A DNA stretch of 64,000 bases from Bacteroidales bacterium. Lineage in GTDB: Bacteria > Bacteroidota > Bacteroidia > Bacteroidales > JACABE01. The position numbers and the translations under genes were made by a program. The notes under the pieces were generated by a model, which was given only the letters and a program-made list of their open reading frames with translations, was not told where the DNA came from and searched no databases. Every line of letters begins with the position of its first letter. Position 1 is the first letter of the stretch. Below, piece by piece: positions 1 to 64,000 of the stretch. Where the stretch lies: contig JBMOKG010000008.1 of assembly GCA_049315385.1 (NCBI GenBank), positions 27,788 through 91,787 on the forward strand. The letters run 5' to 3'.

Positions 1-17
1 GAAATCTCAGCTCCTAA

Positions 18-407
18 TTAAACTCTTCTTCTTTTAGGAGGTCTGCAACCATTGTGTGGTAAAGGTGTTGTGTCCTGAATTTCCATCACTTCAATACCTG
101 CTCCGTGTATAGTTCTGATAGCAGATTCTCTTCCTGCACCAGGTCCTTTAACGTAAGCTTTCACTTTACGTAATCCTAAGTCAAAAGCAACTTTAGAACA
201 ATCAGTTGCAGCCATTTGAGCTGCATAAGGAGTGTTCTTTTTTGAGCCTTTAAAACCCATTTTTCCGGCTGATGCCCAGGAAATTACCTGACCGGCATTA
301 TTTGTTAATGAAATAATGATGTTGTTAAAAGAAGCATTGATGAATGCTTTACCCAACGGTTCTACTTTTACAACTCTTTTTTTTGTAACTTTAGCAGTTT
401 TTGCCAT
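18..407 (-). CDS. rpsK: 30S ribosomal protein S11
   Basis: 129-aa ORF with the conserved S11 C-terminus ([13 protein letters not shown]). It follows rpsM as in the alpha operon. Confidence 0.98.
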
Positions 408-456
408 ATTTACTATTATTTAAACTTCTAAATTATTATTCAATAAAAACTAATTA

Positions 457-837
457 TTAACCTTTAGGTGCTTTTTTCTTGTTAGCAACAGTTTTCTTAC
501 GTCCTTTTCTGGTTCTGGCATTATTTTTAGTGCTCTGACCTCTTGAAGGTAATCCTAAACGATGTCTGATTCCTCTGTAGCACCCAATGTCCATAAGACG
601 TTTGATGTTCAGTTGTACTTCAGAGCGAAGCGAACCTTCTACTTTGAATGAATCATTGATGATGGTACGTATAGCATTTTGCTCATCATCATCCCAATCG
701 TTAACTTTTTTGTTAACATCGATACCTGCTTCTTTTAAAATTTTTTGAGCAGAGGCTCTTCCAATACCAAATACGTATGTTAAACCAATTTCTCCCCGTT
801 TATTTTTCGGTAAATCTATTCCTGCAATTCTTGCCAT
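457..837 (-). CDS. rpsM: 30S ribosomal protein S13
   Basis: N-terminus [10 protein letters not shown] and a basic C-terminal tail typical of S13. Lies between rpmJ and rpsK. Confidence 0.98.
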
Positions 838-872
838 AAAATGATTTGTATTTTACAGATTAATTATTTTGT

Positions 873-989
873 TTATCCTTGTCTTTGTTTGTACTTCGGA
901 TTCTTTTTATTGATAACATAAATTACTCCTTTTCTGCGAACGATTTTGCAGTCAGGAGTCCTTTTTTTAACAGATGTTCTAACTTTCAT
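873..989 (-). CDS. rpmJ: 50S ribosomal protein L36
   Basis: Not in the ORF track (38 aa). Hand translation of the minus strand gives [38 protein letters not shown] plus TAA. Canonical position between infA and rpsM. Confidence 0.93.
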
Positions 990-1006
990 TGTTATTGATT
1001 TTATTA

Positions 1007-1225
1007 TTATTTATACCTGAATGTTATTCTTCCTTTTGATAAATCATAAGGTGACATCTCAAGTTGTACTTTATCACCTGGTAATATTTTGATATAATGC
1101 ATACGCATTTTACCGGAAATATGAGCTGTAATAACATGTCCATTTTCCAATTCAACGCGAAACATTGCATTTCCTAATGATTCGGTGACTGTCCCGTCTA
1201 GTTGAATTGATGTTTGTTTTGCCAT
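1007..1225 (-). CDS. infA: translation initiation factor IF-1
   Basis: 72-aa S1-like OB protein ([25 protein letters not shown]). Lies downstream of map. Confidence 0.97.
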
Positions 1226-1236
1226 TTAGCTATTCT

Positions 1237-2019
1237 TTATTTATTTATCTTTAATAATGTATTTTCAATTTCTTCAAAACTTGATAAAATCTCAGCCTTC
1301 CCTTTTCTAACTACAACATTGTGTTCGTAATGTGCAGATGCTAAGCGATCTGATGTTCTTATAGTCCAACCATCGCGTTCTTGTATTACATTGCGAACCC
1401 CTAAATTTATCATAGGCTCTATCGCTATAACCAAACCAAGTTGTAATTTCATACCTGAACCTTGTTTACCATAATTTGGTATTTCTGGTTTTTCATGAAG
1501 TTTTCTTCCCAGTCCATGACCTACAAGATCTCTGACAACAGAATATCCTAAACTTTCAACATAAGATTGAATTTCATATCCTATATCACCTACCCTTTTC
1601 CCTTCTATAGCTGCATTTATACCTCTATAAAGTGATTCTTTTGTAGCTTCCATCAGTTTTAGCTTATCTTCACTTACATTTCCAACTGCAAATGTATAAG
1701 CTGAATCTCCATAAAAACCATTTTTCAAAGTACCACAATCTACTGAAACAATATCTCCATCTTCTAAGATTCGCTTTCCCGGTATTCCATGAACAACTTC
1801 ATCATTAACAGATATGCATAAAGTATGCTTAAAACCATTGTAACCTTTAAATCCAGGAACTGCACCATGGCTTCTGATAAATTCTTCGGCAATTGTGTCT
1901 AGAAACAAGGTTTGAACACCAGGTTTAATATGTTTAGCAACTTCTGCTAAGGTTTTCCCAACAAGTAAAGAACTTTCCCGTATTAATTCTATTTCTTCTT
2001 CTGTCTTATAAGATATCAT
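1237..2019 (-). CDS. map: type I methionine aminopeptidase
   Basis: 260 aa with metal-ligand context (DIVSVDCG, VGHGLG, IEPM). Lies between secY and infA as in Bacteroidota spc clusters. Confidence 0.95.
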   Translation of the reverse strand: MISYKTEEEIELIRESSLLVGKTLAEVAKHIKPGVQTLFLDTIAEEFIRSHGAVPGFKGYNGFKHTLCISVNDEVVHGIPGKRILEDGDIVSVDCGTLKNGFYGDSAYTFAVGNVSEDKLKLMEATKESLYRGINAAIEGKRVGDIGYEIQSYVESLGYSVVRDLVGHGLGRKLHEKPEIPNYGKQGSGMKLQLGLVIAIEPMINLGVRNVIQERDGWTIRTSDRLASAHYEHNVVVRKGKAEILSSFEEIENTLLKINK

Positions 2020-2039
2020 TCACTTAAATATATATAATA

Positions 2040-3401
2040 TTAAGCTGTCATGCCAGTTGAAGTTCTGCCTTTAATTCTGCCTGATTTAGTTAAACCATCA
2101 TAATGACGCATTAGTAAGTGGCTTTCAATTTGTTGTAATGTATCCAAAACAACACCAACCAAAATTAGTAAAGAAGTACCACCATAAAACTGTGCAAATT
2201 GAGAGTTAACTCCAAATAATCTAACAATAGCAGGCATAATAGCAACAAATGCTAAAAACATAGAACCTGGTAAAGTTATTTTTGACATTACGTCATCAAG
2301 AAATTCTGCTGTCTTTTTACCAGGTTTTATACCGGGAATAAATCCACCATTCTTTTTCATATCCTCAGCCATTTGGTTTGGATTAATAGTAACAGCAGTA
2401 TAGAAATAAGTAAATGCAATAATCATAACTGCAAATACGAAATTATACCAGAAACCATTAAAATCTGAAAAAATAGCAACGAATCCTGATAAAGATTCTG
2501 AAGCTGCAAATCCGGCTAATGTAATAGGAATAAACATAATTGCCTGAGCAAAAATAATAGGCATAACACCTGCAGCATTAACTTTTAATGGAATATATTG
2601 ACGAACACCTCCATATTGTTTATTACCAACTATTCTTTTAGCATATTGTACCGGTATTTTTCTAGTCCCTTGTACCAATAAAATACAAACTAAAATTACG
2701 AGCACTAATACTACCAATTCAACTAAGAAAATAACCAATCCACCACCTTGTTCTTCCATTCTTGAGATAAACTCACCGAATAAAGCAAAAGGTAATCTGG
2801 CAATAATACCAACCATGATAATCATTGAAATTCCATTTCCAATACCTTTATCAGTAATTTTCTCACCCATCCACATTACAAATAATGTACCTGCAATCAA
2901 AGTAACTACAGAAGCTACATAAAAAAACATTGTAGGAGGAGTACCATTAAAAGGATATATTGCAGTAGGCATATTTCCTAACTGATGTACAAGATTTGCA
3001 ATATAACCCGGCGCTTGAAAACCTGTTATTATAACAGTTAAATAACGTGTTAACTGATTAATTTTTTTCCTGCCACTTTCACCTTCTTTTTGCAATTTCT
3101 GAAAATAAGGTATAGCCATACCCAATAACTGAATTACAATAGAAGCAGATATATAGGGCATTATTCCAAGTGCAAAAACTGAAGCATTGGAAAAAGCACC
3201 TCCTGAAAACATATTCAGCAAGCCTAAGATTCCACCACTTGTTTGACTTTTTAGTGCACCTAACTGATTTGGATCAACACCCGGCAAAACTACATAAGAA
3301 CCGAAACGATAAATCAAAACAATACCAATAGTATATAGTATACGTTTGCGTAGCTCTTCAATTTTGTAGATATTCTTTATTGTCTGTATAAATCTTTTCA
3401 T
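2040..3401 (-). CDS. secY: preprotein translocase subunit SecY
   Basis: 453-aa polytopic membrane protein with SecY signatures (GIMPYISASIVIQLL, GGTSLLI). Lies after rplO. Confidence 0.97.
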   Translation of the reverse strand: MKRFIQTIKNIYKIEELRKRILYTIGIVLIYRFGSYVVLPGVDPNQLGALKSQTSGGILGLLNMFSGGAFSNASVFALGIMPYISASIVIQLLGMAIPYFQKLQKEGESGRKKINQLTRYLTVIITGFQAPGYIANLVHQLGNMPTAIYPFNGTPPTMFFYVASVVTLIAGTLFVMWMGEKITDKGIGNGISMIIMVGIIARLPFALFGEFISRMEEQGGGLVIFLVELVVLVLVILVCILLVQGTRKIPVQYAKRIVGNKQYGGVRQYIPLKVNAAGVMPIIFAQAIMFIPITLAGFAASESLSGFVAIFSDFNGFWYNFVFAVMIIAFTYFYTAVTINPNQMAEDMKKNGGFIPGIKPGKKTAEFLDDVMSKITLPGSMFLAFVAIMPAIVRLFGVNSQFAQFYGGTSLLILVGVVLDTLQQIESHLLMRHYDGLTKSGRIKGRTSTGMTA

Positions 3402-3411
3402 GTAATGTAAG

Positions 3412-3858
3412 TTATATAGTTGTTGCTACACCACCATTTGCTTCGATAGCTTTTATTGCAGTTGCTGTAAAAGCGTGAGCTGTTACCTGTAATTTAGCTT
3501 TTAATTCTCCTCTGCCTAAAATTTTCACTAAGTCATTTTTAGAAATCAGACCATTTTCTTTTAAAATGTCTAAATCTATAACTTGTAAATTTTTAGTTTC
3601 AGCTAATCTTTGTAAAGTATCAATGTTAATACCATTGTATTCTTTACGATTAATATTTTTGAAACCAAATTTTGGTACTCTTCTGTAAATAGGCATTTGA
3701 CCACCTTCAAAACCAATTTTTCTAGAATAACCAGATCTTGATTGAGCACCTTTGTTACCTCTTGTAGAAGTACCACCTTTACCTGATCCTTGACCTCTTC
3801 CTATTCTTTTGCATGATTTTACTGAACCTCTTGCCGGTTTAAGATTACTTAAATCCAT
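3412..3858 (-). CDS. rplO: 50S ribosomal protein L15
   Basis: 148 aa with a Gly/Arg-rich N-terminus (RIGRGQGSGKGGTSTRG) typical of L15. Confidence 0.97.
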   Translation of the reverse strand: MDLSNLKPARGSVKSCKRIGRGQGSGKGGTSTRGNKGAQSRSGYSRKIGFEGGQMPIYRRVPKFGFKNINRKEYNGINIDTLQRLAETKNLQVIDLDILKENGLISKNDLVKILGRGELKAKLQVTAHAFTATAIKAIEANGGVATTI

Positions 3859-3885
3859 AATATCTTAATAGTTAATCGTTTATTA

Positions 3886-4065
3886 CTAAATTTCTTCTAC
3901 GCTCAATAAATGTTTAACTTTATTGATCATTCCTTCAACTTGCGGGGTCAATTCTTTCTCAACAACACGGTGCATTTTTTTTATTCCTAATGCAACTAAA
4001 GTGCGTTTTTGACGAGCAGGTTTATCAATACCGCTTTTTATCTGTTTTATTTTAACTTTTTTCAT
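3886..4065 (-). CDS. rpmD: 50S ribosomal protein L30
   Basis: Not in the ORF track (59 aa). Hand translation gives MKKVKIKQIKSGIDKPARQKRTLVALGIKKMHRVVEKELTPQVEGMINKVKHLLSVEEI plus TAG. Lies between rpsE and rplO. Confidence 0.92.
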   Translation of the reverse strand: MKKVKIKQIKSGIDKPARQKRTLVALGIKKMHRVVEKELTPQVEGMINKVKHLLSVEEI

Positions 4066-4088
4066 TGCTTCCCTTTTTATGGTATTCG

Positions 4089-4607
4089 TTAACCGTTAAA
4101 AACTTTATCTAAATCAATACCTCTCATTTTTGCTACCATATAAGGATCTTTAAGCTGAACCAGGGCATCGATAGTTGCTTTAACAACACTATGAGGGTTA
4201 GATGAACCTTTAGATTTTGCGAGTACGTCCTTAACTCCAACACTTTCTAAAACAGCACGCATAGCACCACCTGCAATAACACCGGTTCCAGGTGCAGCTG
4301 GTTTAAGAAAAACTTTTGCACCGCTATATTTACCTAGTTGTTCATGAGGTAAAGTTCCTTTAAGGATAGCTACCTTAACAAGATTTTTCTTAGCATCATC
4401 TACTCCTTTTGCAATAGCAGCTGTTACTTCTTTGGCTTTACCCAAACCATAACCTACTACTCCGTTTTCATTTCCAACTACAACAATTGCTGAAAAGCTG
4501 AAGGTTCTACCACCTTTTGTAACTTTGGTTACTCTATTTATACTAACTAATCTATCTTTAAATTCGACTTCGCTAGATTTTACTCTTTTTACGTTTATGT
4601 CTGCCAT
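4089..4607 (-). CDS. rpsE: 30S ribosomal protein S5
   Basis: 172 aa with the S5 motif [18 protein letters not shown] and conserved order. Confidence 0.98.
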
Positions 4608-4614
4608 AATTATA

Positions 4615-4977
4615 TTAGAATTTTAAACCGCCTTCTCTAGCTGCCTCAGCCAAAGTTTTAACTCTTCCGTGATACAAATAACCATTTCTATCGAAAACAA
4701 CAGTACTGATACCTGCTTCTAATGCTCTTTGTGCTATTGTTTGCCCAATTAATTTAGATTTCTCAATCTTTGGAACTTTTGTGTCAGCAAAAGATTTTTC
4801 CATTGTTGATGCAGTGGTAATTGTTGTACCATTTGAATCATCAATAATTTGAGCATAGATCTCTTTATTACTTCTAAAAACAGACAATCTTGGTCTTTCT
4901 GAAGTGCCCAGAATCACTTTTCTGATTCTTTTTTTGATACGAAATCTTCTGAATTCTTTTCTATTCTTTAGTGCCAT
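4615..4977 (-). CDS. rplR: 50S ribosomal protein L18
   Basis: 120 aa with [19 protein letters not shown] and a [23 protein letters not shown]-terminus. Confidence 0.98.
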
Positions 4978-5005
4978 CCTTTTAGGATTTTATTTTTGTT
5001 AATTT

Positions 5006-5569
5006 TTATTTACTTGATGCTGCTTTACCGGCTTTCTTTCTAACAACTTCACCCATAAATCTGATACCTTTTCCTTTATATGGTTCTGGTTTTCTCAAAG
5101 AACGGATCTTAGTAGAAACCTGGCCTAATAATTGTTTATCATGTGATTTTAGAATAATTGTAGGATTTTTTCCTCTTTCTGCAGTGGTTTCAACTTTTAC
5201 TTCTACTGGAAGTTCCATAAATATATTATGTGAATATCCTAAAGCAAGTTCTAGAACTCTACCATCTGCTGTAGCTTTATAACCAACTCCGATAATTTCC
5301 TGTACAGAAGAAAATCCTTCAGAAACACCTTTAACCATATTGTTAATAAGAGATCTGTATAATCCGTGTAAAGCTCTGTGTCTGTTTTGATCAGTAGGTC
5401 TTTCGACTGTTATTTTTGCTTCTTCAACATTTACATTTACTGTAATTGCTGGGTCAACGCTTTGTTCGAGTGTACCTAAAGGACCTTTAACAGTTACAAG
5501 ATTTTTATCTGAAACAGTTATAGTAACTCCTTTTGGCAATTGAATTGGTAATTTCCCTATTCTTGACAT
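5006..5569 (-). CDS. rplF: 50S ribosomal protein L6
   Basis: 187 aa starting MSRIGKLPI, with the EPYKGKGIR motif near the C-terminus. Confidence 0.98.
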   Translation of the reverse strand: MSRIGKLPIQLPKGVTITVSDKNLVTVKGPLGTLEQSVDPAITVNVNVEEAKITVERPTDQNRHRALHGLYRSLINNMVKGVSEGFSSVQEIIGVGYKATADGRVLELALGYSHNIFMELPVEVKVETTAERGKNPTIILKSHDKQLLGQVSTKIRSLRKPEPYKGKGIRFMGEVVRKKAGKAASSK

Positions 5570-5585
5570 TTTTATTTCTCCTCTA

Positions 5586-5984
5586 TTAGCTTATGTAACA
5601 TAAAACTTCACCACCAATATGTTTGGTTTTGGCTTCTTTATCTGTCATCACTCCATGTGATGTTGAAAGTACTGCTATACCTAAACCATTCATTACTCTA
5701 GGTAATTCTTCAGCACCAACATATTTTCTTAAACCGGGACTACTAACTCTTTGAAGGTTGTTAATCGCTGATACCTTAGTTACAGGATGAAATTTTAAAG
5801 CGATTTTTATAATTTGTGGTAAAGTTTCTTCCTCAAATTTGTAGTTTAAGATATAACCTTTATCAAATAAAATTTTGGTTATTTCTTTTTTTAATTTTGA
5901 CGAAGGAATCTCAACAACCCTGTGTTTTGCCATCACGGCATTTCTGATTCTTGTTAAGTAATCTGCTATAGGATCAGTGACCAT
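5586..5984 (-). CDS. rpsH: 30S ribosomal protein S8
   Basis: 132 aa with the DPIADYLTRIRNA N-terminus and a GGEVLCYI C-terminus. Confidence 0.98.
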   Translation of the reverse strand: MVTDPIADYLTRIRNAVMAKHRVVEIPSSKLKKEITKILFDKGYILNYKFEEETLPQIIKIALKFHPVTKVSAINNLQRVSSPGLRKYVGAEELPRVMNGLGIAVLSTSHGVMTDKEAKTKHIGGEVLCYIS

Positions 5985-6020
5985 TTTATAATGTATTTAA
6001 TTATTATTTTATAAATTAAT

Positions 6021-6290
6021 TTACCAACTTGCTTTTGTAATTCCTGGTATTAAACCTGCTAAAGCCATTTCTCTGAAATTAATACGAGAAATTCCAAATT
6101 GACGCATGTAGCCTTTTGGTCTGCCAGTTAATTTACATCTGTTATGTAAACGAACCGGTGAAGCGTTTTTAGGCAATTTTTGTAAACCGATATAATCTCC
6201 GGCTTCTTTTAAAGCAGCTCTTTTAGTAGCATATTTGGCAACTAATTTCTGTCTTTTTACTTCTCTTGCTTTGACTGACTCTTTTGCCAT
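6021..6290 (-). CDS. rpsN: 30S ribosomal protein S14 (long, non-zinc form)
   Basis: The track ORF extends to 6329. The conserved S14 N-terminus [16 protein letters not shown] starts at 6290, 1 nt after the rplE stop. Confidence 0.93.
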
Positions 6291-6291
6291 C

Positions 6292-6855
6292 TTATTGTTG
6301 TTTATTTTGGTTTTTAAATGGTAATCCAAATTGTTTCAATAAAGCTAAAGCTTCTTTATCATTAGTAGCTGTGGTTACAAAAGTTATATCCATTCCACTA
6401 ATTTTACTTAGTTTTTCAATATTGATTTCAGGGAAAATAATTTGTTCGGTGATTCCAAAAGTGTAATTACCTTTACCATCAAATCCTTTATCGTTAATCC
6501 CTCTAAAGTCTCTTACACGTGGTATTGAAACAGATACTAATCTGTCTAAAAATTCATACATTCTTTCGCCTCTTAAAGTAACTCTCACACCAACCGGCAT
6601 TCCTTTACGTAATTTAAAATTTGAAATATCTTTACGTGATTTTGTTGGAACAGCTTTTTGACCAGCTATCATTGACATTTCGTCAATACCGTTATCAATC
6701 TGTTTTTTATCAGCAATTGCAGAACCTATTCCCTGATTCAGAGCAATTTTAACAAGTCGTGGAACCTGCATCGAAGATTTGTACTCAAATTCTTTAATAA
6801 GAGCAGGTACGATTTCTTCGCTATATTTTGTTTTTAATCTTGGTATATAACTCAT
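6292..6855 (-). CDS. rplE: 50S ribosomal protein L5
   Basis: 187 aa with motifs [13 protein letters not shown] and [11 protein letters not shown]. Confidence 0.98.
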
Positions 6856-7178
6856 TACTTGATTACCTCCCCTGACTTTATAGAATAACGAACTAATTTT
6901 TCTGATTTACTGTCCAGTTTTCTTCCAACTCTAGTTGCATTGCCTTTGCCATCAACTACCATTAGATTTGAAATATGAACAGGAGCTTCTTGTTTAATTA
7001 TACCACCTTGAGTGTTTTTAGCATTTGGTTTGGTATGTTTTGTAACTAAGCTGATTCCTTCAACAATAGCAGTGCTGTCTTTTGCATTTACAATAAGAAC
7101 TTTGCCCTGCATTCCTCTGGAATTACCTGCTAGTACCTTTACGGTATCACCCTTTTTTATATGTAATTTAGCGTTCAT
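6855..7178 (-). CDS. rplX: 50S ribosomal protein L24
   Basis: 107 aa with a KOW motif ([16 protein letters not shown]) and a 1-nt overlap with rplE. Confidence 0.97.
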
Positions 7179-7195
7179 ATACTTTTTTTTTAACG

Positions 7196-7564
7196 TTAAA
7201 GCACTTCAGGTGCTAATGAAACGATTTTCATAAACTGTTTTTCTCTTAACTCTCTGGCAACAGGTCCGAATATACGGGTTCCTCTTAATTCCTCAGTTGC
7301 AGTAAGAAGCACTATAGCATTATCGTCAAATCTGATGTATGAACCATCACTTCTTCTAATTTCTTTTTTTGTTCTTACTACTACAGCTTTTGAAACTGTT
7401 CCTTTTTTAACGTTGCCTGAAGGTAAAGCATCTTTAATAGTAACAATAATTTTGTCACCAATTGATGCATATCTTTTCCTAGTACCTCCCAGTACCCTGA
7501 TACATAAGGCGCTCTTAGCCCCACTGTTATCAGCAACAATCACTCTAGATTCTTGTTGTATCAT
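7196..7564 (-). CDS. rplN: 50S ribosomal protein L14
   Basis: 122 aa: [17 protein letters not shown] ... [11 protein letters not shown]. Confidence 0.98.
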
Positions 7565-7566
7565 AA

Positions 7567-7824
7567 CTATTTTGCTCTTTCAATAATTTCAACTAATCTC
7601 CAACATTTACTTTTGCTCATTGGTCTTGTTTCCATGATTTTAACGGTATCACCTTCGTTACATTCGTTTTTTTCATCATGAGCCATAAATTTGGAAGATT
7701 TCTTAATAAACTTCCCATATTTTGGATGTTTTACTTTTCTTTCGATAACAACTGAAATAGATTTGTCCATTTTATTGCTAACTACAAGACCTGTTTTTTC
7801 TTTTCTTAATGATCTGATTTCCAT
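7567..7824 (-). CDS. rpsQ: 30S ribosomal protein S17
   Basis: 85 aa with [21 protein letters not shown] and conserved position. Confidence 0.97.
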
Positions 7825-7850
7825 CTTTTTAAGATTTCTATTTTTAATTA

Positions 7851-8060
7851 TTACGCTTTGGTAATTATTTCGTCCAATTCTCTTTTTCTGAGTTCTGTTA
7901 AAATCCTTGATATAGTTTTGCGATATTGAGCTATAACATTTGGATTTTCCAAAGGAGAAACAGCGTGATTCATTTTTAATTTAGAAAGTTGAGTTCTTTC
8001 TTCGTCTAATCTTTCTTTCAATTCCTGAGTAGAAAGTTCTGTAATTACTTCTTGTTTCAT
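7851..8060 (-). CDS. rpmC: 50S ribosomal protein L29
   Basis: 69-aa helical protein ([21 protein letters not shown]) between rplP and rpsQ. Confidence 0.95.
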
Positions 8061-8068
8061 TTCTTTGT

Positions 8069-8497
8069 TTATATTGATTCTTCAACAAAATCTCTTCTTA
8101 CCATTAATTTCGTAGCTATTGGCAGCTTTTGAGCAGCAAGTCTTAATGCTTCTTTTGCAACTTCAAACGGTACACCATCAGCTTCAAAAAGTATGCGACC
8201 AGGTGTAACTCTTGCAACAAAATATTCAGGAGAACCTTTACCTTTACCCATACGTACTTCGGCTGGCTTTTTAGTAATCGGTTTATCAGGGAAAATTCTG
8301 ATCCAAATTTGACCTTCACGTTTCATAAAACGCGTTACCGCTTGACGTGCTGCTTCTATTTGTCTTCCTGTAATCCAAGTTTCTTCCAATGCCTTAATAC
8401 CGAATGATCCGAAAGCAAGTTGGCTACCACGTTTGGTATTGCCTTTCATCTTGCCTTTCTGCATTTTCCTGTATTTGGTCTTTTTTGGCTGTAACAT
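8069..8497 (-). CDS. rplP: 50S ribosomal protein L16
   Basis: 142 aa: [11 protein letters not shown] ... [10 protein letters not shown]. Confidence 0.98.
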
Positions 8498-8549
8498 TGC
8501 TATTAAATATTATAATGTTTTAAATTCTTTTAATTCTAAGATAATAATA

Positions 8550-9293
8550 CTATCTTCTTTGTCTGTTTTTATTATTATTGTTATTTGGTCTTTGTCTTGA
8601 ACCACCTCCACCTTGAGCAAACTGTTTTTCAGTATTCACATTTGGTGTTGTTGGTACAAGTTCTCTTTTACCATAAACCAAACCTTTACAAATCCAGACT
8701 TTTATTCCGATTCTTCCGTAAGTAGTATGAGCTTCTGCTAATGCATAATCAATATCTGCTCTTAGTGTATGAAGTGGAGTTCTTCCTTCTTTGTACTGTT
8801 CACGTCTTGCCATTTCAGCACCACCAATTCTACCGGAAGCCAACACTTTAATTCCTTCAGCTCCTGCTCTCATACTTGATGCAATAGATGTTTTAATTGC
8901 TTTTCTGTATGAAACTCTACCTTCTATTTGTCTTGCAACAGTATTTGCAACAAGAATAGCATCTAATTCAGGGCGTTTGATTTCAGAAATATTAATCTGT
9001 ACTTCTTTATTGGTTACTTTTTTTAATTCTTCCTTCAGCTTATCAACTTCTTGACCACCTTTTCCAATAATAAGACCCGGACGTGCTGTATTTATTGTAA
9101 CTGTTACCAGTTTTAAAGTACGTTCAATATTAATTCTTGAAATACCGGCTTTTGATAAACGAGCGTTCAAATATTGTCTGATCTTAAAATCTTCAATAAG
9201 CTTTGGTTCAAAATTTTTTCCACCATACCAATTAGAATCCCAGCCTCTGATGATGCCTAATCTGCTACCTATTGGATTGACTTTTTGTCCCAT
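8550..9293 (-). CDS. rpsC: 30S ribosomal protein S3
   Basis: 247 aa starting MGQKVNPIG, with a KH domain and a Gly/Asn/Arg-rich C-terminal tail. Confidence 0.98.
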
Positions 9294-9324
9294 TTATAAT
9301 TTTTTAAAGTGTTTTTACTATTTA

Positions 9325-9756
9325 TTAATTATTATCCGTTGTTTCTGCTACTGGAGCAATATTTTTTCTGCTGTCAATGATTAAAGTAATATGACTTGAG
9401 CGTTTTCTGATGCGATGAGCCCTGCCTTGAGGAGCAGTTCTGATTCTTTTCATTTGTCTTCCTCCGTCAACAAAAACCTCTTTTACATATAAATTACTTT
9501 CTTCAATTCTTACGCCTTCGTTTTTGCTTTGCCAGTTAGCAATAGCTGATAACAATAATTTACGTAATTTAATTGCAGATTCCTTTGCACTAAATTGCAA
9601 GATATGTATTGCTTTTTCAACATTTACACCACGGATTAAATCAGCCATTAATCTTGTTTTCCTAGGAGAAGATGGATTATTGGTTAATTTAGCAAAATAT
9701 AAAGATTTTTTTGCTTCTTTTTCCTGTTCTGCTCTGTTATGTTTCCTTGATCCCAT
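9325..9756 (-). CDS. rplV: 50S ribosomal protein L22
   Basis: 143 aa with PRKTRLMADLIRG and GRAHRIRKRSSHITL. Confidence 0.97.
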   Translation of the reverse strand: MGSRKHNRAEQEKEAKKSLYFAKLTNNPSSPRKTRLMADLIRGVNVEKAIHILQFSAKESAIKLRKLLLSAIANWQSKNEGVRIEESNLYVKEVFVDGGRQMKRIRTAPQGRAHRIRKRSSHITLIIDSRKNIAPVAETTDNN

Positions 9757-9769
9757 TTCTGTAAATTAT

Positions 9770-10048
9770 TTATTTTTTCCCTTTGTCTTTATTACCTGCG
9801 TGACCTCTGAAAGTTCTGGTAGGGGCAAATTCTCCTAATTTGTGACCAACCATGTTTTCGGTAACATACACTGGAATAAATTTATTTCCGTTATGAACTG
9901 CGATTGTTTGTCCTACAAAGTCAGGTGAAATCATTGAAGCTCTCGACCATGTTTTGATAGCTACTTTTTTGTTCTTCTCAATAGCATCTAAAACTTTCTT
10001 TTCTAGTTTGTACTCTATATAAGGACCTTTTTTTAATGAACGACTCAT
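9770..10048 (-). CDS. rpsS: 30S ribosomal protein S19
   Basis: 92 aa: [10 protein letters not shown] ... [16 protein letters not shown]. Confidence 0.98.
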
Positions 10049-10073
10049 ACTTAAGTGTTTTTATAAATCTTAA

Positions 10074-10898
10074 TTATTTCTTCCTTGAAACGATGATATA
10101 TTTGTTTGAATCTTTTTTCTTAGATCTTGTTTTGTATCCTTTTGATGGAATACCTTTTCTTGATCTTGGGTGACCGCCTGATGAACGACCTTCACCTCCA
10201 CCCATAGGATGGTCAACCGGATTCATAACTACACCTCTGACGCGTGGTCTGCGACCTTGCCAGCGTGCTCTACCTGCTTTACCTGACACTTCAAGGCTAT
10301 GATCGATATTTGATACCATACCAATAGTTGCTTTACAACTTTGTAATATCATTCGGGTTTCACCTGAAGGCATTTTTATAATTGCATATTTATCATCTCT
10401 TGACATTAACTGTGCATAAGTACCGGCACTGCGGCTTAATTTTGCACCTTGTCCCGGACGAAGTTCCATATTATGAATAATAGTACCAAAAGGAATTTCA
10501 CTTAAGAATAGGCAATTTCCAATTTCTGGTGCTGCACCTTTTCCTGAAACTAAAGTTTGTCCAACTTTTAATCCATGAGGAGCAATAATATATCTTTTTT
10601 CTCCATCTGCATAAAATAATAATGCTATACGTGCAGTTCTGTTTGGATCATACTCAATTGAATGAACCGTTGCAGGAATATTATCTTTATCGCGTTTAAA
10701 GTCAATAATTCTGTAGGATTGCTTGTGTCCGCCACCTAAATAACGCATTGTCATTCTTCCGGTATTATTACGTCCACCGCTTCTTTTCTTAGGAGCTAAC
10801 AAACTTTTTTCAGGTACATCTGTAGTAATTTCTTCAAATGTGCTGATTATTTTGAAACGTTGTCCTGGTGTTGTGGGTTTAAATTTTTTAAGAGCCAT
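10074..10898 (-). CDS. rplB: 50S ribosomal protein L2
   Basis: 274 aa with [19 protein letters not shown] and [18 protein letters not shown]. Confidence 0.98.
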
Positions 10899-10907
10899 TT
10901 CTTTCCT

Positions 10908-11201
10908 TTATATATTGCTATAAAAATCAATTGTTTCTCCTGCAGCTAATGTAATAATAGCTTTTTTAAAGGCGCTGGTTTTACCGCTGATAAGTCCCGC
11001 TTTAGTATTTCTTGATTTTGCTTTACCAGGATATACCATTGTATTGACTAATTCAACTTTTACGCCGTACAAGCTTTCAACTGCTTTTTTTATTTCTATT
11101 TTATTTGCCGTCCTGTTAACTATAAATCCAAAGCGATTAGTTTTCTTTTCGCTGATGGCTGTCATTTTCTCAGTTATTATTGGCTTTACTATTATGCTCA
11201 T
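10908..11201 (-). CDS. rplW: 50S ribosomal protein L23
   Basis: 97 aa between rplD and rplB, with an L23-like core (IKKAVESLYGVKV). Confidence 0.96.
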   Translation of the reverse strand: MSIIVKPIITEKMTAISEKKTNRFGFIVNRTANKIEIKKAVESLYGVKVELVNTMVYPGKAKSRNTKAGLISGKTSAFKKAIITLAAGETIDFYSNI

Positions 11202-11236
11202 TTCGTATTAGCTGTTTTGATTTTTGAAAATAAATA

Positions 11237-11869
11237 TTAAGCTTCGCTTTGGATTTTATTAAATTCTGCTATTGAACTTTCTAAAAACATCAAATTATTT
11301 GCATTCAAAATATCGTAAGTATTTAAATCTGTTACATTTACAACTTTCACTTGTCCCAAATTACGGGATGACAAATATACACTTTTATTTGATTCAAAAA
11401 GAATTAATAATGTTTTTTTATCAAAAATTTTCAAATTATTCAAAATTTCGATAAAACCTTTGGTTTTTGGGGTATCAAAATTAAAATCTTCAACAACTAA
11501 AATATTGTTTTCCTTAGCTTTATAAGATAATGCTGATTTTCTAGCTAATTTTTTTAATTTTTTATTTAATTTGAAACTATAATCTCTCGGACGTGGACCA
11601 AAAACTCTACCTCCTCCAACAAAAAGTGGAGAATTAATATCGCCTGCACGTGCACTTCCGGTACCTTTTTGTTTTTTAATCTTTTTGGTACTTCCTGAGA
11701 TTTCAGATCTTTCTTTTGATTTATGTGTACCCTGACGTTGATTTGCTAAATATTGTTTAACATCAAGATAGATTGCGTGATCATTTGGTTCAATACCAAA
11801 AACAGAATCATTTAACTGAACCGATCTATCGGTTTTGTTGCCGCTTGTGCTATATACTACTAACTCCAT
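11237..11869 (-). CDS. rplD: 50S ribosomal protein L4
   Basis: 210 aa with [32 protein letters not shown]. Overlaps the rplC stop by 10 nt. Confidence 0.97.
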
Positions 11870-12489
11870 CTTTCAATAATTAAATATGAACCTTTTGGAC
11901 CAGGAACTGATCCTTTAACTACTAGTAAATTTTTCTCCAAAACTATTTTCACAATTTGAAGATTAATCATTTTGCGACGGTTTCCACCAGTTCTGCCAGC
12001 CATACGTATGCCTTTAAAAACTCTTGATGGCCATGAAGATGCACCTACTGAACCCGGAGCTCTTAAACGGTCATGCTGACCATGGGTAGCATCACCTACA
12101 CCTTTAAATCCGTGTCTTTTTACTACACCCTGAAAACCTTTACCTTTTGTAGTTCCTACTACATCGATATATTCGCCTTCAATAAAAATATCAACTCCAA
12201 TAACATCACCAAATTGTTTTTGATGATCTACTTCAAAACGAGTAAATTCATAAACAATTTTCTTAGGTGTTGTACCTGCTTTCTTGAAGTGACCTTTTAA
12301 AGCATTGGTAGTATGCTTTTCTTTCTTTTCTCCAAAAGCTATCTGGATGGCTTCATAACCATCGATCTCTTTTGTTTTTACTTGTGTTACCACACAAGGA
12401 CCAGCTTCTATTACCGTGCATGGGATGTTTTTCCCAGAGGCATCGAATACGCTCGTCATTCCGATTTTTTTTCCAATTAATCCTGACAT
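11860..12489 (-). CDS. rplC: 50S ribosomal protein L3
   Basis: 209 aa: [12 protein letters not shown] ... [13 protein letters not shown]. Confidence 0.98.
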
Positions 12490-12542
12490 TGTATTTTTTT
12501 ATTGATTCTTTCTAAATTTACAGTCTGCTACTATAAAAATAA

Positions 12543-12848
12543 TTACACTTTAATTTCCACTTCAACACCACTTGGTAACTCAAGTTTCATTAATGCATCA
12601 ATCGTTTTTGATGTTGTACTGTAAATATCCAGCAGTCTTTTATAAGAACATAACTGAAATTGTTCACGTGATTTCTTGTTTACGAATGTTGAACGTAATA
12701 CTGTATAAATCTTTTTATTAGTAGGTAATGGAATAGGACCATTGACTACAGCACCTGTTGACTTAACAGTCTTTACGATTTTTTCAGCTGATTTGTCAAC
12801 CAAATTGTAATCGTAGGATTTTAACTTTATTCTTATTCTTTGATTCAC
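12543..12848 (-). CDS. rpsJ: 30S ribosomal protein S10
   Basis: 101 aa: [21 protein letters not shown] ... GPIPLPT. Confidence 0.98.
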
Positions 12849-12898
12849 TTTATTTATTTATTAATTTTAAAATTAATAGATTATATTATGTTTAAAAA

Positions 12899-14992
12899 CT
12901 ATTTTCCTTTAATGTTTGAAATAACTTCTTCAACAATATTAGCAGGTGCCTGATTGAAATGCGAAAACTGCATAGTTGAAGTAGCTCTTCCTGAAGATAA
13001 TGTTCTTAATGTAGTTACATAACCAAACATATTAGATAAAGGAACATCTGCTTTTACTACCTGATAGGCAACTTTAGCTTCAATTTCTTTTAAAACACCT
13101 CTACGTTTGTTTACATCTCCGGTAACATCACCAATATAATCATCAGGAGTAACAATCTCTACCTTCATAATTGGTTCAAGTAATATTGGTTTCGCTTTTT
13201 TACAAGCTTCTTTGAAAGCAATTTTAGCAGCAATTTCAAATGATAATGCATCTGAATCTACCGCGTGGAAAGATCCATCCAATAATTTTACTTTTAAACT
13301 TTCAACAGGATAACCAGCCAATACACCGTTTTGCATAGCAGCTTTAAATCCTTTTTCAATAGGTAATATGTATTCTTTAGGAATATTACCACCTTTAACT
13401 TCATTGATAAATTGTAATCCTTTTACATCTTCATCTGCTGGTGAAATTTCAACTTCAATATCAGCAAATTTACCTTTTCCACCGGTTTGTTTCTTATAAA
13501 CCTCTCTGAATTTAACTGTTGATGTAATTGCTTCTTTATAGGCAACCTGAGGTTTACCCTGATTACACTCAACCATAAATTCGCGCTTCAAACGATCCAC
13601 CAATATTTCAAGATGTAATTCACCCATACCACTAATAATGGTTTGACCGGAATCTTCATCTGTTTTAACATTAAATGTTGGATCTTCCTCTGCTAATTTG
13701 TAAAGAGCATTAGATAATTTATCTATATCTTTTTGAGTAATCGGTTCAATCGCAATACTTATAACAGGATCAGGGAATGTTATATTTTCCAATACAATAG
13801 GAAATTTTTCATCGCATAATGTATCTCCTGTACGTATTTCTTTAAAACCAACAGCAGCACCAATATCTCCAGCTTCAATTCTTTCAAGTGGATTTTGTTT
13901 ATTGGCATGCATTTGCATGATACGTGAAATACGTTCTTTTTTGCCGGTTGTTGTATTTAATACATAAGAGCCAGCTTCAAGTGTACCTGAATAAACTCTA
14001 AAAAATGCAATTCTTCCAACATAAGGATCCGTTGCAATTTTAAAAGCTAATGCTGACATTGGTGCATTCGCTTCGTGTTCTCTTGTTTCTTCTTCTTCTG
14101 TCTTAGGATTAATACCAACTACAGCATCAATATCCATAGGACTAGGTAAAAACCTGATAACTGCGTCTAATAATTTTTGAACGCCTTTATTTTTGAATGA
14201 TGCACCACAAATTACCGGAGTAATTCTCATTTCAATAGTTGCTTTTCTAATCGCTGCGATCATTTCATCTTCTGTAAGTGAATTATGATCGTTCAAAAAT
14301 TTAGTTAAGAGAATATCATTTTCTTCAGCAACACCTTCAATCAAACGTGTTCGGTATTCGTCCACAACCTCGAGTAAATCTTCGGGAACTGGAATTTCAA
14401 CTATATCAACACCTAATGAAGTTTCATTCCAATAATATGCTTTATTGGCAATTAAATCAACAATACCTGTAAATGTATCTTCTTGTCCGATTGGAATTTG
14501 GAGAGGAATAGGATTAGCTCCTAATCTATCTTTGATTTGGTCTAAAACATTAAAAAAGTCAGCACCAGCTCTGTCCATTTTATTAACAAAACATAAACGC
14601 GGAACTTTATATTTATCAGCTTGTCTCCATACTGTTTCAGATTGAGGTTCTACACCACCAACTGCACAGAATAAAGCAACAGCACCATCGAGTACTCTTA
14701 AAGATCTTTCAACCTCAACAGTAAAATCGACGTGCCCAGGTGTATCAATAATATTTATTTTATACTGATCACTTTCATAATCCCAAAAAACAGTTGTTGC
14801 TGCAGAAGTAATGGTTATACCTCTTTCTTGTTCCTGAACCATCCAGTCCATTACTGCACCACCATCGTGGACTTCTCCGATTTTATGACTTTTACCGGTA
14901 TAATACAATATTCGCTCTGTTGTTGTGGTTTTCCCCGCATCAATATGAGCCATAATGCCAATATTTCTGGTGTATGTTAATTTCTCTGACAT
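12899..14992 (-). CDS. fusA: elongation factor G
   Basis: 697 aa with GTPase motifs [14 protein letters not shown] and NKMD. Lies directly between rpsG and rpsJ (no tuf). Confidence 0.98.
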
Positions 14993-15065
14993 TTTATTGT
15001 ATTCTTCCTGTAAAAATTATTGAATCAAAAAATAAATGAACTATAAATGGTTTCTTTATCCGGTA

Positions 15066-15533
15066 TTAAAATCTAAAATGAGAGAAAGCTTTATTAGCTT
15101 CAGCCATTCTATGTGTATCTTCTTTACGTTTAAAAGCGGCACCTTCTTCTTTAAAAGCAGACAATATTTCACCTGCTAATTTTTGGCTCATTGATTTTTC
15201 ATGTCTTTTGCGGGCATATTTCACCAACGCTTTCATACCTATAGACATTTTTCTGTCAGGTCTGATTTCTGATGGAATCTGAAAAGTTGCACCACCAATT
15301 CTACGACTGCGTACTTCTACAGCAGGAGTAACATTAGCCAATGCTTTTTTCCAAACTTCTACGCCGTCTTCTTTTGATTTATCAGCTACAATTTCCATTG
15401 CATCATAAAAAATCTCAAAAGCAGTGCTTTTCTTTCCCCTTAACATTAAATTGTTAACGAATTTAGTAACCAAAGTATCATTGAACTTTGGATCTGGTAA
15501 TATGATTCGTTTCTTGGGTTTAGCTTTCCTCAT
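15066..15533 (-). CDS. rpsG: 30S ribosomal protein S7
   Basis: 155 aa with conserved S7 core ([16 protein letters not shown]) and C-terminus NKAFSHFRF. Confidence 0.98.
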
Positions 15534-15565
15534 TTTATTAAAAAATTTGGTACTTTATTAATATA

Positions 15566-15952
15566 TTATTTTTTTGCTTTAACTTTTGGTTTTTTAGTAC
15601 CGTATTTTGATCTTCTCTGGTTTCTTCCTTCTACTCCTGAAGTATCCAAAGCTCCTCTAATGATATGGTATCTAACACCTGGTAAATCTTTTACTCTTCC
15701 ACCTCTGATCATTACAATGGAGTGTTCCTGCAAGTTATGACCTTCACCCGGTATATAAGCATTTACTTCTTTTCCGTTCGTTAATCTTACCCTTGCTACT
15801 TTTCGCATTGCTGAATTAGGTTTTTTAGGTGTAGTAGTATAAACTCTTACACAAACCCCTCTTCTTTGTGGACATGAATCCAAAGCAGGTGATTTACTTT
15901 TCTCTGTTAATTTACTTCGTCCTTTACGAACTAACTGTTGTATTGTAGGCAT
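15566..15952 (-). CDS. rpsL: 30S ribosomal protein S12
   Basis: 128 aa: [12 protein letters not shown] ... [16 protein letters not shown]. Confidence 0.98.
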
Positions 15953-16008
15953 ATTACGTTGATTGTTTTAATATCAAGTTTGTTAACAACCCCAATTTTT
16001 TGGGACTG

Positions 16009-16016
16009 CAAAGGTA
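16009..16016 (-). promoter_or_regulatory. candidate Bacteroidota -7 promoter box (TACCTTTG) for the rpsL operon
   Basis: The minus strand reads TACCTTTG, matching the TAnnTTTG consensus described for Bacteroides sigma-A promoters. It sits about 57 nt upstream of the rpsL ATG. Confidence 0.4.
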
Positions 16017-16061
16017 ATACTTTATTTTAAATTAGCAAGACAGGAATTAAAAAAAAATAAG

Positions 16062-16069
16062 TATTTTTG
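16062..16069 (+). promoter_or_regulatory. candidate -7 promoter box (TATTTTTG) for the HAD hydrolase gene
   Basis: TAnnTTTG match about 50 nt upstream of the ATG at 16119, in the divergent intergenic region. Confidence 0.35.
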
Positions 16070-16118
16070 TATTTTATTTTAAAACCACTAATTCTATTAC
16101 ATAAACTCAATACATTCA

Positions 16119-16817
16119 ATGAGTAAATACAAACATGTTTTTTTTGATCTTGACCGGACATTATGGGATTTTGACAACAATTCTTTGGAAACTTTTAAAG
16201 ATTTATACAATATATATAATATAAAATCTGTTTTGAATTGCAGTTTCATTGATTTCCACAAGACATATATTAAACACAATACAAAATTATGGGATGCCTA
16301 TCGTAAAGCAGAAATAAAGAAAGAATTTTTAAGTGTTCAGCGGTTTTTATTAACACTTAATGATTTTGGAAATAATAACCTGGATATGGCATATCAGATG
16401 TCAGAAGATTATATTAAACTGAGTCCTCAGAAAAACTTATTATTCCCTGATACACATGAAGTATTGGATTACCTCCGGAATAAATATTTTTTACATATTA
16501 TCACCAATGGTTTTGTTGAAGTTCAGTTTGAAAAAATTAAAAATTCCGGTTTAGGAAAATACTTCACCCATGCAATAACCTCTGAAGAAGCCGGATTTCA
16601 AAAGCCAGACAAGCAAATTTTTGAGTTTTCATTAAGAAAAACCGGTGCAAAAGCTGAAGAAAGTATCATGATTGGTGATGATTTAAATGTTGATATACTC
16701 GGTGCTAAACAAGTTGGTATTGATCAGGTTTTTTTCAATTACAGTGGTGTTACACACAACGAAGAAATCAGCTACGAAATTAAGTCGCTATTAGAATTAA
16801 AAGAAATTTTGAATTGA
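16119..16817 (+). CDS. HAD-superfamily hydrolase, YjjG-like noncanonical nucleotidase
   Basis: HAD motif I FFDLDRTLWDF at the N-terminus, ITNG (motif II) and a late MIGDDLNVDILGA (motif IV). Confidence 0.8.
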   Translation: MSKYKHVFFDLDRTLWDFDNNSLETFKDLYNIYNIKSVLNCSFIDFHKTYIKHNTKLWDAYRKAEIKKEFLSVQRFLLTLNDFGNNNLDMAYQMSEDYIKLSPQKNLLFPDTHEVLDYLRNKYFLHIITNGFVEVQFEKIKNSGLGKYFTHAITSEEAGFQKPDKQIFEFSLRKTGAKAEESIMIGDDLNVDILGAKQVGIDQVFFNYSGVTHNEEISYEIKSLLELKEILN

Positions 16818-16969
16818 TTTTTTGAGGGAAAACTCATGAAATTAGGGAACTATTCTGATTTTAGATATGTTGAGGAGTTATAAACCAAACATCTTTCCCT
16901 CTTTAAACTTTTAAGAAAGTACTAAAAGCATACTTACCTGCACATTTTCCCAAAATCTATAACCACATC

Positions 16970-17578
16970 TTATGCAATGATTATATTTGTTTTATTCAAT
17001 TCTTTAACAATTTCAATCATTGCTATAGTATCTTCATAGTTAACGGGCCTCAAATTCATCACTAAGCAACAATTGTCTCTTATTTCTATTATGGTTTCAG
17101 TTGTGTTTTCAAGCAAACCTGTTAATTTCTCATTTAAAAGAGGACCAATTCTTGTTTTATCATTTGTTTCAAGAATGAATTTTTTATGAAAGTTTGGTCT
17201 GCCATTTAATTTGTAGTCATAATGTAGAAAAACATTTATTAATTTGTCAACCATTTCCTTTGGTCTGATAATCGTGTCTGGAAAATCAAAATTAAATTCA
17301 AGAAAGCAAATAAAATATTTAGAAGTTCTTGTATTGATTATTCTTTCAAGCTCAGGTTTAGTTATCATCAAACGGTAAGAATTATATAGAGAAATTAAGT
17401 ACATAGAATCTTCTTCGTTGTTACCTATTTTCCATTGATAATTAATTTTAAAATTATCACCAACTGTCAACGAAGCAAAATTCTTAAAGTCAATTTTCCT
17501 TGTCCTATCTGGAATGAGTTTGTAATTTGACTTAAGTTTCTGAATAATATTCTTAAATATTGTTTCTTCTTCTATCAT
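16970..17578 (-). CDS. hypothetical protein
   Basis: 202-aa ORF with an ATG start and no recognisable motif. Lies 31 nt downstream of the 64-aa ORF on the same strand. Confidence 0.6.
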   Translation of the reverse strand: MIEEETIFKNIIQKLKSNYKLIPDRTRKIDFKNFASLTVGDNFKINYQWKIGNNEEDSMYLISLYNSYRLMITKPELERIINTRTSKYFICFLEFNFDFPDTIIRPKEMVDKLINVFLHYDYKLNGRPNFHKKFILETNDKTRIGPLLNEKLTGLLENTTETIIEIRDNCCLVMNLRPVNYEDTIAMIEIVKELNKTNIIIA

Positions 17579-17609
17579 TTAAGTTGGTAGATTTAAATTG
17601 TTGTATGTT

Positions 17610-17804
17610 TTATCTATGGTTTACAAATCCGTCTAATCCAACACCTGGACCAAAATCTTTATGTGATTTCCAGATTGATAATGCATTAAATTCTTTTTTA
17701 ATCCTATCTGCATTACTCTGTCTAAGAATTAATAATTTATTTTCAGAATCATATACTTCAAACTCGGATGCAAACTTTTCTAGTATATCATGATATTTTA
17801 CCAT
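17610..17804 (-). CDS. hypothetical small protein
   Basis: 64-aa ORF with an ATG start 6 nt after the VOC gene stop. No motif recognised. Confidence 0.45.
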   Translation of the reverse strand: MVKYHDILEKFASEFEVYDSENKLLILRQSNADRIKKEFNALSIWKSHKDFGPGVGLDGFVNHR

Positions 17805-17810
17805 TGCACT

Positions 17811-18218
17811 TTAGGTTTCCTTCTTAATTTTCTCTGCAAATGCAATAACATGTCCGTCTGGATCAGAAAAGTAGCAAACCTTGTCTCCCCAATCTCTGTC
17901 AATAATTGGGCTTATTAATCTTGCCCCATATTTAGTTGCATTATCATATTCAAATTGAATATTGTCAACATAAAAATACAACTCACACCTTGGAATACCA
18001 CTTCCGCTGTCAGGATGTGGTGTTTTGTCTGCTAGTATTTTTGCTATGCCTTTGTTTGGCATTAGCCCGACTTTGCAATTGTCTGACAAGTTAAATTCTG
18101 TCATACCAGGAACATTTAGGTCTGCCTGCTTACGAAATATATTTTGATAAAACTTGCAACTTGTCTCTTGGTCGTTGACGTAAAGAATTGTCTCTATGAG
18201 TTTTATATGCTTTATCAT
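17811..18218 (-). CDS. VOC (glyoxalase/bleomycin-resistance) family protein
   Basis: 135 aa. Its size and the C-terminal FSDPDGHVIAF beta-strand motif are typical of the VOC fold. Confidence 0.7.
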   Translation of the reverse strand: MIKHIKLIETILYVNDQETSCKFYQNIFRKQADLNVPGMTEFNLSDNCKVGLMPNKGIAKILADKTPHPDSGSGIPRCELYFYVDNIQFEYDNATKYGARLISPIIDRDWGDKVCYFSDPDGHVIAFAEKIKKET

Positions 18219-18651
18219 TTATCTATGTGTTATTTAGCTGTCAGCAGTTGTTTCATTTTTATTGTTGTCCAGTCCGCAGCTAAGGAATTGAAAAAATGTC
18301 AACACGAAAAAAATTCGTTTTAAAAGCAAATATACTATGTCTATTATTCTGTCCTACCATTGGTGGTAACTTTATTATAACCTTCCAGAAGAGAAGGAAA
18401 GTCTCCAAAATAAATAGGTGGCTTAGCTTACCTTTTACTAATGAATATTTTCAACAATTATATCATCTTTTTCTAACAAATTGGCAAAAGCTGATTTTAT
18501 TTTTTGCTACGGTCTAAGTTTCTTTAGATTTTTATTTCCAATTAAGGTTTTCATTTGTGCATTAGTAATTTTATTTAGCTGTTTCATCAGCAAGCCAGCA
18601 TTCATCCATTATTTTCCAAATTATGAAATAGTTTCCCAGAATTCTCGATCA

Positions 18652-19452
18652 CTACATCCCATCTCCATCTAATAAATTACCTATGCCACCTAAAATACTG
18701 CCTTCTTCCTTACGCCCACCAACACCACTGCCATAAGACAAAATACGCGAAGCTAACCTTGAAATGGGTAAAGTTTGTAACCAAACATCGCCTGGGCCTC
18801 TTAAAGTAGCAAAGAAAAAGCCTTCACCACCAAATAATGTATTTTTTATGCCGCCAACAAACTGTATATCAAAATCAATATTTTGGGTATATGCTACGAT
18901 ACATCCGGTATCTACACGAAGAATTTGTCCGGCATTCAGGCTGCGTTTGATAATATGTCCGCCTGCATGGCAAAAACACATACCGTCACCTTCTAATTTC
19001 TGCATAATAAAACCTTCGCCACCAAACAAACCCGTACCTAATTTCTTTTGAAATTCAATACCTATACTTACCCCTTTTGCAGCACATAAAAAAGAATCCT
19101 TCTGGCATATAATTTTTCCGTTATAATCCAATAAATCGAGCGGAATTATTTTACCCGGATAGGGCGAAGCAAAAGCTACCTTTGCCTTACCAAATCCATG
19201 ATTTGTATATGCAGTCATAAACAAACCAGCACCCGTAAGCAATCTCTTGCCAGCACTGAATAATTTATCCATTAAGCTACTGCCTTGCCGGCTCCCATCT
19301 CCAAAAATGGTTTCCATCTGAATACCATCATCCATATACATAAAAGATCCAGCTTCGGCAATGGTTGTTTCCTGTGGATCTAATTCAATTTCTACCAGTT
19401 GCATTTCTTCTCCAATAATCTGAAAATCTATTTCGTGATTTGTTCTCATCAT
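18652..19452 (-). CDS. TIGR00266/AIM24 family protein
   Basis: 266 aa with repeated GGEGF motifs (LFGGEGFIMQKLEG, LFGGEGFFFATLRGPG) characteristic of the AIM24/DUF124 fold. Confidence 0.8.
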   Translation of the reverse strand: MMRTNHEIDFQIIGEEMQLVEIELDPQETTIAEAGSFMYMDDGIQMETIFGDGSRQGSSLMDKLFSAGKRLLTGAGLFMTAYTNHGFGKAKVAFASPYPGKIIPLDLLDYNGKIICQKDSFLCAAKGVSIGIEFQKKLGTGLFGGEGFIMQKLEGDGMCFCHAGGHIIKRSLNAGQILRVDTGCIVAYTQNIDFDIQFVGGIKNTLFGGEGFFFATLRGPGDVWLQTLPISRLASRILSYGSGVGGRKEEGSILGGIGNLLDGDGM

Positions 19453-19628
19453 ATTTTTTAATTATTAATTGATACCATTTCCTATAAATCACCAACAAAA
19501 ATAAAGAATTTTCAAATAGTAGCTTTTTTTATTGTCTATTTTTCCATCTTTGTAGAAATTTTAAATTAAAAATATTTTTCAGTTTCATGTTTTTTTCATA
19601 TTATTGCTTAATTTTTCTATTATCTTTA

Positions 19629-19699
19629 CAGAAAAAAAGTATTCATTAAAAAACCATTCTTAACAGAAAAAAAAGTATTCATTAAAAAACCATTCTTAG
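19629..19699 (+). repeat. tandem 35/36-bp duplication immediately upstream of ugd
   Basis: cagaaaaaaagtattcattaaaaaaccattcttaa is followed by cagaaaaaaaagtattcattaaaaaaccattcttag. The copies differ by one A in the poly-A run and by the final base. The repeat ends 3 nt before the ugd ATG. Confidence 0.9.
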
Positions 19700-19702
19700 C
19701 GT

Positions 19703-21028
19703 ATGAAAATTACAATTGTTGGAACAGGTTATGTCGGTTTGGTTACCGGTACCTGTTTTGCCGAAGTAGGCATTGATGTAACTTGTGTTGATATTGATAA
19801 ACTTAAAATTGAAAATCTGCAAAAGGGTATTTCACCTATTTTTGAACCTGGATTAGATCCAATGATAGAAAGAAATGTTAGTAAAGGCAGATTACATTTC
19901 ACAACTGATCTGGCATCTTGTATAGATGGTACTGATGTAATTTTCAGTGCTGTTGGAACTCCACCAGATGAAGATGGTAGTGCTGATTTGCAATATGTAT
20001 TGGATGTAGCCAGAACTGTTGGTAAAAACATGAACAATTATATATTAATTGTTACCAAAAGTACAGTTCCTGTTGGAACTGCCAAAAAAGTAAGAAATGC
20101 TATCCAGGAAGAATTGGACAAAAGAGGACTGAATATCGAATTTGATGTTGCTTCAAATCCTGAATTCCTTAAAGAAGGTGATGCTATTAGCGATTTTCTA
20201 AAACCAGACAGAATCGTAGTTGGGGTTGAATCTGAAAAAGCAGAAACACTTATCAAAAGTCTTTATAAACCATTCACTTTAAACGGTCATCCTATAATAA
20301 TAATGGATGTACCTTCTGCTGAAATGACCAAATATGCAGCTAACTCTATGTTAGCTACAAAAATTAGTTTTATGAATGATATCGCTAATTTATGCGAAAT
20401 TATGGGAGCTGATGTTAATATGGTTCGTAAAGGTATAGGAAGTGATTCCAGAATTGGCACCAAATTTATTTATCCTGGTATTGGTTATGGTGGCTCCTGT
20501 TTCCCGAAAGATGTGAAAGCTTTAATTAAAACCGCAGATCAGAATGGCTATAGTATGCGTGTATTGAAAGCTGTTGAATTTGTAAATGATGATCAGAAAT
20601 CTGTACTTTTCAATAAATTAAATACATATTATAATGGTGATTTAAAAGGCCGTACTATTGCAATGTGGGGATTATCTTTCAAACCTCAAACTGATGATAT
20701 GCGCGAAGCACCATCTTTAGTTTTAATAAAAAAATTATTAGACGCCGGTTGCAAAGTTAAAGCTTATGATCCTGTTGCTATGCATGAAGCACAAAGAAAA
20801 CTTGGCGATACAATTGAATATTCAAAAGATACTTATGATACATTAGTTGATGCTGATGCAATGATGTTGGTTACAGAATGGACAGAATTCCGTTTCCCTA
20901 ACTGGAAAGTAGTAAAAAAATTAATGAAAAACCATGTTATCTTTGATGGAAGAAACATATTCGACTCTAAAGAAATGGAAGAAAACGGTTTTGAATATTA
21001 TTGCTTAGGTATAAGAAACACTAAATAA
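19703..21028 (+). CDS. ugd: UDP-glucose 6-dehydrogenase
   Basis: 441 aa with an N-terminal Rossmann motif GTGYVGLVTG and the catalytic-Cys motif GGSCFPKD. Confidence 0.95.
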   Translation: MKITIVGTGYVGLVTGTCFAEVGIDVTCVDIDKLKIENLQKGISPIFEPGLDPMIERNVSKGRLHFTTDLASCIDGTDVIFSAVGTPPDEDGSADLQYVLDVARTVGKNMNNYILIVTKSTVPVGTAKKVRNAIQEELDKRGLNIEFDVASNPEFLKEGDAISDFLKPDRIVVGVESEKAETLIKSLYKPFTLNGHPIIIMDVPSAEMTKYAANSMLATKISFMNDIANLCEIMGADVNMVRKGIGSDSRIGTKFIYPGIGYGGSCFPKDVKALIKTADQNGYSMRVLKAVEFVNDDQKSVLFNKLNTYYNGDLKGRTIAMWGLSFKPQTDDMREAPSLVLIKKLLDAGCKVKAYDPVAMHEAQRKLGDTIEYSKDTYDTLVDADAMMLVTEWTEFRFPNWKVVKKLMKNHVIFDGRNIFDSKEMEENGFEYYCLGIRNTK

Positions 21029-21045
21029 TTATAATTAAATTTTAT

Positions 21046-21084
21046 AAAACCTAATCCAAATCAACGGATTAGGTTTTTATATTT
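21046..21084 (+). terminator. rho-independent terminator-like hairpin after ugd
   Basis: Perfect 12-bp stem AAAACCTAATCC / GGATTAGGTTTT with an 8-nt loop, followed by TATATTT. Confidence 0.6.
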
Positions 21085-21097
21085 AAAAAAAAATTCG

Positions 21098-22036
21098 ATG
21101 AGAAAAAAAATATTAGTTACAGGCGGTGCAGGATTTCTAGGCTCACATCTTTGCGAAAGACTACTTAATGATGGAAATGAAGTAGTATGTCTGGATAATT
21201 ATTTCACCGGGCAAAAACAAAATGTTGTTCATCTATTAAACCACCCATACTTCGAATTAATCCGTCATGATGTTACCATGCCCTTTTTTATTGAAGTGGA
21301 TGAAATCTACAATCTGGCATGTCCAGCCTCTCCTATCCACTATCAGTACAACGCAATAAAAACTGTTAAGACTTCGGTAATGGGAGCCATTAATATGCTG
21401 GGACTTGCAAAAAGAATAAGGGCTAAAATTTTACAAGCATCAACCAGTGAAGTATATGGAGACCCGGAAGTCCATCCACAGGTGGAATCATATTGGGGCC
21501 ATGTAAATCCAATCGGAATAAGAGCTTGTTATGACGAAGGAAAGCGATGTGCTGAAACATTATTTGTAAACTATCATCGACAAAATAATGTCAACATTAA
21601 AATCATTCGTATTTTTAATACCTATGGTCCAAGAATGCATCCACATGATGGTAGGGTTGTATCAAATTTTATTGTTCAGGCATTACAAAATCAAGATATC
21701 ACTATTTTTGGAGATGGAACTCAAACACGTAGCTTTCAATATGTTGACGATCTTATTAATGGAATGATTAAAATGATGGCAACAGGAAATGATTTTACAG
21801 GTCCTGTAAACATTGGAAATCCGAATGAATTTACTATGCTTGAACTTGCAGAAAAAGTTATCAGACTTACAGGTTGTAAATCAAAAATCATCTTTGAACC
21901 ACTTCCTGCCGACGATCCAATGCAACGTCAACCCAATATATCATTAGCCAAAGAAAAACTAAACTGGGAACCAAAGATAGAACTGGAAGAAGGCTTAACT
22001 AAAACGATAGCATATTTTCGAACTATTGTAAAATAA
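21098..22036 (+). CDS. UDP-glucuronate decarboxylase (UDP-xylose synthase)
   Basis: 312-aa extended SDR with [16 protein letters not shown] (the YxxxK site) and high overall resemblance to the UXS family. Confidence 0.9.
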
Positions 22037-22043
22037 AATAATT

Positions 22044-22907
22044 ATGGCAACAATTTTGGTAACAGGTAGTAACGGTCAATTGGGCAACGAACTTAAATGT
22101 TTATCAGGTGAATATCCTGACTATAATTTTATATTTACAGATGTTAATGAGCTTAATATCACAGATTATCAGCAGATTGACCATTTTTTCAAAATTAACA
22201 ATATTGAATTTATAATTAATTGTGCAGCTTATACAGCTGTTGATAAAGCAGAACAGGAAAGTGATCTGGCAAGATATATTAATGCAAATGCAGTGAGATA
22301 TCTTTCTCAGATTGCTAAAAAAAATCATGCATGCATGATACATGTTTCAACAGATTATGTATTTGATGGTAAAAATCACAAACCTTATACCGAAAAAGAT
22401 ACAATCTGCCCTACTTCTACGTATGGAAAAACAAAAGCTGAAGGTGAAAATGAAGTAAGAATTCATGCTGAAAAAGGCATTATCATCCGTACTTCATGGT
22501 TATATTCTTCATTTGGACATAATTTCATTAAAACCATTCTTAAATACGGTAAAGAAAGAGGTAAACTAAACGTAGTTTTCGATCAGATTGGAACTCCTAC
22601 TTATGCAGCAGATCTGGCAAAAGTAATTCTTGAAATTCTTCCTCAGCTAACTACAAAAGCCAGCATTGAAACCTATCATTTTTCAAATGAAGGCGTAAGT
22701 AGCTGGTACGATTTTGCCAAAGAAATTATTACGCAATCCGGTATTGAATGTGTTATTAATCCTATCAGAACTGAAGATTATCCTTTACCTGCGCCAAGAC
22801 CTTATTATAGTGTTTTGGATAAAGCAAAAATTAAAAAAGAATTTAATATAGAAATTCCCTACTGGAAGGTCAGTTTGGAAAAATGCCTGAAATTGATTAA
22901 TGAATAA
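22044..22907 (+). CDS. rfbD: dTDP-4-dehydrorhamnose reductase
   Basis: 287 aa with GSNGQLG, STDYVFDG and YGKTK, typical of RmlD. Confidence 0.9.
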   Translation: MATILVTGSNGQLGNELKCLSGEYPDYNFIFTDVNELNITDYQQIDHFFKINNIEFIINCAAYTAVDKAEQESDLARYINANAVRYLSQIAKKNHACMIHVSTDYVFDGKNHKPYTEKDTICPTSTYGKTKAEGENEVRIHAEKGIIIRTSWLYSSFGHNFIKTILKYGKERGKLNVVFDQIGTPTYAADLAKVILEILPQLTTKASIETYHFSNEGVSSWYDFAKEIITQSGIECVINPIRTEDYPLPAPRPYYSVLDKAKIKKEFNIEIPYWKVSLEKCLKLINE

Positions 22908-23134
22908 GTTCATTAATTACTTGGAGTACTTAAAGTGCCTAAATTACTTGAAGTAATAAAAAAATAATTGCTCATTTCGGTCGATAGCGAGGAATCTCAA
23001 TTAATAAACAATATAAAGATCACAGATATTCCTATAGTTAAAGATGATAAATGAAAGATTCAATAAACTAAAAAAACCGTTACAAAATTATTCTTAGTGT
23101 CTTTGTGCCTTTGTGACAATAAAAAAATAAAACA

Positions 23135-24871
23135 ATGGAAGCTATTAACAAAACTATATTAGAAAAAGCCAATAAATGGTTAGAACCTCTTTATGATGAA
23201 GAAACACGTTCTCAAGTTAAATTTTTAATTGAAAACGACATAGCAGAACTTACTGAATCATTCTATCGTGATCTTGAATTCGGAACCGGTGGATTACGTG
23301 GTATTATGGGTGTTGGAACTAACCGTATGAATAAATATACAGTTGGAATGGCTACTCAGGGTTTAGCTAACTACATTATTAAGATGTTTCCTGGCAAAAC
23401 CGATTGTAAAATGGCCATTGCATACGATTCACGTAACAACAGCAAATATTTTGCTCAAACTACTGCAGATGTAATGTCAGCCAATGGTATAAAAGTTTTT
23501 TTGTTTGAGGATCTTAGGCCAACGCCAGAACTTTCATTCGCCATACGTGAATTAAAATGTCAGAGTGGTGTAGTAATTACGGCTTCTCATAACCCAAAGG
23601 AATACAATGGCTACAAAGCCTATTGGGAAGATGGCGGACAACTGATAAGTCCTCACGATACCAATGTAATTGATGAAGTGATGAAAATTACAGATATCAG
23701 TCAGGTTAAGTTCGAAGGAAATACTCAATTGATAGAAATGATAGGTGAGAACATCGACAAGATTTATCTGGAGAAATTGAAATCTCTTTCGCTTTCACCT
23801 GATTTAATAAAAAAGCATAAAGATTTAAGTATTGTTTATACAGCCTTACATGGTACTGGAATTACACTTGTACCCCGTGCATTGAAAGAATTAGGTTTCG
23901 AAAACATTCATATTGTTGAAGAACAGGCAATTTCGGATGGTAATTTCCCAACATTAACCTCACCTAATCCTGAAGAAAAAGCTGCACTTGAAATGGCAAT
24001 TGCAAAGGCACGGGAAGTAAACGCAAGTCTGGTAATGGCAACCGATCCCGATGCTGACCGCGTTGGTATTGCTGTAAAAAACGATAAAGGTGAATATGTA
24101 TTGTTTAATGGTAACCAAACTGCTTCGGTGCTGATTTATTACCTCATCTCATTATGGAAAGCCAAAGGAAAACTTACAGGAAACGAATACATTGTAAAAA
24201 CAATCGTTACTTCAGAATTGTTGAAAGATATTGCCTTAAAAAATGGAGTTGAAAGTTATGACGTATTAACCGGTTTTAAATTTATTGCCGAAATCATCCT
24301 TCGGTTAGAAGGGAAAAAAACATTTATTGGTGGAGGTGAAGAAAGTTATGGCTATCTGGTAGGAGATTTTGTAAGAGACAAAGATGCAGTGATATCCTGT
24401 TGTATGATAGCAGAAATGGCTGCATGGGCTGCAGAAAATGGCAAAACATTCTACGATATCCTTATTGATCTTTACTGTGAATATGGATTTTACAAAGAAG
24501 ATTTGCTTTCCATCACTAAAAAAGGAAAATCAGGAGCTGAAGAAATTCAGGGTATGATGGATGCTTACCGCAACCAACCTCCTACAACTATCAATGGAAT
24601 AAAAGTTAGCATGATCAAAGACTATCAGTTTCAAACATCAACTGACTGCAATACAAATATCATTACCGCGATTGATTTACCAAAATCGAATGTAATACAG
24701 TTTTTTACTGCTGATGGCAGCAAAATTACTGTTCGTCCATCAGGAACTGAGCCAAAAATTAAATTCTACTTCGGCGTAAAGGAACATCTAGCTTCAATAG
24801 CTGATTATGAAAAAGTTAATCAGCAACTTAATGATAAGATAAAAGCCATTATTAAGGATATGAAGCTGTAA
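23135..24871 (+). CDS. phospho-sugar mutase (phosphoglucomutase/phosphomannomutase family)
   Basis: 578 aa with the phosphoserine loop TASHNPKEYNGYK, Mg site DPDADR and sugar loop GGEESYG. Confidence 0.93.
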   Translation: MEAINKTILEKANKWLEPLYDEETRSQVKFLIENDIAELTESFYRDLEFGTGGLRGIMGVGTNRMNKYTVGMATQGLANYIIKMFPGKTDCKMAIAYDSRNNSKYFAQTTADVMSANGIKVFLFEDLRPTPELSFAIRELKCQSGVVITASHNPKEYNGYKAYWEDGGQLISPHDTNVIDEVMKITDISQVKFEGNTQLIEMIGENIDKIYLEKLKSLSLSPDLIKKHKDLSIVYTALHGTGITLVPRALKELGFENIHIVEEQAISDGNFPTLTSPNPEEKAALEMAIAKAREVNASLVMATDPDADRVGIAVKNDKGEYVLFNGNQTASVLIYYLISLWKAKGKLTGNEYIVKTIVTSELLKDIALKNGVESYDVLTGFKFIAEIILRLEGKKTFIGGGEESYGYLVGDFVRDKDAVISCCMIAEMAAWAAENGKTFYDILIDLYCEYGFYKEDLLSITKKGKSGAEEIQGMMDAYRNQPPTTINGIKVSMIKDYQFQTSTDCNTNIITAIDLPKSNVIQFFTADGSKITVRPSGTEPKIKFYFGVKEHLASIADYEKVNQQLNDKIKAIIKDMKL

Positions 24872-24888
24872 TTTAGAATTTAGTGACT

Positions 24889-24900
24889 CGGTAATTTTCA
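24889..24900. repeat. left copy of 12-bp direct repeat cggtaattttca
   Basis: Identical 12-mer at 26269-26280. The two copies bracket the orphan protease gene. The left copy is followed by short gattttc-type tandem repeats (24901-24928). Confidence 0.7.
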
Positions 24901-25020
24901 GATTTTCAGATTTTCTGATTTTCTGAATTAATGTTAATTCTATAAATACAGCCTTTTGTATAGCAAATAGCTTAAGTGTTTTTGTATTTATAATCGCAAA
25001 ATTTAAAGGGATTTTGTGAA

Positions 25021-25057
25021 AGTAAAATCAGGGGGGCGACTTTGAGTTGCCCTCTGA
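25021..25057 (-). terminator. terminator-like GC-rich hairpin downstream of the protease gene
   Basis: The minus strand reads TCAGAGGG-loop-CCCCCTGA followed by TTTTACTTT. It is an isolated GC-rich element in AT-rich spacer. Confidence 0.45.
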
Positions 25058-25199
25058 CTTATTATAAACACATCTGCTCACTCAGCTATAAACCTGCAAG
25101 ACTAAAATTCTCTGCCGGTTTAAAAATAAATTCTTTAATTTAACGAATGATTTCTTTTTAAATAATTGAGAATGTTAATATAAAAAAATTACATTAGAA

Positions 25200-26213
25200 T
25201 TAATTCAAATGTTTTTCTAATCTTTCTTTAATTATACTTAAAGGTGATGCAAGTGCATTTACATATTGAAAATTACCTTCCCTGTTGTTATTAATTGAAA
25301 GCTGAACCGGACAAGCTTCACTTTGTACTGCATTGGCTTTAAATTTATTACTTTCATTATCAAAGAATACATAGGGAGCACCAGAAGAACCAAATCGAAA
25401 ATAACCTTTTATTAAATATCTTAAACCTTCCATAGTGTAATTTCCACCAAATCGGTCACCAAAACTAGCATGATGGTCTAAAAAGCCTTCAATTTTAGCT
25501 TTATTGAGTAATCTGCCTAAGAATCCACCGGGAGAACTTTGTAAGCAATAGAAATTCTTTTGATCGTCATCTCTTATTGTAAAATCAATTTCTATAAATG
25601 ATAAGCGGTTGATAATATCAACATGGGTATTAACGATTTTATACAGTGCTATATCTTCATTGTAATAAGCTTCAACAAACTCCAATTCAATCAGAAATGT
25701 ATGACGATTTAAAGAAGGTTCCTGAAAAGCAGTATTTTTTTCCTTAAAAGCTGCTGTTAAATTTATATCTTTATAAAAAAGAGGTTCTTTAAACTGAACA
25801 ATCAAATGAGGTTTACAAAAATTTCTTGCAGCTAATGTAATCCAACGTGTATCAAAATTAATATTCCTTAGAATGTCCATTATCCCTTGTACATCTGTTT
25901 GATTAACAATATTAAGATATCTTTTGTGAGTCAAAGGATCTAAAAGATAACACTGATTCATCAATTGAATTTGTGCAGGATTTAATTTAGGAATAATTTC
26001 TGACTGATAAATGGATTCCTCTAAGGATTTAATGAGCTGACTTTCTGATCTTAAATTATGAGCTACAGATAAAATGAAACCATTTCCTATATGAAATGCA
26101 CTTATATTGTTATCAAATTGTCGACGAAGAACTTCATTGGCATTTGATACCCACATGATTCTGAATAAAGGGGAATATAATTCATTCGTCAATTCTAGTT
26201 TTTTTGTAATCAT
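25200..26213 (-). CDS. divergent chymotrypsin-fold serine peptidase, no signal peptide
   Basis: Candidate triad in the canonical order: His52 (ILSVAHNL), Asp187 (NEDIALYKI), Ser277 (FGSSGAPY). There is a ~90-aa insertion between His and Asp. No N-terminal hydrophobic leader. Confidence 0.6.
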   Translation of the reverse strand: MITKKLELTNELYSPLFRIMWVSNANEVLRRQFDNNISAFHIGNGFILSVAHNLRSESQLIKSLEESIYQSEIIPKLNPAQIQLMNQCYLLDPLTHKRYLNIVNQTDVQGIMDILRNINFDTRWITLAARNFCKPHLIVQFKEPLFYKDINLTAAFKEKNTAFQEPSLNRHTFLIELEFVEAYYNEDIALYKIVNTHVDIINRLSFIEIDFTIRDDDQKNFYCLQSSPGGFLGRLLNKAKIEGFLDHHASFGDRFGGNYTMEGLRYLIKGYFRFGSSGAPYVFFDNESNKFKANAVQSEACPVQLSINNNREGNFQYVNALASPLSIIKERLEKHLN

Positions 26214-26268
26214 TGTTCATTAAATAAAGTGTATAACTGCATTGATTTATCAGATGGATTTTATCTGC

Positions 26269-26280
26269 CGGTAATTTTCA
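26269..26280. repeat. right copy of 12-bp direct repeat cggtaattttca
   Basis: Exact match to 24889-24900. It abuts a TAnnTTTG box on the minus strand (26282-26289). Confidence 0.7.
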
Positions 26281-26356
26281 TCAAAAATAAACCATTTGAA
26301 TAAAAAACCAGTGCTTTTGTTGAAGAATTATTCATAAGAAGATAATTTAATTAGCA

Positions 26357-27652
26357 TTATAAATTTAAAAGCGTTTTTCGTAAACTTAGAAAGTCATTTT
26401 GTATTTTAATTGATTTTTTTTCTGATTTAACAATATTCTTTAATGAAGAAGGTAGTTCTACTTTGGTTTTCGTAGATTTCTCAACTTCAAAGGGGAATTT
26501 AGCAGGATGTGCTGTTTCAATAAATATACTAATTTGTTTATCTGAAATACCATATTCTTTTAATCCGGCATAAGCAATTGCTCCATGAGGATCAGCCTGA
26601 TAAGCGTATTTACTGTAGATTTCAGCCATTGCAGAACGAGTTTGCTCATCGCTGAACCAATGGCCTTTAACATCATTTTGTAAATCAGTGGTACTATTTT
26701 TATATAGTTCAATCATTCTTGGAAAATTGCTGGGATTTCCAACATCCATAGCATTAGAAATTGTATAATAAGTTGGTTGTGGATTAAACTCACCACTTTT
26801 CAAAAAATCAGGGACTACATGATTTTTGTTGGTTGATGCAATAATCTGATGGATAGTTAAACCCATTTTTTTTGCGATTAATGCTGCTGTTAAGTTTCCA
26901 AAATTTCCGCTTGGAATACTAATAACTATTGGTTTATCTGTTTTGCCCAATTGTGCGAGAGCATAAAAATAATAAAAAGTCTGAGGAAATAAACGGATAA
27001 AATTGATAGAATTAGCAGAGGTAAGATATAAAGATTTATTTAATTCTTCATCAGTAAATGCTTGTTTAGCCATCCGTTGACAATCATCAAAATTTCCATC
27101 GACTTCCAATGCCGTTATATTTCCACCCATGGTTGTCAACTGCTTTTCCTGAAGTTCACTCACTTTACCGGAAGGATAAAGAATAACAACTTTTACATTT
27201 TTCTGATTAAAAAATGCATTTGCGACAGCACTTCCAGTATCGCCTGATGTGGCGACTAATATACAAACTTCTCTGTTTTTATTTTGTAGGAAATAATTAA
27301 AAACGCCTGCCATAAAACGAGCACCTATATCTTTAAAAGCAAATGTAGGACCATGAAATAATTCAAGCACATACAATTGCTGATCTAATTTTATTATGGG
27401 AACTGGAAATGTCAGTGCTTCGTTAACGATTTTTTCTAATTCAGATGTGGGAATGTCATCACCTAACATAGCTTTGGATACTTCTAATGCAATTTCCTTA
27501 AAATTTAAACTTGTAAGTTTGTCAAAAAATGAATCTTTTAATCGTGGAATAAATTCAGGCATGTATAAACCTGATTCACTTGAGATACTTTGTAAAACCG
27601 CAGTTTTAAGTGAAACTTTCTGAACTGGATTATTTATGTTATAGTAATTCAT
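26357..27652 (-). CDS. thrC: threonine synthase
   Basis: 431 aa with the PLP-lysine motif HGPTFAFKDIGARF. Last gene of the thr operon. Confidence 0.95.
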   Translation of the reverse strand: MNYYNINNPVQKVSLKTAVLQSISSESGLYMPEFIPRLKDSFFDKLTSLNFKEIALEVSKAMLGDDIPTSELEKIVNEALTFPVPIIKLDQQLYVLELFHGPTFAFKDIGARFMAGVFNYFLQNKNREVCILVATSGDTGSAVANAFFNQKNVKVVILYPSGKVSELQEKQLTTMGGNITALEVDGNFDDCQRMAKQAFTDEELNKSLYLTSANSINFIRLFPQTFYYFYALAQLGKTDKPIVISIPSGNFGNLTAALIAKKMGLTIHQIIASTNKNHVVPDFLKSGEFNPQPTYYTISNAMDVGNPSNFPRMIELYKNSTTDLQNDVKGHWFSDEQTRSAMAEIYSKYAYQADPHGAIAYAGLKEYGISDKQISIFIETAHPAKFPFEVEKSTKTKVELPSSLKNIVKSEKKSIKIQNDFLSLRKTLLNL

Positions 27653-27680
27653 ATTGAATGTAATAATTTAATTATAAAGT

Positions 27681-28622
27681 TTATAAAATACAGCTTCCAG
27701 CTACATTAAGCGGCGATACCAATGCATCACACTTAAGACCAACCTCTGAAAACCCTTTCTCAATTTCTTTTGCTACTTGCATTGCTGTTGATTTATAACG
27801 GCATAATGCAAAAACTGAAGGTCCTGAGCCAGAAATACCACAACCTATTGCTCCTGCATCCAATGCATATTTTTTTGCATTTACAAAACCCGGAATTAGT
27901 TGTGTACGTTTGGGTTCTGCCAGCAAATCCTGCATTGACCGACCCATTAAATTGTAATCCTTTTGTAAAAGTGCCAACATAAAACTTGCAGTATTCGCAC
28001 TTTGTCTTATTGCATCCTGAATTGAAATGTCATTCTTTAAAATTCTGCGGGCATCCTTGGTTTGAAGTTCAATATGTGGATGAACAACAGTACAAAAGAG
28101 ATCATCAGGACATGGAACTGATATTATATCCAGTGGATGATAACTCCTAATAAGGACAAAACCACCAAGCAATGCAGGTGCAACATTATCCGCATGAGCA
28201 GAACCACAAGCGATACGCTCACCTTCCATTGCAAAAGGAATTAATTCATGTATTGAAAACGGATTTCCTAATAAATGATTTAATGCAAAAACAGATGCAG
28301 CTGAACTAGATGCACTGCTCCCCATTCCACTTCCCAATGGCATATTTTTCTCAAGTGCTATACTTAATTTTAGATTTTCATTTCCATAAGCTTTCAGAAA
28401 AGCATTTATTGCTACCCCTGCTGTATTTCTTTGTCGGTCTGCAGGAATAAAATCTGCATAAGCACCACTTAGCATAACTTTATCATCCTCTAAATCTGCA
28501 TCCAACGTAATACAAACTTTATCACCACAACCTTCTAAAGCAAAACCCATAATATCGAATCCACAACTGACATTAGCTACAGTAGCAGGTGCAAAAGCTG
28601 AAACAGTTTTTAAGTTATTCAT
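27681..28622 (-). CDS. thrB: homoserine kinase
   Basis: 313 aa with the GHMP kinase motif PLGSGMGSSASS. Confidence 0.95.
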   Translation of the reverse strand: MNNLKTVSAFAPATVANVSCGFDIMGFALEGCGDKVCITLDADLEDDKVMLSGAYADFIPADRQRNTAGVAINAFLKAYGNENLKLSIALEKNMPLGSGMGSSASSSAASVFALNHLLGNPFSIHELIPFAMEGERIACGSAHADNVAPALLGGFVLIRSYHPLDIISVPCPDDLFCTVVHPHIELQTKDARRILKNDISIQDAIRQSANTASFMLALLQKDYNLMGRSMQDLLAEPKRTQLIPGFVNAKKYALDAGAIGCGISGSGPSVFALCRYKSTAMQVAKEIEKGFSEVGLKCDALVSPLNVAGSCIL

Positions 28623-28642
28623 ATTTTTAGAATATTAATAAA

Positions 28643-31099
28643 TTAACGTTTAAGTCCTTCTGCAATACGTACAATATCAGCAAGCACTCCGGCAGATGTT
28701 ACATTTACACCAGCACCTGGTCCTTTTATTACCATTGGATATTGCTGATAATATTTAGTAGTAAGACTAATGCAGTTTTCCGTACCTCTTAAACTGTAAA
28801 ACGGATGTGTTTCATCCACTTCAATGACGGAAACACTTGCCTTTCCATTTTCAATATTAGCAACATAACGGATTTTTTTTCCAATAGCTTTTGCCTTTTC
28901 ATAAGATTCATTAAAATTATTGTCGTAGTTTTTCAAAGCAATAAAAAATGCAGCAACATCTTTTGCATTTGCAGCTTCAACGGACATAACACTCTGAACA
29001 TCAATTTCATCTAATTCAATTTCCCATCCACATTCTCTAGCCAATATCAGACATTTACGGGCAACATCCATTCCACTTAAATCATCTCTTGGATCAGGTT
29101 CAGTATAATTTTTATTTTTCGCTAATTGTACTAATTCACTAAAAGGTATATTCCCAGTGTATTCAGACAATAAATAATTCATAGTTCCCGACAATACAGC
29201 TTCGATTTTAATCACTTTATCACCACTTGCCATCAAACTTTGTAAAACATTGATAACAGGTAAACCAGCACCTACATTTGTTTCATAATGAAAAGCTGTA
29301 TTTCTTTTTTTTGCTGAAAGATGTAAACGCTTGTACTCTTCCATTGATTGAGTATTTGCTCTTTTATTGGCAGCAACAATAGCAATATTTCCCGAAAGTA
29401 ATTTATTATAATAATTCACTGGTTCATTAGATGCAGTAACATCAATAAATACACTATTTTCTAAATTCTGTTGAAGAGATTTGTCAATAAAATAATTCAT
29501 TTCAGCTTTTATAGCTTCTTTCTCAACAATTTCCTCCCAGTTGTTTTGCAAAATTTCAGCCTCTCTGATTACCATTTTTCTACTATTTATTATCCCACAA
29601 ATTTTAAGTGATATTTTCTGAGCAGCTAGATAATCATATTGATTTTCAATCATTTCAATCAGTTTCTTTCCAATTGCACCAGTCCCGGCAATGTAAAGAT
29701 GCAATTGTAATAAATCGTAACTAAACAAAGACTGGTGCAAAATTCGCAATGCCTTCTTTAAATCATTCTCCTTTATAACTATAGAAATATTTAGTTCTGA
29801 ACTACCTTGTGAAATTGCTTTTACATTAATACCATTACGACCTAAAGGTCCGAATACACGTGCAGAAACACCTGGGGTTTTACACATATTTTCGCCAACT
29901 ACAGCTACAATTGCCAATTCTCCTTCATAATAAATTGAAGATATTAAACCATTTTTTAATTCATCAGCAAAAGTATGGCGTAAAATCAGACAGGCTTTTT
30001 CTGCATCTTCCTGCATAATACCAATACAAATAGAATGTTCTGATGATGCCTGACTAATAAGAATTACACTGATTTGCTGATTTGATAACGAAATGAACAT
30101 TCGGGCAGAAACTCCGGCCACGCCAACCATTCCACTTCCTTCTACATTAATCAGACATATATCTTTTAAAGATGCTACTCCTTTAATAAATCCTGTATCT
30201 TTTCCTGATTCCTCAGTTATCATAGTTCCCTTGTGTAAAGGGTTGAATGTGTTTTTAACATAAATCGGAATATGAGCTTCCATTGCAGGTTGCATGGTTG
30301 CCGGAAAAATCACTCTGGCTCCAAAATGAGATAATTCCATGGCTTCATTGTAAGACAATTGTTCTATGCTTCTTGCTTCTTTTACGTATCTTGGATCTGC
30401 AGTCATAACACCATCAACGTCTGTCCATATTTCGATAGCTTCTGCATTCAATGCTGACCCAATAATTGCTGCCGTATAATCTGACCCACTCCTACCCAAT
30501 GTTGTTGTTTGTCCTTGAAGAGAACTAGCAATAAAACCAGTTACTACTTGCAATCCATTGTACGTTGTAAAATAATCTTTTATTAAAGCATTGCTTTTCT
30601 TAAAATTAACTTTAGCATGTCCAAAGACTTCATCGGTCTTTATCAGTTGACGAGCATCTAAATATTGTGCAGTTGGTATTTCAGTTCTTAATACCTGTGT
30701 AATAACAAAAGCGGATAATCTTTCACCAAAGCTCAGAATCAGATCATGAGTACGTTCAGTTAGCTCACCAACCATTGAAGCTCCCTTGCAAATATCCGAC
30801 AATTCATTACATAAAGCGATTACTTCGGCCATAGTTGCTGGTTGCTGTGTAACAGGCAATAGTGTTTGTAAAACGATAAGGTGACTTTGTTCAATTTCCT
30901 GTATAATTTTATCACAACTTGACTGGTCTATTGTAATTAACTTACAGAGTTTTATTAACTGATTTGTTATACCGTTTTGAGCAGATACAACTATGCATAA
31001 ATCAGTATGTAAAAATAGATTTTGTTTAATTATTTCAATAATATTTTGTATCTGATTGGAACCGGCTACCGAAGTCCCTCCGAATTTTAATATTCTCAT
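28643..31099 (-). CDS. thrA: bifunctional aspartokinase / homoserine dehydrogenase
   Basis: 818 aa. N-terminal aspartokinase (KFGGTSV, ACT region) and C-terminal homoserine dehydrogenase (IAGTGAIG Rossmann, GPGAG). Confidence 0.95.
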   Translation of the reverse strand: MRILKFGGTSVAGSNQIQNIIEIIKQNLFLHTDLCIVVSAQNGITNQLIKLCKLITIDQSSCDKIIQEIEQSHLIVLQTLLPVTQQPATMAEVIALCNELSDICKGASMVGELTERTHDLILSFGERLSAFVITQVLRTEIPTAQYLDARQLIKTDEVFGHAKVNFKKSNALIKDYFTTYNGLQVVTGFIASSLQGQTTTLGRSGSDYTAAIIGSALNAEAIEIWTDVDGVMTADPRYVKEARSIEQLSYNEAMELSHFGARVIFPATMQPAMEAHIPIYVKNTFNPLHKGTMITEESGKDTGFIKGVASLKDICLINVEGSGMVGVAGVSARMFISLSNQQISVILISQASSEHSICIGIMQEDAEKACLILRHTFADELKNGLISSIYYEGELAIVAVVGENMCKTPGVSARVFGPLGRNGINVKAISQGSSELNISIVIKENDLKKALRILHQSLFSYDLLQLHLYIAGTGAIGKKLIEMIENQYDYLAAQKISLKICGIINSRKMVIREAEILQNNWEEIVEKEAIKAEMNYFIDKSLQQNLENSVFIDVTASNEPVNYYNKLLSGNIAIVAANKRANTQSMEEYKRLHLSAKKRNTAFHYETNVGAGLPVINVLQSLMASGDKVIKIEAVLSGTMNYLLSEYTGNIPFSELVQLAKNKNYTEPDPRDDLSGMDVARKCLILARECGWEIELDEIDVQSVMSVEAANAKDVAAFFIALKNYDNNFNESYEKAKAIGKKIRYVANIENGKASVSVIEVDETHPFYSLRGTENCISLTTKYYQQYPMVIKGPGAGVNVTSAGVLADIVRIAEGLKR

Positions 31100-31130
31100 C
31101 GTTTTCTTTTTGATTTTTTTATGAATACTT

Positions 31131-31164
31131 TAAAACAAAAAAGCCATCCTTTGAGAGGATGGCT
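31131..31164 (-). terminator. thr operon attenuator terminator
   Basis: Minus-strand RNA reads AGCCAUCCU-CUCAA-AGGAUGGCU followed by UUUUUUGUUUU. It lies between the leader ORF and the thrA ATG (31099). Confidence 0.85.
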
Positions 31165-31184
31165 TTTGTCTATATTGTTTAGAA

Positions 31185-31262
31185 TTAAGCATAACATCCT
31201 CTATACAAACCAATTGTTGTGGTTGTAGAAAAGTATGTGGCTGTTATATTTATAGTTTTCAT
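31185..31262 (-). CDS. thrL: thr operon leader peptide (Thr/Ile-rich)
   Basis: Hand translation gives MKTINITATYFSTTTTIGLYRGCYA plus TAA: 7 Thr and 3 Ile in 25 codons, including a TTTT-I run. It lies directly upstream of the attenuator hairpin. Confidence 0.8.
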   Translation of the reverse strand: MKTINITATYFSTTTTIGLYRGCYA

Positions 31263-31404
31263 TTAAATAATAATCTTATTTGCAAATTCTATATTAATAT
31301 ATAGTTTAAACTTAAGTTCTATTTAATATTAACCTTAGTTTATCTAAAATGTTCATCAAAATATTATTCTATATTTTTTTTTATTTTATTAGCTTATGCT
31401 TAAA

Positions 31405-33411
31405 TTAATGATTTAAGATTATTTTTCCAGTAAACCATTGCAAATTATCATTAAATTTTAAAAAATATATCCCTGTACTATAATTACTTAAATCAATTTC
31501 TATACTTGATTCATTTTTGGAATTAAATTTAGCCATTAATTTTCCTGCAATATCAAAAAGGAATATCTCATTTATTTTTCCTTCTATTTCAACTGTAATT
31601 TTCCCGGAAGTTGGATTGGGATAGAATTTAATTTCTTTATTTTTAAAAGTACGATTTTCTTTATTGTCCGTATAATCTATTTGTTTCAATGTATTTGTAA
31701 TATTTTTATTGTTAGATGAGTCCGGGTTCTTATAAGAAGGAAATACTTTTAAATTTGTTTTAGGTGGGTTTTGTTGTATTTTTCTTGATGTATCTATCAC
31801 TACATGAGCAACAATAGTATTATTCGAAATATAAGTTGTATCTGAAACTTCTTTTGAATAAATTTTCGCATTACATTCAGGAACATAAGAAAACTGATAA
31901 ATAATTTTTTTCAACAAACTATTTAATAATTCGACATCATATTGATCTGTAGTTGGTTTCGCATGTTTATCACCAATATTACTATGATCTGTTAAAAAAA
32001 CATAGGTTCCATTAGTCGCCAAAGCAATACTCCGCATAAGGTATTCAAGGCTGGATGCATGACTGAATGTTTCAGCACTTGCAATTACAGGTATCACTTT
32101 AATGCCTTTTTCAGCCGCTTTTTGAGTATATATCTGCATCTTTTTTATGACATCAGCATTTGTAAGTGGTTGTTCATCCATTACAAAAAAAAGCAATCTG
32201 GCTCGGGCTGAAGGATTCCATTGAAGACTGTCAATTGATACACGAAATGCTTCCTCCACAACTTCATCTCCACCTTCTCCTGAATACTGATTTTTAATAA
32301 AATTTACAGTTTTTTCAATGTTAGAACTTAAAATTGAAGTTTTAGTTACATAAGAATTTCCATAACAACGATAGAAAATACTACCAAGATGAATTGTATT
32401 TCCAGGAAAATTTGATTTCGTATTTTGAATAATATCAACTAGATCAGATTGAAGAAAAGCTATTTCATCATCCATGGATGAAGTTGCATCTACTACAAAA
32501 GCAATATCTATCTGATTGGGAATATCACAATCAACAGGAATTTTAAAAGCATTAATTCCATTTTTGAATAACCCCGGATTTTCATAGTTATAAGTTTTGT
32601 TTTCATAGATAACTACCAACTGCATATTCTGAATTTTTGAATCTTCAAACATGTTAAGCCAGAGTTCTGCTTTTCCTGTATTATCTGTCCGTGCACTCCA
32701 TATTGTATTCCCTTCTGCATTTTTTAATAATACTACAGCATCTACAACGGCCATTTCTTTATTGCCTCTTACCTGAACAGCATACCTTAATTGTGGTGAT
32801 ATTTTCCATACTTCCTGAAATTGTTTTAATTCATTTTTCTTAATATCCTGCCAAAGTTCCCATTTACTAAAGTCATTCAACATTGAAGCAGTAAGTTTTC
32901 CCGGTTTATTGATTTCAAAATTTATATTCTTTTTATTTTCTGAAATAACGTCTCTGTCAACTCTGGTTATATTTGAACTTTTAATTGCAACAGCACTGTA
33001 ACACTGATCTCTACTTATCAAAGGTGTTTTATATTCCACAATCGAAATTTCTTGCAGAGTTACAGATTTTGCCTTCAACTTAATATTCTGAATATTCGTA
33101 TCTCCGCTTATTATTTTTACTGCTTTTACTATCACTTTTTCATAACCTACGTAACTAACTTTGATATCAACAATACAGGCTGATTTGAATTTAATTATAT
33201 AATTCCCATCAATATCAGTAGATGAAGAAGTTATCACCTTATTATTATCCATTATTAATACATTAGCAAAGGCAATAGCTTCAAGTGATCCATCTTCAAT
33301 TACTTTACCTTTTAAACAAGTCGTTTGTGATTGAAGTTTGAAATTTGAAAATAAAACTAAGATTACAGGAACCAAATACAAATACATGAAAATTGTTTTT
33401 TTGTAACTCAT
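31405..33411 (-). CDS. secreted vWA-domain protein with CarboxypepD_reg-like N-domain and T9SS C-terminal sorting domain
   Basis: Start moved to the internal ATG (MSYKKTIFMYLYLVPVILVLF signal peptide). vWA MIDAS context DIAFVVDATSSMDDE. C-terminus FYPNPTSGKITVEI...GIYFLKF is typical of a T9SS CTD. Confidence 0.8.
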   Translation of the reverse strand: MSYKKTIFMYLYLVPVILVLFSNFKLQSQTTCLKGKVIEDGSLEAIAFANVLIMDNNKVITSSSTDIDGNYIIKFKSACIVDIKVSYVGYEKVIVKAVKIISGDTNIQNIKLKAKSVTLQEISIVEYKTPLISRDQCYSAVAIKSSNITRVDRDVISENKKNINFEINKPGKLTASMLNDFSKWELWQDIKKNELKQFQEVWKISPQLRYAVQVRGNKEMAVVDAVVLLKNAEGNTIWSARTDNTGKAELWLNMFEDSKIQNMQLVVIYENKTYNYENPGLFKNGINAFKIPVDCDIPNQIDIAFVVDATSSMDDEIAFLQSDLVDIIQNTKSNFPGNTIHLGSIFYRCYGNSYVTKTSILSSNIEKTVNFIKNQYSGEGGDEVVEEAFRVSIDSLQWNPSARARLLFFVMDEQPLTNADVIKKMQIYTQKAAEKGIKVIPVIASAETFSHASSLEYLMRSIALATNGTYVFLTDHSNIGDKHAKPTTDQYDVELLNSLLKKIIYQFSYVPECNAKIYSKEVSDTTYISNNTIVAHVVIDTSRKIQQNPPKTNLKVFPSYKNPDSSNNKNITNTLKQIDYTDNKENRTFKNKEIKFYPNPTSGKITVEIEGKINEIFLFDIAGKLMAKFNSKNESSIEIDLSNYSTGIYFLKFNDNLQWFTGKIILNH

Positions 33412-33725
33412 CTGTTTAAATATTAAAGGATTAGAAATATGGCTAAATTGCCGGTTAAGTTTATCAGACTTAAAATTAATACATAACAGAAGTAAAGTCA
33501 ATGATGAATCAGAATTGGGTAGGAGAATTAAAGTTATAGGTTGATATTTAAAAGTTAAAGGGATATTTTCAAAAGGATGTATCGTCAAATCATGTAAGGA
33601 ATTTTCATTGCTTCAAATTTCAAATGAAAAATCAATCAAAGTTGTTTGTCTTTAGGATAAAAGATGAGAAATAAGATTTTTAAGTTTTTGATTACCAATA
33701 AAATATGGCTAAGCGGAAAAGCATT

Positions 33726-34256
33726 TCATTCAATTTTCATAAATTTCTCATCGAATAGTCCTATCAATATACTGTTTCCTTCATTATCAATCTTTAGTCC
33801 ACCGTATTTAGATTTTTCAAATTTTTCTGATTGGCCTTCTTCGAAAAAATAAGATTCGGCACCGATATTAATATTCCTTTTTCCTATAGTAAATTTAATC
33901 AGATATTCTTGCTCTTTTATAGGGCTTTTGTCTTTTTGTATTCTCAGTTTACAAGCAATACCATTTGTATCTAATTGAATTACAATGTAACCATGTTTAA
34001 GTATTGACCTTTCAGGAATAAAGTTTTTTTCTAATATATTTATATTTCGATTAAAATTGAAAATACTGTCTGAAATTGCATAATGTAACTGCATATAATC
34101 ACCCTGAATCAATGAACGGGGATCAACAGGAGCTAATTTTAAAAAAATAAGTTTACCTTCTTTTAAAATAGTCTCTTTGCTCATTATAGAACGATTAAAT
34201 ACAACTAACAAAATAACAAGATTAACTAAAATGATAACCCATTTATATTTCTTCAT
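33726..34256 (-). CDS. GDYXXLXY domain-containing protein
   Basis: 176 aa with an N-terminal TM helix and the eponymous motif GDYMQLHY. Overlaps the upstream gene by 14 nt. Confidence 0.8.
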   Translation of the reverse strand: MKKYKWVIILVNLVILLVVFNRSIMSKETILKEGKLIFLKLAPVDPRSLIQGDYMQLHYAISDSIFNFNRNINILEKNFIPERSILKHGYIVIQLDTNGIACKLRIQKDKSPIKEQEYLIKFTIGKRNINIGAESYFFEEGQSEKFEKSKYGGLKIDNEGNSILIGLFDEKFMKIE

Positions 34257-35319
34257 CTTTTCTTAAGTTTTTGTAAGTGAATAAATAGAACAACAAGAAT
34301 AGCACGCCTGATGAAAATAAGATAATTGATTTAATTAATAAGGTAAATCCAAGATCGTAATAAAACTGTGAAATAAAATAAATAAAAGCAATTATACCAA
34401 TTGCAAGCCCGGTTTTATAATTGACTAAAAAACAAAGAAGTATGATTAACAGAGAGCCGGAAATAGCAGGCGAATAGGCTGTTGCTAATAAAAATAAAAA
34501 GCTTGAAGCAAAAATTAAAATTTTTGTCTTAAGTGAATTTGTTTTGATAATTCCCAGAATAACTGAAATTACATAAATAGATACAGGAATTGTAAAAATT
34601 GATGAAAACCAGCTATGTTCTATAGAAAAGTAAAACAAATCCTTTTTACCAACAAATGTCAATCCGGAAATGAGAGAAATAATCAATCCTATTCTTAACG
34701 GATTATAAAGTTTTGATAGGTTTTTACGATAAGTTATAAGTTTGGCTTCGTTCAGCATAATATAGCTCAATAAAACTACCAATAATCCTATATAAATATG
34801 AATTAAAGGATATGCATCATTATCAATTGCCATAAATATCAAACTACCGTTAATTATCAGTACTGCAATAAATGAAAGTATATAGTTTTGTGTGATTATG
34901 ACTGAAATAAGAGCAATTACTATAAACAAAATACAAATTGCATTTGAATCTAACTGCATTTGACCTAGACCCATTCCAAGCAATGTAAATCCAATCACAT
35001 AAGCAGATATGCTGAATGTATCAATAATGAGTTTGTCAAATTCAATATTAATCCATATAGAGACTGCTATCAGTCCAAACCCAAAAAACAATAGTCCTGT
35101 TTTAGATTCATATAAGCCAGCTATCATCAAAAACCCAATGAAAGCCATACTTGCTAAAATACCACCGCAAACAGATAATATTTTAATTGCAATACTTGAT
35201 TGTTCAGTTGTAGATTTCTTGTATTCGTTTTCAATAGCAGTTTCATCATATTCAAACGCTTCTCCTTCTGAGAGTTTGATTTGATTAAGCATCTCTTTTA
35301 TGTTGATTACATTACTCAT
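34243..35319 (-). CDS. polytopic membrane protein, DUF4401-like
   Basis: About 10 predicted TM helices. Family assigned mainly from the conserved DUF2157/DUF4401/GDYXXLXY neighbourhood. The likely start is the ATG at 35319, overlapping the upstream stop as ATGAGTAA. Confidence 0.6.
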   Translation of the reverse strand: MSNVINIKEMLNQIKLSEGEAFEYDETAIENEYKKSTTEQSSIAIKILSVCGGILASMAFIGFLMIAGLYESKTGLLFFGFGLIAVSIWINIEFDKLIIDTFSISAYVIGFTLLGMGLGQMQLDSNAICILFIVIALISVIITQNYILSFIAVLIINGSLIFMAIDNDAYPLIHIYIGLLVVLLSYIMLNEAKLITYRKNLSKLYNPLRIGLIISLISGLTFVGKKDLFYFSIEHSWFSSIFTIPVSIYVISVILGIIKTNSLKTKILIFASSFLFLLATAYSPAISGSLLIILLCFLVNYKTGLAIGIIAFIYFISQFYYDLGFTLLIKSIILFSSGVLFLLFYLFTYKNLRKDEEI

Positions 35320-36259
35320 GATACCATTTTTTTTGAAGATCAATTAATGTTTTAATTAAGAAGCTTATGCTTGCTATTATAAAAAGGCTCAGCATAAAAA
35401 ACATTGCAGCACCATCGGATATTTTAATAAGTAAAGCAGAAATGATAATGATGATACTGAATGGAATGATAGAAAGAAAAAATCCGCTTTTAGTTTTTAT
35501 ACCATATATAATACCAGACAAATACAAAGCAAATGCGATAATAATAAACACTGCTAAAATCCAGTTTTTTTCTTCTTCAAAAACCCCGGCTATTATTCCT
35601 ATCGTTGAAAAACCAATAGATGCAACTACTATTGTATTTGTGAACCATTTTGGAAATTTATTTTCGGGTTTAAATTTCCGGAAGTAAATTAAAAATATAA
35701 AAATCAGCGAATTGAATAAAAACAGAATAAGGAAAACAAAAATTTCGGACCAGCCTTCTGCCATTTGTTGCGAATATAAAACAAAAGTGGTATTTAGCAG
35801 TGTAAGAAAAACAATCCACAAAGGAGGAAAGTTGGATATGATAACCCAAAGTGTAATAAAAACGGTCCATCCAAGAAAAAAGTCGTAAGCATTAGCACCG
35901 GTTTGGTAAATCTGACCAAAAACAGCAAAGAGAATACCTACCAAAACAGCTGCCGCTGTCAATAAAATATTTTTTATGCCTATATCTAATTTTGTAAACA
36001 AAACTAAAGATGAAGTAAGCATAATAAGTCCTTCTATCATGCCTATTTTAATAAATTTATGAAGATCAGCCCAATTGTAAGCAAAGAAGAAAAGAATTCC
36101 AGCGGTAGTAAATCCTATACCTAAGGTGATTAACAATAACTGAAGAAATTTTTTCCAGGCTTTTATATCAGCATAATGTCCATCTTTTAATGCCTGATTT
36201 ACTCCGGCAATAGACCAGTTACTATGCCTACTGATAATATGAATATCATCTCTGTTCAT
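35312..36259 (-). CDS. polytopic membrane protein, DUF2157-like
   Basis: 315 aa. A short cytoplasmic N-terminus is followed by about 9 TM helices. First gene of the triad. Confidence 0.6.
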   Translation of the reverse strand: MNRDDIHIISRHSNWSIAGVNQALKDGHYADIKAWKKFLQLLLITLGIGFTTAGILFFFAYNWADLHKFIKIGMIEGLIMLTSSLVLFTKLDIGIKNILLTAAAVLVGILFAVFGQIYQTGANAYDFFLGWTVFITLWVIISNFPPLWIVFLTLLNTTFVLYSQQMAEGWSEIFVFLILFLFNSLIFIFLIYFRKFKPENKFPKWFTNTIVVASIGFSTIGIIAGVFEEEKNWILAVFIIIAFALYLSGIIYGIKTKSGFFLSIIPFSIIIIISALLIKISDGAAMFFMLSLFIIASISFLIKTLIDLQKKWYHE

Positions 36260-36478
36260 ATTCCTATTGTTTAAGTATTATAATATCAATTATATACATT
36301 AGTAGTGAAAAATGCGTTTGCCATTCTCCTTTTTTATTTTTTCATTCGTTTTCAAAAATAATGAAATTTAATAGAATACAAAGATTTTTTTAAGAAGTAT
36401 GGTATAATTAAATGAATATAAAAAAAGCGGGATTGAAGAAACTATTACAAACCCGCTTTTAAAATTTAAGAATTAATA

Positions 36479-36787
36479 CTACTTATTTTCAATTTGTTTA
36501 AAAAACAAATTTGGAAGTTTCTTTCTCCAGGCATAAACAAAAATGCCAAGTGCATATATTCCAATATTGAAGATCCCTATTGAAAAAATACCAATTGAAA
36601 AAATACCAATTGAAAAGATGCCGATAGAAAAATTTCCAGCGGCGAAAACTCCCATAGCATATTCACCAGATGCGAAATAATTACAACTATAAGTACCTGC
36701 ACTCATAAGATTGCCATTAAAATAATTTAAAATAAGTCCGGTAATCACCAGAACAACAGCTGTTAATAGAATCCAGTGTTTTTTCAT
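36479..36787 (-). CDS. small membrane protein with (GIFSI)n pentapeptide repeats
   Basis: 102 aa: an N-terminal TM helix, then GVFAAGNFSIGIFSIGIFSIGIFSIGIFNIGIYALGIF. Confidence 0.65.
   Translation of the reverse strand: MKKHWILLTAVVLVITGLILNYFNGNLMSAGTYSCNYFASGEYAMGVFAAGNFSIGIFSIGIFSIGIFSIGIFNIGIYALGIFVYAWRKKLPNLFFKQIENK
36561..36650. repeat. 15-bp tandem repeat array encoding the GIFSI repeats
   Basis: Successive 15-nt units: ccaatattgaagatc, cctattgaaaaaata, ccaattgaaaaaata, ccaattgaaaagatg, ccgatagaaaaattt, ccagcggcgaaaact. Confidence 0.85.
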
Positions 36788-36952
36788 TTTTTTATAAATT
36801 TAAAGATTAATAATAATTGCATTCACTTGAATCGCAATGCAATATTACATCAAGAATATTGAATCTTATATCTTTTGGGATACAAGGTAAATAATTGTGA
36901 CGAAATGTAAAGGTGGGTGATGAATAGATTTTTTCTGGGGACAAACTTCTGC

Positions 36953-37807
36953 TTACTTATAAGTTTGCATTTGATTTTTGAGTTTCTTTGAGAAATTCCG
37001 TGAAACGGGGATTTCTATTTCTGTATGCTTCAAAACCAATTTTAATCCCTGTGAGTTGCCTTTAACCTGAATAATTTTATGGATATTGACCAGAAAGGCC
37101 CGATGACATTTTACAATAGCAGTATTGTTTTCGAGTTGTAATTCAGTCCTTTTCAGGGTAGATCGTAAAATATTGTTTTTCAATTGATTATTTACCTCAT
37201 AAAAAATCTCGATATAATTTCCACAGGATTCGATGTACAATAAATCCGATAATTCAATTTCAAATTTATCTTTATTATTATCAGCCACGAAGCAAAGTTT
37301 TTGCTTTGACAATTCATCTTTATTGTGATGGATGCCTGCATTGAATTCATTTGCAGATTTTAAATTTTGTGATAAGCTATAATTTTTACGCATTATTGTC
37401 AGCACTACAATAGGGATAATTCCAACAGCTAAAGTATAGACCTGAAAAACAATAAACCCATGCCAGCTCCAAAACGAAAATAAAACAGCAGAATAAAGGT
37501 AATTGCCTGTTCCAATACTTAACAGTGTCCAGCTAAGCCAAAGAATTTGCTTTATCAGTGTCCATGATGCAGGGTTGAACCATTTCTTTAAAAAAAAAGA
37601 AGATATCAATAAATTAATCATCAATATTATCAGACATATACCACCATAGCCGGCTAATAAAAATACTTTATAAGAATGATGTAAATTAACAAGGCCAAAA
37701 GGTTGGAAGACAATCATAAATAAAGCAACGAATAAGCTAATGAAAATGGGTAGTTTCCATTTGCTTTCAGTTAGCGGATAAGGTTGGTGGATGTATGCTT
37801 TGATCAT
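36953..37807 (-). CDS. membrane-anchored LytTR-family DNA-binding protein
   Basis: About 4 N-terminal TM helices, then a C-terminal LytTR-like domain (LLYIESCGNYIEIFY ... CHRAFLVNIHKI). Confidence 0.8.
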   Translation of the reverse strand: MIKAYIHQPYPLTESKWKLPIFISLFVALFMIVFQPFGLVNLHHSYKVFLLAGYGGICLIILMINLLISSFFLKKWFNPASWTLIKQILWLSWTLLSIGTGNYLYSAVLFSFWSWHGFIVFQVYTLAVGIIPIVVLTIMRKNYSLSQNLKSANEFNAGIHHNKDELSKQKLCFVADNNKDKFEIELSDLLYIESCGNYIEIFYEVNNQLKNNILRSTLKRTELQLENNTAIVKCHRAFLVNIHKIIQVKGNSQGLKLVLKHTEIEIPVSRNFSKKLKNQMQTYK

Positions 37808-37925
37808 TTAACAATAGCTTTTGCTTAACGAAATAATATTTATCAAAAATAATGCTTTTATTGTAAAACACAATGATAGATTTCAAATTTTCAAAAATAA
37901 CAATACAGATTATAGTCAATAAATA

Positions 37926-39698
37926 TCATTTATTATGTTTAGCAATTTCAATAGCTTTTTCAAGGAACTCATCCCTTCCTTCTTTAATACCCTGAATTGT
38001 TTTGTTTACATAAATATCGGGAAGAATTCCAATTCCATGATGTTGTGAACCATTGTGTTTTAGCACTTTCATACCTGTAAAGCGAATGCTGTATCCACCG
38101 GGTAAATCAAATGTATTTACATTTCCATTGGTTCCAGCTGTGGGTTGACCTACAATTGTTGCTAAGTGATATCCTTCAATATATCCCATATAGCTTTCTG
38201 CATAACTGATTGCACTTCCATCTATGATAAAAACAATTTTTTTATCACCCAAATAGGGTTTGCTTGGTTTCATCATTCTTTCCCAGTTATATTTAGCATA
38301 TCCTAATATTCTTTCCTGATCAGGATAAACAATACGAGGAACTTGCATCCAGGCGGAAACAGTATCATCATTTTTTAAAAAATGTGTGATAAATTCAGGA
38401 TTACTTTTTGGATACCCTCTTAAATCACAAATAATGGCTTTACTTTTCTCTAATTTTGGCAATAGACTTTTTATAGTTTCTGTTGTAACTATATCTAAAT
38501 TTATATATTAAATACTGTCATCAATAATTGAATCACTTTTCTTTGACCAGGCTTCAGGATTAATATAAGAACTATATCTTATAAGTTCAATTGGTTTATT
38601 ATTGATAGTGACTATAAGTTTTGATCTAAATTCGCCCTGCAGACTTTCAGTATTTGCTCTGTAATTTAACCATCCTTTTGTGCCGGCAGAAATTCCAGCA
38701 TTAATTGCATTAAAATAATCCTGTGCATTTTGACCGTTGATTTTAGAAACAACATCCCCAATTTTAATATCTAAACTATCTTTGTAAACCCCTGTTATAA
38801 CTAATTGTTTTTCTATCCATTCCCATGAGATTGGAGGAACTGAATAGTCTTTGATATATTTACATTCAATCCAGATATGTCCATCTTTTAGTGGAGCTGT
38901 AAATGTTTTGAGGGTTAATAAATGATCTCTTTCTGATTTATCAGTATAACATCGTGTAAGTGCTTTTCTGAATTCCTCACTCCAATCAACTTTAATAACA
39001 TCGAAATAAGGATAAAAATGTTGAAAAACGTTATATGTATTGATAATATTCCCTAATCTAAAGTAAGGATTTTCTGCTTTTATGTCACAATTTTTCAATT
39101 CTTCATTCAACTGCTTAAGTAATTCTATGTTTGCTTTAGGATAGGTGTTTTGTTTATTGCAATACAATACCTTAGGAAACTGACAATAAATGCCTTTGCT
39201 GATTTCTTTTGAAATAATATTCCCGAATATTGGATGATAGGCATACAACTGCTTATCCGATTCGTTCTCTGTTCTGTTAACTCTGATACTCTTGTATATA
39301 TTCTGATGTCCATTAAAATCATTCATTCCAAATTGAACACCCAGATGTTGCCAGTAAGTTAATTGGTATCCCTTCGTATTTTCAGGAGTTATTTTTTTTA
39401 TATCATAATCAGTTTGCTTTTCTGAAAGACTGAAGATAACAGAAGGTGCAATTGGATTGAAAAGCCGGTTCAATGCTTCAACTACTTCTGCTTTTGTTCT
39501 GCAATTTTCAATTTCCTGAGCTCCATAAATAGCAAACTTATTCCAGTCAATTTGGGAAGCTTCATCACTGGGATGAAAATACTTTATATAACCATATGCT
39601 TTTGCAAAAGCTTTTAGATTTTCAGTTTTTTGTTCAGTACTTACACATGCAGTGAATGAAGTAAAAATGATACAAATGAATAAGAAATATTTCTTCAT
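37926..39698 (-). pseudogene. S41-family peptidase lipoprotein interrupted by one in-frame TAA
   Basis: ORFs 38508-39698 and 37926-38462 share one frame. Reading through the TAA at 38508-38510 gives ...IIDDSI*YINLDIVTTETIKSLLPKLEKSKAIICDLRGYP. The N-terminal part has a lipoprotein signal and a PDZ-like segment. The catalytic-type region (IDGSAISYAES) lies downstream of the stop. Confidence 0.75.
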
Positions 39699-39750
39699 AA
39701 AATTGATTATGAGAATTTTAATAATCTAATAATGAAATTTATAATCTATA

Positions 39751-40698
39751 TTATCTTGTATCAGGCTGAACACCCAGCATGGTAAATAATTCATTGTCTT
39801 TTAGGAATTTCTCAATACTTTCATTGTATTTGAAGTCAATAGATTTTAAATATTCATAATAGGCAGCGATTATTCTGGTAGATTTCCTATCCTCATTATT
39901 TGCTATTATTCTTTCGTACAATGTTTTTATTTCAGGTAATAATTTATCATCCTCATAATCAAAAATTCTAGAGTTATCCATGCCGGAAATTAATGTGGAA
40001 AGATAACCTTCATAATAATTTTTCGCCTCCTCTTTCATAAAAAAATCAGGATATTTTAGCATAAAGTCTTCCCAATTAGTCACTCTAAAGTATAAATCAT
40101 CAAAGCTAATCATTAAAACAGCATCATCAGAAAATCCCTGTCTCAACTCCTCACTCCTGATTCCCAGAAATTCTCTTAAGGCAGGAGAAACGTCCTTTTT
40201 GAATAGATTATAAATATAATCGTGTTTTGCATCAACATAATACATTCCTTCGGTACTTAATAAAGTTAATCCGCACAAATTCAGACATTTCTTAAAATCT
40301 CTTGATTCTGCATCTTTTACATCATTGTTTATTTTTTCTAACACAACTGCATAATTTTCTTCAAAATTATCATTGAATTCATTTATAACCAGATTAAAAT
40401 TCTTCATAAATGCAGTAAATACCTTTTCCTTTTCAGCAGCATTTAGTGTGGCATAGCAGCGTCTGATTATTTTTTCAGTAACAGGAATTGAAATTAATCC
40501 TAAACTTTTATAATTCAAAATCTGATGTTGAATACTATTCAAATCACATGATTCTAAAGCAGACTTTGTTTCACATTCCTTAATTATTTCCTGTATCCTT
40601 ATATAATTTAATGATTTATTCAAATTTTCATCATTTTTACTTCCATGTTTACAGGAAATGATTATAAGTAGTAAAAGGAAGTATTTAATTGATTTCAT
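39751..40698 (-). CDS. hypothetical lipoprotein
   Basis: The internal ATG gives MKSIKYFLLLLIIISC, a lipobox-like signal. No other motif recognised. Confidence 0.55.
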   Translation of the reverse strand: MKSIKYFLLLLIIISCKHGSKNDENLNKSLNYIRIQEIIKECETKSALESCDLNSIQHQILNYKSLGLISIPVTEKIIRRCYATLNAAEKEKVFTAFMKNFNLVINEFNDNFEENYAVVLEKINNDVKDAESRDFKKCLNLCGLTLLSTEGMYYVDAKHDYIYNLFKKDVSPALREFLGIRSEELRQGFSDDAVLMISFDDLYFRVTNWEDFMLKYPDFFMKEEAKNYYEGYLSTLISGMDNSRIFDYEDDKLLPEIKTLYERIIANNEDRKSTRIIAAYYEYLKSIDFKYNESIEKFLKDNELFTMLGVQPDTR

Positions 40699-40850
40699 AT
40701 TCTTTCTCTTTAAAATATAAACTTTTAATGAATATTCTTTACTAATAATGCCAAAAATTGTATTGGTAATTATATTATTTGACACTAAAAAACAAACATC
40801 CGTTTATTCAATAATATAAAGATAAACGGATGTTTTACATTAAGCTGAGG

Positions 40851-41798
40851 CTATTTACTTTCTTTTTCTTTTTCTTTTTCTTTTTCTTTTTTTATATCCA
40901 AAGGTAAAACACCTGCCATTTCACCAATCACGTTTACTATTTCTGAACCTGTTGGTATTATTATTTTTGCGTTTGTTTTGAGTGAATTTTCCATGGCTTC
41001 AAGTTTACGCATAAGTTGTGCATTGCCAATAAAATATTTATCGGCAGCTTCGTTCACTAATTTAATAGCTTCTGCTTCACCTTCAGCATGTAAAATCTTG
41101 GATTGTTTATAACCTTCAGCTTCTTTGATTTTAGCACGTTTTACACCATCAGCTACAGTTTCAGCAGCAGTGGCATAGTCGATGGCAGCAATTTTTTCAT
41201 TTTCAGCTTTAACCACCTTATTCATGGTTTCCTGTACATCTTTTGGGGGGTCAATTTCCTTTAATTCGGTACGGACAATTTCAATACCCCAACTTTTAGT
41301 TTCTTCACACAAGGTTTTATGCAATTCTGCATTAATCTTTCCACGTTCACTATTTGCTGATTTCAAAGTCATTGTGCCGATGATATTACGCAAGGTCGTA
41401 CGTGCAAGGTTTACAATCTGCCATTTGTAATTATTGACATTGTATTGAGAATTCTTTACACTATCTTCACTTTCTGTTACTTTAAAATATACCTGTGCGT
41501 CTACTCGGGCATTCAGATTGTCGTTGGTAATTATTTCCTGAGGTTCTGCATCTACCATTTGTTCAGTTGTATTAACCAAAAACATACGGTCGATAAAAGG
41601 AATAATCCAGTGAAAACCAGGATTGGCATATTCATGGTATTTTCCAAGTCTTTCTATTAAACCTCTGTGAGTAGGTCTGATAATTCTTACACCTAAAAAT
41701 AATAAAAGTAATACTGCGATTACAATAAATAATACTGTTGCTTCCATTGATACCTCCATTTTTTGTTTTGTTAAAATATGTTTAATTAATTGAAACAT
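40851..41798 (-). CDS. SPFH/band-7 (stomatin/prohibitin-like) membrane protein
   Basis: One TM helix, then an SPFH core (IIRPTHRGLIERLGKY ... NLARTTLRNIIG). The C-terminal tail is (KE)n. The start is uncertain: the track start is TTG, with ATGs at 41798, 41759 and 41747. Confidence 0.85.
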   Translation of the reverse strand: MFQLIKHILTKQKMEVSMEATVLFIVIAVLLLLFLGVRIIRPTHRGLIERLGKYHEYANPGFHWIIPFIDRMFLVNTTEQMVDAEPQEIITNDNLNARVDAQVYFKVTESEDSVKNSQYNVNNYKWQIVNLARTTLRNIIGTMTLKSANSERGKINAELHKTLCEETKSWGIEIVRTELKEIDPPKDVQETMNKVVKAENEKIAAIDYATAAETVADGVKRAKIKEAEGYKQSKILHAEGEAEAIKLVNEAADKYFIGNAQLMRKLEAMENSLKTNAKIIIPTGSEIVNVIGEMAGVLPLDIKKEKEKEKEKESK

Positions 41799-41978
41799 CA
41801 AAGGTAGTATATTATATGATATATATCATTTTACAAACAAGATTTTTATTAATTTATAAAAGGCTATTGGAGGGTGGGCAGAATAATGATGGAATAGCTT
41901 CGCATATAGGATTATACGAATTTGCAAAAGAAAATTTAAATATTCAGTCAAATGATTTTAAGAAGGAAAGCAAAAAAC

Positions 41979-42017
41979 TATAAAACCAAAAACGGACTTA
42001 CAAAAAAAAGTCCGTTT
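41979..42017 (-). terminator. rho-independent terminator downstream of the GatE-like gene
   Basis: 10-bp stem AAACGGACTT / AAGTCCGTTT with an 8-nt loop. On the minus strand it is followed by TTGGTTTTAT. Confidence 0.65.
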
Positions 42018-42110
42018 ATGGTTTTATCAAGTTTAAGTGTGCAATAATTGCACTTTCTTAAGAAAGAATAAATGGCATAATATTATTTCTTTTTATTTCA
42101 TTTTCGCCCT

Positions 42111-44102
42111 TTAAACTTTTGTTTTTACAACTTTATTCCCTTCGACCAGTTTTTTTAAATCTTTCATACTTATATTTCCAATTGCCATTTGTTGCAATTG
42201 TCCCATAATCCAATTGGTTTCGTTTTCTTTAATTTCGTTAAAACGAATCGTAGAAAATTTTTCTCTCAGAAAAGGAATATGTTTCGTTATGTCTTCTTTA
42301 CTAATTTCTTTAAATTTAATACTTATCAGAACAGATTCCATATCCATTTTAGGATGCACAAAAATTACCGGCATCATCTTTTTAGCCAGTTTCAAATCGT
42401 ATTTATTCTTAAGTAGAAATGAAAATAAATCATAAATCATTTCATAACTAAACTCACGACCTTTTTTGTAATGCCCTTCAACATATTTAATGAAGTGACC
42501 AAAGAAAGTAGCAGTCAAAACAGGATTAATTTTTAATTCTTTAACGATTTTTTCAATTAAAGGGAAAAGATTCTTCTTAAATATATAAGTGTAAGTATCT
42601 TCGGGAACATTCCATGCTTTAAGTTGCTCATAACGGGTGATTACTTCAGTTGGAATATTTTTCTTTAACGATTCAATATAAGTTTCTTCCAATGGAATCG
42701 GTTTGGAGTCAGTATCCGGATACATTCGATCAGCACCAGGTAAAACACGTTCGAAAATAGTTGTACCATCAGCAAAAGATTTACGGGTTTCTTGAGGAAC
42801 GCCTTTAAAAGCCATATTACAACGTTCTTCTATAGTATCTATAGCAGTTTTAATATCTGCTTCAGGTCCCCAGAATATGATTTGAGCATCAGCATCACAA
42901 GCTTTGAAAATTTTACGGATGTAACTCTGGTCATCGCCTGCAATTAATGCATTCAATTCTTCTGAATGCGTCATATTTGGAATATCAATACATGCAATAA
43001 CTTTTAAACGTTCGCTTATTTCATTTGCAAACATCTTATCAGGTTGAGTAAAATAAGATAAAATACCTTTAAATTTAGGCAAATTAACTGCATAAATTTT
43101 ATATCCTGCTGTTTTAGCAGCTTTTATAGCATCACAAGGGAATTGCAAAGCATAGAAATCAAGTTCTTTAACTTCCATTTCCCAAGCAGGTTTATCTTTA
43201 ATTCTTTGTTGTAAAGTTTCACGAATTTGCAATAATGCCCATTGACGAAAACATTCATTATGTGTCAATTCAGGTATCCATTTAGTATGTGCAACACCTT
43301 TAATTTCAACACGTGTACCACCTTTACAACTAACATTCACATCCTGTCGGCCAGCACCAATGCCTGTTCTGACTTTATTTGTAGAACGATTGAGAAAGCG
43401 AATGTAATTGCAGGCTTCCATTACTTCATCAGGATTCATCATCTCAGGATAGGTTACTGTTTCTATCAAAGGCATGCCCAATCTGTCTGTTCTGTAAATT
43501 CTTGTATGCCCAATATCTGAAATTTCACGACAAGAATCCTCTTCAATACTAAGTTGTATTAATCGGATTTTTTTATTTTTCAAAGGGATTTCACCTTCTA
43601 CACCAATAATAGCAGTTCGCTGAAATCCTGCAGGAATACTTCCATCAAGATATTGTTTACGGGTAATATGTACTTCTCCGACAAGACTTAATTTTGATAA
43701 CATCGAAATTTCAATTGCAATACCCAATGCTTCCCGATTTATAGGAAATGGAGGTGTATCATCTACATCATAAGTACAGGTAGTTTCGTTTTTAATACGA
43801 TAAATAATTTCTTTTCTGGTTTTGAACTCCATTAATGCAGTTCCGTCATATTCTCCTAATTCGCTAAGTGTTGGCCTCATGTGACGCACAACTTCAGCAT
43901 CCCAAACTTTTGCTTTTTGAAAAATACCTGCAGGACAATGACAAAATAATTTTTCTTTGGTTAAAAGTTGTTGATGAACTTCCAACCCAGACATAAATCC
44001 AATTTTTGTATATGTTTCCTGATTAGCTTCTTTACGAGAAACATAACCGACTTTACGTTTTGATTCTTCGTAATTTTGTTTAGGATCGAAATGATTATCC
44101 AT
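42111..44102 (-). CDS. GatE-like (archaeal-type Glu-tRNA(Gln) amidotransferase subunit E family) protein
   Basis: 663 aa. N-terminal GLEVHQQLLTKEKLFCHCP, MRPTLSELGEYDGTA, DDTPPFPINREAL and RKQYLDGSIPAGFQRT match my recollection of GatE rather than the ~480-aa GatB. No GatD-like gene is adjacent. Confidence 0.65.
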   Translation of the reverse strand: MDNHFDPKQNYEESKRKVGYVSRKEANQETYTKIGFMSGLEVHQQLLTKEKLFCHCPAGIFQKAKVWDAEVVRHMRPTLSELGEYDGTALMEFKTRKEIIYRIKNETTCTYDVDDTPPFPINREALGIAIEISMLSKLSLVGEVHITRKQYLDGSIPAGFQRTAIIGVEGEIPLKNKKIRLIQLSIEEDSCREISDIGHTRIYRTDRLGMPLIETVTYPEMMNPDEVMEACNYIRFLNRSTNKVRTGIGAGRQDVNVSCKGGTRVEIKGVAHTKWIPELTHNECFRQWALLQIRETLQQRIKDKPAWEMEVKELDFYALQFPCDAIKAAKTAGYKIYAVNLPKFKGILSYFTQPDKMFANEISERLKVIACIDIPNMTHSEELNALIAGDDQSYIRKIFKACDADAQIIFWGPEADIKTAIDTIEERCNMAFKGVPQETRKSFADGTTIFERVLPGADRMYPDTDSKPIPLEETYIESLKKNIPTEVITRYEQLKAWNVPEDTYTYIFKKNLFPLIEKIVKELKINPVLTATFFGHFIKYVEGHYKKGREFSYEMIYDLFSFLLKNKYDLKLAKKMMPVIFVHPKMDMESVLISIKFKEISKEDITKHIPFLREKFSTIRFNEIKENETNWIMGQLQQMAIGNISMKDLKKLVEGNKVVKTKV

Positions 44103-44240
44103 TACTGTTGATATTATTTGAATGATGCTGCAAAGCTAATCAATTTAGTTTTATTGCCAAAAGAAGAGTTGAGAAAGTTTGTGAAAAAAGAAAGAAGTAA
44201 TAATAATATATAACGAAGATTCAAAATGAGAGATAGATAC

Positions 44241-44292
44241 AAAATCCATAAAAAAACCGTTGGATTTCTTTTTTAAGAAATCCAACGGTTTT
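44241..44292 (-). terminator. strong rho-independent terminator downstream of the PepSY-like gene
   Basis: 16-18-bp perfect stem AAAACCGTTGGATTTC(TT) / (AA)GAAATCCAACGGTTTT. On the minus strand it is followed by TTTATGGATTTT. Confidence 0.75.
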
Positions 44293-44394
44293 AGAGAAAA
44301 TTAATCTTGATAATTCTTATAAGTCAAATAGAAAATTGAGTGATCTAACTGCAGTTATCAGCTAAATATTTGCAATTTAATATCATACGACACT

Positions 44395-44868
44395 CTAATT
44401 TGCTTTTTTAATCTCTTCAACTTTTTTTACATCATCAGCAATACGAAGAAAATTATTAGACGCATCAAAAAATAAAGTCATATCAGGCTTTTTCTTTTTC
44501 ATTGTGACTACTTCATAAATTCTTTCGCCAGTGTTTTTATCAAGAAAACCAATTTCTTTAATTTTATAGCCAGCATAAAACTGAGTTAAATAATCTTTAA
44601 TTTTTTGCGGAGCGAATTCTATACCTATTACCCATTTTGTTTGTAGCCAGTTATTGTTTTGATATTCAATTTCCATATTGCTGCCATCACTTATAAAACT
44701 AACTTTAATTATTATATTATCTTTCACCCAGATTGCTTTTTCTGCAGCAGGGAATCTGGTCTTTAAATCAGCAGTAAGTTGAGCTGGAACATCATTAACC
44801 GCTAATTTCTGAGCAAATAAAATTGTTGAAAATAGCATGGTAAGCAGAAATAGATTAATTTTTTTCAT
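44395..44868 (-). CDS. secreted PepSY-like (putative beta-lactamase-inhibitor-like) domain protein
   Basis: Signal peptide MKKINLFLLTMLFSTILFAQ. The two-repeat architecture with VPAQLTADLKTRFP resembles the PepSY-like family common in Bacteroidota. Confidence 0.6.
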   Translation of the reverse strand: MKKINLFLLTMLFSTILFAQKLAVNDVPAQLTADLKTRFPAAEKAIWVKDNIIIKVSFISDGSNMEIEYQNNNWLQTKWVIGIEFAPQKIKDYLTQFYAGYKIKEIGFLDKNTGERIYEVVTMKKKKPDMTLFFDASNNFLRIADDVKKVEEIKKAN

Positions 44869-45063
44869 GGTTGTGTTTATTTAAATTACTGAAATACTAT
44901 TTATTATGAGATATTATTGTTTTCTTTTTTAAGTTTATATTAAGATTTAGAAAAATTTAATTCAAATATTACCGAAATGTCATGGTAGATATTTGATTTA
45001 TATTTTATTATATAATGCAAACTTACATGATTTTATTCTAAAAGTTTACGATTTTAAGAATTT

Positions 45064-45846
45064 TTATAAAAAAGTTTTAAATAAGGTTTTAAAATCAAAC
45101 ATACCTAAAAGCTGTGTAGATGTAATTAATATGATGATGATAATTATCCAGCGAACAAAATTAGCACCCCAACTTACAGCAAATCTGGAAGCTATATATG
45201 CTCCAATGATATTCCCGACAGCATGAATTAATCCATATTCATAATTAATCTGTTTATTATAAACAAAAACTAATAGTGTAAATGGAGCATACAATAAAAC
45301 GATAAATACTTTTAATGCATTGGCTTTTACAAGATCATAACCTGAACCTAAAACCAGTCCAGCCAGTATAAAATAGCCGACACCTACATGTATGAATCCA
45401 CCGTAAAGACCTATCAGAAAGAAAATTATATATTGTAAAAAAGATGTTTTCTTTTCAACAAGATGTTGCTGTCCATTGAGCCATTGTTGTGGTTTGTAAA
45501 CTATAAATACCATCATTACCAGCATGATGATTGCAATAGCTTTTTTAAATATATTTTCATTAATATCAACTGCAATTTCTGCACCTATAAGAGAACCTAT
45601 AACTGTTGGAATTCCAAGGATAAGTCCTTTGCGGGAATCTAAAACCTTTTGTCTTTTAAAATTTGCAGACGAAGTAAGTGTTTGAAGAATTATAGCTATT
45701 CTGTTAGTTCCATTGGCTACACCAGCTGGTAGTCCTAAAAACATAAACAAAGAAATTGAAATAATGGTTCCACCACCAGCAAGTGTATTTATAAAACCTA
45801 CTAGTAAACCCGAAATTATCAATGCTATTACAACAATACCAGACAT
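45064..45846 (-). CDS. TauE/SafE family sulfite-exporter-like permease
   Basis: 260 aa with about 8 TM helices and Gly-rich helix starts (LAGGGTIISI, GANGTNR) typical of TauE/SafE. Confidence 0.75.
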   Translation of the reverse strand: MSGIVVIALIISGLLVGFINTLAGGGTIISISLFMFLGLPAGVANGTNRIAIILQTLTSSANFKRQKVLDSRKGLILGIPTVIGSLIGAEIAVDINENIFKKAIAIIMLVMMVFIVYKPQQWLNGQQHLVEKKTSFLQYIIFFLIGLYGGFIHVGVGYFILAGLVLGSGYDLVKANALKVFIVLLYAPFTLLVFVYNKQINYEYGLIHAVGNIIGAYIASRFAVSWGANFVRWIIIIIILITSTQLLGMFDFKTLFKTFL

Positions 45847-46056
45847 TTTGAAAGATTATTTACAAATAAATAATAAAATAAATTTTATTTACAAACTATT
45901 TAAACAACATTAATTCAACTAAAAAGCTATTTATTCTATGATATTAACCTAATAAAATCTGATTCATCAATGGCTTTTCCTTTGAATGATAATATTTTGC
46001 AACTAAATTTACGTAAAAAGGAGCTTAATAGCTATATTAACCTTTTACTTTAATCA

Positions 46057-47841
46057 TTAAATTTTCTCTCTTAATTTACTATGCTTATTACCATATGCAA
46101 AATACAAAACCAAACCTACAAAAAGCCATATCAAAAATCGCAACCAATTTGTAATACCTAACTCTGTCATTAAGTACAAATTAGTAAGTAAACCTAATAC
46201 AGGTATCAGGGAAAAACTTCTAATTATTGCTAATACTGTAATGACTCCGGCGATAATGATAAACCCAAACATTGGAATCTGATGTTTGAAAGTATTCCAA
46301 AAACCATTGTTATGATATTGAACTCCACTAAAATCGAAAAAACGGAATACACCTTCAGCATTTAGATAAAATAATGCGAAAAGAACTATTATCCAAATTA
46401 GAGGTAATAAAAAACGACTGTTAGCATAAGGGACTCGATAACTTCCTTCATGTTGTAATGTATTACCCAGCTTTTTTGTATCCATAATTAACACTCCACC
46501 CGAAACCAGAACAAAGGCAAATAAAGTTCCTATACTTGTTAAGTCAGTTACTTCAGTCAGATTTAAAAATAAGGAAGGTATTGAAACAATAATGCCTGCA
46601 ATAATGGTAGCAAAAGCAGGTGTTCTGTATTTGTGATGTAATTTAGAAAAACGTTTTGGTAAAAGTCCATCCCGGCTCATACTCATCCAAATTCTTGGTT
46701 GACCGACCTGAAAAACCAGCAATACACTTGCCATAGCAATAATAGCACTGACTGCAATAATACCCGATAAACGGGTCAAATGCAATTTCGCAAAAGCATA
46801 GGCTAAAGGATCTCCAACTCCTAGTTCGGAGTAACTGATCATTCCTGTAAGCACAAGACTTATAAGAACATAAAGCACAGTTGTTATAGCAAGTGCATAA
46901 ATCATAGCCCGAGGTAGGTCTTTCTTGGGATTTTTGCATTCTTCAGCAGTAGTTGAAATGGCATCAAACCCAATATAGGCAAAAAACACACCAGCTACAC
47001 CTTTCATAACACCACCAACCCCATTAGGTGCAAATGGAGACCAATTTGCAGGATCAACATAAAAGGCACCTACACCAATAACTAGTAATAAAATAGCTAA
47101 TTTCAAAATAACCATAATATTACCGGCAACTTTAGTTTCGTAGATTCCTTTATAAACTAAATAAGTGATAAAAACAACAATAGAAAAAGCAGGAATATCG
47201 GCAATTAATCTAATTCCAAATATTTGTGGAGCATTGTGCCATGCAGTGTATGCTTCCTGAATACCTCCGTTTAACTGAAGGTAAGGAATTCCTTGTTGTA
47301 AACTTTCAACTGCTTTATGATAACCTCTTGAAGCACTTAGAAAATCAGTACTCATATATTCGGGAATCTTCATCCCGATACCATTCATCAGTCCAGTGAA
47401 ATAATCAGACCATGAAATAGCTACTGCAATGTTGCCAACCGCATATTCCATTATTAAGTCCCAGCCTATTATCCATGCTATTAATTCCCCAAAACTTACA
47501 TATGCATAAGTATATGCACTTCCACTGATTGGAATACCTGAAGCAAATTGAGCATAACACATTGCAGAAAAGCCACAGGCAATAGCTGTAAACACAAATA
47601 ATAAGGAGACTGCAGGTCCGCCGTTAACAGCAGCAGTTCCAATAGTGCTAAAAATACCGGCACCAACAATTGCCGCAATTCCTAATGCAGTTAGATCCCT
47701 GACGGTAAGGCTGCGTTTCATGCCTGAAGTTCCTTTGGCTTCGATATCAGCATGATGGAATATCATCTGAATTGATTTACGACGGAATAAATTTTTCAAG
47801 GAGTTTAATTTTGTATCGCAAAAATAGCTTTTTTTATTCAA
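46057..47841 (-). CDS. APC-superfamily amino acid permease
   Basis: 594 aa. LFRRKSI ... LGIAAIVGAGIFS resembles cationic amino-acid transporter N-termini, and there are more than 12 TM helices. The track start is TTG; an alternative TTG at 47799 would give MKNLFRRKS. Confidence 0.85.
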   Translation of the reverse strand: MNKKSYFCDTKLNSLKNLFRRKSIQMIFHHADIEAKGTSGMKRSLTVRDLTALGIAAIVGAGIFSTIGTAAVNGGPAVSLLFVFTAIACGFSAMCYAQFASGIPISGSAYTYAYVSFGELIAWIIGWDLIMEYAVGNIAVAISWSDYFTGLMNGIGMKIPEYMSTDFLSASRGYHKAVESLQQGIPYLQLNGGIQEAYTAWHNAPQIFGIRLIADIPAFSIVVFITYLVYKGIYETKVAGNIMVILKLAILLLVIGVGAFYVDPANWSPFAPNGVGGVMKGVAGVFFAYIGFDAISTTAEECKNPKKDLPRAMIYALAITTVLYVLISLVLTGMISYSELGVGDPLAYAFAKLHLTRLSGIIAVSAIIAMASVLLVFQVGQPRIWMSMSRDGLLPKRFSKLHHKYRTPAFATIIAGIIVSIPSLFLNLTEVTDLTSIGTLFAFVLVSGGVLIMDTKKLGNTLQHEGSYRVPYANSRFLLPLIWIIVLFALFYLNAEGVFRFFDFSGVQYHNNGFWNTFKHQIPMFGFIIIAGVITVLAIIRSFSLIPVLGLLTNLYLMTELGITNWLRFLIWLFVGLVLYFAYGNKHSKLREKI

Positions 47842-47943
47842 ATGCTACATTACAGTTGATTTTTAATGAATATTTTTCACTTTTACTTTTAAATGTGTAA
47901 TTTTGTGGGTAAATAAAAATATAAATTTTAAAGATTCTGAGAT

Positions 47944-48630
47944 ATGAAAATATTTTCATTCGTTTTTTTATGTTTCTTCTTCAGTAACTTTGCTTTTTCT
48001 CAAGAAGATAAAGCAGATTATAATGATGATTATTGGAGCTTCGGGACTAAAGATGTTGCAGATTTCTATACTTCTGAAAATCAAAGCGAAACAACAGAAT
48101 TTAAAGGCCATATTACAATTTATCCTGTAGAAATTAATATAAAAGGAAAAGGTAATTTTATTAATGGCAAAAAAGACAGTATATGGACTGGCTTCTATAA
48201 TAATAATAAACCTTATTTTACTGAATGGTATAATAAAGGGAAATTAAAAAAAGGCATCAGTTATGATATATCCGGTAAACAATTCACTTACAAAAAAGAA
48301 ATGCAAAGTGCAAAACCTCTGTATGGATGGGATGATTTTATTAACTATGCCCAAAACTATTGGAATAGAGTATCCGTCTATATTGAAGAAAAATACCCTG
48401 AAAATTTTAAATTATTAAAAAATCGTGAAATTGAAGTCAGCTTTTTTATTTTAATAAACGAAAAAGGAATCGTTGATATTGGAGATATTTCAAATGGAGC
48501 AAGTTATGGTTTTAATAAAACAGCTGCTGGAAAAATGCTGTCAAATTACAAAAAAAAATGGCTACCTGCTCTTTTTAAAGGACAAGCCAATTCTTCAAAA
48601 GTAAAATATACTGTTTATCTGAAATTTTAA
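47944..48630 (+). CDS. secreted protein with MORN-variant repeat and TonB C-terminal-like domain
   Basis: Signal peptide ending FAFSQ. WTGFYNNNKPYFTEWYNKGKLKKG resembles YwqK/MORN repeats. C-terminal KKWLPALFKGQANSSKVKYTVYLKF resembles TonB_C. Confidence 0.5.
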   Translation: MKIFSFVFLCFFFSNFAFSQEDKADYNDDYWSFGTKDVADFYTSENQSETTEFKGHITIYPVEINIKGKGNFINGKKDSIWTGFYNNNKPYFTEWYNKGKLKKGISYDISGKQFTYKKEMQSAKPLYGWDDFINYAQNYWNRVSVYIEEKYPENFKLLKNREIEVSFFILINEKGIVDIGDISNGASYGFNKTAAGKMLSNYKKKWLPALFKGQANSSKVKYTVYLKF

Positions 48631-48702
48631 ATATAAAAACTCAAAAATAGTCCAACTAGTTAAATGGAGAATTTGTAATTTTATTTTACAACCTTATTAT
48701 TT

Positions 48703-49503
48703 ATGTTAACATTATTTATTGTAAACCTTCCCAAATTAAGAATTCTTGATATTATTGATATTGTGCTTGTTGCATACCTTTTTTATGAATTGTACAAATT
48801 AATAAAAGGTACTGCTGCTATAAATATTTTTGTAGGTATTATTTCAATTTACCTTATGTGGAAATTGGTTAGAGCTCTTGAAATGGAATTACTTGCCGAA
48901 ATATTAGGTCAATTTATCAGTGTTGGAGTTATTGCATTGATTGTCGTCTTTCAGCCTGAAATACGAAGATTTTTACTTTTATTAGGTACTCCCGGATTCA
49001 TTAGTAAAAAACCTAAACGTTTTTTGTTTTGGAGAATAGATATTAGTAATGAAACCAGTTTAAATATTGATCCAATCATTCAAGCCTGTCAGAAAATGTC
49101 ACATTCAAAAACAGGTGCTTTACTCGTAATCACAAATAAAAACGAATTACCTACTTTTGTTAATTCCGGTGAAATTATTGAAGCCAATATTTCGAAACAA
49201 TTGTTGGAAAATATTTTTTTCAAAAACAGTCCTCTTCATGACGGAGCTGTCATTATTGTAAGTAATCGCATCAGAGCAGCCAGGTGTATTTTGCCTGTTT
49301 CTGGAAACAGAAATATTTCACATGATCTGGGATTACGTCATCGTTCAGCAATGGGTATTACTGAACAATCAGATGCTATTGCAATTGTAGTTTCTGAACA
49401 AACCGGTAAAATTTCATATTGTAAAAAAGGTGAACTGACAATTGACATTCAACCTTCTCAACTTAAAGACTTTTTGGAAGAAGAGTTTAATATTACAGGA
49501 TAA
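48703..49503 (+). CDS. cdaA: diadenylate cyclase CdaA
   Basis: Three N-terminal TM helices plus a DAC domain (TGALLVI, PLHDGAVII, GLRHRSAMGITEQSDAIAIVVSEQTG). Confidence 0.92.
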   Translation: MLTLFIVNLPKLRILDIIDIVLVAYLFYELYKLIKGTAAINIFVGIISIYLMWKLVRALEMELLAEILGQFISVGVIALIVVFQPEIRRFLLLLGTPGFISKKPKRFLFWRIDISNETSLNIDPIIQACQKMSHSKTGALLVITNKNELPTFVNSGEIIEANISKQLLENIFFKNSPLHDGAVIIVSNRIRAARCILPVSGNRNISHDLGLRHRSAMGITEQSDAIAIVVSEQTGKISYCKKGELTIDIQPSQLKDFLEEEFNITG

Positions 49504-49665
49504 CCCATGACAGACATAGGATTGCTGTTTTTATATGTTACTGAGAATTCATTATTTGAGTTTAAAAATCATTTAGTGTGTATTTATACAAAGCTAAGAT
49601 CGTTATTTTGATTTTTTTCTGAACATCAGAAATAAGTTAAAACAACAAATTAAATTTCAAATTTC

Positions 49666-50121
49666 CTATTTCTTAAAAATTTCTTCCAGCTTTTGTTTAC
49701 GGAATTCGAAAATTTCAATTAGTTTTTTTTCAATGATAAAAGTATTGGCTATTTTTCCTAAAATACCAAATGGTGGTCTGTAATTCAATATATCTGTCAT
49801 TAAAACGCCATCAGTAGTTTCTTTAAAATGATGTTCGTGGTGCCAGAAACTATATGGACCTTGCTGTTGAACATCTATAAAAAATTCTTTATCCTTTACA
49901 TGCGTTATTTCAGTTACCCATTTCATCTTAAAACCTAAAACCGGGCTTACTGTGTATGCAATTATCATTCCTTCATACATTTTACCCGGAAGATCCGGAG
50001 TAATAACATTAAATCCCATATAGGATGGAGTTATCTTTTGTAAATTATCAGGTGATGATACAAAATCCCAAATTTCATCTAATGAAACAGCTAGTGTTTG
50101 AATTCGTTTAAATGTAAACAT
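49666..50121 (-). CDS. SRPBCC (START/polyketide-cyclase-like) family protein
   Basis: The track start is TTG. The ATG at 50121 gives MFTFKRIQTLAVSLDEIWDFVSSP, typical of SRPBCC proteins. Confidence 0.7.
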   Translation of the reverse strand: MFTFKRIQTLAVSLDEIWDFVSSPDNLQKITPSYMGFNVITPDLPGKMYEGMIIAYTVSPVLGFKMKWVTEITHVKDKEFFIDVQQQGPYSFWHHEHHFKETTDGVLMTDILNYRPPFGILGKIANTFIIEKKLIEIFEFRKQKLEEIFKK

Positions 50122-50185
50122 ATAAAAAATTAATTTGAGTTCATTAAACAATTATTTCTGATATTGGTTCTGAGATTCTTGAAAA

Positions 50186-50229
50186 TAGAAATAAAAAAGG
50201 CTGTCTGAACCTTATCTTCAGACAGCCTT
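50186..50229 (-). terminator. rho-independent terminator of the giant T9SS gene
   Basis: 13-bp stem AAGGCTGTCTGAA / TTCAGACAGCCTT with a 7-nt loop. On the minus strand it is followed by TTTTATTTC. Confidence 0.75.
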
Positions 50230-50247
50230 GAGAATTTTATACTTAGA

Positions 50248-53200
50248 TTATTGTAAAATCAATTTTTCTGTATGAGATTTCCCATTCGAAGTATTCACAA
50301 TATTTACAAAATAAACACCTTTTGAAAAAGATGATAAGTCAATATTTGTCAACATTTGATTTGTTCTTTGTTTTAATAACATATTTCCCACCAATGAATA
50401 GATTTTTATTTCTGCATCCGTTGTATTTTCAATTGCTATACTTAGTTTCCCATTTGTAGGATTTGGGAATAATCTGAAAGAGTTTGAATTATTTTCAATA
50501 ATTTTAGTTGTATAAATCTGAAGATCGTTGGAATCACGTGGTATCAAAACATAACCAGATAAGTACGGAGACGTTGCATCTATTTGACTTACAATACCTG
50601 TAATATTAAATGCTACTGTCGGTGCTGATTTTGCCTGTAGATTACAATTAGAAAACAATCTTAAAGTTACAGTATCAATGCCTTTCAATACAAGCACAGA
50701 AAATGTAGTAAAACCAGAAGTTGTTGGCCATCCACTCAAATAAGTAAGATTTTCCATTTTTACAAATTGAGATTCTACATTTTCAGTTAATGTAGCAACA
50801 ACTACTGGAATATGTAGACTATTTCCAGAAGATATGACAACGATAGAATCAGGAACTATTTCTGTAAGTCCGCTAACCTGAGCAATTTTACCTATTACTC
50901 TCAGTGAATCTCCTTCAACTGGGGTATAACTTAAGGTTGATGTTTTATAAACATTTATTCCTGCAGTAGCATCAAGTAAATAGAAATTCAAACCACCGGA
51001 AACTGCAGATTGTTTATAGTTCAATCCATGCACAACTCCGTTAAGTTTACAATTTACTGCAATTGAATCAGCAACACCATTACTGTTTACTGTTTTAACC
51101 TGAGCAATAGTATAAGAAACAGGTAATTTTTTTGTAGTAAAGATAATTTCGTTACCATAACCAATTCCTGCTGCAGAAATCCCATAAGCTCTTACATAGT
51201 AATTAGTGTTATTGGTTAAATTATTCAAAGTGCTGCTATACGTCCCTGTACTTCCTGAAACAACTGAAAAAGAATCTGTTATGGTTGGAATTGTATGCGT
51301 TGCCCAGCAAATACCTCTTGAGATTATAGTATCACCACCGTCACTTATTATAGTCCCTGAAACAGATGCAGAGGTGAAAGTAATTGCTGTTGCAGCAGCA
51401 GTTGTGACAACTGGCACAACTGCTGCTGCAGTTGTTTGAAAAGTTGAATCATTTCCATAAAAAGTACCCAGTGAATTAATACAATAGGCTCTATAATGGA
51501 AAACTGTATTAGCTGTTAGATTGGGGAGATTTACCGAATAAACACCAGTTGTTCCGCTTGATGTTTTTATAGAATCTATAATTGTTGGATTGGGATTAGT
51601 ACTATAACAAATTCCTCTCGAAGTAATGATACGGCCACCATCTGTTGGGATATTCCCAGAACAAACCGCAGTGTGTAACGTAATACTGGATGAAGTTCCT
51701 GTTATAATACTTGGGTTTCCATAATTTATTATTAAATCAGATATGTTTCTTGGCAAAATCTGATAGCCTGATGTGTAAGGAGAGGTTGCATCACTCTGAT
51801 TTACCAATCCTTTTATAGAAAAACTAACTGTTGCAGTTGGTGCTGCAGTTCCTTGAAGGTTACAATTGCTGTAAATTCTCAAAACAACAGTATCCATACC
51901 TTTAACAGTATAAACTGTTCTTGTATTACCTGCGGTAGTAGGCCAACCACTTAAGTAATATAAGTTATCAATTGTAACTAATTTTGATTCTACTGAATCA
52001 TAAGGTAAATTTACTGTTACTGGATTAAACAATGTATTTGCTGATGATAATACTGTCATTGAATCAGGTACGATTTCAATTAATCCATTTACTTGTGCAG
52101 TTTTTCCAATGATTCTTACTTTATCACCCTCTAGAACTGAATAGCCTAAATTTGTTGTTTTGTAAACATTTATACCCGCAGTTGAATCTAAAATAAAAAA
52201 GTTTAAACCAGTAGTTGCGTAATTCAAGCCATGAACAACACCTGTTAATTTGCAGTTCACATTTAATGAATCAGCTACACCAAGACTGTTAACTCCTTTT
52301 ACCTGTAAAATCGAATAAGATGGAATAAATATTTTTGATGTAAAACTTAATTGGTTTCCATAACCACATCCTATAGCATTGGTTGCAAAAGCTTTTACAT
52401 AATAAGTTGTACTTGGTAGTAGATTACTAATCAATGTAGAATAATTTGCTGTTGTTCCTGTTTGAAACCTAACTGTATCAAGGATAGTAGGATTTGAAAG
52501 TATGCTATAACAAACACCTTTAGTTAAAATAGTGCTTCCTCCATCATTGACAACCTTTGATACAACATTTGCAGTAAAAGTAGAAATATTATTAACTGAA
52601 TCTGTAGTTAGTATTGGAATAACAGCTGTTGCTGAAGTAAAAAATACTGAATCAGCACCATAAGCAACACCTGTAGAATTTCTTGCATAAGCTCTGTAGT
52701 GATAATTAGTTCCGAAACTTAGACCAATGAGGTTGCTACTGAAACTTCCAGTAGTACCTGTTTCAAGTGTATGACTTGCTGATGTATCCGGATTTATAAT
52801 TGTTGCGTAACAGATTCCTCTCGCTGTAATTGTCGTGCCTCCGGTAGCTGTTATATTTCCACTACATACGGCAGTTGTCATAGTAATATTTGTAGCAGAA
52901 GAAGTAAGAACTGTTGGTGAAGAATAATTAATTGACAGATCACTTAAATACCTTGGGTAAAGTGTATAAGATTGAAGATAAGGTGAAGAAGCATCATTTT
53001 GAGAAACAAGACCTGTAATATTGAAATTTGTTGTTGGTGCAGCGGTTCCCTGTAAATTACAACTGGAATGAATTATAATTATTAAACTATCTGCTCCATT
53101 TAATGTATAAACTGTTTTTGTAGTTCCGGCAGTAGTAGGCCATCCACTTAAGTAAATCAGATTATTAAGTTTAACCAGTTTTGATTCAATAGAATCTGTA

Positions 53201-56055
53201 AGACTATTAACTATCGAAGGAATTTGTAAGGTGTTTAAAGTAGATATTAAAACTATAGAATCAGGTATGATTTCAATTAATCCATTTACCTGTGCAATTT
53301 TACCAATGACTCTAACTTTATTACCTTCTGTAGGTGTATAATTTAATGAAGATGTTTTATAAACATTGATTCCGGATGTGGAATCTAAAATATAGAAATT
53401 ATAACCTGAGGTAGCATAATTCAATCCATGGACTATTCCTGTTAATTTACAATTTATATTTAATGAATCTGATACTCCAAGACTATTAATTCCTTTAACT
53501 TTTTGAATTGAATAAGCTGGAATAAATAATTTAGTGGTGAAGCTAATCATATTTCCATAAGCAGTTCCGGCCGAATTTGTAGCAAAAGCTTTTGTATAAT
53601 AAATTGTATTTGATAAAAGATTTCCTATCGTATCAATATAAGCACCAGTTGTTCCCGTTTGATAATTAATTGAATCAAGAATGGTTGGATTATTGATTGT
53701 ACTCCAGCAAACTCCTCTTGAAATAACAGTAGCACCTCCATCATTTATAACTTTTGAAGCTATTGTTGCATTATAAATACCAATATTAAAAACCGAGTCT
53801 GTTGTAAGTAAGGGTGTAACGGGATTAGCAGCAGTTGTAAATATTGAATCAGCGCCATAAGCAATACCTGTTGTATTTTTTGCATAAGCTCTGAAATGAT
53901 ATAAAGTCGCTGTTGAAAGTCCGCTTAAAGAACTATTAAAAACTCCTGTAGTACCGGTTTCTGTAGTATGGATTGAAGAAGTATCAGGATTGGCTGATGT
54001 TGAATAACAAATTCCACGAGCAGTTATAGCAGATCCTCCGTTAGCTGTGACATTACCACTACAGATAGCAGTAGTCATTGATATATTGGTTGCTGTTGTA
54101 GTAATAACTGTTGGAATTGTATAGTTTATTGAAAAATCTGACAAATATCTAGGATACACCATATATCCCTGCAAATAAGGTGAAGAGGCATCGCTTTGAG
54201 TAGCAATCCCGGTAATATTAAACGAAGCTGTTGGTGCTGTTGTACCCTGAATGTTACAGGAAGAATAGATAATAATACTAACGCTATCAGTACCATGTAA
54301 AGCATAAACAGTTTTTGTTGTACCCACTGTAGTCGGCCATCCGCTCAAATACGTCAGGTTGTTTATTTTAACTAATTTAGATTCTACAGTATCTGAAAGA
54401 TTATTAATAACAATAGGATTCTGTAAAGTGATTCCTGATGATATTTTAACGATTGAATCAGGAGCGATATAAATAAGTCCATTACTTTGTTGTGTTTTCC
54501 CGATAACTCTTAAAGAATCGCCTTCAGCAACAGTGTATCCTAATGAAGAAGTTTTATATACAAATATACCTTCATTATTATTCATCATATAAAAAGAATA
54601 TCCTGTAGTAATATAATTTAAACCGTGAACAACACCAGACAATTTACAGTTAACAGCAAGTGAATCAGCTACACCAGTTATTGGGTTAATCGAATGTATT
54701 TGAGAAATTGAATAAGTAGGAATAAATATCAATGTAGCAAAACTCACATCATTGCCATAACTTGTACCTACTGAATTTGTTGCAAAAGCTCTAATATGAT
54801 ATGTAGTGTTTTGAAGTAGATTTGAAATAGTATAAGTGTATATTCCAGTAGTGCCACTTACAATATTTACACTGTCAGTTAAAGTTGGATTAGAAATTGT
54901 GCTTCTACAAAAACCTCTTGAAGTGATAGCAGTACCTCCATCATTTATTATATTACCAGAAAAAGTTGCAGACCAATTAGAAATATTTGAAACTGAATTG
55001 GTTGTTATAAGAGGCAAAACAGCTGATGTGGCAGTTGAAAATACAGAATCTGCACCATAAGCAGTTCCTGAACCATTGGTTGCATAAGCTCTGTAATGAT
55101 ATGTTTTCCCCATTAATAATCCTGAAAGATTACTTGAAAAACTACCTAAACTACCTGTTTCTGAAGTGAATAAATTCGTAAGACCTGGATTAGCAAGTGT
55201 ATCATAACAAATTCCTCTTGCTGTAATTGCAGAACCACCGTTAGTAATAATATTACCGTTAACTGTTGCAAAATTTGTAGTAATATTGGATGGTGTTCCG
55301 GTTGATAAAATTGGAGTCGTTAAAAAGCCCACAGCATTGTACCATGTGTTTGCAATTCTTATTTCATCAACATTTAAATAAGTTGTATTTGTAGAAGTTC
55401 CTTGTCTTAATGCAAAAGAATATGCAGAATCGAGATCTGTTGAAGTAATGTCTGTTGCTTTTATTGTAGGTAAACCTTCCTCTGTAATACCAGGATTTAT
55501 AAATAATGATACACTATCATTTGCCGTGCCACTAACAAACTTATATTTTATTACTAATAAAAAAGTAGAATCAATAGAATATGTAGCAGCAGAATAAACT
55601 GTATTAGCAGATGTACTTCCTTTCAGAATTCCAAATGAAATTAATGAAGGATTCGTAGTGCTTTTTTTCACATAAACTCTTGCAGCAAAATTTGTTGTAT
55701 TTCTTAAAAAGTGCATAAAATATTCACCGGTAGTTATTGCCGAGTCAATTTTTACTAATGCTGATGCATAAATTGTACCACTATTTTGGCCTGTAAATGT
55801 CCGGTTAATGTCTTGGCCAGTATTCATTAAATACGCCTTATTTCCAACAGATACAGGGTATTGAGGATAGTTTAACGATCCGTTTTTTATAAGTACAGAA
55901 TTTACACCTGTACTATGAATTTGCCAGCCGTGTGTACTTAAAGTATCTCCAGCAGTATAATCAAAGTGTTCATTCAGAAATACTGTTTGAGCATGAACAG
56001 TAAATGTAAACATGGCCATAAATACAACTAAAATTGTAAAAATAATTTTTTTCAT
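50248..56055 (-). CDS. giant (1935 aa) repetitive T9SS-secreted surface protein
   Basis: Signal peptide ending VHAQT, a unique ~225-aa N-domain, four ~400-aa tandem super-repeats, and a T9SS CTD (FRLFPNPTNGKLSIAI...GVYFVNIV...KLILQ). Confidence 0.9.
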   Translation of the reverse strand: MKKIIFTILVVFMAMFTFTVHAQTVFLNEHFDYTAGDTLSTHGWQIHSTGVNSVLIKNGSLNYPQYPVSVGNKAYLMNTGQDINRTFTGQNSGTIYASALVKIDSAITTGEYFMHFLRNTTNFAARVYVKKSTTNPSLISFGILKGSTSANTVYSAATYSIDSTFLLVIKYKFVSGTANDSVSLFINPGITEEGLPTIKATDITSTDLDSAYSFALRQGTSTNTTYLNVDEIRIANTWYNAVGFLTTPILSTGTPSNITTNFATVNGNIITNGGSAITARGICYDTLANPGLTNLFTSETGSLGSFSSNLSGLLMGKTYHYRAYATNGSGTAYGADSVFSTATSAVLPLITTNSVSNISNWSATFSGNIINDGGTAITSRGFCRSTISNPTLTDSVNIVSGTTGIYTYTISNLLQNTTYHIRAFATNSVGTSYGNDVSFATLIFIPTYSISQIHSINPITGVADSLAVNCKLSGVVHGLNYITTGYSFYMMNNNEGIFVYKTSSLGYTVAEGDSLRVIGKTQQSNGLIYIAPDSIVKISSGITLQNPIVINNLSDTVESKLVKINNLTYLSGWPTTVGTTKTVYALHGTDSVSIIIYSSCNIQGTTAPTASFNITGIATQSDASSPYLQGYMVYPRYLSDFSINYTIPTVITTTATNISMTTAICSGNVTANGGSAITARGICYSTSANPDTSSIHTTETGTTGVFNSSLSGLSTATLYHFRAYAKNTTGIAYGADSIFTTAANPVTPLLTTDSVFNIGIYNATIASKVINDGGATVISRGVCWSTINNPTILDSINYQTGTTGAYIDTIGNLLSNTIYYTKAFATNSAGTAYGNMISFTTKLFIPAYSIQKVKGINSLGVSDSLNINCKLTGIVHGLNYATSGYNFYILDSTSGINVYKTSSLNYTPTEGNKVRVIGKIAQVNGLIEIIPDSIVLISTLNTLQIPSIVNSLTDSIESKLVKLNNLIYLSGWPTTAGTTKTVYTLNGADSLIIIIHSSCNLQGTAAPTTNFNITGLVSQNDASSPYLQSYTLYPRYLSDLSINYSSPTVLTSSATNITMTTAVCSGNITATGGTTITARGICYATIINPDTSASHTLETGTTGSFSSNLIGLSFGTNYHYRAYARNSTGVAYGADSVFFTSATAVIPILTTDSVNNISTFTANVVSKVVNDGGSTILTKGVCYSILSNPTILDTVRFQTGTTANYSTLISNLLPSTTYYVKAFATNAIGCGYGNQLSFTSKIFIPSYSILQVKGVNSLGVADSLNVNCKLTGVVHGLNYATTGLNFFILDSTAGINVYKTTNLGYSVLEGDKVRIIGKTAQVNGLIEIVPDSMTVLSSANTLFNPVTVNLPYDSVESKLVTIDNLYYLSGWPTTAGNTRTVYTVKGMDTVVLRIYSNCNLQGTAAPTATVSFSIKGLVNQSDATSPYTSGYQILPRNISDLIINYGNPSIITGTSSSITLHTAVCSGNIPTDGGRIITSRGICYSTNPNPTIIDSIKTSSGTTGVYSVNLPNLTANTVFHYRAYCINSLGTFYGNDSTFQTTAAAVVPVVTTAAATAITFTSASVSGTIISDGGDTIISRGICWATHTIPTITDSFSVVSGSTGTYSSTLNNLTNNTNYYVRAYGISAAGIGYGNEIIFTTKKLPVSYTIAQVKTVNSNGVADSIAVNCKLNGVVHGLNYKQSAVSGGLNFYLLDATAGINVYKTSTLSYTPVEGDSLRVIGKIAQVSGLTEIVPDSIVVISSGNSLHIPVVVATLTENVESQFVKMENLTYLSGWPTTSGFTTFSVLVLKGIDTVTLRLFSNCNLQAKSAPTVAFNITGIVSQIDATSPYLSGYVLIPRDSNDLQIYTTKIIENNSNSFRLFPNPTNGKLSIAIENTTDAEIKIYSLVGNMLLKQRTNQMLTNIDLSSFSKGVYFVNIVNTSNGKSHTEKLILQ
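50509..55317. repeat. four ~1.2-kb tandem coding repeats inside the giant gene
   Basis: Protein periodicity is 399-403 aa: the Y(S/T)I landmark falls at aa 448, 848, 1247 and 1648. Approximate unit boundaries are 55317/54117/52920/51717/50509. Confidence 0.85.
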
Positions 56056-56532
56056 AAGAAAATAAATAATTTGTGAATTAATAAATTAACTTACAAATAT
56101 CAGAATTATTTTGATTGAAATTACATCAAAAATTTATAATATTATAATTTCATACATAAAATAAAAAATTTTATACAATTTAGATTTTAATGTTACAAAA
56201 TGACATTAAAACGATTTAGAACATTAATGTTACTGAATATTTTCAAACTGTATAATACTTTAATTACAGAACTAATTTTATTTAAAATATTATTAGATTT
56301 TATTGCTTTATTATCTGTAATTTCAAGAACTTATGATTTGCAAAAAAACTTAGTTGTTGATTTTTACAACAGATGTTTAATTTCTTTACACTTTCATATT
56401 TATCACACCCTAAGGATATAACATATTTTTCAGATATTACATGTAGAATTTTTAAACACTTTCCGATTAATTAGTCTTATTATTAATTTACTTTATCACT
56501 GTATTACTGCACTTTACAAACTTTTATTTTGT

Positions 56533-56547
56533 TGGCATGAAAATTGA
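56533..56547 (+). promoter_or_regulatory. candidate sigma-54 (-24/-12) promoter
   Basis: TGGCATgaaaaTTGA versus consensus TGGCAC-N5-TTGC. The GG-to-G spacing is correct, with two deviations (C to T at -22, C to A at -12). It lies 38 nt upstream of the ATG at 56585, and an NtrC-type activator is encoded in the locus. Confidence 0.55.
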
Positions 56548-56584
56548 ATATTAGTTTTTACAAACAAATTAAAAACTTAAAATC

Positions 56585-57274
56585 ATGGTAATCCTAATTT
56601 TTATAGCATTTATAGTGGCATGTTTCACAGTGGATGCGATCGTTCGGTATAGTAGAAAAAATAAATCAAGAATTTCTGCTTTAGTTTCAGATTCATTAAA
56701 TGTTTTTAATGAAAATTCAGTAACAATTCCAAAAGGTATTTATTTCGACAAGTCTCATACCTGGGCATTTATGGAAAAGAATGGCTTCGTTAAAATCGGA
56801 ATTGATGATTTCTTTCTTCATATTACAGGTCCTTTGAGTCGTTTAATAATGAAAAATCAAGGAGATAAAATTCAAAAAGGTGAAGCTATATTAACAATTG
56901 TTCAAAATGGGAAACAGTTGATTATTAATGCTCCTATTTCAGGAACCGTTAAATCCAGGAACATTCAACTTGAAGCAGATCCCTCAATTTTAAATCTATC
57001 CCCTTATAATGATGGATGGTTTTATACAATTGAGCCTTCAGATTGGTTAAGAGATACACAATTTCTATTTATGGCAGATAAATATAAGGAATGGCTGAAA
57101 AATGAATTCGCAAGACTTAAAGATTTTCTTGCCATAAACATTCAAACCAGAAATGCAGAGTTTGTTCCAGTAATGCTTCAGGATGGAGGAGAACTAAAAG
57201 ACAATGTCCTTGAAGATTTTGGACCTGAAGTATGGGAGGAATTTCAAATAAAATTCATAAACACTTCCAAATAA
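56585..57274 (+). CDS. membrane-anchored GcvH-like (glycine-cleavage H-fold) protein, paralogue 1
   Basis: N-terminal TM helix followed by RYSRKNKSR. GcvH motifs SHTWAF, KIGIDDF, APISGTV and SPYNDGWFYTIEPSD. A ~70-aa C-terminal extension is shared with paralogue 2. Confidence 0.75.
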   Translation: MVILIFIAFIVACFTVDAIVRYSRKNKSRISALVSDSLNVFNENSVTIPKGIYFDKSHTWAFMEKNGFVKIGIDDFFLHITGPLSRLIMKNQGDKIQKGEAILTIVQNGKQLIINAPISGTVKSRNIQLEADPSILNLSPYNDGWFYTIEPSDWLRDTQFLFMADKYKEWLKNEFARLKDFLAINIQTRNAEFVPVMLQDGGELKDNVLEDFGPEVWEEFQIKFINTSK

Positions 57275-57318
57275 ATACAATTCAAACTCGGTCTTATAAA
57301 TATTAAATACTTGTAATT

Positions 57319-58185
57319 ATGAGTTTAAATAGAAGAGAGTTTTTAAAAACTGCTGGAGTTGTTGGGATTTCACTTACAGTAGGTAATAGTTTTGCTGCTG
57401 TAAAAAATAAAGAGGCAGATGTTGAATTCCGAGGAATGCTCTATGATTCTTCGAGATGTGTCGGTTGTCAGACTTGTGAAAATGTTTGCGCAGAGGCTAA
57501 CAAATTATCACCACCTGTAGGCGAACCTAAAACCGGGATTATCAGAAAAACAGATGAAAAGCATAATACAACCGTAAATTGTTATAAAACATCAAAAGGT
57601 GATGTTTTTATAAAAACTCAGTGCATGCATTGCAATGAACCTGCCTGTGCAGCAGCTTGTCTGACCAAAGCAATGTATAAAACAAAGGAAGGACCAGTTA
57701 TCTGGCGAGCTGATAAATGTATGGGATGTCGCTATTGTATGGTTTCATGCCCTTTTGATATACCAAAATTTGAATACCATAGTGCAAATCCAAAGATTCA
57801 AAAGTGTTCAATGTGTTTTGATAAATTAAAAAAAGGAGGAATTCCATTTTGTGCTGAAAATTGTCCAGCAGAAGCCATTAAATTCGGAACACGTCGTGAA
57901 TTAATCAAAGAAGCAAGGAAAAGAATTGTTGAAAACCCCGGAACTTATATTGATGAAATTTATGGAGAACATACAGCTGGAGGAACTGGATTTTTATATA
58001 TTTCTTCAGTTCCATTCAATGAACTTGGATTGAATAATAAACTTCAAAATAAATCCTATCCTGAATTATCGAAAGGATTTTTATTTAGCGTACCAACAGT
58101 ATTCGTGCTTTTACCGCCAATTTTATTAGGAATTTATGAAGCCACTAAAAAAAAACAACTCCATGAAAACGATGAAAATATATAA
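57319..58185 (+). CDS. Tat-exported HybA/NrfC/DsrO-like 4x[4Fe-4S] ferredoxin subunit
   Basis: Twin-arginine signal NRREFLKTAG. Four Cys clusters (CVGCQTCENVC, CMHCNEPACAAAC, CMGCRYCMVSCP, CSMC...CAENCP). C-terminal TM anchor. Confidence 0.85.
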   Translation: MSLNRREFLKTAGVVGISLTVGNSFAAVKNKEADVEFRGMLYDSSRCVGCQTCENVCAEANKLSPPVGEPKTGIIRKTDEKHNTTVNCYKTSKGDVFIKTQCMHCNEPACAAACLTKAMYKTKEGPVIWRADKCMGCRYCMVSCPFDIPKFEYHSANPKIQKCSMCFDKLKKGGIPFCAENCPAEAIKFGTRRELIKEARKRIVENPGTYIDEIYGEHTAGGTGFLYISSVPFNELGLNNKLQNKSYPELSKGFLFSVPTVFVLLPPILLGIYEATKKKQLHENDENI

Positions 58186-59407
58186 TCAGGAATTACCACT
58201 TTCTCCAGATAATAGAAATCTTTCTACTTTTAAGTTTATAATGAGTGAACTCAAACCAAAGGGTAAATTGATAACTCCGTTTAATTTAATTTCAATTCCA
58301 ATAATTATTTTAGGTGTAGTGTTGATTGTTATTCGTTTTATTAATGGTATAGGTTCTGTTACAAATCTAACACAGGAAGTACCATGGGGATTATGGATTG
58401 GATTTGATGTAGTTACAGGAGTAGCATTTGCTGGTGGAGCTTATGTTCTGACATTTATGGTTTATATACTAAATATGCAGAAATACCATTCTATTGTGAG
58501 GGTTACGGTTTTAAATGGATTTCTGGCCTATGTATTTTATGCAGGAGCTTTACTTCTGGATTTGGGTCGCCCGTGGAATGTAATCAATCCTATCATCGGA
58601 AATAGTTTTGGAACTAGTTCTGTTTTATTTCTGGTTGCTTGGCATTTTTTACTATATATGATAGCAGAATTAATTGAGTTTTCTCCTGCAATAGCTGAAT
58701 GGCTGGGTGCAAAACGAATTCACAAATTTCTTTCGGGAATGACAATTGCAGCAGTCATTTTTGGAATAACGTTATCTACTTTGCATCAATCAGGATTGGG
58801 AGCATTGTATCTGATGGCTAAAGATAAAATCCATCCTTTATGGTATTCTGAATTTATACCTGTTCTGTTTTTAATATCAAGTGTTTTTGCAGGCCTATCG
58901 ATGGTAATATTCGAAGGGTCCATTAGCCATAAAGTGTTCTTTAATCAAATAAGTAAAAAAAACCATGAAGCTCAGAAAGGAATTGTTTTGGGACTGGCTA
59001 AAATATGTGCAGCAGCAATGTTTGCATACTTTTTTATGCAATTACTGGTTTTCATTCATGGAAAACGCTGGGACTTATTAAATACATCAATGGGTTATTG
59101 GTATTTACTGGAAATGTTTGGTTTTGTACTTCTTCCGATGATGCTTTATGTGTACAGCTATAAAATGAAGAATATTACATTGGTCAAAGTTGCGGCTATT
59201 ATAACTATGCTAGGAATTATTTTAAACCGTTTAAATGTTACTGTTATTGGATTTCGTTGGGATGCTGCCATTCGGTATTTTCCAACATGGATGGAATTTG
59301 TTGTCACATTAACTGTTATTTTTACTGAAATCTGGATATTCAGATGGGTTATTAACCGTATGCCTGTTTTAAGAGATTCCCTGGAATGGGTCAATGAAAA
59401 AAATTAA
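58136..59407 (+). CDS. NrfD/HybB/PsrC-like polytopic quinone-interacting membrane subunit
   Basis: About 10 TM helices directly after the FeS subunit. The track ORF overlaps the upstream gene by 50 nt. The probable true start is the ATG at 58241 (MSELKPKGKLITPFNLISIPIIILG), which resembles the HybB N-terminus. Confidence 0.8.
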   Translation: MKPLKKNNSMKTMKIYNQELPLSPDNRNLSTFKFIMSELKPKGKLITPFNLISIPIIILGVVLIVIRFINGIGSVTNLTQEVPWGLWIGFDVVTGVAFAGGAYVLTFMVYILNMQKYHSIVRVTVLNGFLAYVFYAGALLLDLGRPWNVINPIIGNSFGTSSVLFLVAWHFLLYMIAELIEFSPAIAEWLGAKRIHKFLSGMTIAAVIFGITLSTLHQSGLGALYLMAKDKIHPLWYSEFIPVLFLISSVFAGLSMVIFEGSISHKVFFNQISKKNHEAQKGIVLGLAKICAAAMFAYFFMQLLVFIHGKRWDLLNTSMGYWYLLEMFGFVLLPMMLYVYSYKMKNITLVKVAAIITMLGIILNRLNVTVIGFRWDAAIRYFPTWMEFVVTLTVIFTEIWIFRWVINRMPVLRDSLEWVNEKN

Positions 59408-59453
59408 ATTAATAAGCATTTTGAATTTATGGAAAACACAAAAATAAGAAAAC

Positions 59454-60173
59454 ATGGAAGGATTTAATTATTATAATATATTCGACACCAAGGGCATTGA
59501 ATATATTGCTATTATCGCATTTTTTATTATTTTGATACCTTTTTGGATTATATTGAATAAAAGCGAAGAAATAAAGAACAAAATTAAAGAAGTATTTAGC
59601 ATTTTGACATTTGATACTTTAAAAATTCCTCAAGGTATTTTTTATAGCAAAAATCATACTTGGGCATATTTGGAAAAATCAGGTGATGCTTCTGTTGGTA
59701 TAGACGACTTTCTTATACATTCAACTGGAGATGTTAAATTACATATTCTTAAAAATTCTAATGATCTCATTTCAAAGGGAGACTTGATTACAGAAATAAT
59801 AAAAGATGATAAAATTCTTAAAATTTTTTCACCAATATCTGGGAAAATTGTAAAAAGCAATGTTCAACTTGATAATGAACCAACATTGTTAAATATTGAT
59901 CCTTATGGTAAAGGCTGGATTTATAAAATAAAACCTTCAAAATGGATCGATGAAACTCAAACTTTATTTTTAGCTGAGGATGCAACAAATTGGTCAAAAT
60001 CGGAAATGCAACGGTTTAAAGATTTTATGGCATTGTCAACTAAAAAATATTCAAATGAAAATAATTTAGCGATACTTCAGGATGGAGGTGAATTAGTTGA
60101 TCATCCGCTTTCGGAACTTTCTCGAAATGTATGGCTGGATTTTCAGGAAAATTTTCTAAAACCTAAAGACTAA
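59454..60173 (+). CDS. membrane-anchored GcvH-like protein, paralogue 2
   Basis: Same architecture as 56585-57274: TM helix, NHTWAY, VGIDDF, SPISGKI, DPYGKGWIYKIKPS, then LQDGGELVDHPL...WLDFQ. Confidence 0.75.
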   Translation: MEGFNYYNIFDTKGIEYIAIIAFFIILIPFWIILNKSEEIKNKIKEVFSILTFDTLKIPQGIFYSKNHTWAYLEKSGDASVGIDDFLIHSTGDVKLHILKNSNDLISKGDLITEIIKDDKILKIFSPISGKIVKSNVQLDNEPTLLNIDPYGKGWIYKIKPSKWIDETQTLFLAEDATNWSKSEMQRFKDFMALSTKKYSNENNLAILQDGGELVDHPLSELSRNVWLDFQENFLKPKD

Positions 60174-60334
60174 ATTCTTAAATATCAAATTAATGATCCA
60201 AATCCTTACTTTTTTAATCCTTTGATTTTAATAGTTTTATTACAATTTACTAGAATTAAGTATAAATTCTTTCAATAATCTTACTGAATTTATAATTATA
60301 GTTGAATTATTCAACATATTAATGAATATTTTAT

Positions 60335-60342
60335 TAAATTTG
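60335..60342 (+). promoter_or_regulatory. candidate -7 promoter box (TAAATTTG) for the kinase/regulator pair
   Basis: TAnnTTTG match about 26 nt upstream of the ATG at 60368. Confidence 0.35.
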
Positions 60343-60367
60343 TAGTTTATTAAATCACTTAGAAATA

Positions 60368-62026
60368 ATGGCAATAAAATTCAGAGATTTACTTGAAAGT
60401 CCATTACTTAAAAAGTATTTAAAAATCCGGTCCTCAATATATGGTCGTGTTGTCCTAATCATCGTTATTTTTTCGATATTTCTTTTTGTTTCATTTGGAA
60501 TAATCTTCCGATCAGTCAACGAAGAATATATGAAAAATCTCATTCATCAACGTGGCACTAATGCAGCTCTAATGGTCAGAAGTGCATTATATCAGTCAAT
60601 GTTGGAAAATAATAAAACCTCTCTTCAGACTACACTGGATGTTATAAACAGAATGTCAGGAATTGATGAAGTAAATTTATATAATAGTAATGAAAATCTT
60701 GTTTATTCGTCTTTTTCTTCAAACACTTCAGGACATAGTAATCCCAATTGCTTAGAATGTCATAAGAGTATTAAATCTATATTACCCGAAAAAGATAATT
60801 TTTCAAAAATCATAGAGATTAATAGTGAATGTGAAATGAATCAAAATGACAATGCTCACAGGCATTTACTAATCAATTCACCTATTCAGAACGAGAAATC
60901 ATGTTATACCAGTTCGTGTCATGCACATCCACAAAGCGAAAAAATTTTAGGTTCACTTGTAATAAAAATCCCTTTAGAAAACCTTGATACAACGCTTGAG
61001 AAGTCATCAATGGATTTCTATCTATTAGCTACACTAACAACACTATTATTGTTGGGCTTTCTTATATTTTTCACCAGTAAAAAGATTAAAAATCCTTTAA
61101 ATGCATTAATAAATGCAAGTGATGCTGTTTCGAAAGGAGACAATAATATGAGACTTGAAATAAAACCTAATCAGCTGGATGACATGAGAATGGTTTCATT
61201 AGCATTTAATCACATGCTGGATAATTTACAGTCTGCTAATATAGAATTACAAAACTGGTCCCAACAACTTGAATACAAAGTCAGGATAAAATCTGAAGAA
61301 TTAGGTCAAGCTCAAAATGAATTAATAAATATTGAAAAGATAGCTTCTTTAGGGAAATTATCCCTTTCTGTTGCTCATGAAATCAACAATCCTCTATCAG
61401 GAATTTTAATTTACACAAAATTAGTTCAAAAGCAATTGCTAAATCAGGAATTAGAAGCAGGTAAAAAGGAAATGGTTTTGAAACATTTGAAAATGATAGA
61501 GAATGAAACAAAACGTTGCGGTGATATCGTAAAAGGTTTATTGGATTTCTCAAGAAAAGATCAAAACTTTTTCGAAGATAAACATTTGCATGAAGTGCTA
61601 AGAGAAACAAGTGATTTGATGAATCACTCAATGAAAATTGCCAAGATATTTTTCACAACTGATTTTTTAGCAAATAATGATCTTGTTTATTGTAGTCCCA
61701 ATCAGATTAAACAAGCTTGTATTGCTATTTTAGTAAATGCATCAGAAGCTGTCACTGAAAATGGTGAAGTCTTCTTTAAAACATACAATCCGGACGAAAA
61801 TCAAATTTGTATAGAAATCACAGATAATGGTTCAGGAATAAATGAAGAAGATATTCCTCATATTTTCGAGCCTTTCTTTTCTACAAAATATAATACCAGA
61901 GGAACTGGTTTGGGATTAGCAATCGTTCATGGAATTATACAAAGTCATAACGGCAAAATCGAATTAAAATCAGATGTAGGAAAAGGAACGAGAATTTCAA
62001 TTTTATTACCTTTAAAACGAAAATAA
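60368..62026 (+). CDS. sensor histidine kinase with extracytoplasmic haem-c-motif domain
   Basis: Two TM helices flank a ~180-aa loop containing CLECH (60749-60763) and CYTSSCH (60902-60922). A HAMP-like linker follows, then the H-box SVAHEINNPL and ATPase boxes DNGSGI and GTGLGLAI. Confidence 0.85.
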   Translation: MAIKFRDLLESPLLKKYLKIRSSIYGRVVLIIVIFSIFLFVSFGIIFRSVNEEYMKNLIHQRGTNAALMVRSALYQSMLENNKTSLQTTLDVINRMSGIDEVNLYNSNENLVYSSFSSNTSGHSNPNCLECHKSIKSILPEKDNFSKIIEINSECEMNQNDNAHRHLLINSPIQNEKSCYTSSCHAHPQSEKILGSLVIKIPLENLDTTLEKSSMDFYLLATLTTLLLLGFLIFFTSKKIKNPLNALINASDAVSKGDNNMRLEIKPNQLDDMRMVSLAFNHMLDNLQSANIELQNWSQQLEYKVRIKSEELGQAQNELINIEKIASLGKLSLSVAHEINNPLSGILIYTKLVQKQLLNQELEAGKKEMVLKHLKMIENETKRCGDIVKGLLDFSRKDQNFFEDKHLHEVLRETSDLMNHSMKIAKIFFTTDFLANNDLVYCSPNQIKQACIAILVNASEAVTENGEVFFKTYNPDENQICIEITDNGSGINEEDIPHIFEPFFSTKYNTRGTGLGLAIVHGIIQSHNGKIELKSDVGKGTRISILLPLKRK

Positions 62027-62038
62027 AGAGAACATATA

Positions 62039-63391
62039 ATGAGTAAAAAAATTTCAATTTTAATCGTTGATGATGAAGATTCAGTAAGAGACTCTCTTTT
62101 CAATTGGTTTATCGAAGATGGCTATCGTGTTGAATGTGCAGAGAATGCAAAGATAGCATTGTCAAAACTTGAATTTGAAAATTTTGACATTATTCTAGCA
62201 GATATAAAAATGCCGGGTATGGATGGCCTTGAAATGTTAAGAAGAATAAAATCATTAAAAAATGATTCTATTGTAATTGTTATGACAGCATTTGCCACGG
62301 TAGATACGGCTGTTCAGGCATTAAAAGACGGTGCTTTTGATTATATAACAAAACCTTTTGATCCTGATGATTTGTCTCATCTAATTCGAAATGCCACTAA
62401 ACAAATTTCATTGCTGAAAGAAAACGAAAATCTTAAAGAAAGAGTCATTACACTTGAGAATGTCGAAGATTTGGTTGGAAAAAGCGAAGGAATGAAAAAA
62501 GTACTTAAAGAGGTTGAAAGTGTAGCACAATCAAATACTTCCGTTATTATTACAGGAGAAAGCGGCACAGGAAAAGAATTGATAGCTAAAGCTATTCACG
62601 CCAATTCTTCACGGAAATTCTTTCCGTTGGTAAGTGTTCATTGTGGAGCATTGTCAGATAGTTTACTGGAAAGTGAGTTGTTTGGTCATGAAAAAGGTGC
62701 ATTCACTGGAGCAATGTACAATCGTAAAGGCCGATTTGAAATGGCCGATAGTGGAACTATTTTTCTAGATGAAATTGCAACTATTTCTACTAAGATGCAG
62801 GTTGAATTATTGCGTGTTATTGAAACAAAATCTTTTATCAGAGTAGGTGGAAATAAAGAAATAAATTCTGACTTCAGGGTAATTTGCGCTACAAACCGGA
62901 ATTTAAAACAAATGGTTGAAGAAGGTAGTTTTCGGGAAGATTTATTTTACCGTTTAAATGTCGTAAATATTCACGTACCACCTCTTCGTGAAAGAAGAGA
63001 AGACATTCCTTTACTGACAGAATATTTCATTAAAAAGTATTGCACTTCGATGAGTAAACCTGGAATACAGATTGATTCTTCTGCCTTGAAACGTTTGGAA
63101 GAATTTGATTTCCCAGGTAATATACGAGAACTTGAAAATATGATAGAACGTGCTATAGTCATTGGTAATGGAAAAAAAATCACATTAAAAGATCTCCCTT
63201 TTGAAAAAAGCAGCACACATAGTTCTTTAGAAAGCCTTGATGAACAGGAGAAAATACATATAGCTCAAATTTTAATTAAATATGATTGGAATATTTCACG
63301 GACAGCAAAAGCATTACAGGTTGACAGAGTAACTCTTTATAATAAAATAAAGAAATACAACTTAAAATCCTCGGAATCTAAACAATCCTAA
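62039..63391 (+). CDS. sigma-54-dependent response regulator (NtrC family)
   Basis: REC domain (DIILADIKMPGMDG), AAA+ Walker A GESGTGKE, the sigma-54 contact loop GAFTGA, and a C-terminal Fis-type HTH. Confidence 0.93.
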   Translation: MSKKISILIVDDEDSVRDSLFNWFIEDGYRVECAENAKIALSKLEFENFDIILADIKMPGMDGLEMLRRIKSLKNDSIVIVMTAFATVDTAVQALKDGAFDYITKPFDPDDLSHLIRNATKQISLLKENENLKERVITLENVEDLVGKSEGMKKVLKEVESVAQSNTSVIITGESGTGKELIAKAIHANSSRKFFPLVSVHCGALSDSLLESELFGHEKGAFTGAMYNRKGRFEMADSGTIFLDEIATISTKMQVELLRVIETKSFIRVGGNKEINSDFRVICATNRNLKQMVEEGSFREDLFYRLNVVNIHVPPLRERREDIPLLTEYFIKKYCTSMSKPGIQIDSSALKRLEEFDFPGNIRELENMIERAIVIGNGKKITLKDLPFEKSSTHSSLESLDEQEKIHIAQILIKYDWNISRTAKALQVDRVTLYNKIKKYNLKSSESKQS

Positions 63392-63511
63392 AACTTATAA
63401 GAATATTAAATTCAAAATTCTTTTATTTTTAAGATCCGAAATCTTTGATAAATACTCTTTAGAAATTAAATTATACAGCATAATATAAATGCTTTCTACA
63501 ATTATTTTTGA

Positions 63512-64000
63512 ATGGATTTAAATAATATCACATTAATAACTTTCGGTTACTTCGATAACGATTTTCTTAACAAAATTGCAGAAAATATTCATCGCGAATT
63601 TCACATCTCTATACAAATTAAAGAAGCACATATCGATATAAGTGAGTTTTATAATCCTGCTCGACGCCAATATGATGCCAATAAACTTTTATACCTGATT
63701 GAAAAAGATTATTCATCAGATGAAGCAAAGACCATTGGATTATTTAATATCGATTTATTTATACCTATTTTCACATATATTTTTGGTCAGGCTTTTTTAA
63801 GTGGAAAAACAGGAATTGCTTCTGCTTTTAGATTAAGCAATGAACGCTATGGAATTAAACCTGACAAAGCTCTTTATTTAGAACGTGTAAGTAAAGAAAT
63901 TATACATGAACTTGGCCATACTTTTGGGTTGATTCATTGTTCTATTCCTGATTGTGTCATGAGATCAGGAACTTATGTCGAAGATATTGATCAAAAAGAT
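63512..64000 (+). CDS. archaemetzincin-family zinc metallopeptidase (3' end outside window)
   Basis: Hand translation from the ATG at 63512 gives MDLNNITLITFGY ... HELGHTFGLIHCSIPDCVM, i.e. the HExxHxxGxxxC...C.M archaemetzincin signature. The frame stays open to the window end. Confidence 0.75.
   Translation, partial: MDLNNITLITFGYFDNDFLNKIAENIHREFHISIQIKEAHIDISEFYNPARRQYDANKLLYLIEKDYSSDEAKTIGLFNIDLFIPIFTYIFGQAFLSGKTGIASAFRLSNERYGIKPDKALYLERVSKEIIHELGHTFGLIHCSIPDCVMRSGTYVEDIDQKD

Follow-up and report, generated by a model that had tools for sequence, protein, structure and literature searches.

In sulfate reducers, HmcB and HmcC form a periplasmic iron-sulfur and NrfD-type pair whose partners are c3-type multihaem cytochromes with CxxCH and Cx4CH motifs, the motif mix of c3/Hmc-type cytochromes. 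TorT-TorS, LuxP-LuxQ and ChvE-VirA are two-component systems assisted by binding proteins. NrfD-type subunits carry no redox cofactor, and mutants of R89, Y99, E148 and H184 in HybB are impaired in the H2 oxidation that is coupled to ion translocation (PMC8076601). None of the NrfD-type complexes listed in a 2021 review has a GcvH-like subunit, and the survey of complete genomes in that review places HybB in Proteobacteria, Acidobacteria, Aquificae and Deferribacteres, with Bacteroidetes not listed (PMC8076601). In other bacteria, NrfCD-type modules have been suggested to act as electron donors for unlinked cytochromes (PMC9386147). GcvH-like proteins work outside glycine cleavage in other systems (PMC6067878, PMC12440151), among them GcvH-L of Staphylococcus aureus, which is protective against oxidative stress (PMC12440151).

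The locus analysed here places a HybA-NrfD pair between two membrane-anchored GcvH-fold proteins and ahead of its own two-component system. The first-pass annotation had not recognised this combination as a described system; it is real and conserved, we found no published description of it in the literature searched, and no paper in that library links NrfD with GcvH.

A seven-gene cassette and its promoter

The window is the whole stretch of 64,000 nucleotides that was analysed. Four co-oriented genes followed by a kinase and an activator had been noted in it, and all six open reading frames were found in the window's list, all on the + strand, and passed their family tests. The unit as first drawn was nevertheless incomplete, because an archaemetzincin (Amz) is its seventh conserved member. 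The features are as follows.

56355..56390, + strand: distal upstream activator region, two palindromes
56355-56371, + strand: imperfect palindrome TGTTGATTTTTACAACA, 178 nt 5' of the -24 element, 2 mismatches to TGTTGAA-N3-TTCAACA
56374-56390, + strand: weaker adjacent palindrome TGTTTAATTTCTTTACA, at -159, read by eye
56442..56458, + strand: proximal upstream activator palindrome TGTAGAATTTTTAAACA, 91 nt 5' of the -24 element, presumed binding site for the NtrC-type regulator
56533..56548, + strand: sigma-54-type promoter, TGGCAT-N5-TTGAA (TGGCATGAAAATTGA at 56533-56547), 52 nt 5' of the GcvA start codon
56585..57274, + strand: GcvA, 229 aa; TM helix 2-20, linker of ~37 residues, GcvH-fold domain, C-terminal module
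57319..58185, + strand: HybA/HmcB-like periplasmic ferredoxin (HybA); Tat signal NRREFLK, four Cys clusters, C-terminal TM anchor 254-272
58172..59407, + strand: NrfD-family polytopic subunit of the HybB/HmcC type; start uncertain (58136, 58172 or 58241)
59454..60173, + strand: GcvB, 239 aa, paralogue of GcvA (38% identity); conserved IFDTKGxEY at the N-terminus, one TM helix, GcvH-fold domain, C-terminal module
60300..60316, + strand: palindrome AGTTGAATTATTCAACA, 1 mismatch to the activator-site consensus, 52 nt 5' of the kinase start
60368..62026, + strand: sensor histidine kinase (HK); TM, periplasmic PDC/PAS-like domain, TM, HAMP, HisKA, HATPase_c
62039..63391, + strand: NtrC-type sigma-54 activator (RR); Response_reg, Sigma54_activat (AAA+ with GAFTGA), HTH_8
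63512..64000, + strand: archaemetzincin (Peptidase_M54), motif HELGHTFGLIHCSIPDCVM, no signal peptide; extends past the window end

The seven-gene unit GcvA-HybA-NrfD-GcvB-HK-RR-Amz occurs in many anaerobic Bacteroidota. The relatives inspected were at least 50% identical to GcvA, all Bacteroidota and mostly metagenome-assembled genomes; by the titles of their database records, the hosts are anaerobes of anoxic lakes, sediments and groundwater. The full order was found in 54 of 80 species-level genome loci, and a core of GcvA-HK-RR-Amz without HybA, NrfD and GcvB in 6; in the remainder the order is mostly interrupted by contig ends. Wherever HybA and NrfD are missing GcvB is missing too, while GcvA, kinase, regulator and Amz are retained. 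Amz, which scores 73.6 bits against a Peptidase_M54 cut-off of 24.4 (full-length orthologue compared), occurs in all loci whose sequence extends far enough, those without HybA, NrfD and GcvB included. The GAFTGA-containing NtrC-type activator predicted at first reading was found with all its domains and is likewise conserved in the unit.

The first reading had seen no catalytic partner here or in the flanking 6 kb, and this was borne out: we found no catalytic partner within 6 kb of the genes in the window and no recurrent partner family in the flanks of the 80 loci. Flanking genes are not conserved across related loci (at most 7 loci per shared flank family), and therefore the cassette is not accompanied by a catalytic partner, though one might exist in loci more distant than those inspected. 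Neither lipoate ligase nor Hdr-like genes recur in these flanks, and gcvT/gcvP, sHdr, LplA2, SirTM and macrodomain genes were not found near the cassette. A cytoplasmic redox protein resembling HdrD, DsrK or dihydrolipoamide dehydrogenase is absent from the cassette and not recurrent in its flanks.

A -24/-12-like promoter had been proposed before the first gene. Its -24 GG is canonical and its -12 is not (TTGA versus TTGC), and TGGCATGAAAATTGA by itself is not significant, with 0.48 such sites expected per window. Its consensus recurs, however: exact TGGCAY-N5-TTGA was present in 60 of 85 fetched loci (once in 59, twice in locus L051), in every case immediately 5' of GcvA and on the + strand. 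Across ~1.2 Mb of related loci the motif is almost confined to the cassette, which is thus at least the main local target. Conserved TGTTGAA-N3-TTCAACA palindromes precede the promoter element; in a family-wide scan they were ~100-fold enriched 5' of GcvA, with positional maxima between about -165 and -190, and 34 sites fell in the -100 to -91 bin among the 64 loci scanned. The palindrome upstream of the kinase is specific to the window's clade (9 of 63 loci, including 8 closely related to the window), and AGTTGAATTATTCAACA may be an autoregulatory site.

Membrane module, sensor kinase and GcvH-fold proteins

HybA is, as first annotated, a Tat-signal ferredoxin with four clusters: it passes Fer4_11 (70.8 versus 26.2 bits), a TAT signal was detected, and the RR motif and 16 Cys in four clusters are invariant among orthologues, the latter being predicted ligands for four [4Fe-4S] clusters. 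The NrfD/HybB-type assignment of its neighbour also holds (Pfam NrfD, 54.4 versus 25.8 bits). A crude scan gave 9 hydrophobic segments for this subunit, the most conserved protein of the cassette set, and its conservation starts near residue 34 of the longest ORF. HybB residues R89, Y99, E148 and H184 correspond to its invariant R122, Y132, E181 and H217. The cassette encodes no route by which electrons could reach the cytoplasmic side.

The CXXCH and CX4CH motifs reported in the extracytoplasmic loop of the kinase (C128xxC131H132 and C179x4C184H185) show no variation in 68 orthologues, nor do C155 and H187, and the motifs are intact in the six loci without HybA and NrfD. Pfam matches of the sensor domain to HisK_sensor and Mcp40H-20_sensor are weak and below threshold, and its predicted fold, from a model of moderate confidence (pLDDT 69), is similar to those of WalK, CitA and the GSU0935 haem-c sensor domain. 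Judging from these motifs, the domain probably carries a covalent c-type haem, although these Cys and His residues might hold a metal rather than haem.

Both GcvH-like proteins clear the Pfam GCV_H cut-off (73.8 and 79.2 versus 22.2 bits). They fail the NCBIfam GcvH equivalogs (61-78 bits versus ~116), and we therefore regard them as GcvH-fold proteins and not as GcvH orthologues. An AF2 model (pLDDT 84) superimposes on the Escherichia coli H protein with a TM-score of 0.94 and an rmsd of 1.2-1.4 A, and GcvH-L (5a35) matches too. Gly109-Lys110 is invariant in GcvA, where the hairpin lysine is found in 81 of 81 proteins; in GcvB, Lys120 is found in 57 of 61 orthologues and replaced by Arg or Asn in the species of the other 4. 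In ungapped alignments this lysine lies one residue off the canonical lipoyl-lysine position. A conserved C-terminal module of ~60 aa (LQDGGEL, W217, F220 and Q221 in GcvA; the same module in GcvB) had no Pfam or PDB match.

The 229-aa GcvA of the window is a derived, truncated form of a protein that is typically ~560 aa long and consists of a signal peptide, a PstS-like periplasmic domain, one TM helix, the GcvH fold and the novel C-terminal module. All 59 long GcvA proteins (>500 aa) have a hydrophobic, signal-peptide-like N-terminus followed by the periplasmic domain and the TM helix, and PBP_like_2 matched in two of the three scanned. Positively charged residues (K+R) are more numerous after the TM helix than before it (4.0 versus 1.0 in GcvA, 3.5 versus 0.9 in GcvB). 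Signal peptides and charge bias together lead us to predict that both GcvH domains are cytoplasmic, across the membrane from the Tat-exported iron-sulfur protein, which makes a role as HybA redox substrates unlikely.

Proposed working of the cassette and alternative readings

Our tentative reading, a serious possibility that falls a little short of probable, is that in anaerobic Bacteroidota the seven genes make up an envelope redox cassette that is self-contained and regulates itself. From its conserved anatomy, the PDC-type domain of the kinase would sense a periplasmic redox signal or ligand, and the kinase would then phosphorylate the NtrC-type activator, which would bind two TGTTGAA-N3-TTCAACA palindromes ~90 and 160-180 nt upstream and open the sigma-54 promoter TGGCAY-N5-TTGA before gcvA-hybA-nrfD-gcvB. 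By homology, HybA and the NrfD subunit would form a HybAB/HmcBC-type module for electron exchange of the menaquinone pool with a periplasmic partner, coupled to proton movement via NrfD; that partner, not encoded in the cassette, is perhaps a cytochrome from elsewhere or the kinase's own haem domain. With their GcvH-fold domains predicted in the cytoplasm, GcvA and GcvB would lie off the electron path. GcvB, lost jointly with the module, may be its cytoplasmic subunit. GcvA could be a receptor-like adaptor through which an extracellular ligand and the membrane module are connected to cytoplasmic components, because it is always kept with kinase, regulator and protease and usually has a PstS-like binding domain. 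Topology and co-loss patterns are the basis of these proposed adaptor roles. The hairpin lysine of GcvA may be lipoylated, and the archaemetzincin may process GcvA or GcvB.

The interpretation given at first reading stands as regards the recurring order, the absence of a known catalytic subunit, the GCV_H match and the conserved regulation, but not as regards its proposal that the GcvH-like proteins serve HybA-NrfD electron transfer as substrates or cofactor carriers, much like DsrC or LbpA. As lipoylated redox carriers they would exchange electrons with the quinone pool via HybA-NrfD. The true GcvH fold, the widely kept lysine, a cytoplasmic site suited to the lipoylation machinery and the roles of such proteins outside glycine cleavage (PMC6067878, PMC12440151) all agree with this, and a genuine cofactor carrier in the cytoplasm would likewise be consistent with the invariant Lys110 of GcvA. 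We nevertheless consider it very unlikely, given a periplasmic HybA across the membrane from the GcvH domains, an NrfD type without redox cofactor (PMC8076601), the absence of HdrD, DsrK or dihydrolipoamide dehydrogenase from the cassette and from the genes recurring in its flanks, where a dedicated lipoate ligase does not recur either, the offset lysine and its Arg or Asn replacements in GcvB, and the six loci that keep GcvA without HybA, NrfD and GcvB. Those minimal loci, behind their sigma-54 promoter, would suit another proposal, a membrane-tethered lipoyl reservoir or antioxidant response like the S. aureus GcvH-L operon, in which the kinase senses oxidants and the archaemetzincin acts on the modified lysine; the anaerobic hosts and the protective role of GcvH-L (PMC12440151) are in keeping with it. 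LplA2, SirTM and macrodomain genes were not found near the cassette, however, and HybA-NrfD is left unexplained. To our knowledge a metzincin lipoamidase is without precedent, and we regard this proposal as highly improbable.

The remaining readings centre on the HybA-NrfD pair. It could be an ordinary orphan HybAB/HmcBC quinone module serving an unlinked hydrogenase, formate dehydrogenase or multihaem cytochrome; the GcvH-like proteins would then be mere subunits for structure or assembly, and the two-component system a standard inducer. Full-length homology with retained functional residues, multihaem cytochromes encoded nearby in some genomes (e.g. L001) and the NrfCD-type precedent (PMC9386147) favour it; we hold it to be unlikely, since no partner family recurs in the 80 loci, Bacteroidetes are not among the HybB phyla of the 2021 survey (PMC8076601), scores stay under the HybA, HybB, HmcB and HmcC equivalog cut-offs, and the model leaves unexplained why two GcvH-fold proteins, an archaemetzincin and a PstS-like ectodomain are so strictly linked to the pair. 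Alternatively, the pair might be non-respiratory and report the menaquinone redox state to the haem domain of the kinase, which would take the place of HmcA beside HmcB in a signalling device. The kinase is adjacent in all cases, its haem-motif domain is the sole cassette-encoded candidate for a periplasmic redox partner, its invariant motifs show the c3/Hmc-type mix, and the HybA-NrfD pair scores best in NCBIfam with HmcB and HmcC. Against this, six loci have an intact-motif kinase but no HybA or NrfD, a contact between HybA and kinase lacks support, and HybA and NrfD, being behind the regulated promoter, look like output and not input; we judge it quite unlikely.

Comparison with known systems

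The E. coli hydrogenase-2 pair HybA-HybB likewise combines a Tat-exported four-cluster ferredoxin, held by a C-terminal TM anchor, with an NrfD-family subunit of about ten helices; full-length identities to the cassette proteins are 35% and 30%, and the four functional HybB residues are conserved. The cassette differs in having no HybO/HybC hydrogenase or maturation genes, in scoring under the equivalog cut-offs (227 versus 263 bits for HybA, 259 versus 450 for HybB) and in flanking the pair with two single-pass GcvH-fold proteins. HmcB and HmcC of the Desulfovibrio Hmc complex (relatives Nhc and Tmc) are the best NCBIfam models for the pair, at 311 and 405 bits, yet these scores too are under the cut-offs (420 and 550 bits); the HmcA cytochrome, HmcE cytochrome b and HdrD-like HmcF have no counterpart in the cassette, whose only haem-motif protein is the sensor kinase.

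GcvA and GcvB share with GcvH, LbpA (sHdr) and GcvH-L (S. aureus/S. pyogenes) the fold, the HxW, GxxD and PxSG motifs and the hairpin-tip lysine. Unlike these, they are membrane-anchored, carry the extra C-terminal module, have NGKQL in place of ESVKA, fail the GcvH equivalog models and lack gcvT/gcvP, sHdr, LplA2 and SirTM nearby, and the usual GcvA is fused to a periplasmic PBP domain. The kinase resembles the Geobacter haem-c sensors GSU0582 and GSU0935 and the PDC sensor kinases WalK and CitA in having, between two TM helices, a periplasmic domain of predicted PDC/PAS-like fold with an invariant CxxCH, and 3b42 (GSU0935) is among its structural matches; it differs in the second, Cx4CH motif, the extra invariant Cys, the below-threshold Pfam matches and a kinase output that feeds a sigma-54 activator. 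By analogy only, a periplasmic binding-protein fold encoded beside a sensor kinase recalls TorT-TorS, LuxP-LuxQ and ChvE-VirA, whereas in the cassette (the window's GcvA, which has no such domain, excepted) the binding domain has a TM-helix tether, is fused to a predicted cytoplasmic GcvH-fold domain and is encoded behind the regulated promoter.

The cassette and its seventh gene

The six co-oriented ORFs reported in the first-pass annotation are present where it placed them. They encode GcvA and GcvB (the first and second membrane-anchored GcvH-fold paralogues), HybA (a Tat-signal ferredoxin), NrfD (a polytopic subunit), the sensor kinase HK and the sigma-54 activator RR. Directly after the activator lies a seventh gene:

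63512-64000, + strand: archaemetzincin (Peptidase_M54; Amz), continuing past the window end

A profile search gave this ORF 73.6 bits against Peptidase_M54 (cut-off 24.4). The M54 family is defined by the motif HEXXHXXGXXHCX4CXM...CXXC (PMC3427221); the window contains its HEXXHXXGXXHCX4CXM part before the sequence ends, and the whole motif, including CPSC, is found in the orthologue at L004 (L numbers denote related loci fetched from other genomes). Every related locus whose sequence reaches far enough has the archaemetzincin at this position, the loci without HybA, NrfD and GcvB included. The biological role of archaemetzincins has been described as largely unknown (PMC3427221).

A homologue search with GcvA returned 243 proteins, all labelled ones being from Bacteroidota, and a representative library gave 446 GcvA protein clusters at E <= 1e-30, the best 150 of which cover close GcvA relatives only. 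With each species represented by one genome, a scan gave at least 506 matching stretches. We mapped the seven window proteins onto the best 80 species-level loci, which all come from Bacteroidota (Bacteroidales, Prolixibacteraceae, Draconibacterium and Mariniphaga); identity to GcvA is 50% or more in the loci inspected, most of which come from metagenome-assembled genomes (MAGs). The order GcvA/HybA/NrfD/GcvB does recur, and the complete arrangement GcvA-HybA-NrfD-GcvB-HK-RR-Amz is found in 54 of the 80 loci. Contig ends cut 14 loci, the regulatory half lies upstream of GcvA in one, a duplicated kinase displaces Amz beyond the fetched stretch in two, and two of the remaining three have mobile-element-like genes, judged from N-terminal sequences only, after a truncated cassette. 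GcvA-HK-RR-Amz stands alone in six loci:

L008, L011, L019, L020, L026, L029: minimal cassettes, GcvA followed directly by kinase, regulator and archaemetzincin

Tandem duplication of the kinase gene inside the cassette was seen in L022, L032 and L046. At L010:9306-14495 the cassette seems to be broken after GcvA, and at L025:7897-9018 after the kinase; the next ORFs there resemble integrases, recombinases or transposases by their N-terminal sequences only.

Two long-contig relatives share the gene set and order of the window within different flanks. Clustering of the flanking ORFs of the 80 loci gave no family common to more than seven of them, so the cassette stands as a unit of its own that brings no catalytic partner with it. 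None of the doubts attached to the original proposal (an unconserved order, a partner merely lost in this genome, failure against the GCV_H profile) was borne out. The first-pass annotation had not recognised the combination as a described system, and our literature search likewise found no paper describing it, nor anything joining NrfD with GcvH or glycine cleavage, or archaemetzincin with sigma-54.

Some neighbouring genes deserve mention. The marine relative L001 encodes, on the strand opposite to the cassette and immediately upstream of it (5222-8366), a multihaem cytochrome, a cytochrome b and a Rieske protein; other loci do not share this neighbourhood. In the window, the ORF at 50248-56055 (- strand), oriented divergently from the cassette, encodes 1935 aa, carries a Por_Secre_tail sorting domain of type IX secretion and contains about five large internal repeats, each with a YLSGWPTT-like motif at its end. 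Further away (42111-44102, - strand), residues 38-477 of a 663-aa ORF match the 277-position GatB_N profile, a span long enough to imply that the catalytic domain contains about 160 inserted residues.

Probable sigma-54 control and the sensor kinase

The -24/-12-like promoter noted ahead of GcvA is a conserved feature: of 85 loci, 60 contain the exact sequence TGGCAY-N5-TTGA (a single copy in 59, two in L051), and every one of these 60 has a copy on the + strand just upstream of GcvA. Relative to the sigma-54 consensus TGGCAC-N5-TTGC, the site at 56533 has a perfect -24 element, and its -12 element is TTGA, as in most loci; TTGC and TTGG each occur in some. Three minimal cassettes (L011, L019 and L020) carry the canonical TTGC at -12 in place of TTGA. 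Although the single site at 56533 is not statistically significant within the window alone, its conservation across loci led us to reject a chance match. When the loci are anchored on this element, 54 of 64 show a 17-bp palindrome, TGTTGAA-N3-TTCAACA, near -95 and between about -165 and -190; the upstream sequence (14.7 kb) contains 101 matches and the remaining 1.15 Mb contains 73, an enrichment of about 100-fold. The palindrome scan located these copies in the window:

56355-56371: palindrome, one of the two best copies
56442-56458: palindrome, the other best copy
60300-60316, + strand: third palindrome, AGTTGAATTATTCAACA, one mismatch, 52 nt upstream of the kinase start

The layout upstream of GcvA is the classical arrangement for an enhancer-binding protein at a sigma-54 promoter. 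Sites of the 60300-60316 type were found in nine of 63 loci, eight of them close kin of the window, and this palindrome may be an autoregulatory site. A Bacteroidetes-style TAAATTTG motif follows just after it, at about 60335-60342. A scan for sigma-70 promoters and terminators was uninformative in AT-rich Bacteroidota sequence.

Profile searches upheld both regulatory assignments. The NtrC-type activator scored 233.8 bits for Sigma54_activat, has GAFTGA in its sequence and combines REC, sigma-54 and HTH_8 domains; the kinase contains HAMP, HisKA and HATPase domains. We are confident of this architecture and regulatory logic, in which the cassette is placed under a predicted sigma-54 promoter and run by its own kinase and activator.

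The haem-type motifs noticed in the kinase loop, which lies between two TM helices, are invariant in 68 orthologues (C128xxC131H132 and C179x4C184H185), as are C155 and H187. The loop scored below the profile cut-offs of 24-27 bits (Mcp40H-20_sensor, 15.0; HisK_sensor, 16.8; Tll0287-like, 8.8), and these weak matches include the family of haem-c Geobacter chemoreceptor sensors. An AF2 model of the periplasmic domain (pLDDT 69) is PDC/PAS-like and similar to WalK and CitA, with a lower-scoring match to the haem-c sensor domain of GSU0935. The kinase shares with haem-c sensors an invariant CxxCH in a periplasmic domain of predicted PAS/PDC-like fold, and we regard it as a plausible, unproven haem-based sensor.

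GcvH-fold proteins, the HybA-NrfD pair and their topology

Against Pfam GCV_H, both GcvH-like ORFs clear the cut-off of 22.2 bits (73.8 and 79.2), and an AF2 model of GcvA (pLDDT 84) has a TM-score of 0.94 to the E. coli H protein. Against the GcvH equivalogs TIGR00527 and NF002270, scores of 60.9-78.2 bits fall short of the cut-offs of 115.85 and 117. Whereas canonical GcvH is soluble, about 130 aa long and linked to gcvT/gcvP, the cassette proteins are TM-anchored with a C-terminal extension and usually a PBP ectodomain, and no gcv genes recur in the flanks of the 80 loci. Canonical glycine cleavage was rejected on these grounds. LbpA of the sHdr system is tied to sHdr genes and to lipoate-protein ligases of its own (PMC6067878), unlike the cassette, which has no recurring flank family in 80 loci. 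Membership in the sHdr/LbpA and GcvH-L/SirTM systems was rejected because none of their partner genes recurs in the flanks.

The hairpin tip reads NGKQL rather than an ESVK-type motif, and its lysine lies one residue after the canonical lipoyl-lysine in ungapped alignments. This lysine is invariant in GcvA (81/81) and always preceded by glycine; in 61 GcvB sequences the position is Lys in 57, Arg in three and Asn in one. C-terminal to the GcvH domain is a module of about 60 residues (invariant E174, R177, D180, F181, Q199, G201, G202, W217, F220 and Q221) for which sequence searches returned no Pfam or PDB match.

GcvA is usually about 560 aa long (530-595 aa in almost every one of the best 150 representatives) and consists of a signal peptide, a PBP_like_2 domain, one TM helix, the GcvH fold and the C-terminal module. 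The PstS-type ectodomain scored 31-33 bits for PBP_like_2 (cut-off 27) and includes an EF-hand-like DKNGNGKID loop, which suggests periplasmic calcium or ligand binding; a PDB sequence search with the ectodomain returned noise only. Long GcvA with a PstS-like ectodomain and the canonical EF-hand-like loop PIDKNGNGKIDYMENIY is found in most other related loci and, for example, at:

L025:1130-2860
L049:6990-8684
L069:6948-8666

The window GcvA, at 229 aa and without the ectodomain, belongs to a minority clade (18 of 81 GcvA are shorter than 300 aa, versus 59 longer than 500 aa). We rejected the idea that it is a pseudogene remnant, since the promoter lies about 51-55 nt upstream of the short ORF start in the short-form clade.

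The ferredoxin and membrane subunit were also correctly assigned. HybA passes Fer4_11 and, like HybA/HmcB-type four-cluster ferredoxins, has a Tat signal with an invariant twin arginine, 16 invariant cysteines in four clusters and a C-terminal TM helix; it lies below the NCBIfam equivalog cut-offs for HmcB (311.5 bits vs 420) and HybA (226.9 vs 263). NrfD, the most conserved cassette protein, is polytopic and scores 54.4 bits for Pfam NrfD (cut-off 25.8). Its nearest NCBIfam models are HmcC (405 bits) and then HybB (259), both below equivalog cut-offs, and a PDB sequence search with it gave nothing useful. E. coli HybA and HybB are 35% and 30% identical to the cassette pair over their full lengths, and the HybB channel residues R89, Y99, E148 and H184 correspond to the invariant R122, Y132, E181 and H217 of NrfD; according to a review, HybB mutated at these positions is impaired in H2 oxidation coupled to ion translocation (PMC8076601). 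We rejected a hyb or hmc operon remnant, as the 80 loci contain no hydrogenase, HmcA, HmcE or HmcF, and neither a hydrogenase nor HmcA adjoins the ferredoxin gene.

A hydrophobic, signal-peptide-like segment stands at the N-terminus of all 59 long GcvA (>500 aa), and K+R residues are more frequent in the 15 residues after the TM helix than before it (GcvA, 4.0 vs 1.0; GcvB, 3.5 vs 0.9). Both GcvH domains are therefore predicted to be cytoplasmic; HybA, with its Tat signal, is predicted to be exported. Redox cofactors are absent from NrfD subunits, and no redox protein of the cytoplasm is encoded in the cassette; together with the predicted topology, this makes it unlikely that the GcvH-like proteins are electron partners of HybA.

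Possible functions and comparison with known systems

The first-pass annotation envisaged the GcvH-like proteins as substrate or cofactor carriers of the HybA-NrfD system, analogous to DsrC/LbpA. Despite their GcvH fold, such a lipoyl-carrier role is made unlikely by their predicted position on the opposite side of the membrane from HybA and by the lack of an encoded electron path. We favour, with less confidence than the regulatory logic, a division of roles. HybA-NrfD would be a menaquinone-linked periplasmic Fe-S wire serving some periplasmic partner, GcvB its probable cytoplasmic subunit and GcvA a receptor-like adaptor linked with kinase and archaemetzincin. When genes are lost, GcvB goes together with HybA and NrfD, and GcvA always remains with kinase, regulator and protease.

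HybA-NrfD might alternatively be an orphan module serving an unlinked enzyme, or a wire sensing the quinone pool for the kinase haems; specific evidence stands against each. The kinase retains its Cys/His motifs even where HybA and NrfD are missing (six loci). The cassette could also be a lipoyl reservoir resembling S. aureus GcvH-L (PMC12440151). A more ambitious reading, which we consider improbable, is a novel transmembrane sensory and redox device in which wire, haem kinase, modified GcvH-fold relays and archaemetzincin act jointly. An HmcBC-like wire would report the state of the menaquinone pool or an extracellular oxidant to the haem kinase, and the tethered GcvH-fold proteins, modified on the hairpin lysine, would relay or store this information on the cytoplasmic side. 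A PstS-like receptor domain would be an ancestral part of GcvA, and the archaemetzincin would act on the GcvH-fold proteins, which, if true, would be the first physiological substrate for this enigmatic family.

NrfD-type modules are common membrane adaptors in anaerobic respiration, and to our knowledge the GcvH fold is known only from soluble lipoyl carriers. The cassette offers concrete handles: a defined pair of sigma-54-type promoter and activator site in Bacteroidota, a probable haem-based sensor kinase and a fixed genomic partner for archaemetzincins. The nearest relatives that are labelled to genus are MAGs classed as Draconibacterium and Mariniphaga; should isolates of these cultured genera carry the cassette, such questions become open to experiment. 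A review that treats the list of NrfD-based complexes as largely known includes none with a GcvH-like subunit and does not name Bacteroidetes among the phyla carrying HybB (PMC8076601). To that list the cassette would add a widespread Bacteroidota type of NrfD complex with GcvH-fold proteins as its accessory subunits.

Follow-up and report, generated by a model that had tools for sequence, protein, structure and literature searches.

A family of membrane-anchored GcvH-fold proteins in Bacteroidota with glycine at the lipoyl-lysine position

Two genes in a 64,000-nucleotide window from a Bacteroidales bacterium (GCA_049315385.1 JBMOKG010000008.1:27788-91787; the window is this whole stretch) encode paralogous proteins resembling GcvH, the H protein of the glycine cleavage system, and raise the question of whether they are lipoyl carriers or whether a carrier fold has been put to another use. 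An initial annotation had placed a lysine of each protein one register off the canonical lipoylation site and had proposed three fates for it, namely no modification, a different modification, or a dedicated ligase that serves it. On re-reading, both sequences, K110 and K120, and the positions of their codons proved correct (table 1). The paralogues are 41% identical over 201 aa, and both significantly match the Pfam model PF01597 (GCV_H; 73.8 bits for paralogue 1 and 79.2 bits for paralogue 2). The models specific for GcvH give scores below their cutoffs, as the equivalog TIGR00527 matches with 60.9 and 74.4 bits (cutoff 115.85) and NF002270 with 72.8 and 78.2 bits (cutoff 117). AlphaFold models of the two proteins were used for structure comparison, in which the GcvH-fold region matched solved GcvH structures with Foldseek target TM-scores of 0.89–0.95 and an rmsd of 1.1–1.8 Å over approximately 125–130 columns.

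Table 1. Features of the gene cluster and of the two GcvH-fold proteins; coordinates are counted from the first letter of the window.
Feature	Residues	Coordinates	Strand	Length or position	Remarks
Sigma-54-type -24/-12 promoter element		56533..56548	+	37 nt before paralogue-1 start codon	TGGCATGAAAATTGAA
Paralogue 1		56585..57274	+	229 aa	reads ...LTIVQNGKQLIINAPISGT; K110 codon 56912-56914
Paralogue 1, membrane helix	2-20	56588-56644			then basic stretch RYSRKNKSR
Paralogue 1, GcvH fold	53-173	56741-57103
Paralogue 1, hairpin	101-115	56885-56929			turn N108-G109, then K110
Paralogue 1, family-specific tail	174-229	57104-57271
HmcB/HybA-like periplasmic ferredoxin		57319..58185	+		Tat signal, 16 Cys, C-terminal membrane anchor; conserved in cluster
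HmcC/HybB-like NrfD-family integral membrane protein		58136..59407	+		ORF overlaps hmcB-like ORF by 50 nt; conserved
Paralogue 2		59454..60173	+	239 aa	reads ...TEIIKDDKILKIFSPISGK; K120 codon 59811-59813
Paralogue 2, membrane helix	15-34	59496-59555			helix and N-terminus conserved
Paralogue 2, GcvH fold	64-182	59643-59999
Paralogue 2, hairpin	111-125	59784-59828			turn D118-D119, then K120
Paralogue 2, tail	183-239	60000-60170
Sensor histidine kinase		60368..62026	+		HAMP, HisKA, HATPase
Sigma-54-dependent response regulator		62039..63391	+		receiver, AAA+ sigma-54 activator domain, HTH_8
Archaemetzincin (Peptidase_M54) gene		63512..64000	+	runs off window end	last conserved gene in cluster

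Matches to these proteins at an E value of 1e-30 or less form 504 clusters at 50% identity. In a collection of contigs with one genome per species, at least 593 stretches encode a relative, which corresponds to at least 593 Bacteroidota species genomes; all 80 of the kept loci that carry a taxonomic name belong to Bacteroidota. The database name for these proteins is "glycine cleavage system protein H". They are instead members of a large, undescribed Bacteroidota family and are not glycine-cleavage H proteins. In several hundred species of Bacteroidota this label is almost certainly a misnomer, and it would mislead metabolic reconstruction, for metagenome-assembled genomes of anaerobic Bacteroidota, of lipoate dependence as well as of glycine cleavage and the reductive glycine pathway.

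The displacement of the lysine is borne out by three lines of evidence. First, the KG(E/D) Gly and the (A/S)PxSG Pro are 18 residues apart in GcvH from T. thermophilus, pea, E. coli, and T. maritima and likewise in both paralogues, whose hairpin is as long as that of GcvH. Counted from the KG(E/D) Gly, the lysine of canonical GcvH is at +10 (8 residues before the APxSG Pro, in an ESVKA-type motif), whereas the paralogues have G109 and D119, respectively, at this position and their lysine at +11. Second, hhalign aligned the family profile with the GcvH profile at a probability of 99.8, leaving the hairpin ungapped and pairing the family Gly with the canonical Lys. Third, both AlphaFold models contain a two-residue turn (N108-G109 in paralogue 1 and D118-D119 in paralogue 2) after which the lysine opens the returning strand. 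Because the hairpin is ungapped by profile alignment, by anchor counting, and in both models, no indel rescues the register. Lysine was paired with lysine in a single HMMER pairwise alignment, that with E. coli GcvH, at the cost of two compensating gaps. Structure-based alignment to GcvH, which had been suggested as a check, superposes the fold. Mutagenesis has shown that a lysine is lipoylated only when it stands precisely at the turn's tip (Wallis and Perham 1994, summarised in PMC6270654), which speaks against an obligatory acyl-lysine here.

Conservation of the hairpin supports the same picture at the level of the family: where canonical GcvH has its lipoyl-lysine at the hairpin tip, the family has a nearly invariant Gly that is part of a tight turn of two residues, and directly after it comes a conserved basic position, mostly Lys but in some members Arg. 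Among 532 family sequences the canonical position is occupied by Gly in 479, Asp in 25, Asn in 20, and Lys in only 3, and the shifted position by Lys in 521, Arg in 5, Asn in 4, and His and Ser in one each. For paralogue 1, K110 is present in all of 121 close homologues and G109 in 120 of them; in a set of 150 cluster representatives the Gly is found in 149 and is followed by Lys in 148 and by Arg in 2. K120 of paralogue 2 is retained in 115 of 120 homologues. Within the clade of paralogue-2 sequences to which the window's own copy belongs, the turn Gly is gone in 23 of 23 sequences and the Lys in three of the 23; the lysine of paralogue 2 is thus not conserved among its close relatives, which corrects the initial annotation. 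The position three residues before the Lys is a Gln rather than an acidic residue, a further point against an obligatory acyl-lysine, and the alignments of homologues contain no conserved Cys in either paralogue.

The invariance of the target lysine that is seen in lipoylated proteins generally does not extend to this family, in which 11 of the 532 sequences have another residue. Arg, Asn, His, or Ser replaces the Lys in nine full-length paralogue-2 sequences, and all five Lys-less paralogue-2 sequences that were checked retain all 29 other invariant residues. In two lineages of paralogue 1 Arg recurs at the shifted position in independent assemblies; the Arg-bearing long paralogue-1 proteins comprise three distinct sequences in one cluster and five contigs in another. 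With the same Arg present in several different sequences and on more than one contig, sequencing error can be ruled out as its source. Lipoate ligase, octanoyltransferase, and lipoyl synthase were absent from the 30 window ORFs that were scanned (at least 100 aa, 16–50 kb), and lipoate enzymes were likewise absent from the conserved neighbours in 82 loci. Since the Arg, Asn, His, and Ser variants are otherwise intact and the cluster has no linked lipoate enzyme, the evidence from these sequences favours an unmodified lysine. Among the three proposed fates it is therefore the first that gains support, and modification of another kind or by a dedicated ligase is disfavoured.

Modification may nevertheless occur in the Lys-bearing majority, as a basic residue that is 98% conserved beside an invariant Gly could also be a specialised modification site. 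In one version, the off-register lysine that paralogue 1 and most paralogue-2 proteins carry would be acylated (lipoyl, octanoyl, or other) by a dedicated enzyme encoded elsewhere, giving a non-canonical swinging arm that is tethered to the membrane and works with the NrfD/FeS module or the kinase. The conservation of the Gly and Lys counted above is in line with this proposal, as are the integrity of the remaining GcvH fold, including the (A/S)PxSG and HxW motifs, and the precedent of LbpA, a GcvH-like carrier that needs its own ligases (PMC6067878). However, the Arg substitutions in two paralogue-1 lineages are reproducible, four different residues replace the Lys in intact paralogue-2 proteins, the cluster lacks a linked ligase in 82 loci, unlike that of LbpA, and the Lys is the first strand residue past the turn rather than its tip; in addition, NrfD proteins have no cofactor by which a dithiol in the cytoplasm could receive electrons through the membrane (PMC8076601). 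We therefore consider such an arm improbable. A bolder form, in which the Gly-Lys hairpin of paralogue 1 is the attachment site for a non-canonical prosthetic group (an out-of-register lipoyl or other acyl group) that is installed by a dedicated unlinked enzyme and forms a tethered arm coupling the NrfD quinone module and the haem-motif kinase to cytoplasmic chemistry, strikes us as quite improbable; if true, it would define a new class of lipoyl-type protein in which the Arg lineages could be secondary losses.

The proteins might also be decayed copies of GcvH, with a Lys that is present by chance and a tail that is unconstrained, and the missing canonical Lys together with the low scores against the GcvH equivalog models could be read in this way. 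The conservation data refute this explanation, to which we assign hardly any probability: strong conservation of hairpin, tail, and membrane helix extends over the 504 clusters and the at least 593 species genomes, and the genes have intact ORFs in a conserved order. The N-terminal membrane helix reported previously was found in both paralogues, and the orientation of the protein follows from the longer members of the family. Most orthologues of paralogue 1 are approximately 560 aa and carry a signal peptide and a periplasmic PstS-like domain preceding the membrane helix; the GcvH fold is therefore cytoplasmic, in agreement with the location originally suggested. The family consists of single-pass membrane proteins with the N-terminus outside and the C-terminus inside, where a GcvH-type barrel-sandwich domain is followed by a helical tail. 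The helix and N-terminus of paralogue 2 are highly conserved, which suggests that they may pack specifically in the membrane.

The tail extends approximately 55 aa past the end of canonical GcvH in each paralogue (residues 175-229 of paralogue 1 and 185-239 of paralogue 2), rather than the approximately 70 aa first estimated, and its family-specific nature was correctly recognized. Residues Q199, D200, G201, G202, W217, F220, and Q221 are nearly invariant. The tail matched no Pfam family, and Foldseek searches against the PDB gave no fold match outside the GcvH part. A profile search with the tail alone, another of the suggested checks, turned up no common annotated domain and recovered only C-terminal fragments from this same family, which are truncated or frameshifted gene calls of 52–104 aa starting at internal Met residues. 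The tail is thus neither a known nor an independent domain.

The paralogues belong to a conserved operon with the gene order paralogue 1, HmcB-like FeS protein, HmcC-like NrfD protein, paralogue 2, histidine kinase, sigma-54 regulator, and archaemetzincin. This operon lies behind a conserved sigma-54-type promoter motif and encodes its own kinase and sigma-54 activator. The motif TGGCAY-N5-TTGA/C precedes the start of paralogue 1 by 18–107 nt in 56 of 81 related loci, and of its 92 matches in 1.35 Mb of loci, 60 are found immediately before paralogue 1. Inverted repeats, sought ahead of the promoter as possible regulator binding sites, gave no informative result in this AT-rich DNA. The seven-gene operon and its sigma-54 promoter are a context that the initial annotation did not see. 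The 16 Cys of the ferredoxin are arranged in four cluster motifs and would suffice for four [4Fe-4S] clusters; the protein matches Fer4_11 (70.8 bits) and, weakly, TAT_signal (17.2 bits, below the cutoff of 22.7); its scores against the NCBIfam models HmcB and HybA are 311.5 (cutoff 420) and 226.9 (cutoff 263). The NrfD-family protein matches PF03916 (NrfD) with 54.4 bits against a cutoff of 25.8, and HmcC and HybB with 404.9 (cutoff 550) and 258.9 (cutoff 450), so that an NrfD domain adjoins a Tat-exported ferredoxin with the Cys for four clusters. The periplasmic domain of the kinase contains CxxCH and CxxxxCHAH motifs that are conserved in the family, and this sensor domain has no relative in Pfam, NCBIfam, or the PDB. 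The response regulator is 76–88% identical across related loci. An archaemetzincin gene follows the regulator in 61 loci, and one orthologue matches NF033823 with 157 bits (cutoff 145); to our knowledge, this protease family has no assigned role in bacteria.

In approximately 10% of loci just paralogue 1, kinase, regulator, and archaemetzincin are present, with the kinase directly 3' of paralogue 1. These four genes therefore form a core that is also found alone, and the FeS protein, the NrfD protein, and paralogue 2, which are strictly linked to one another, form an insert in approximately 90% of loci. The seven-gene operon is widespread and uncharacterised and, with its FeS/NrfD quinone module, kinase with haem-type motifs, sigma-54 activator, and archaemetzincin, provides a starting point for studies of how anaerobic Bacteroidota sense redox state, or of a new respiratory module in these bacteria.

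Most likely, both proteins are cofactor-less interaction (docking) modules with a conserved basic residue, a function that we predict from sequence. The GcvH fold would have been reused for protein interaction, with the Gly-Lys/Arg hairpin and the tail together forming a putative binding surface. Paralogue 2 may serve as the cytoplasmic adaptor for the quinone-linked HmcBC-like module and paralogue 1 as the adaptor for the kinase/regulator/protease core, to which most species add the periplasmic PstS-like domain. By way of their homologous domains, the paralogues could couple the state of the periplasmic/membrane redox module to signalling that feeds back on the operon's own promoter, as gene order and conservation suggest. 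As a whole, an undescribed membrane GcvH-fold family of cofactor-less adaptors that couple a redox module to signalling is the best explanation we can offer, with about an even chance of being right.

Alternatively, the NrfD and FeS proteins could be an ordinary respiratory module and the GcvH-fold proteins its passive structural subunits, that is, cofactor-less cytoplasmic parts of a quinone oxidoreductase of the HmcBC/HybAB type comparable to the N-terminal barrel-sandwich domains of NqrA and RnfC; they would then play no part in signalling, with the kinase and regulator doing no more than setting expression. The strict linkage of paralogue 2 to the FeS and NrfD proteins, weak RnfC_N and NQRA_N matches across the hairpin region, and the conserved paralogue-2 helix are all consistent with this alternative. 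Against it, paralogue 1 still occurs with kinase, regulator, and archaemetzincin in at least nine loci from which FeS protein, NrfD protein, and paralogue 2 are all missing, and there it keeps its hairpin and, in 7 of 8 checked, the tail motif. Paralogue 1, at least, therefore has a function that does not depend on the redox module; we regard purely passive subunits as unlikely, though worth weighing. With the adaptor role as the preferred reading, the family shows a lipoyl-carrier fold apparently reused without the carrier lysine as a membrane-tethered cytoplasmic module.

Comparison with known systems places the family apart from each of them. GcvH itself (PF01597, TIGR00527; PDB 1onl, 3a7l, 1htp) shares the fold, the hairpin length, and the HxW, G-I/L-D/T-D, KGE, (A/S)PxSG, and GW motifs, but the family has Gly, Asp, or Asn at the lipoyl-Lys position and the basic residue one later. 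GcvH is a soluble protein of approximately 125–135 aa that works with GcvT, GcvP, and GcvL, whereas the paralogues add a membrane helix, a tail, and, in most paralogue-1 orthologues, the PstS-like domain, and neither gcvT nor gcvP was found in the scanned window ORFs or among the conserved neighbours. GcvH-L from Streptococcus and Staphylococcus (PDB 5a35) is likewise a GcvH-fold paralogue that has diverged and acts in regulation or stress (Foldseek target TM-score 0.82–0.83). It is soluble, its canonical Lys is lipoylated by LplA2, and it is encoded with SirTM and a macrodomain protein; unlike in that system, the conserved neighbours here include no SirTM or macrodomain protein. LbpA of the Hdr-like sulfur-oxidation system is similar in that GcvH-like proteins, often two paralogues per cluster, have been recruited away from glycine cleavage (PMC6067878). 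However, LbpA is soluble, has a strictly conserved canonical Lys and two conserved Cys, and is encoded beside dedicated lipoate-protein ligases and hdr-like genes (PMC6067878), all of which are wanting in the paralogues described here.

The N-terminal barrel-sandwich hybrid domains of NqrA and RnfC (PF05896, PF13375) are cofactor-less lipoyl-like folds on the cytoplasmic side of membrane redox complexes; the paralogues match them weakly over the hairpin region, at Pfam scores far below the cutoffs. These domains are parts of large soluble subunits and have no tail, unlike the single-pass membrane proteins of this family. Literature searches returned no paper that ties a GcvH-like protein to NrfD, HmcBC/HybAB, sigma-54, or archaemetzincin, and a review of NrfD proteins does not list GcvH-fold membrane proteins among their partners (PMC8076601). 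Desulfovibrio HmcBC and HybAB of E. coli hydrogenase 2, the best NCBIfam matches for the neighbours, also combine a Tat-exported ferredoxin that has the Cys for four [4Fe-4S] clusters with an NrfD-type subunit. The scores of the proteins described here fall below the equivalog cutoffs, and in place of the cytochrome HmcA, HmcDEF, or HybOC/hydrogenase subunits, which are absent from the conserved cluster, the ferredoxin and NrfD-type subunit are accompanied by two GcvH-fold membrane proteins.

The two membrane-anchored GcvH-fold proteins, paralogue 1 and paralogue 2, are 41% identical, with the C-terminal tail included in the similarity, and both match the GCV_H domain model significantly (73.8 and 79.2 bits, respectively). 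Against TIGR00527, the curated GcvH model, they score 60.9 and 74.4 bits, both well under the cutoff of 115.85. The initial annotation had placed a lysine in each protein (K110 and K120) one residue past the lipoyl position, and the peptide strings and codon positions that it gave are exact. Both paralogues share with GcvH from T. thermophilus, pea, E. coli, and T. maritima a spacing of 18 residues between the KG(E/D) Gly and the (A/S)PxSG Pro; counted from this Gly, the canonical Lys lies at +10, whereas the paralogues have Gly or Asp there and Lys at +11. A profile-profile alignment of the family with canonical GcvH (probability 99.8) leaves the hairpin ungapped and sets the family Gly opposite the canonical Lys. 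AlphaFold models (mean pLDDT 85.0 for paralogue 1 and 84.4 for paralogue 2) place the turn at N108-G109 between strands 101-107 and 110-115 in paralogue 1 and at D118-D119 between strands 111-117 and 120-125 in paralogue 2, and superposition on solved GcvH structures gives target TM-scores of 0.89-0.95 and an rmsd of 1.1-1.8 Å. Because anchor spacing, profile alignment, models, and superposition agree, the off-register lysine is confirmed, and in the modeled hairpins it opens the returning strand and does not sit at the turn tip. An indel restoring the register, the refuting case named at the outset, is unsupported.

A word-indexed search returned 243 homologs of paralogue 1 and 1458 of paralogue 2 which, where named by their source, are called "glycine cleavage system H protein" or hypothetical. 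An exhaustive profile search yielded 504 clusters at 50% identity (E<=1e-30), and at least 593 stretches that encode a relative turned up when one genome per species was scanned. Every taxonomically named locus among the 80 that were kept belongs to the Bacteroidota (Bacteroidales, Prolixibacteraceae, Draconibacterium, and others), and the closest relatives of the window, which has a G+C content of ~31%, are uncultured Bacteroidales known as metagenome-assembled genomes. Most paralogue-1 orthologs are ~555-590 aa and consist of a signal peptide, a divergent PstS-type periplasmic binding domain, a membrane helix, the GcvH fold, and the tail; the shorter protein of the window represents a lineage that has lost the periplasmic domain. 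Because these long orthologs carry a signal peptide and a periplasmic domain ahead of the helix, the GcvH fold must lie on the cytoplasmic side, in keeping with the earlier suggestion based on basic residues after the helix. The family thus combines a membrane tether with a cytoplasmic GcvH fold that lacks the canonical Lys. Among 150 diverse cluster representatives the Gly-Lys hairpin (consensus I-Q-N-G-K-Q-L), W154, and the tail motifs E-x-x-R-L-K-D-F, L-Q-D-G-G-E-L, and W-x-x-F-Q are almost invariant. This conservation refutes the idea that the genes are decayed, to which we assign next to no probability. The tail described in the initial annotation is present, and it extends ~55 aa past the canonical GcvH end and not ~70 aa as first estimated. 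Predicted to be helical, it matched neither a Pfam family nor a solved structure and is specific to the family as proposed; a profile search with the tail alone matched solely C-terminal fragments of the same GcvH-like family and, therefore, it is not an independent domain.

Whether the lysine is a cofactor site can be judged from its natural variation. Of 532 family sequences, 521 have K at the position 7 residues before the Pro; the others have R (5), N (4), H (1), or S (1). At the canonical position, 8 before the Pro, G predominates (479), followed by D (25) and N (20), and K occurs in just 3. Judged by their sequences, the exceptions are undamaged genes. The five K-less paralogue-2 proteins that were examined are full length, with the 29 other invariant residues all intact, and Gly-Arg occurs in two long paralogue-1 lineages, one with SKGRLLNFYSP in 3/3 distinct sequences from different assemblies and the other found on five contigs. 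Arginine retains the positive charge, but no lipoyl, octanoyl, or biotinyl group can be attached to it by an amide bond. In the clade of the window's own paralogue 2 (n = 23, at least 63% identity), none of the sequences retains the turn Gly; the turn and following residue read DNK, DDK, GDK, or similar, and the Lys is also lost in 3/23. K120 is, therefore, only weakly constrained. Three positions ahead of the Lys there is a Gln and no acidic residue. Genes for lipoate-protein ligase, octanoyltransferase, and lipoyl synthase were found neither in the 30 window ORFs scanned nor among the conserved neighbors at 82 loci. According to the account in PMC6270654 of lipoyl-domain mutagenesis (Wallis and Perham 1994), only a Lys exactly at the turn tip is lipoylated. 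The LbpA proteins, which are GcvH-like carriers dependent on special ligases, retain the canonical Lys and have those ligases encoded beside them (PMC6067878). The reading of the family as a noncanonical acylated, or swinging, arm is improbable: the variants that occur naturally at this site (Arg, Asn, His, and Ser) argue against an obligatory acyl-lysine and make a new modification at the Lys unlikely, although modification of proteins in the Lys-bearing majority is possible. Among the three fates first proposed for the lysine (unmodified, modified differently, or served by a dedicated ligase), these variants and the lack of a linked ligase favor the first; the initial interpretation as a whole is partly supported. 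We infer that what the family requires is a basic side chain beside a tight Gly turn, most simply read as a residue for interaction rather than one that must be modified.

Both paralogues belong to a run of seven genes in the same direction that reaches the window end.

Features of the operon, its surroundings, and related loci (window numbering except where a locus is named)
Feature	Position	Strand	Remarks
Sigma-54-type -24/-12 element TGGCATGAAAATTGAA	56533-56548		37 nt 5' of paralogue 1
Paralogue 1	56585-57274	+	229 aa
HmcB/HybA-like ferredoxin	57319-58185	+	Tat-exported, 16 Cys
HmcC/HybB-like NrfD membrane protein	58136-59407	+	50-nt overlap with preceding ORF
Paralogue 2	59454-60173	+	239 aa
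Sensor histidine kinase	60368-62026	+	
Sigma-54-dependent response regulator	62039-63391	+	
Archaemetzincin (Peptidase_M54)	63512-64000	+	Continues past window end; final conserved cluster gene
Repeat protein	50248-56055	-	1935 aa
GatB-like ORF	42111-44102	-	663 aa
Short same-strand ORFs	18-15952	-	
Long paralogue-1 ortholog, L035	2714-4408		Example; most other related loci alike
Long paralogue-1 ortholog, L027	8993-10711		Example; most other related loci alike
Minimal loci L006, L008, L011, L020, L022, L023, L028, L031, L085			Without FeS protein, NrfD protein, paralogue 2

Across 82 nonredundant loci the only conserved neighborhood comprises the two paralogues, the HmcBC-like pair (FeS protein and NrfD membrane protein), the kinase, the regulator, and an archaemetzincin of 176-179 aa. 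Minimal loci, eight from species genomes and one from a metagenome contig, have just four of these genes, those for paralogue 1, the kinase, the regulator, and the archaemetzincin; their paralogue 1 retains the hairpin in 8/8 cases checked and the tail motif in 7/8. Paralogue 2 was found without HmcBC-like genes at none of the related loci compared, and the archaemetzincin follows the regulator in 61 loci, minimal ones included. The operon is thus built of two modules: in one, paralogue 1 goes with the kinase, the regulator, and the protease, and in the other, paralogue 2 goes with the FeS and NrfD proteins. The overlap of the hmcB-like and hmcC-like ORFs (58136-58185) has comparable counterparts at related loci and suggests either translational coupling or a real hmcC start farther downstream. 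Divergent from the operon and directly upstream of it is a protein with four or five long internal repeats whose C-terminus resembles, by eye, a type IX secretion sorting domain. Elsewhere in the window, GatB_N profile positions 3-277 stretch over residues 38-477 of the GatB-like ORF, implying an insertion of ~165 aa in the predicted catalytic domain, and a run of short ORFs resembles, in ORF pattern only, the S10/spc/alpha operons of ribosomal-protein genes and would thereby point to a chromosomal location.

The sigma-54-type promoter is conserved. In 56/81 loci TGGCAY-N5-TTGA/C precedes the paralogue-1 start by 18-107 nt, and 60 of the 92 matches in 1.35 Mb of loci fall at this position, against a rough chance expectation of ~0.002 matches per 200-nt upstream region. 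Because the motif recurs so far above this estimate, the operon is probably driven by its own sigma-54 activator. In the periplasmic domain of the kinase (residues ~50-215), H..P.CxxCH, a lone Cys, and SCxxxxCHAH are conserved in 66 orthologs, motifs that suggest one or more c-type hemes or a metal site; the domain has no Pfam, NCBIfam, or PDB relative.

We propose that the GcvH fold and tail would together form a protein-docking module. Paralogue 2, in which the membrane helix and N-terminus are among the best-conserved parts, may be the cytoplasmic adaptor of a quinone-linked module, paralogue 1 may be the adaptor of the signaling core, and their homologous domains could connect the two modules. 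A swinging arm is further weakened here because NrfD subunits carry no redox cofactor (PMC8076601), which makes it hard to picture how electrons would pass from an FeS protein in the periplasm to a lipoyl group in the cytoplasm. That both paralogues are purely structural subunits is a somewhat unlikely alternative to docking.

In the library searched we found no paper on this GcvH-fold membrane family or its operon, which are real, large, misannotated, and unexplored. The paralogues share their fold with GcvH proper but differ from it in four tested features, namely lysine position, scores against curated cutoffs, architecture, and genomic partners. Nor are they GcvH-L or LbpA. The nearest functional analogy, although matches are weak, is the cofactor-less N-terminal barrel-sandwich domain of NqrA/RnfC, and we rate the family as a probable repurposing of the lipoyl-carrier fold within an uncharacterized, widespread Bacteroidota operon.
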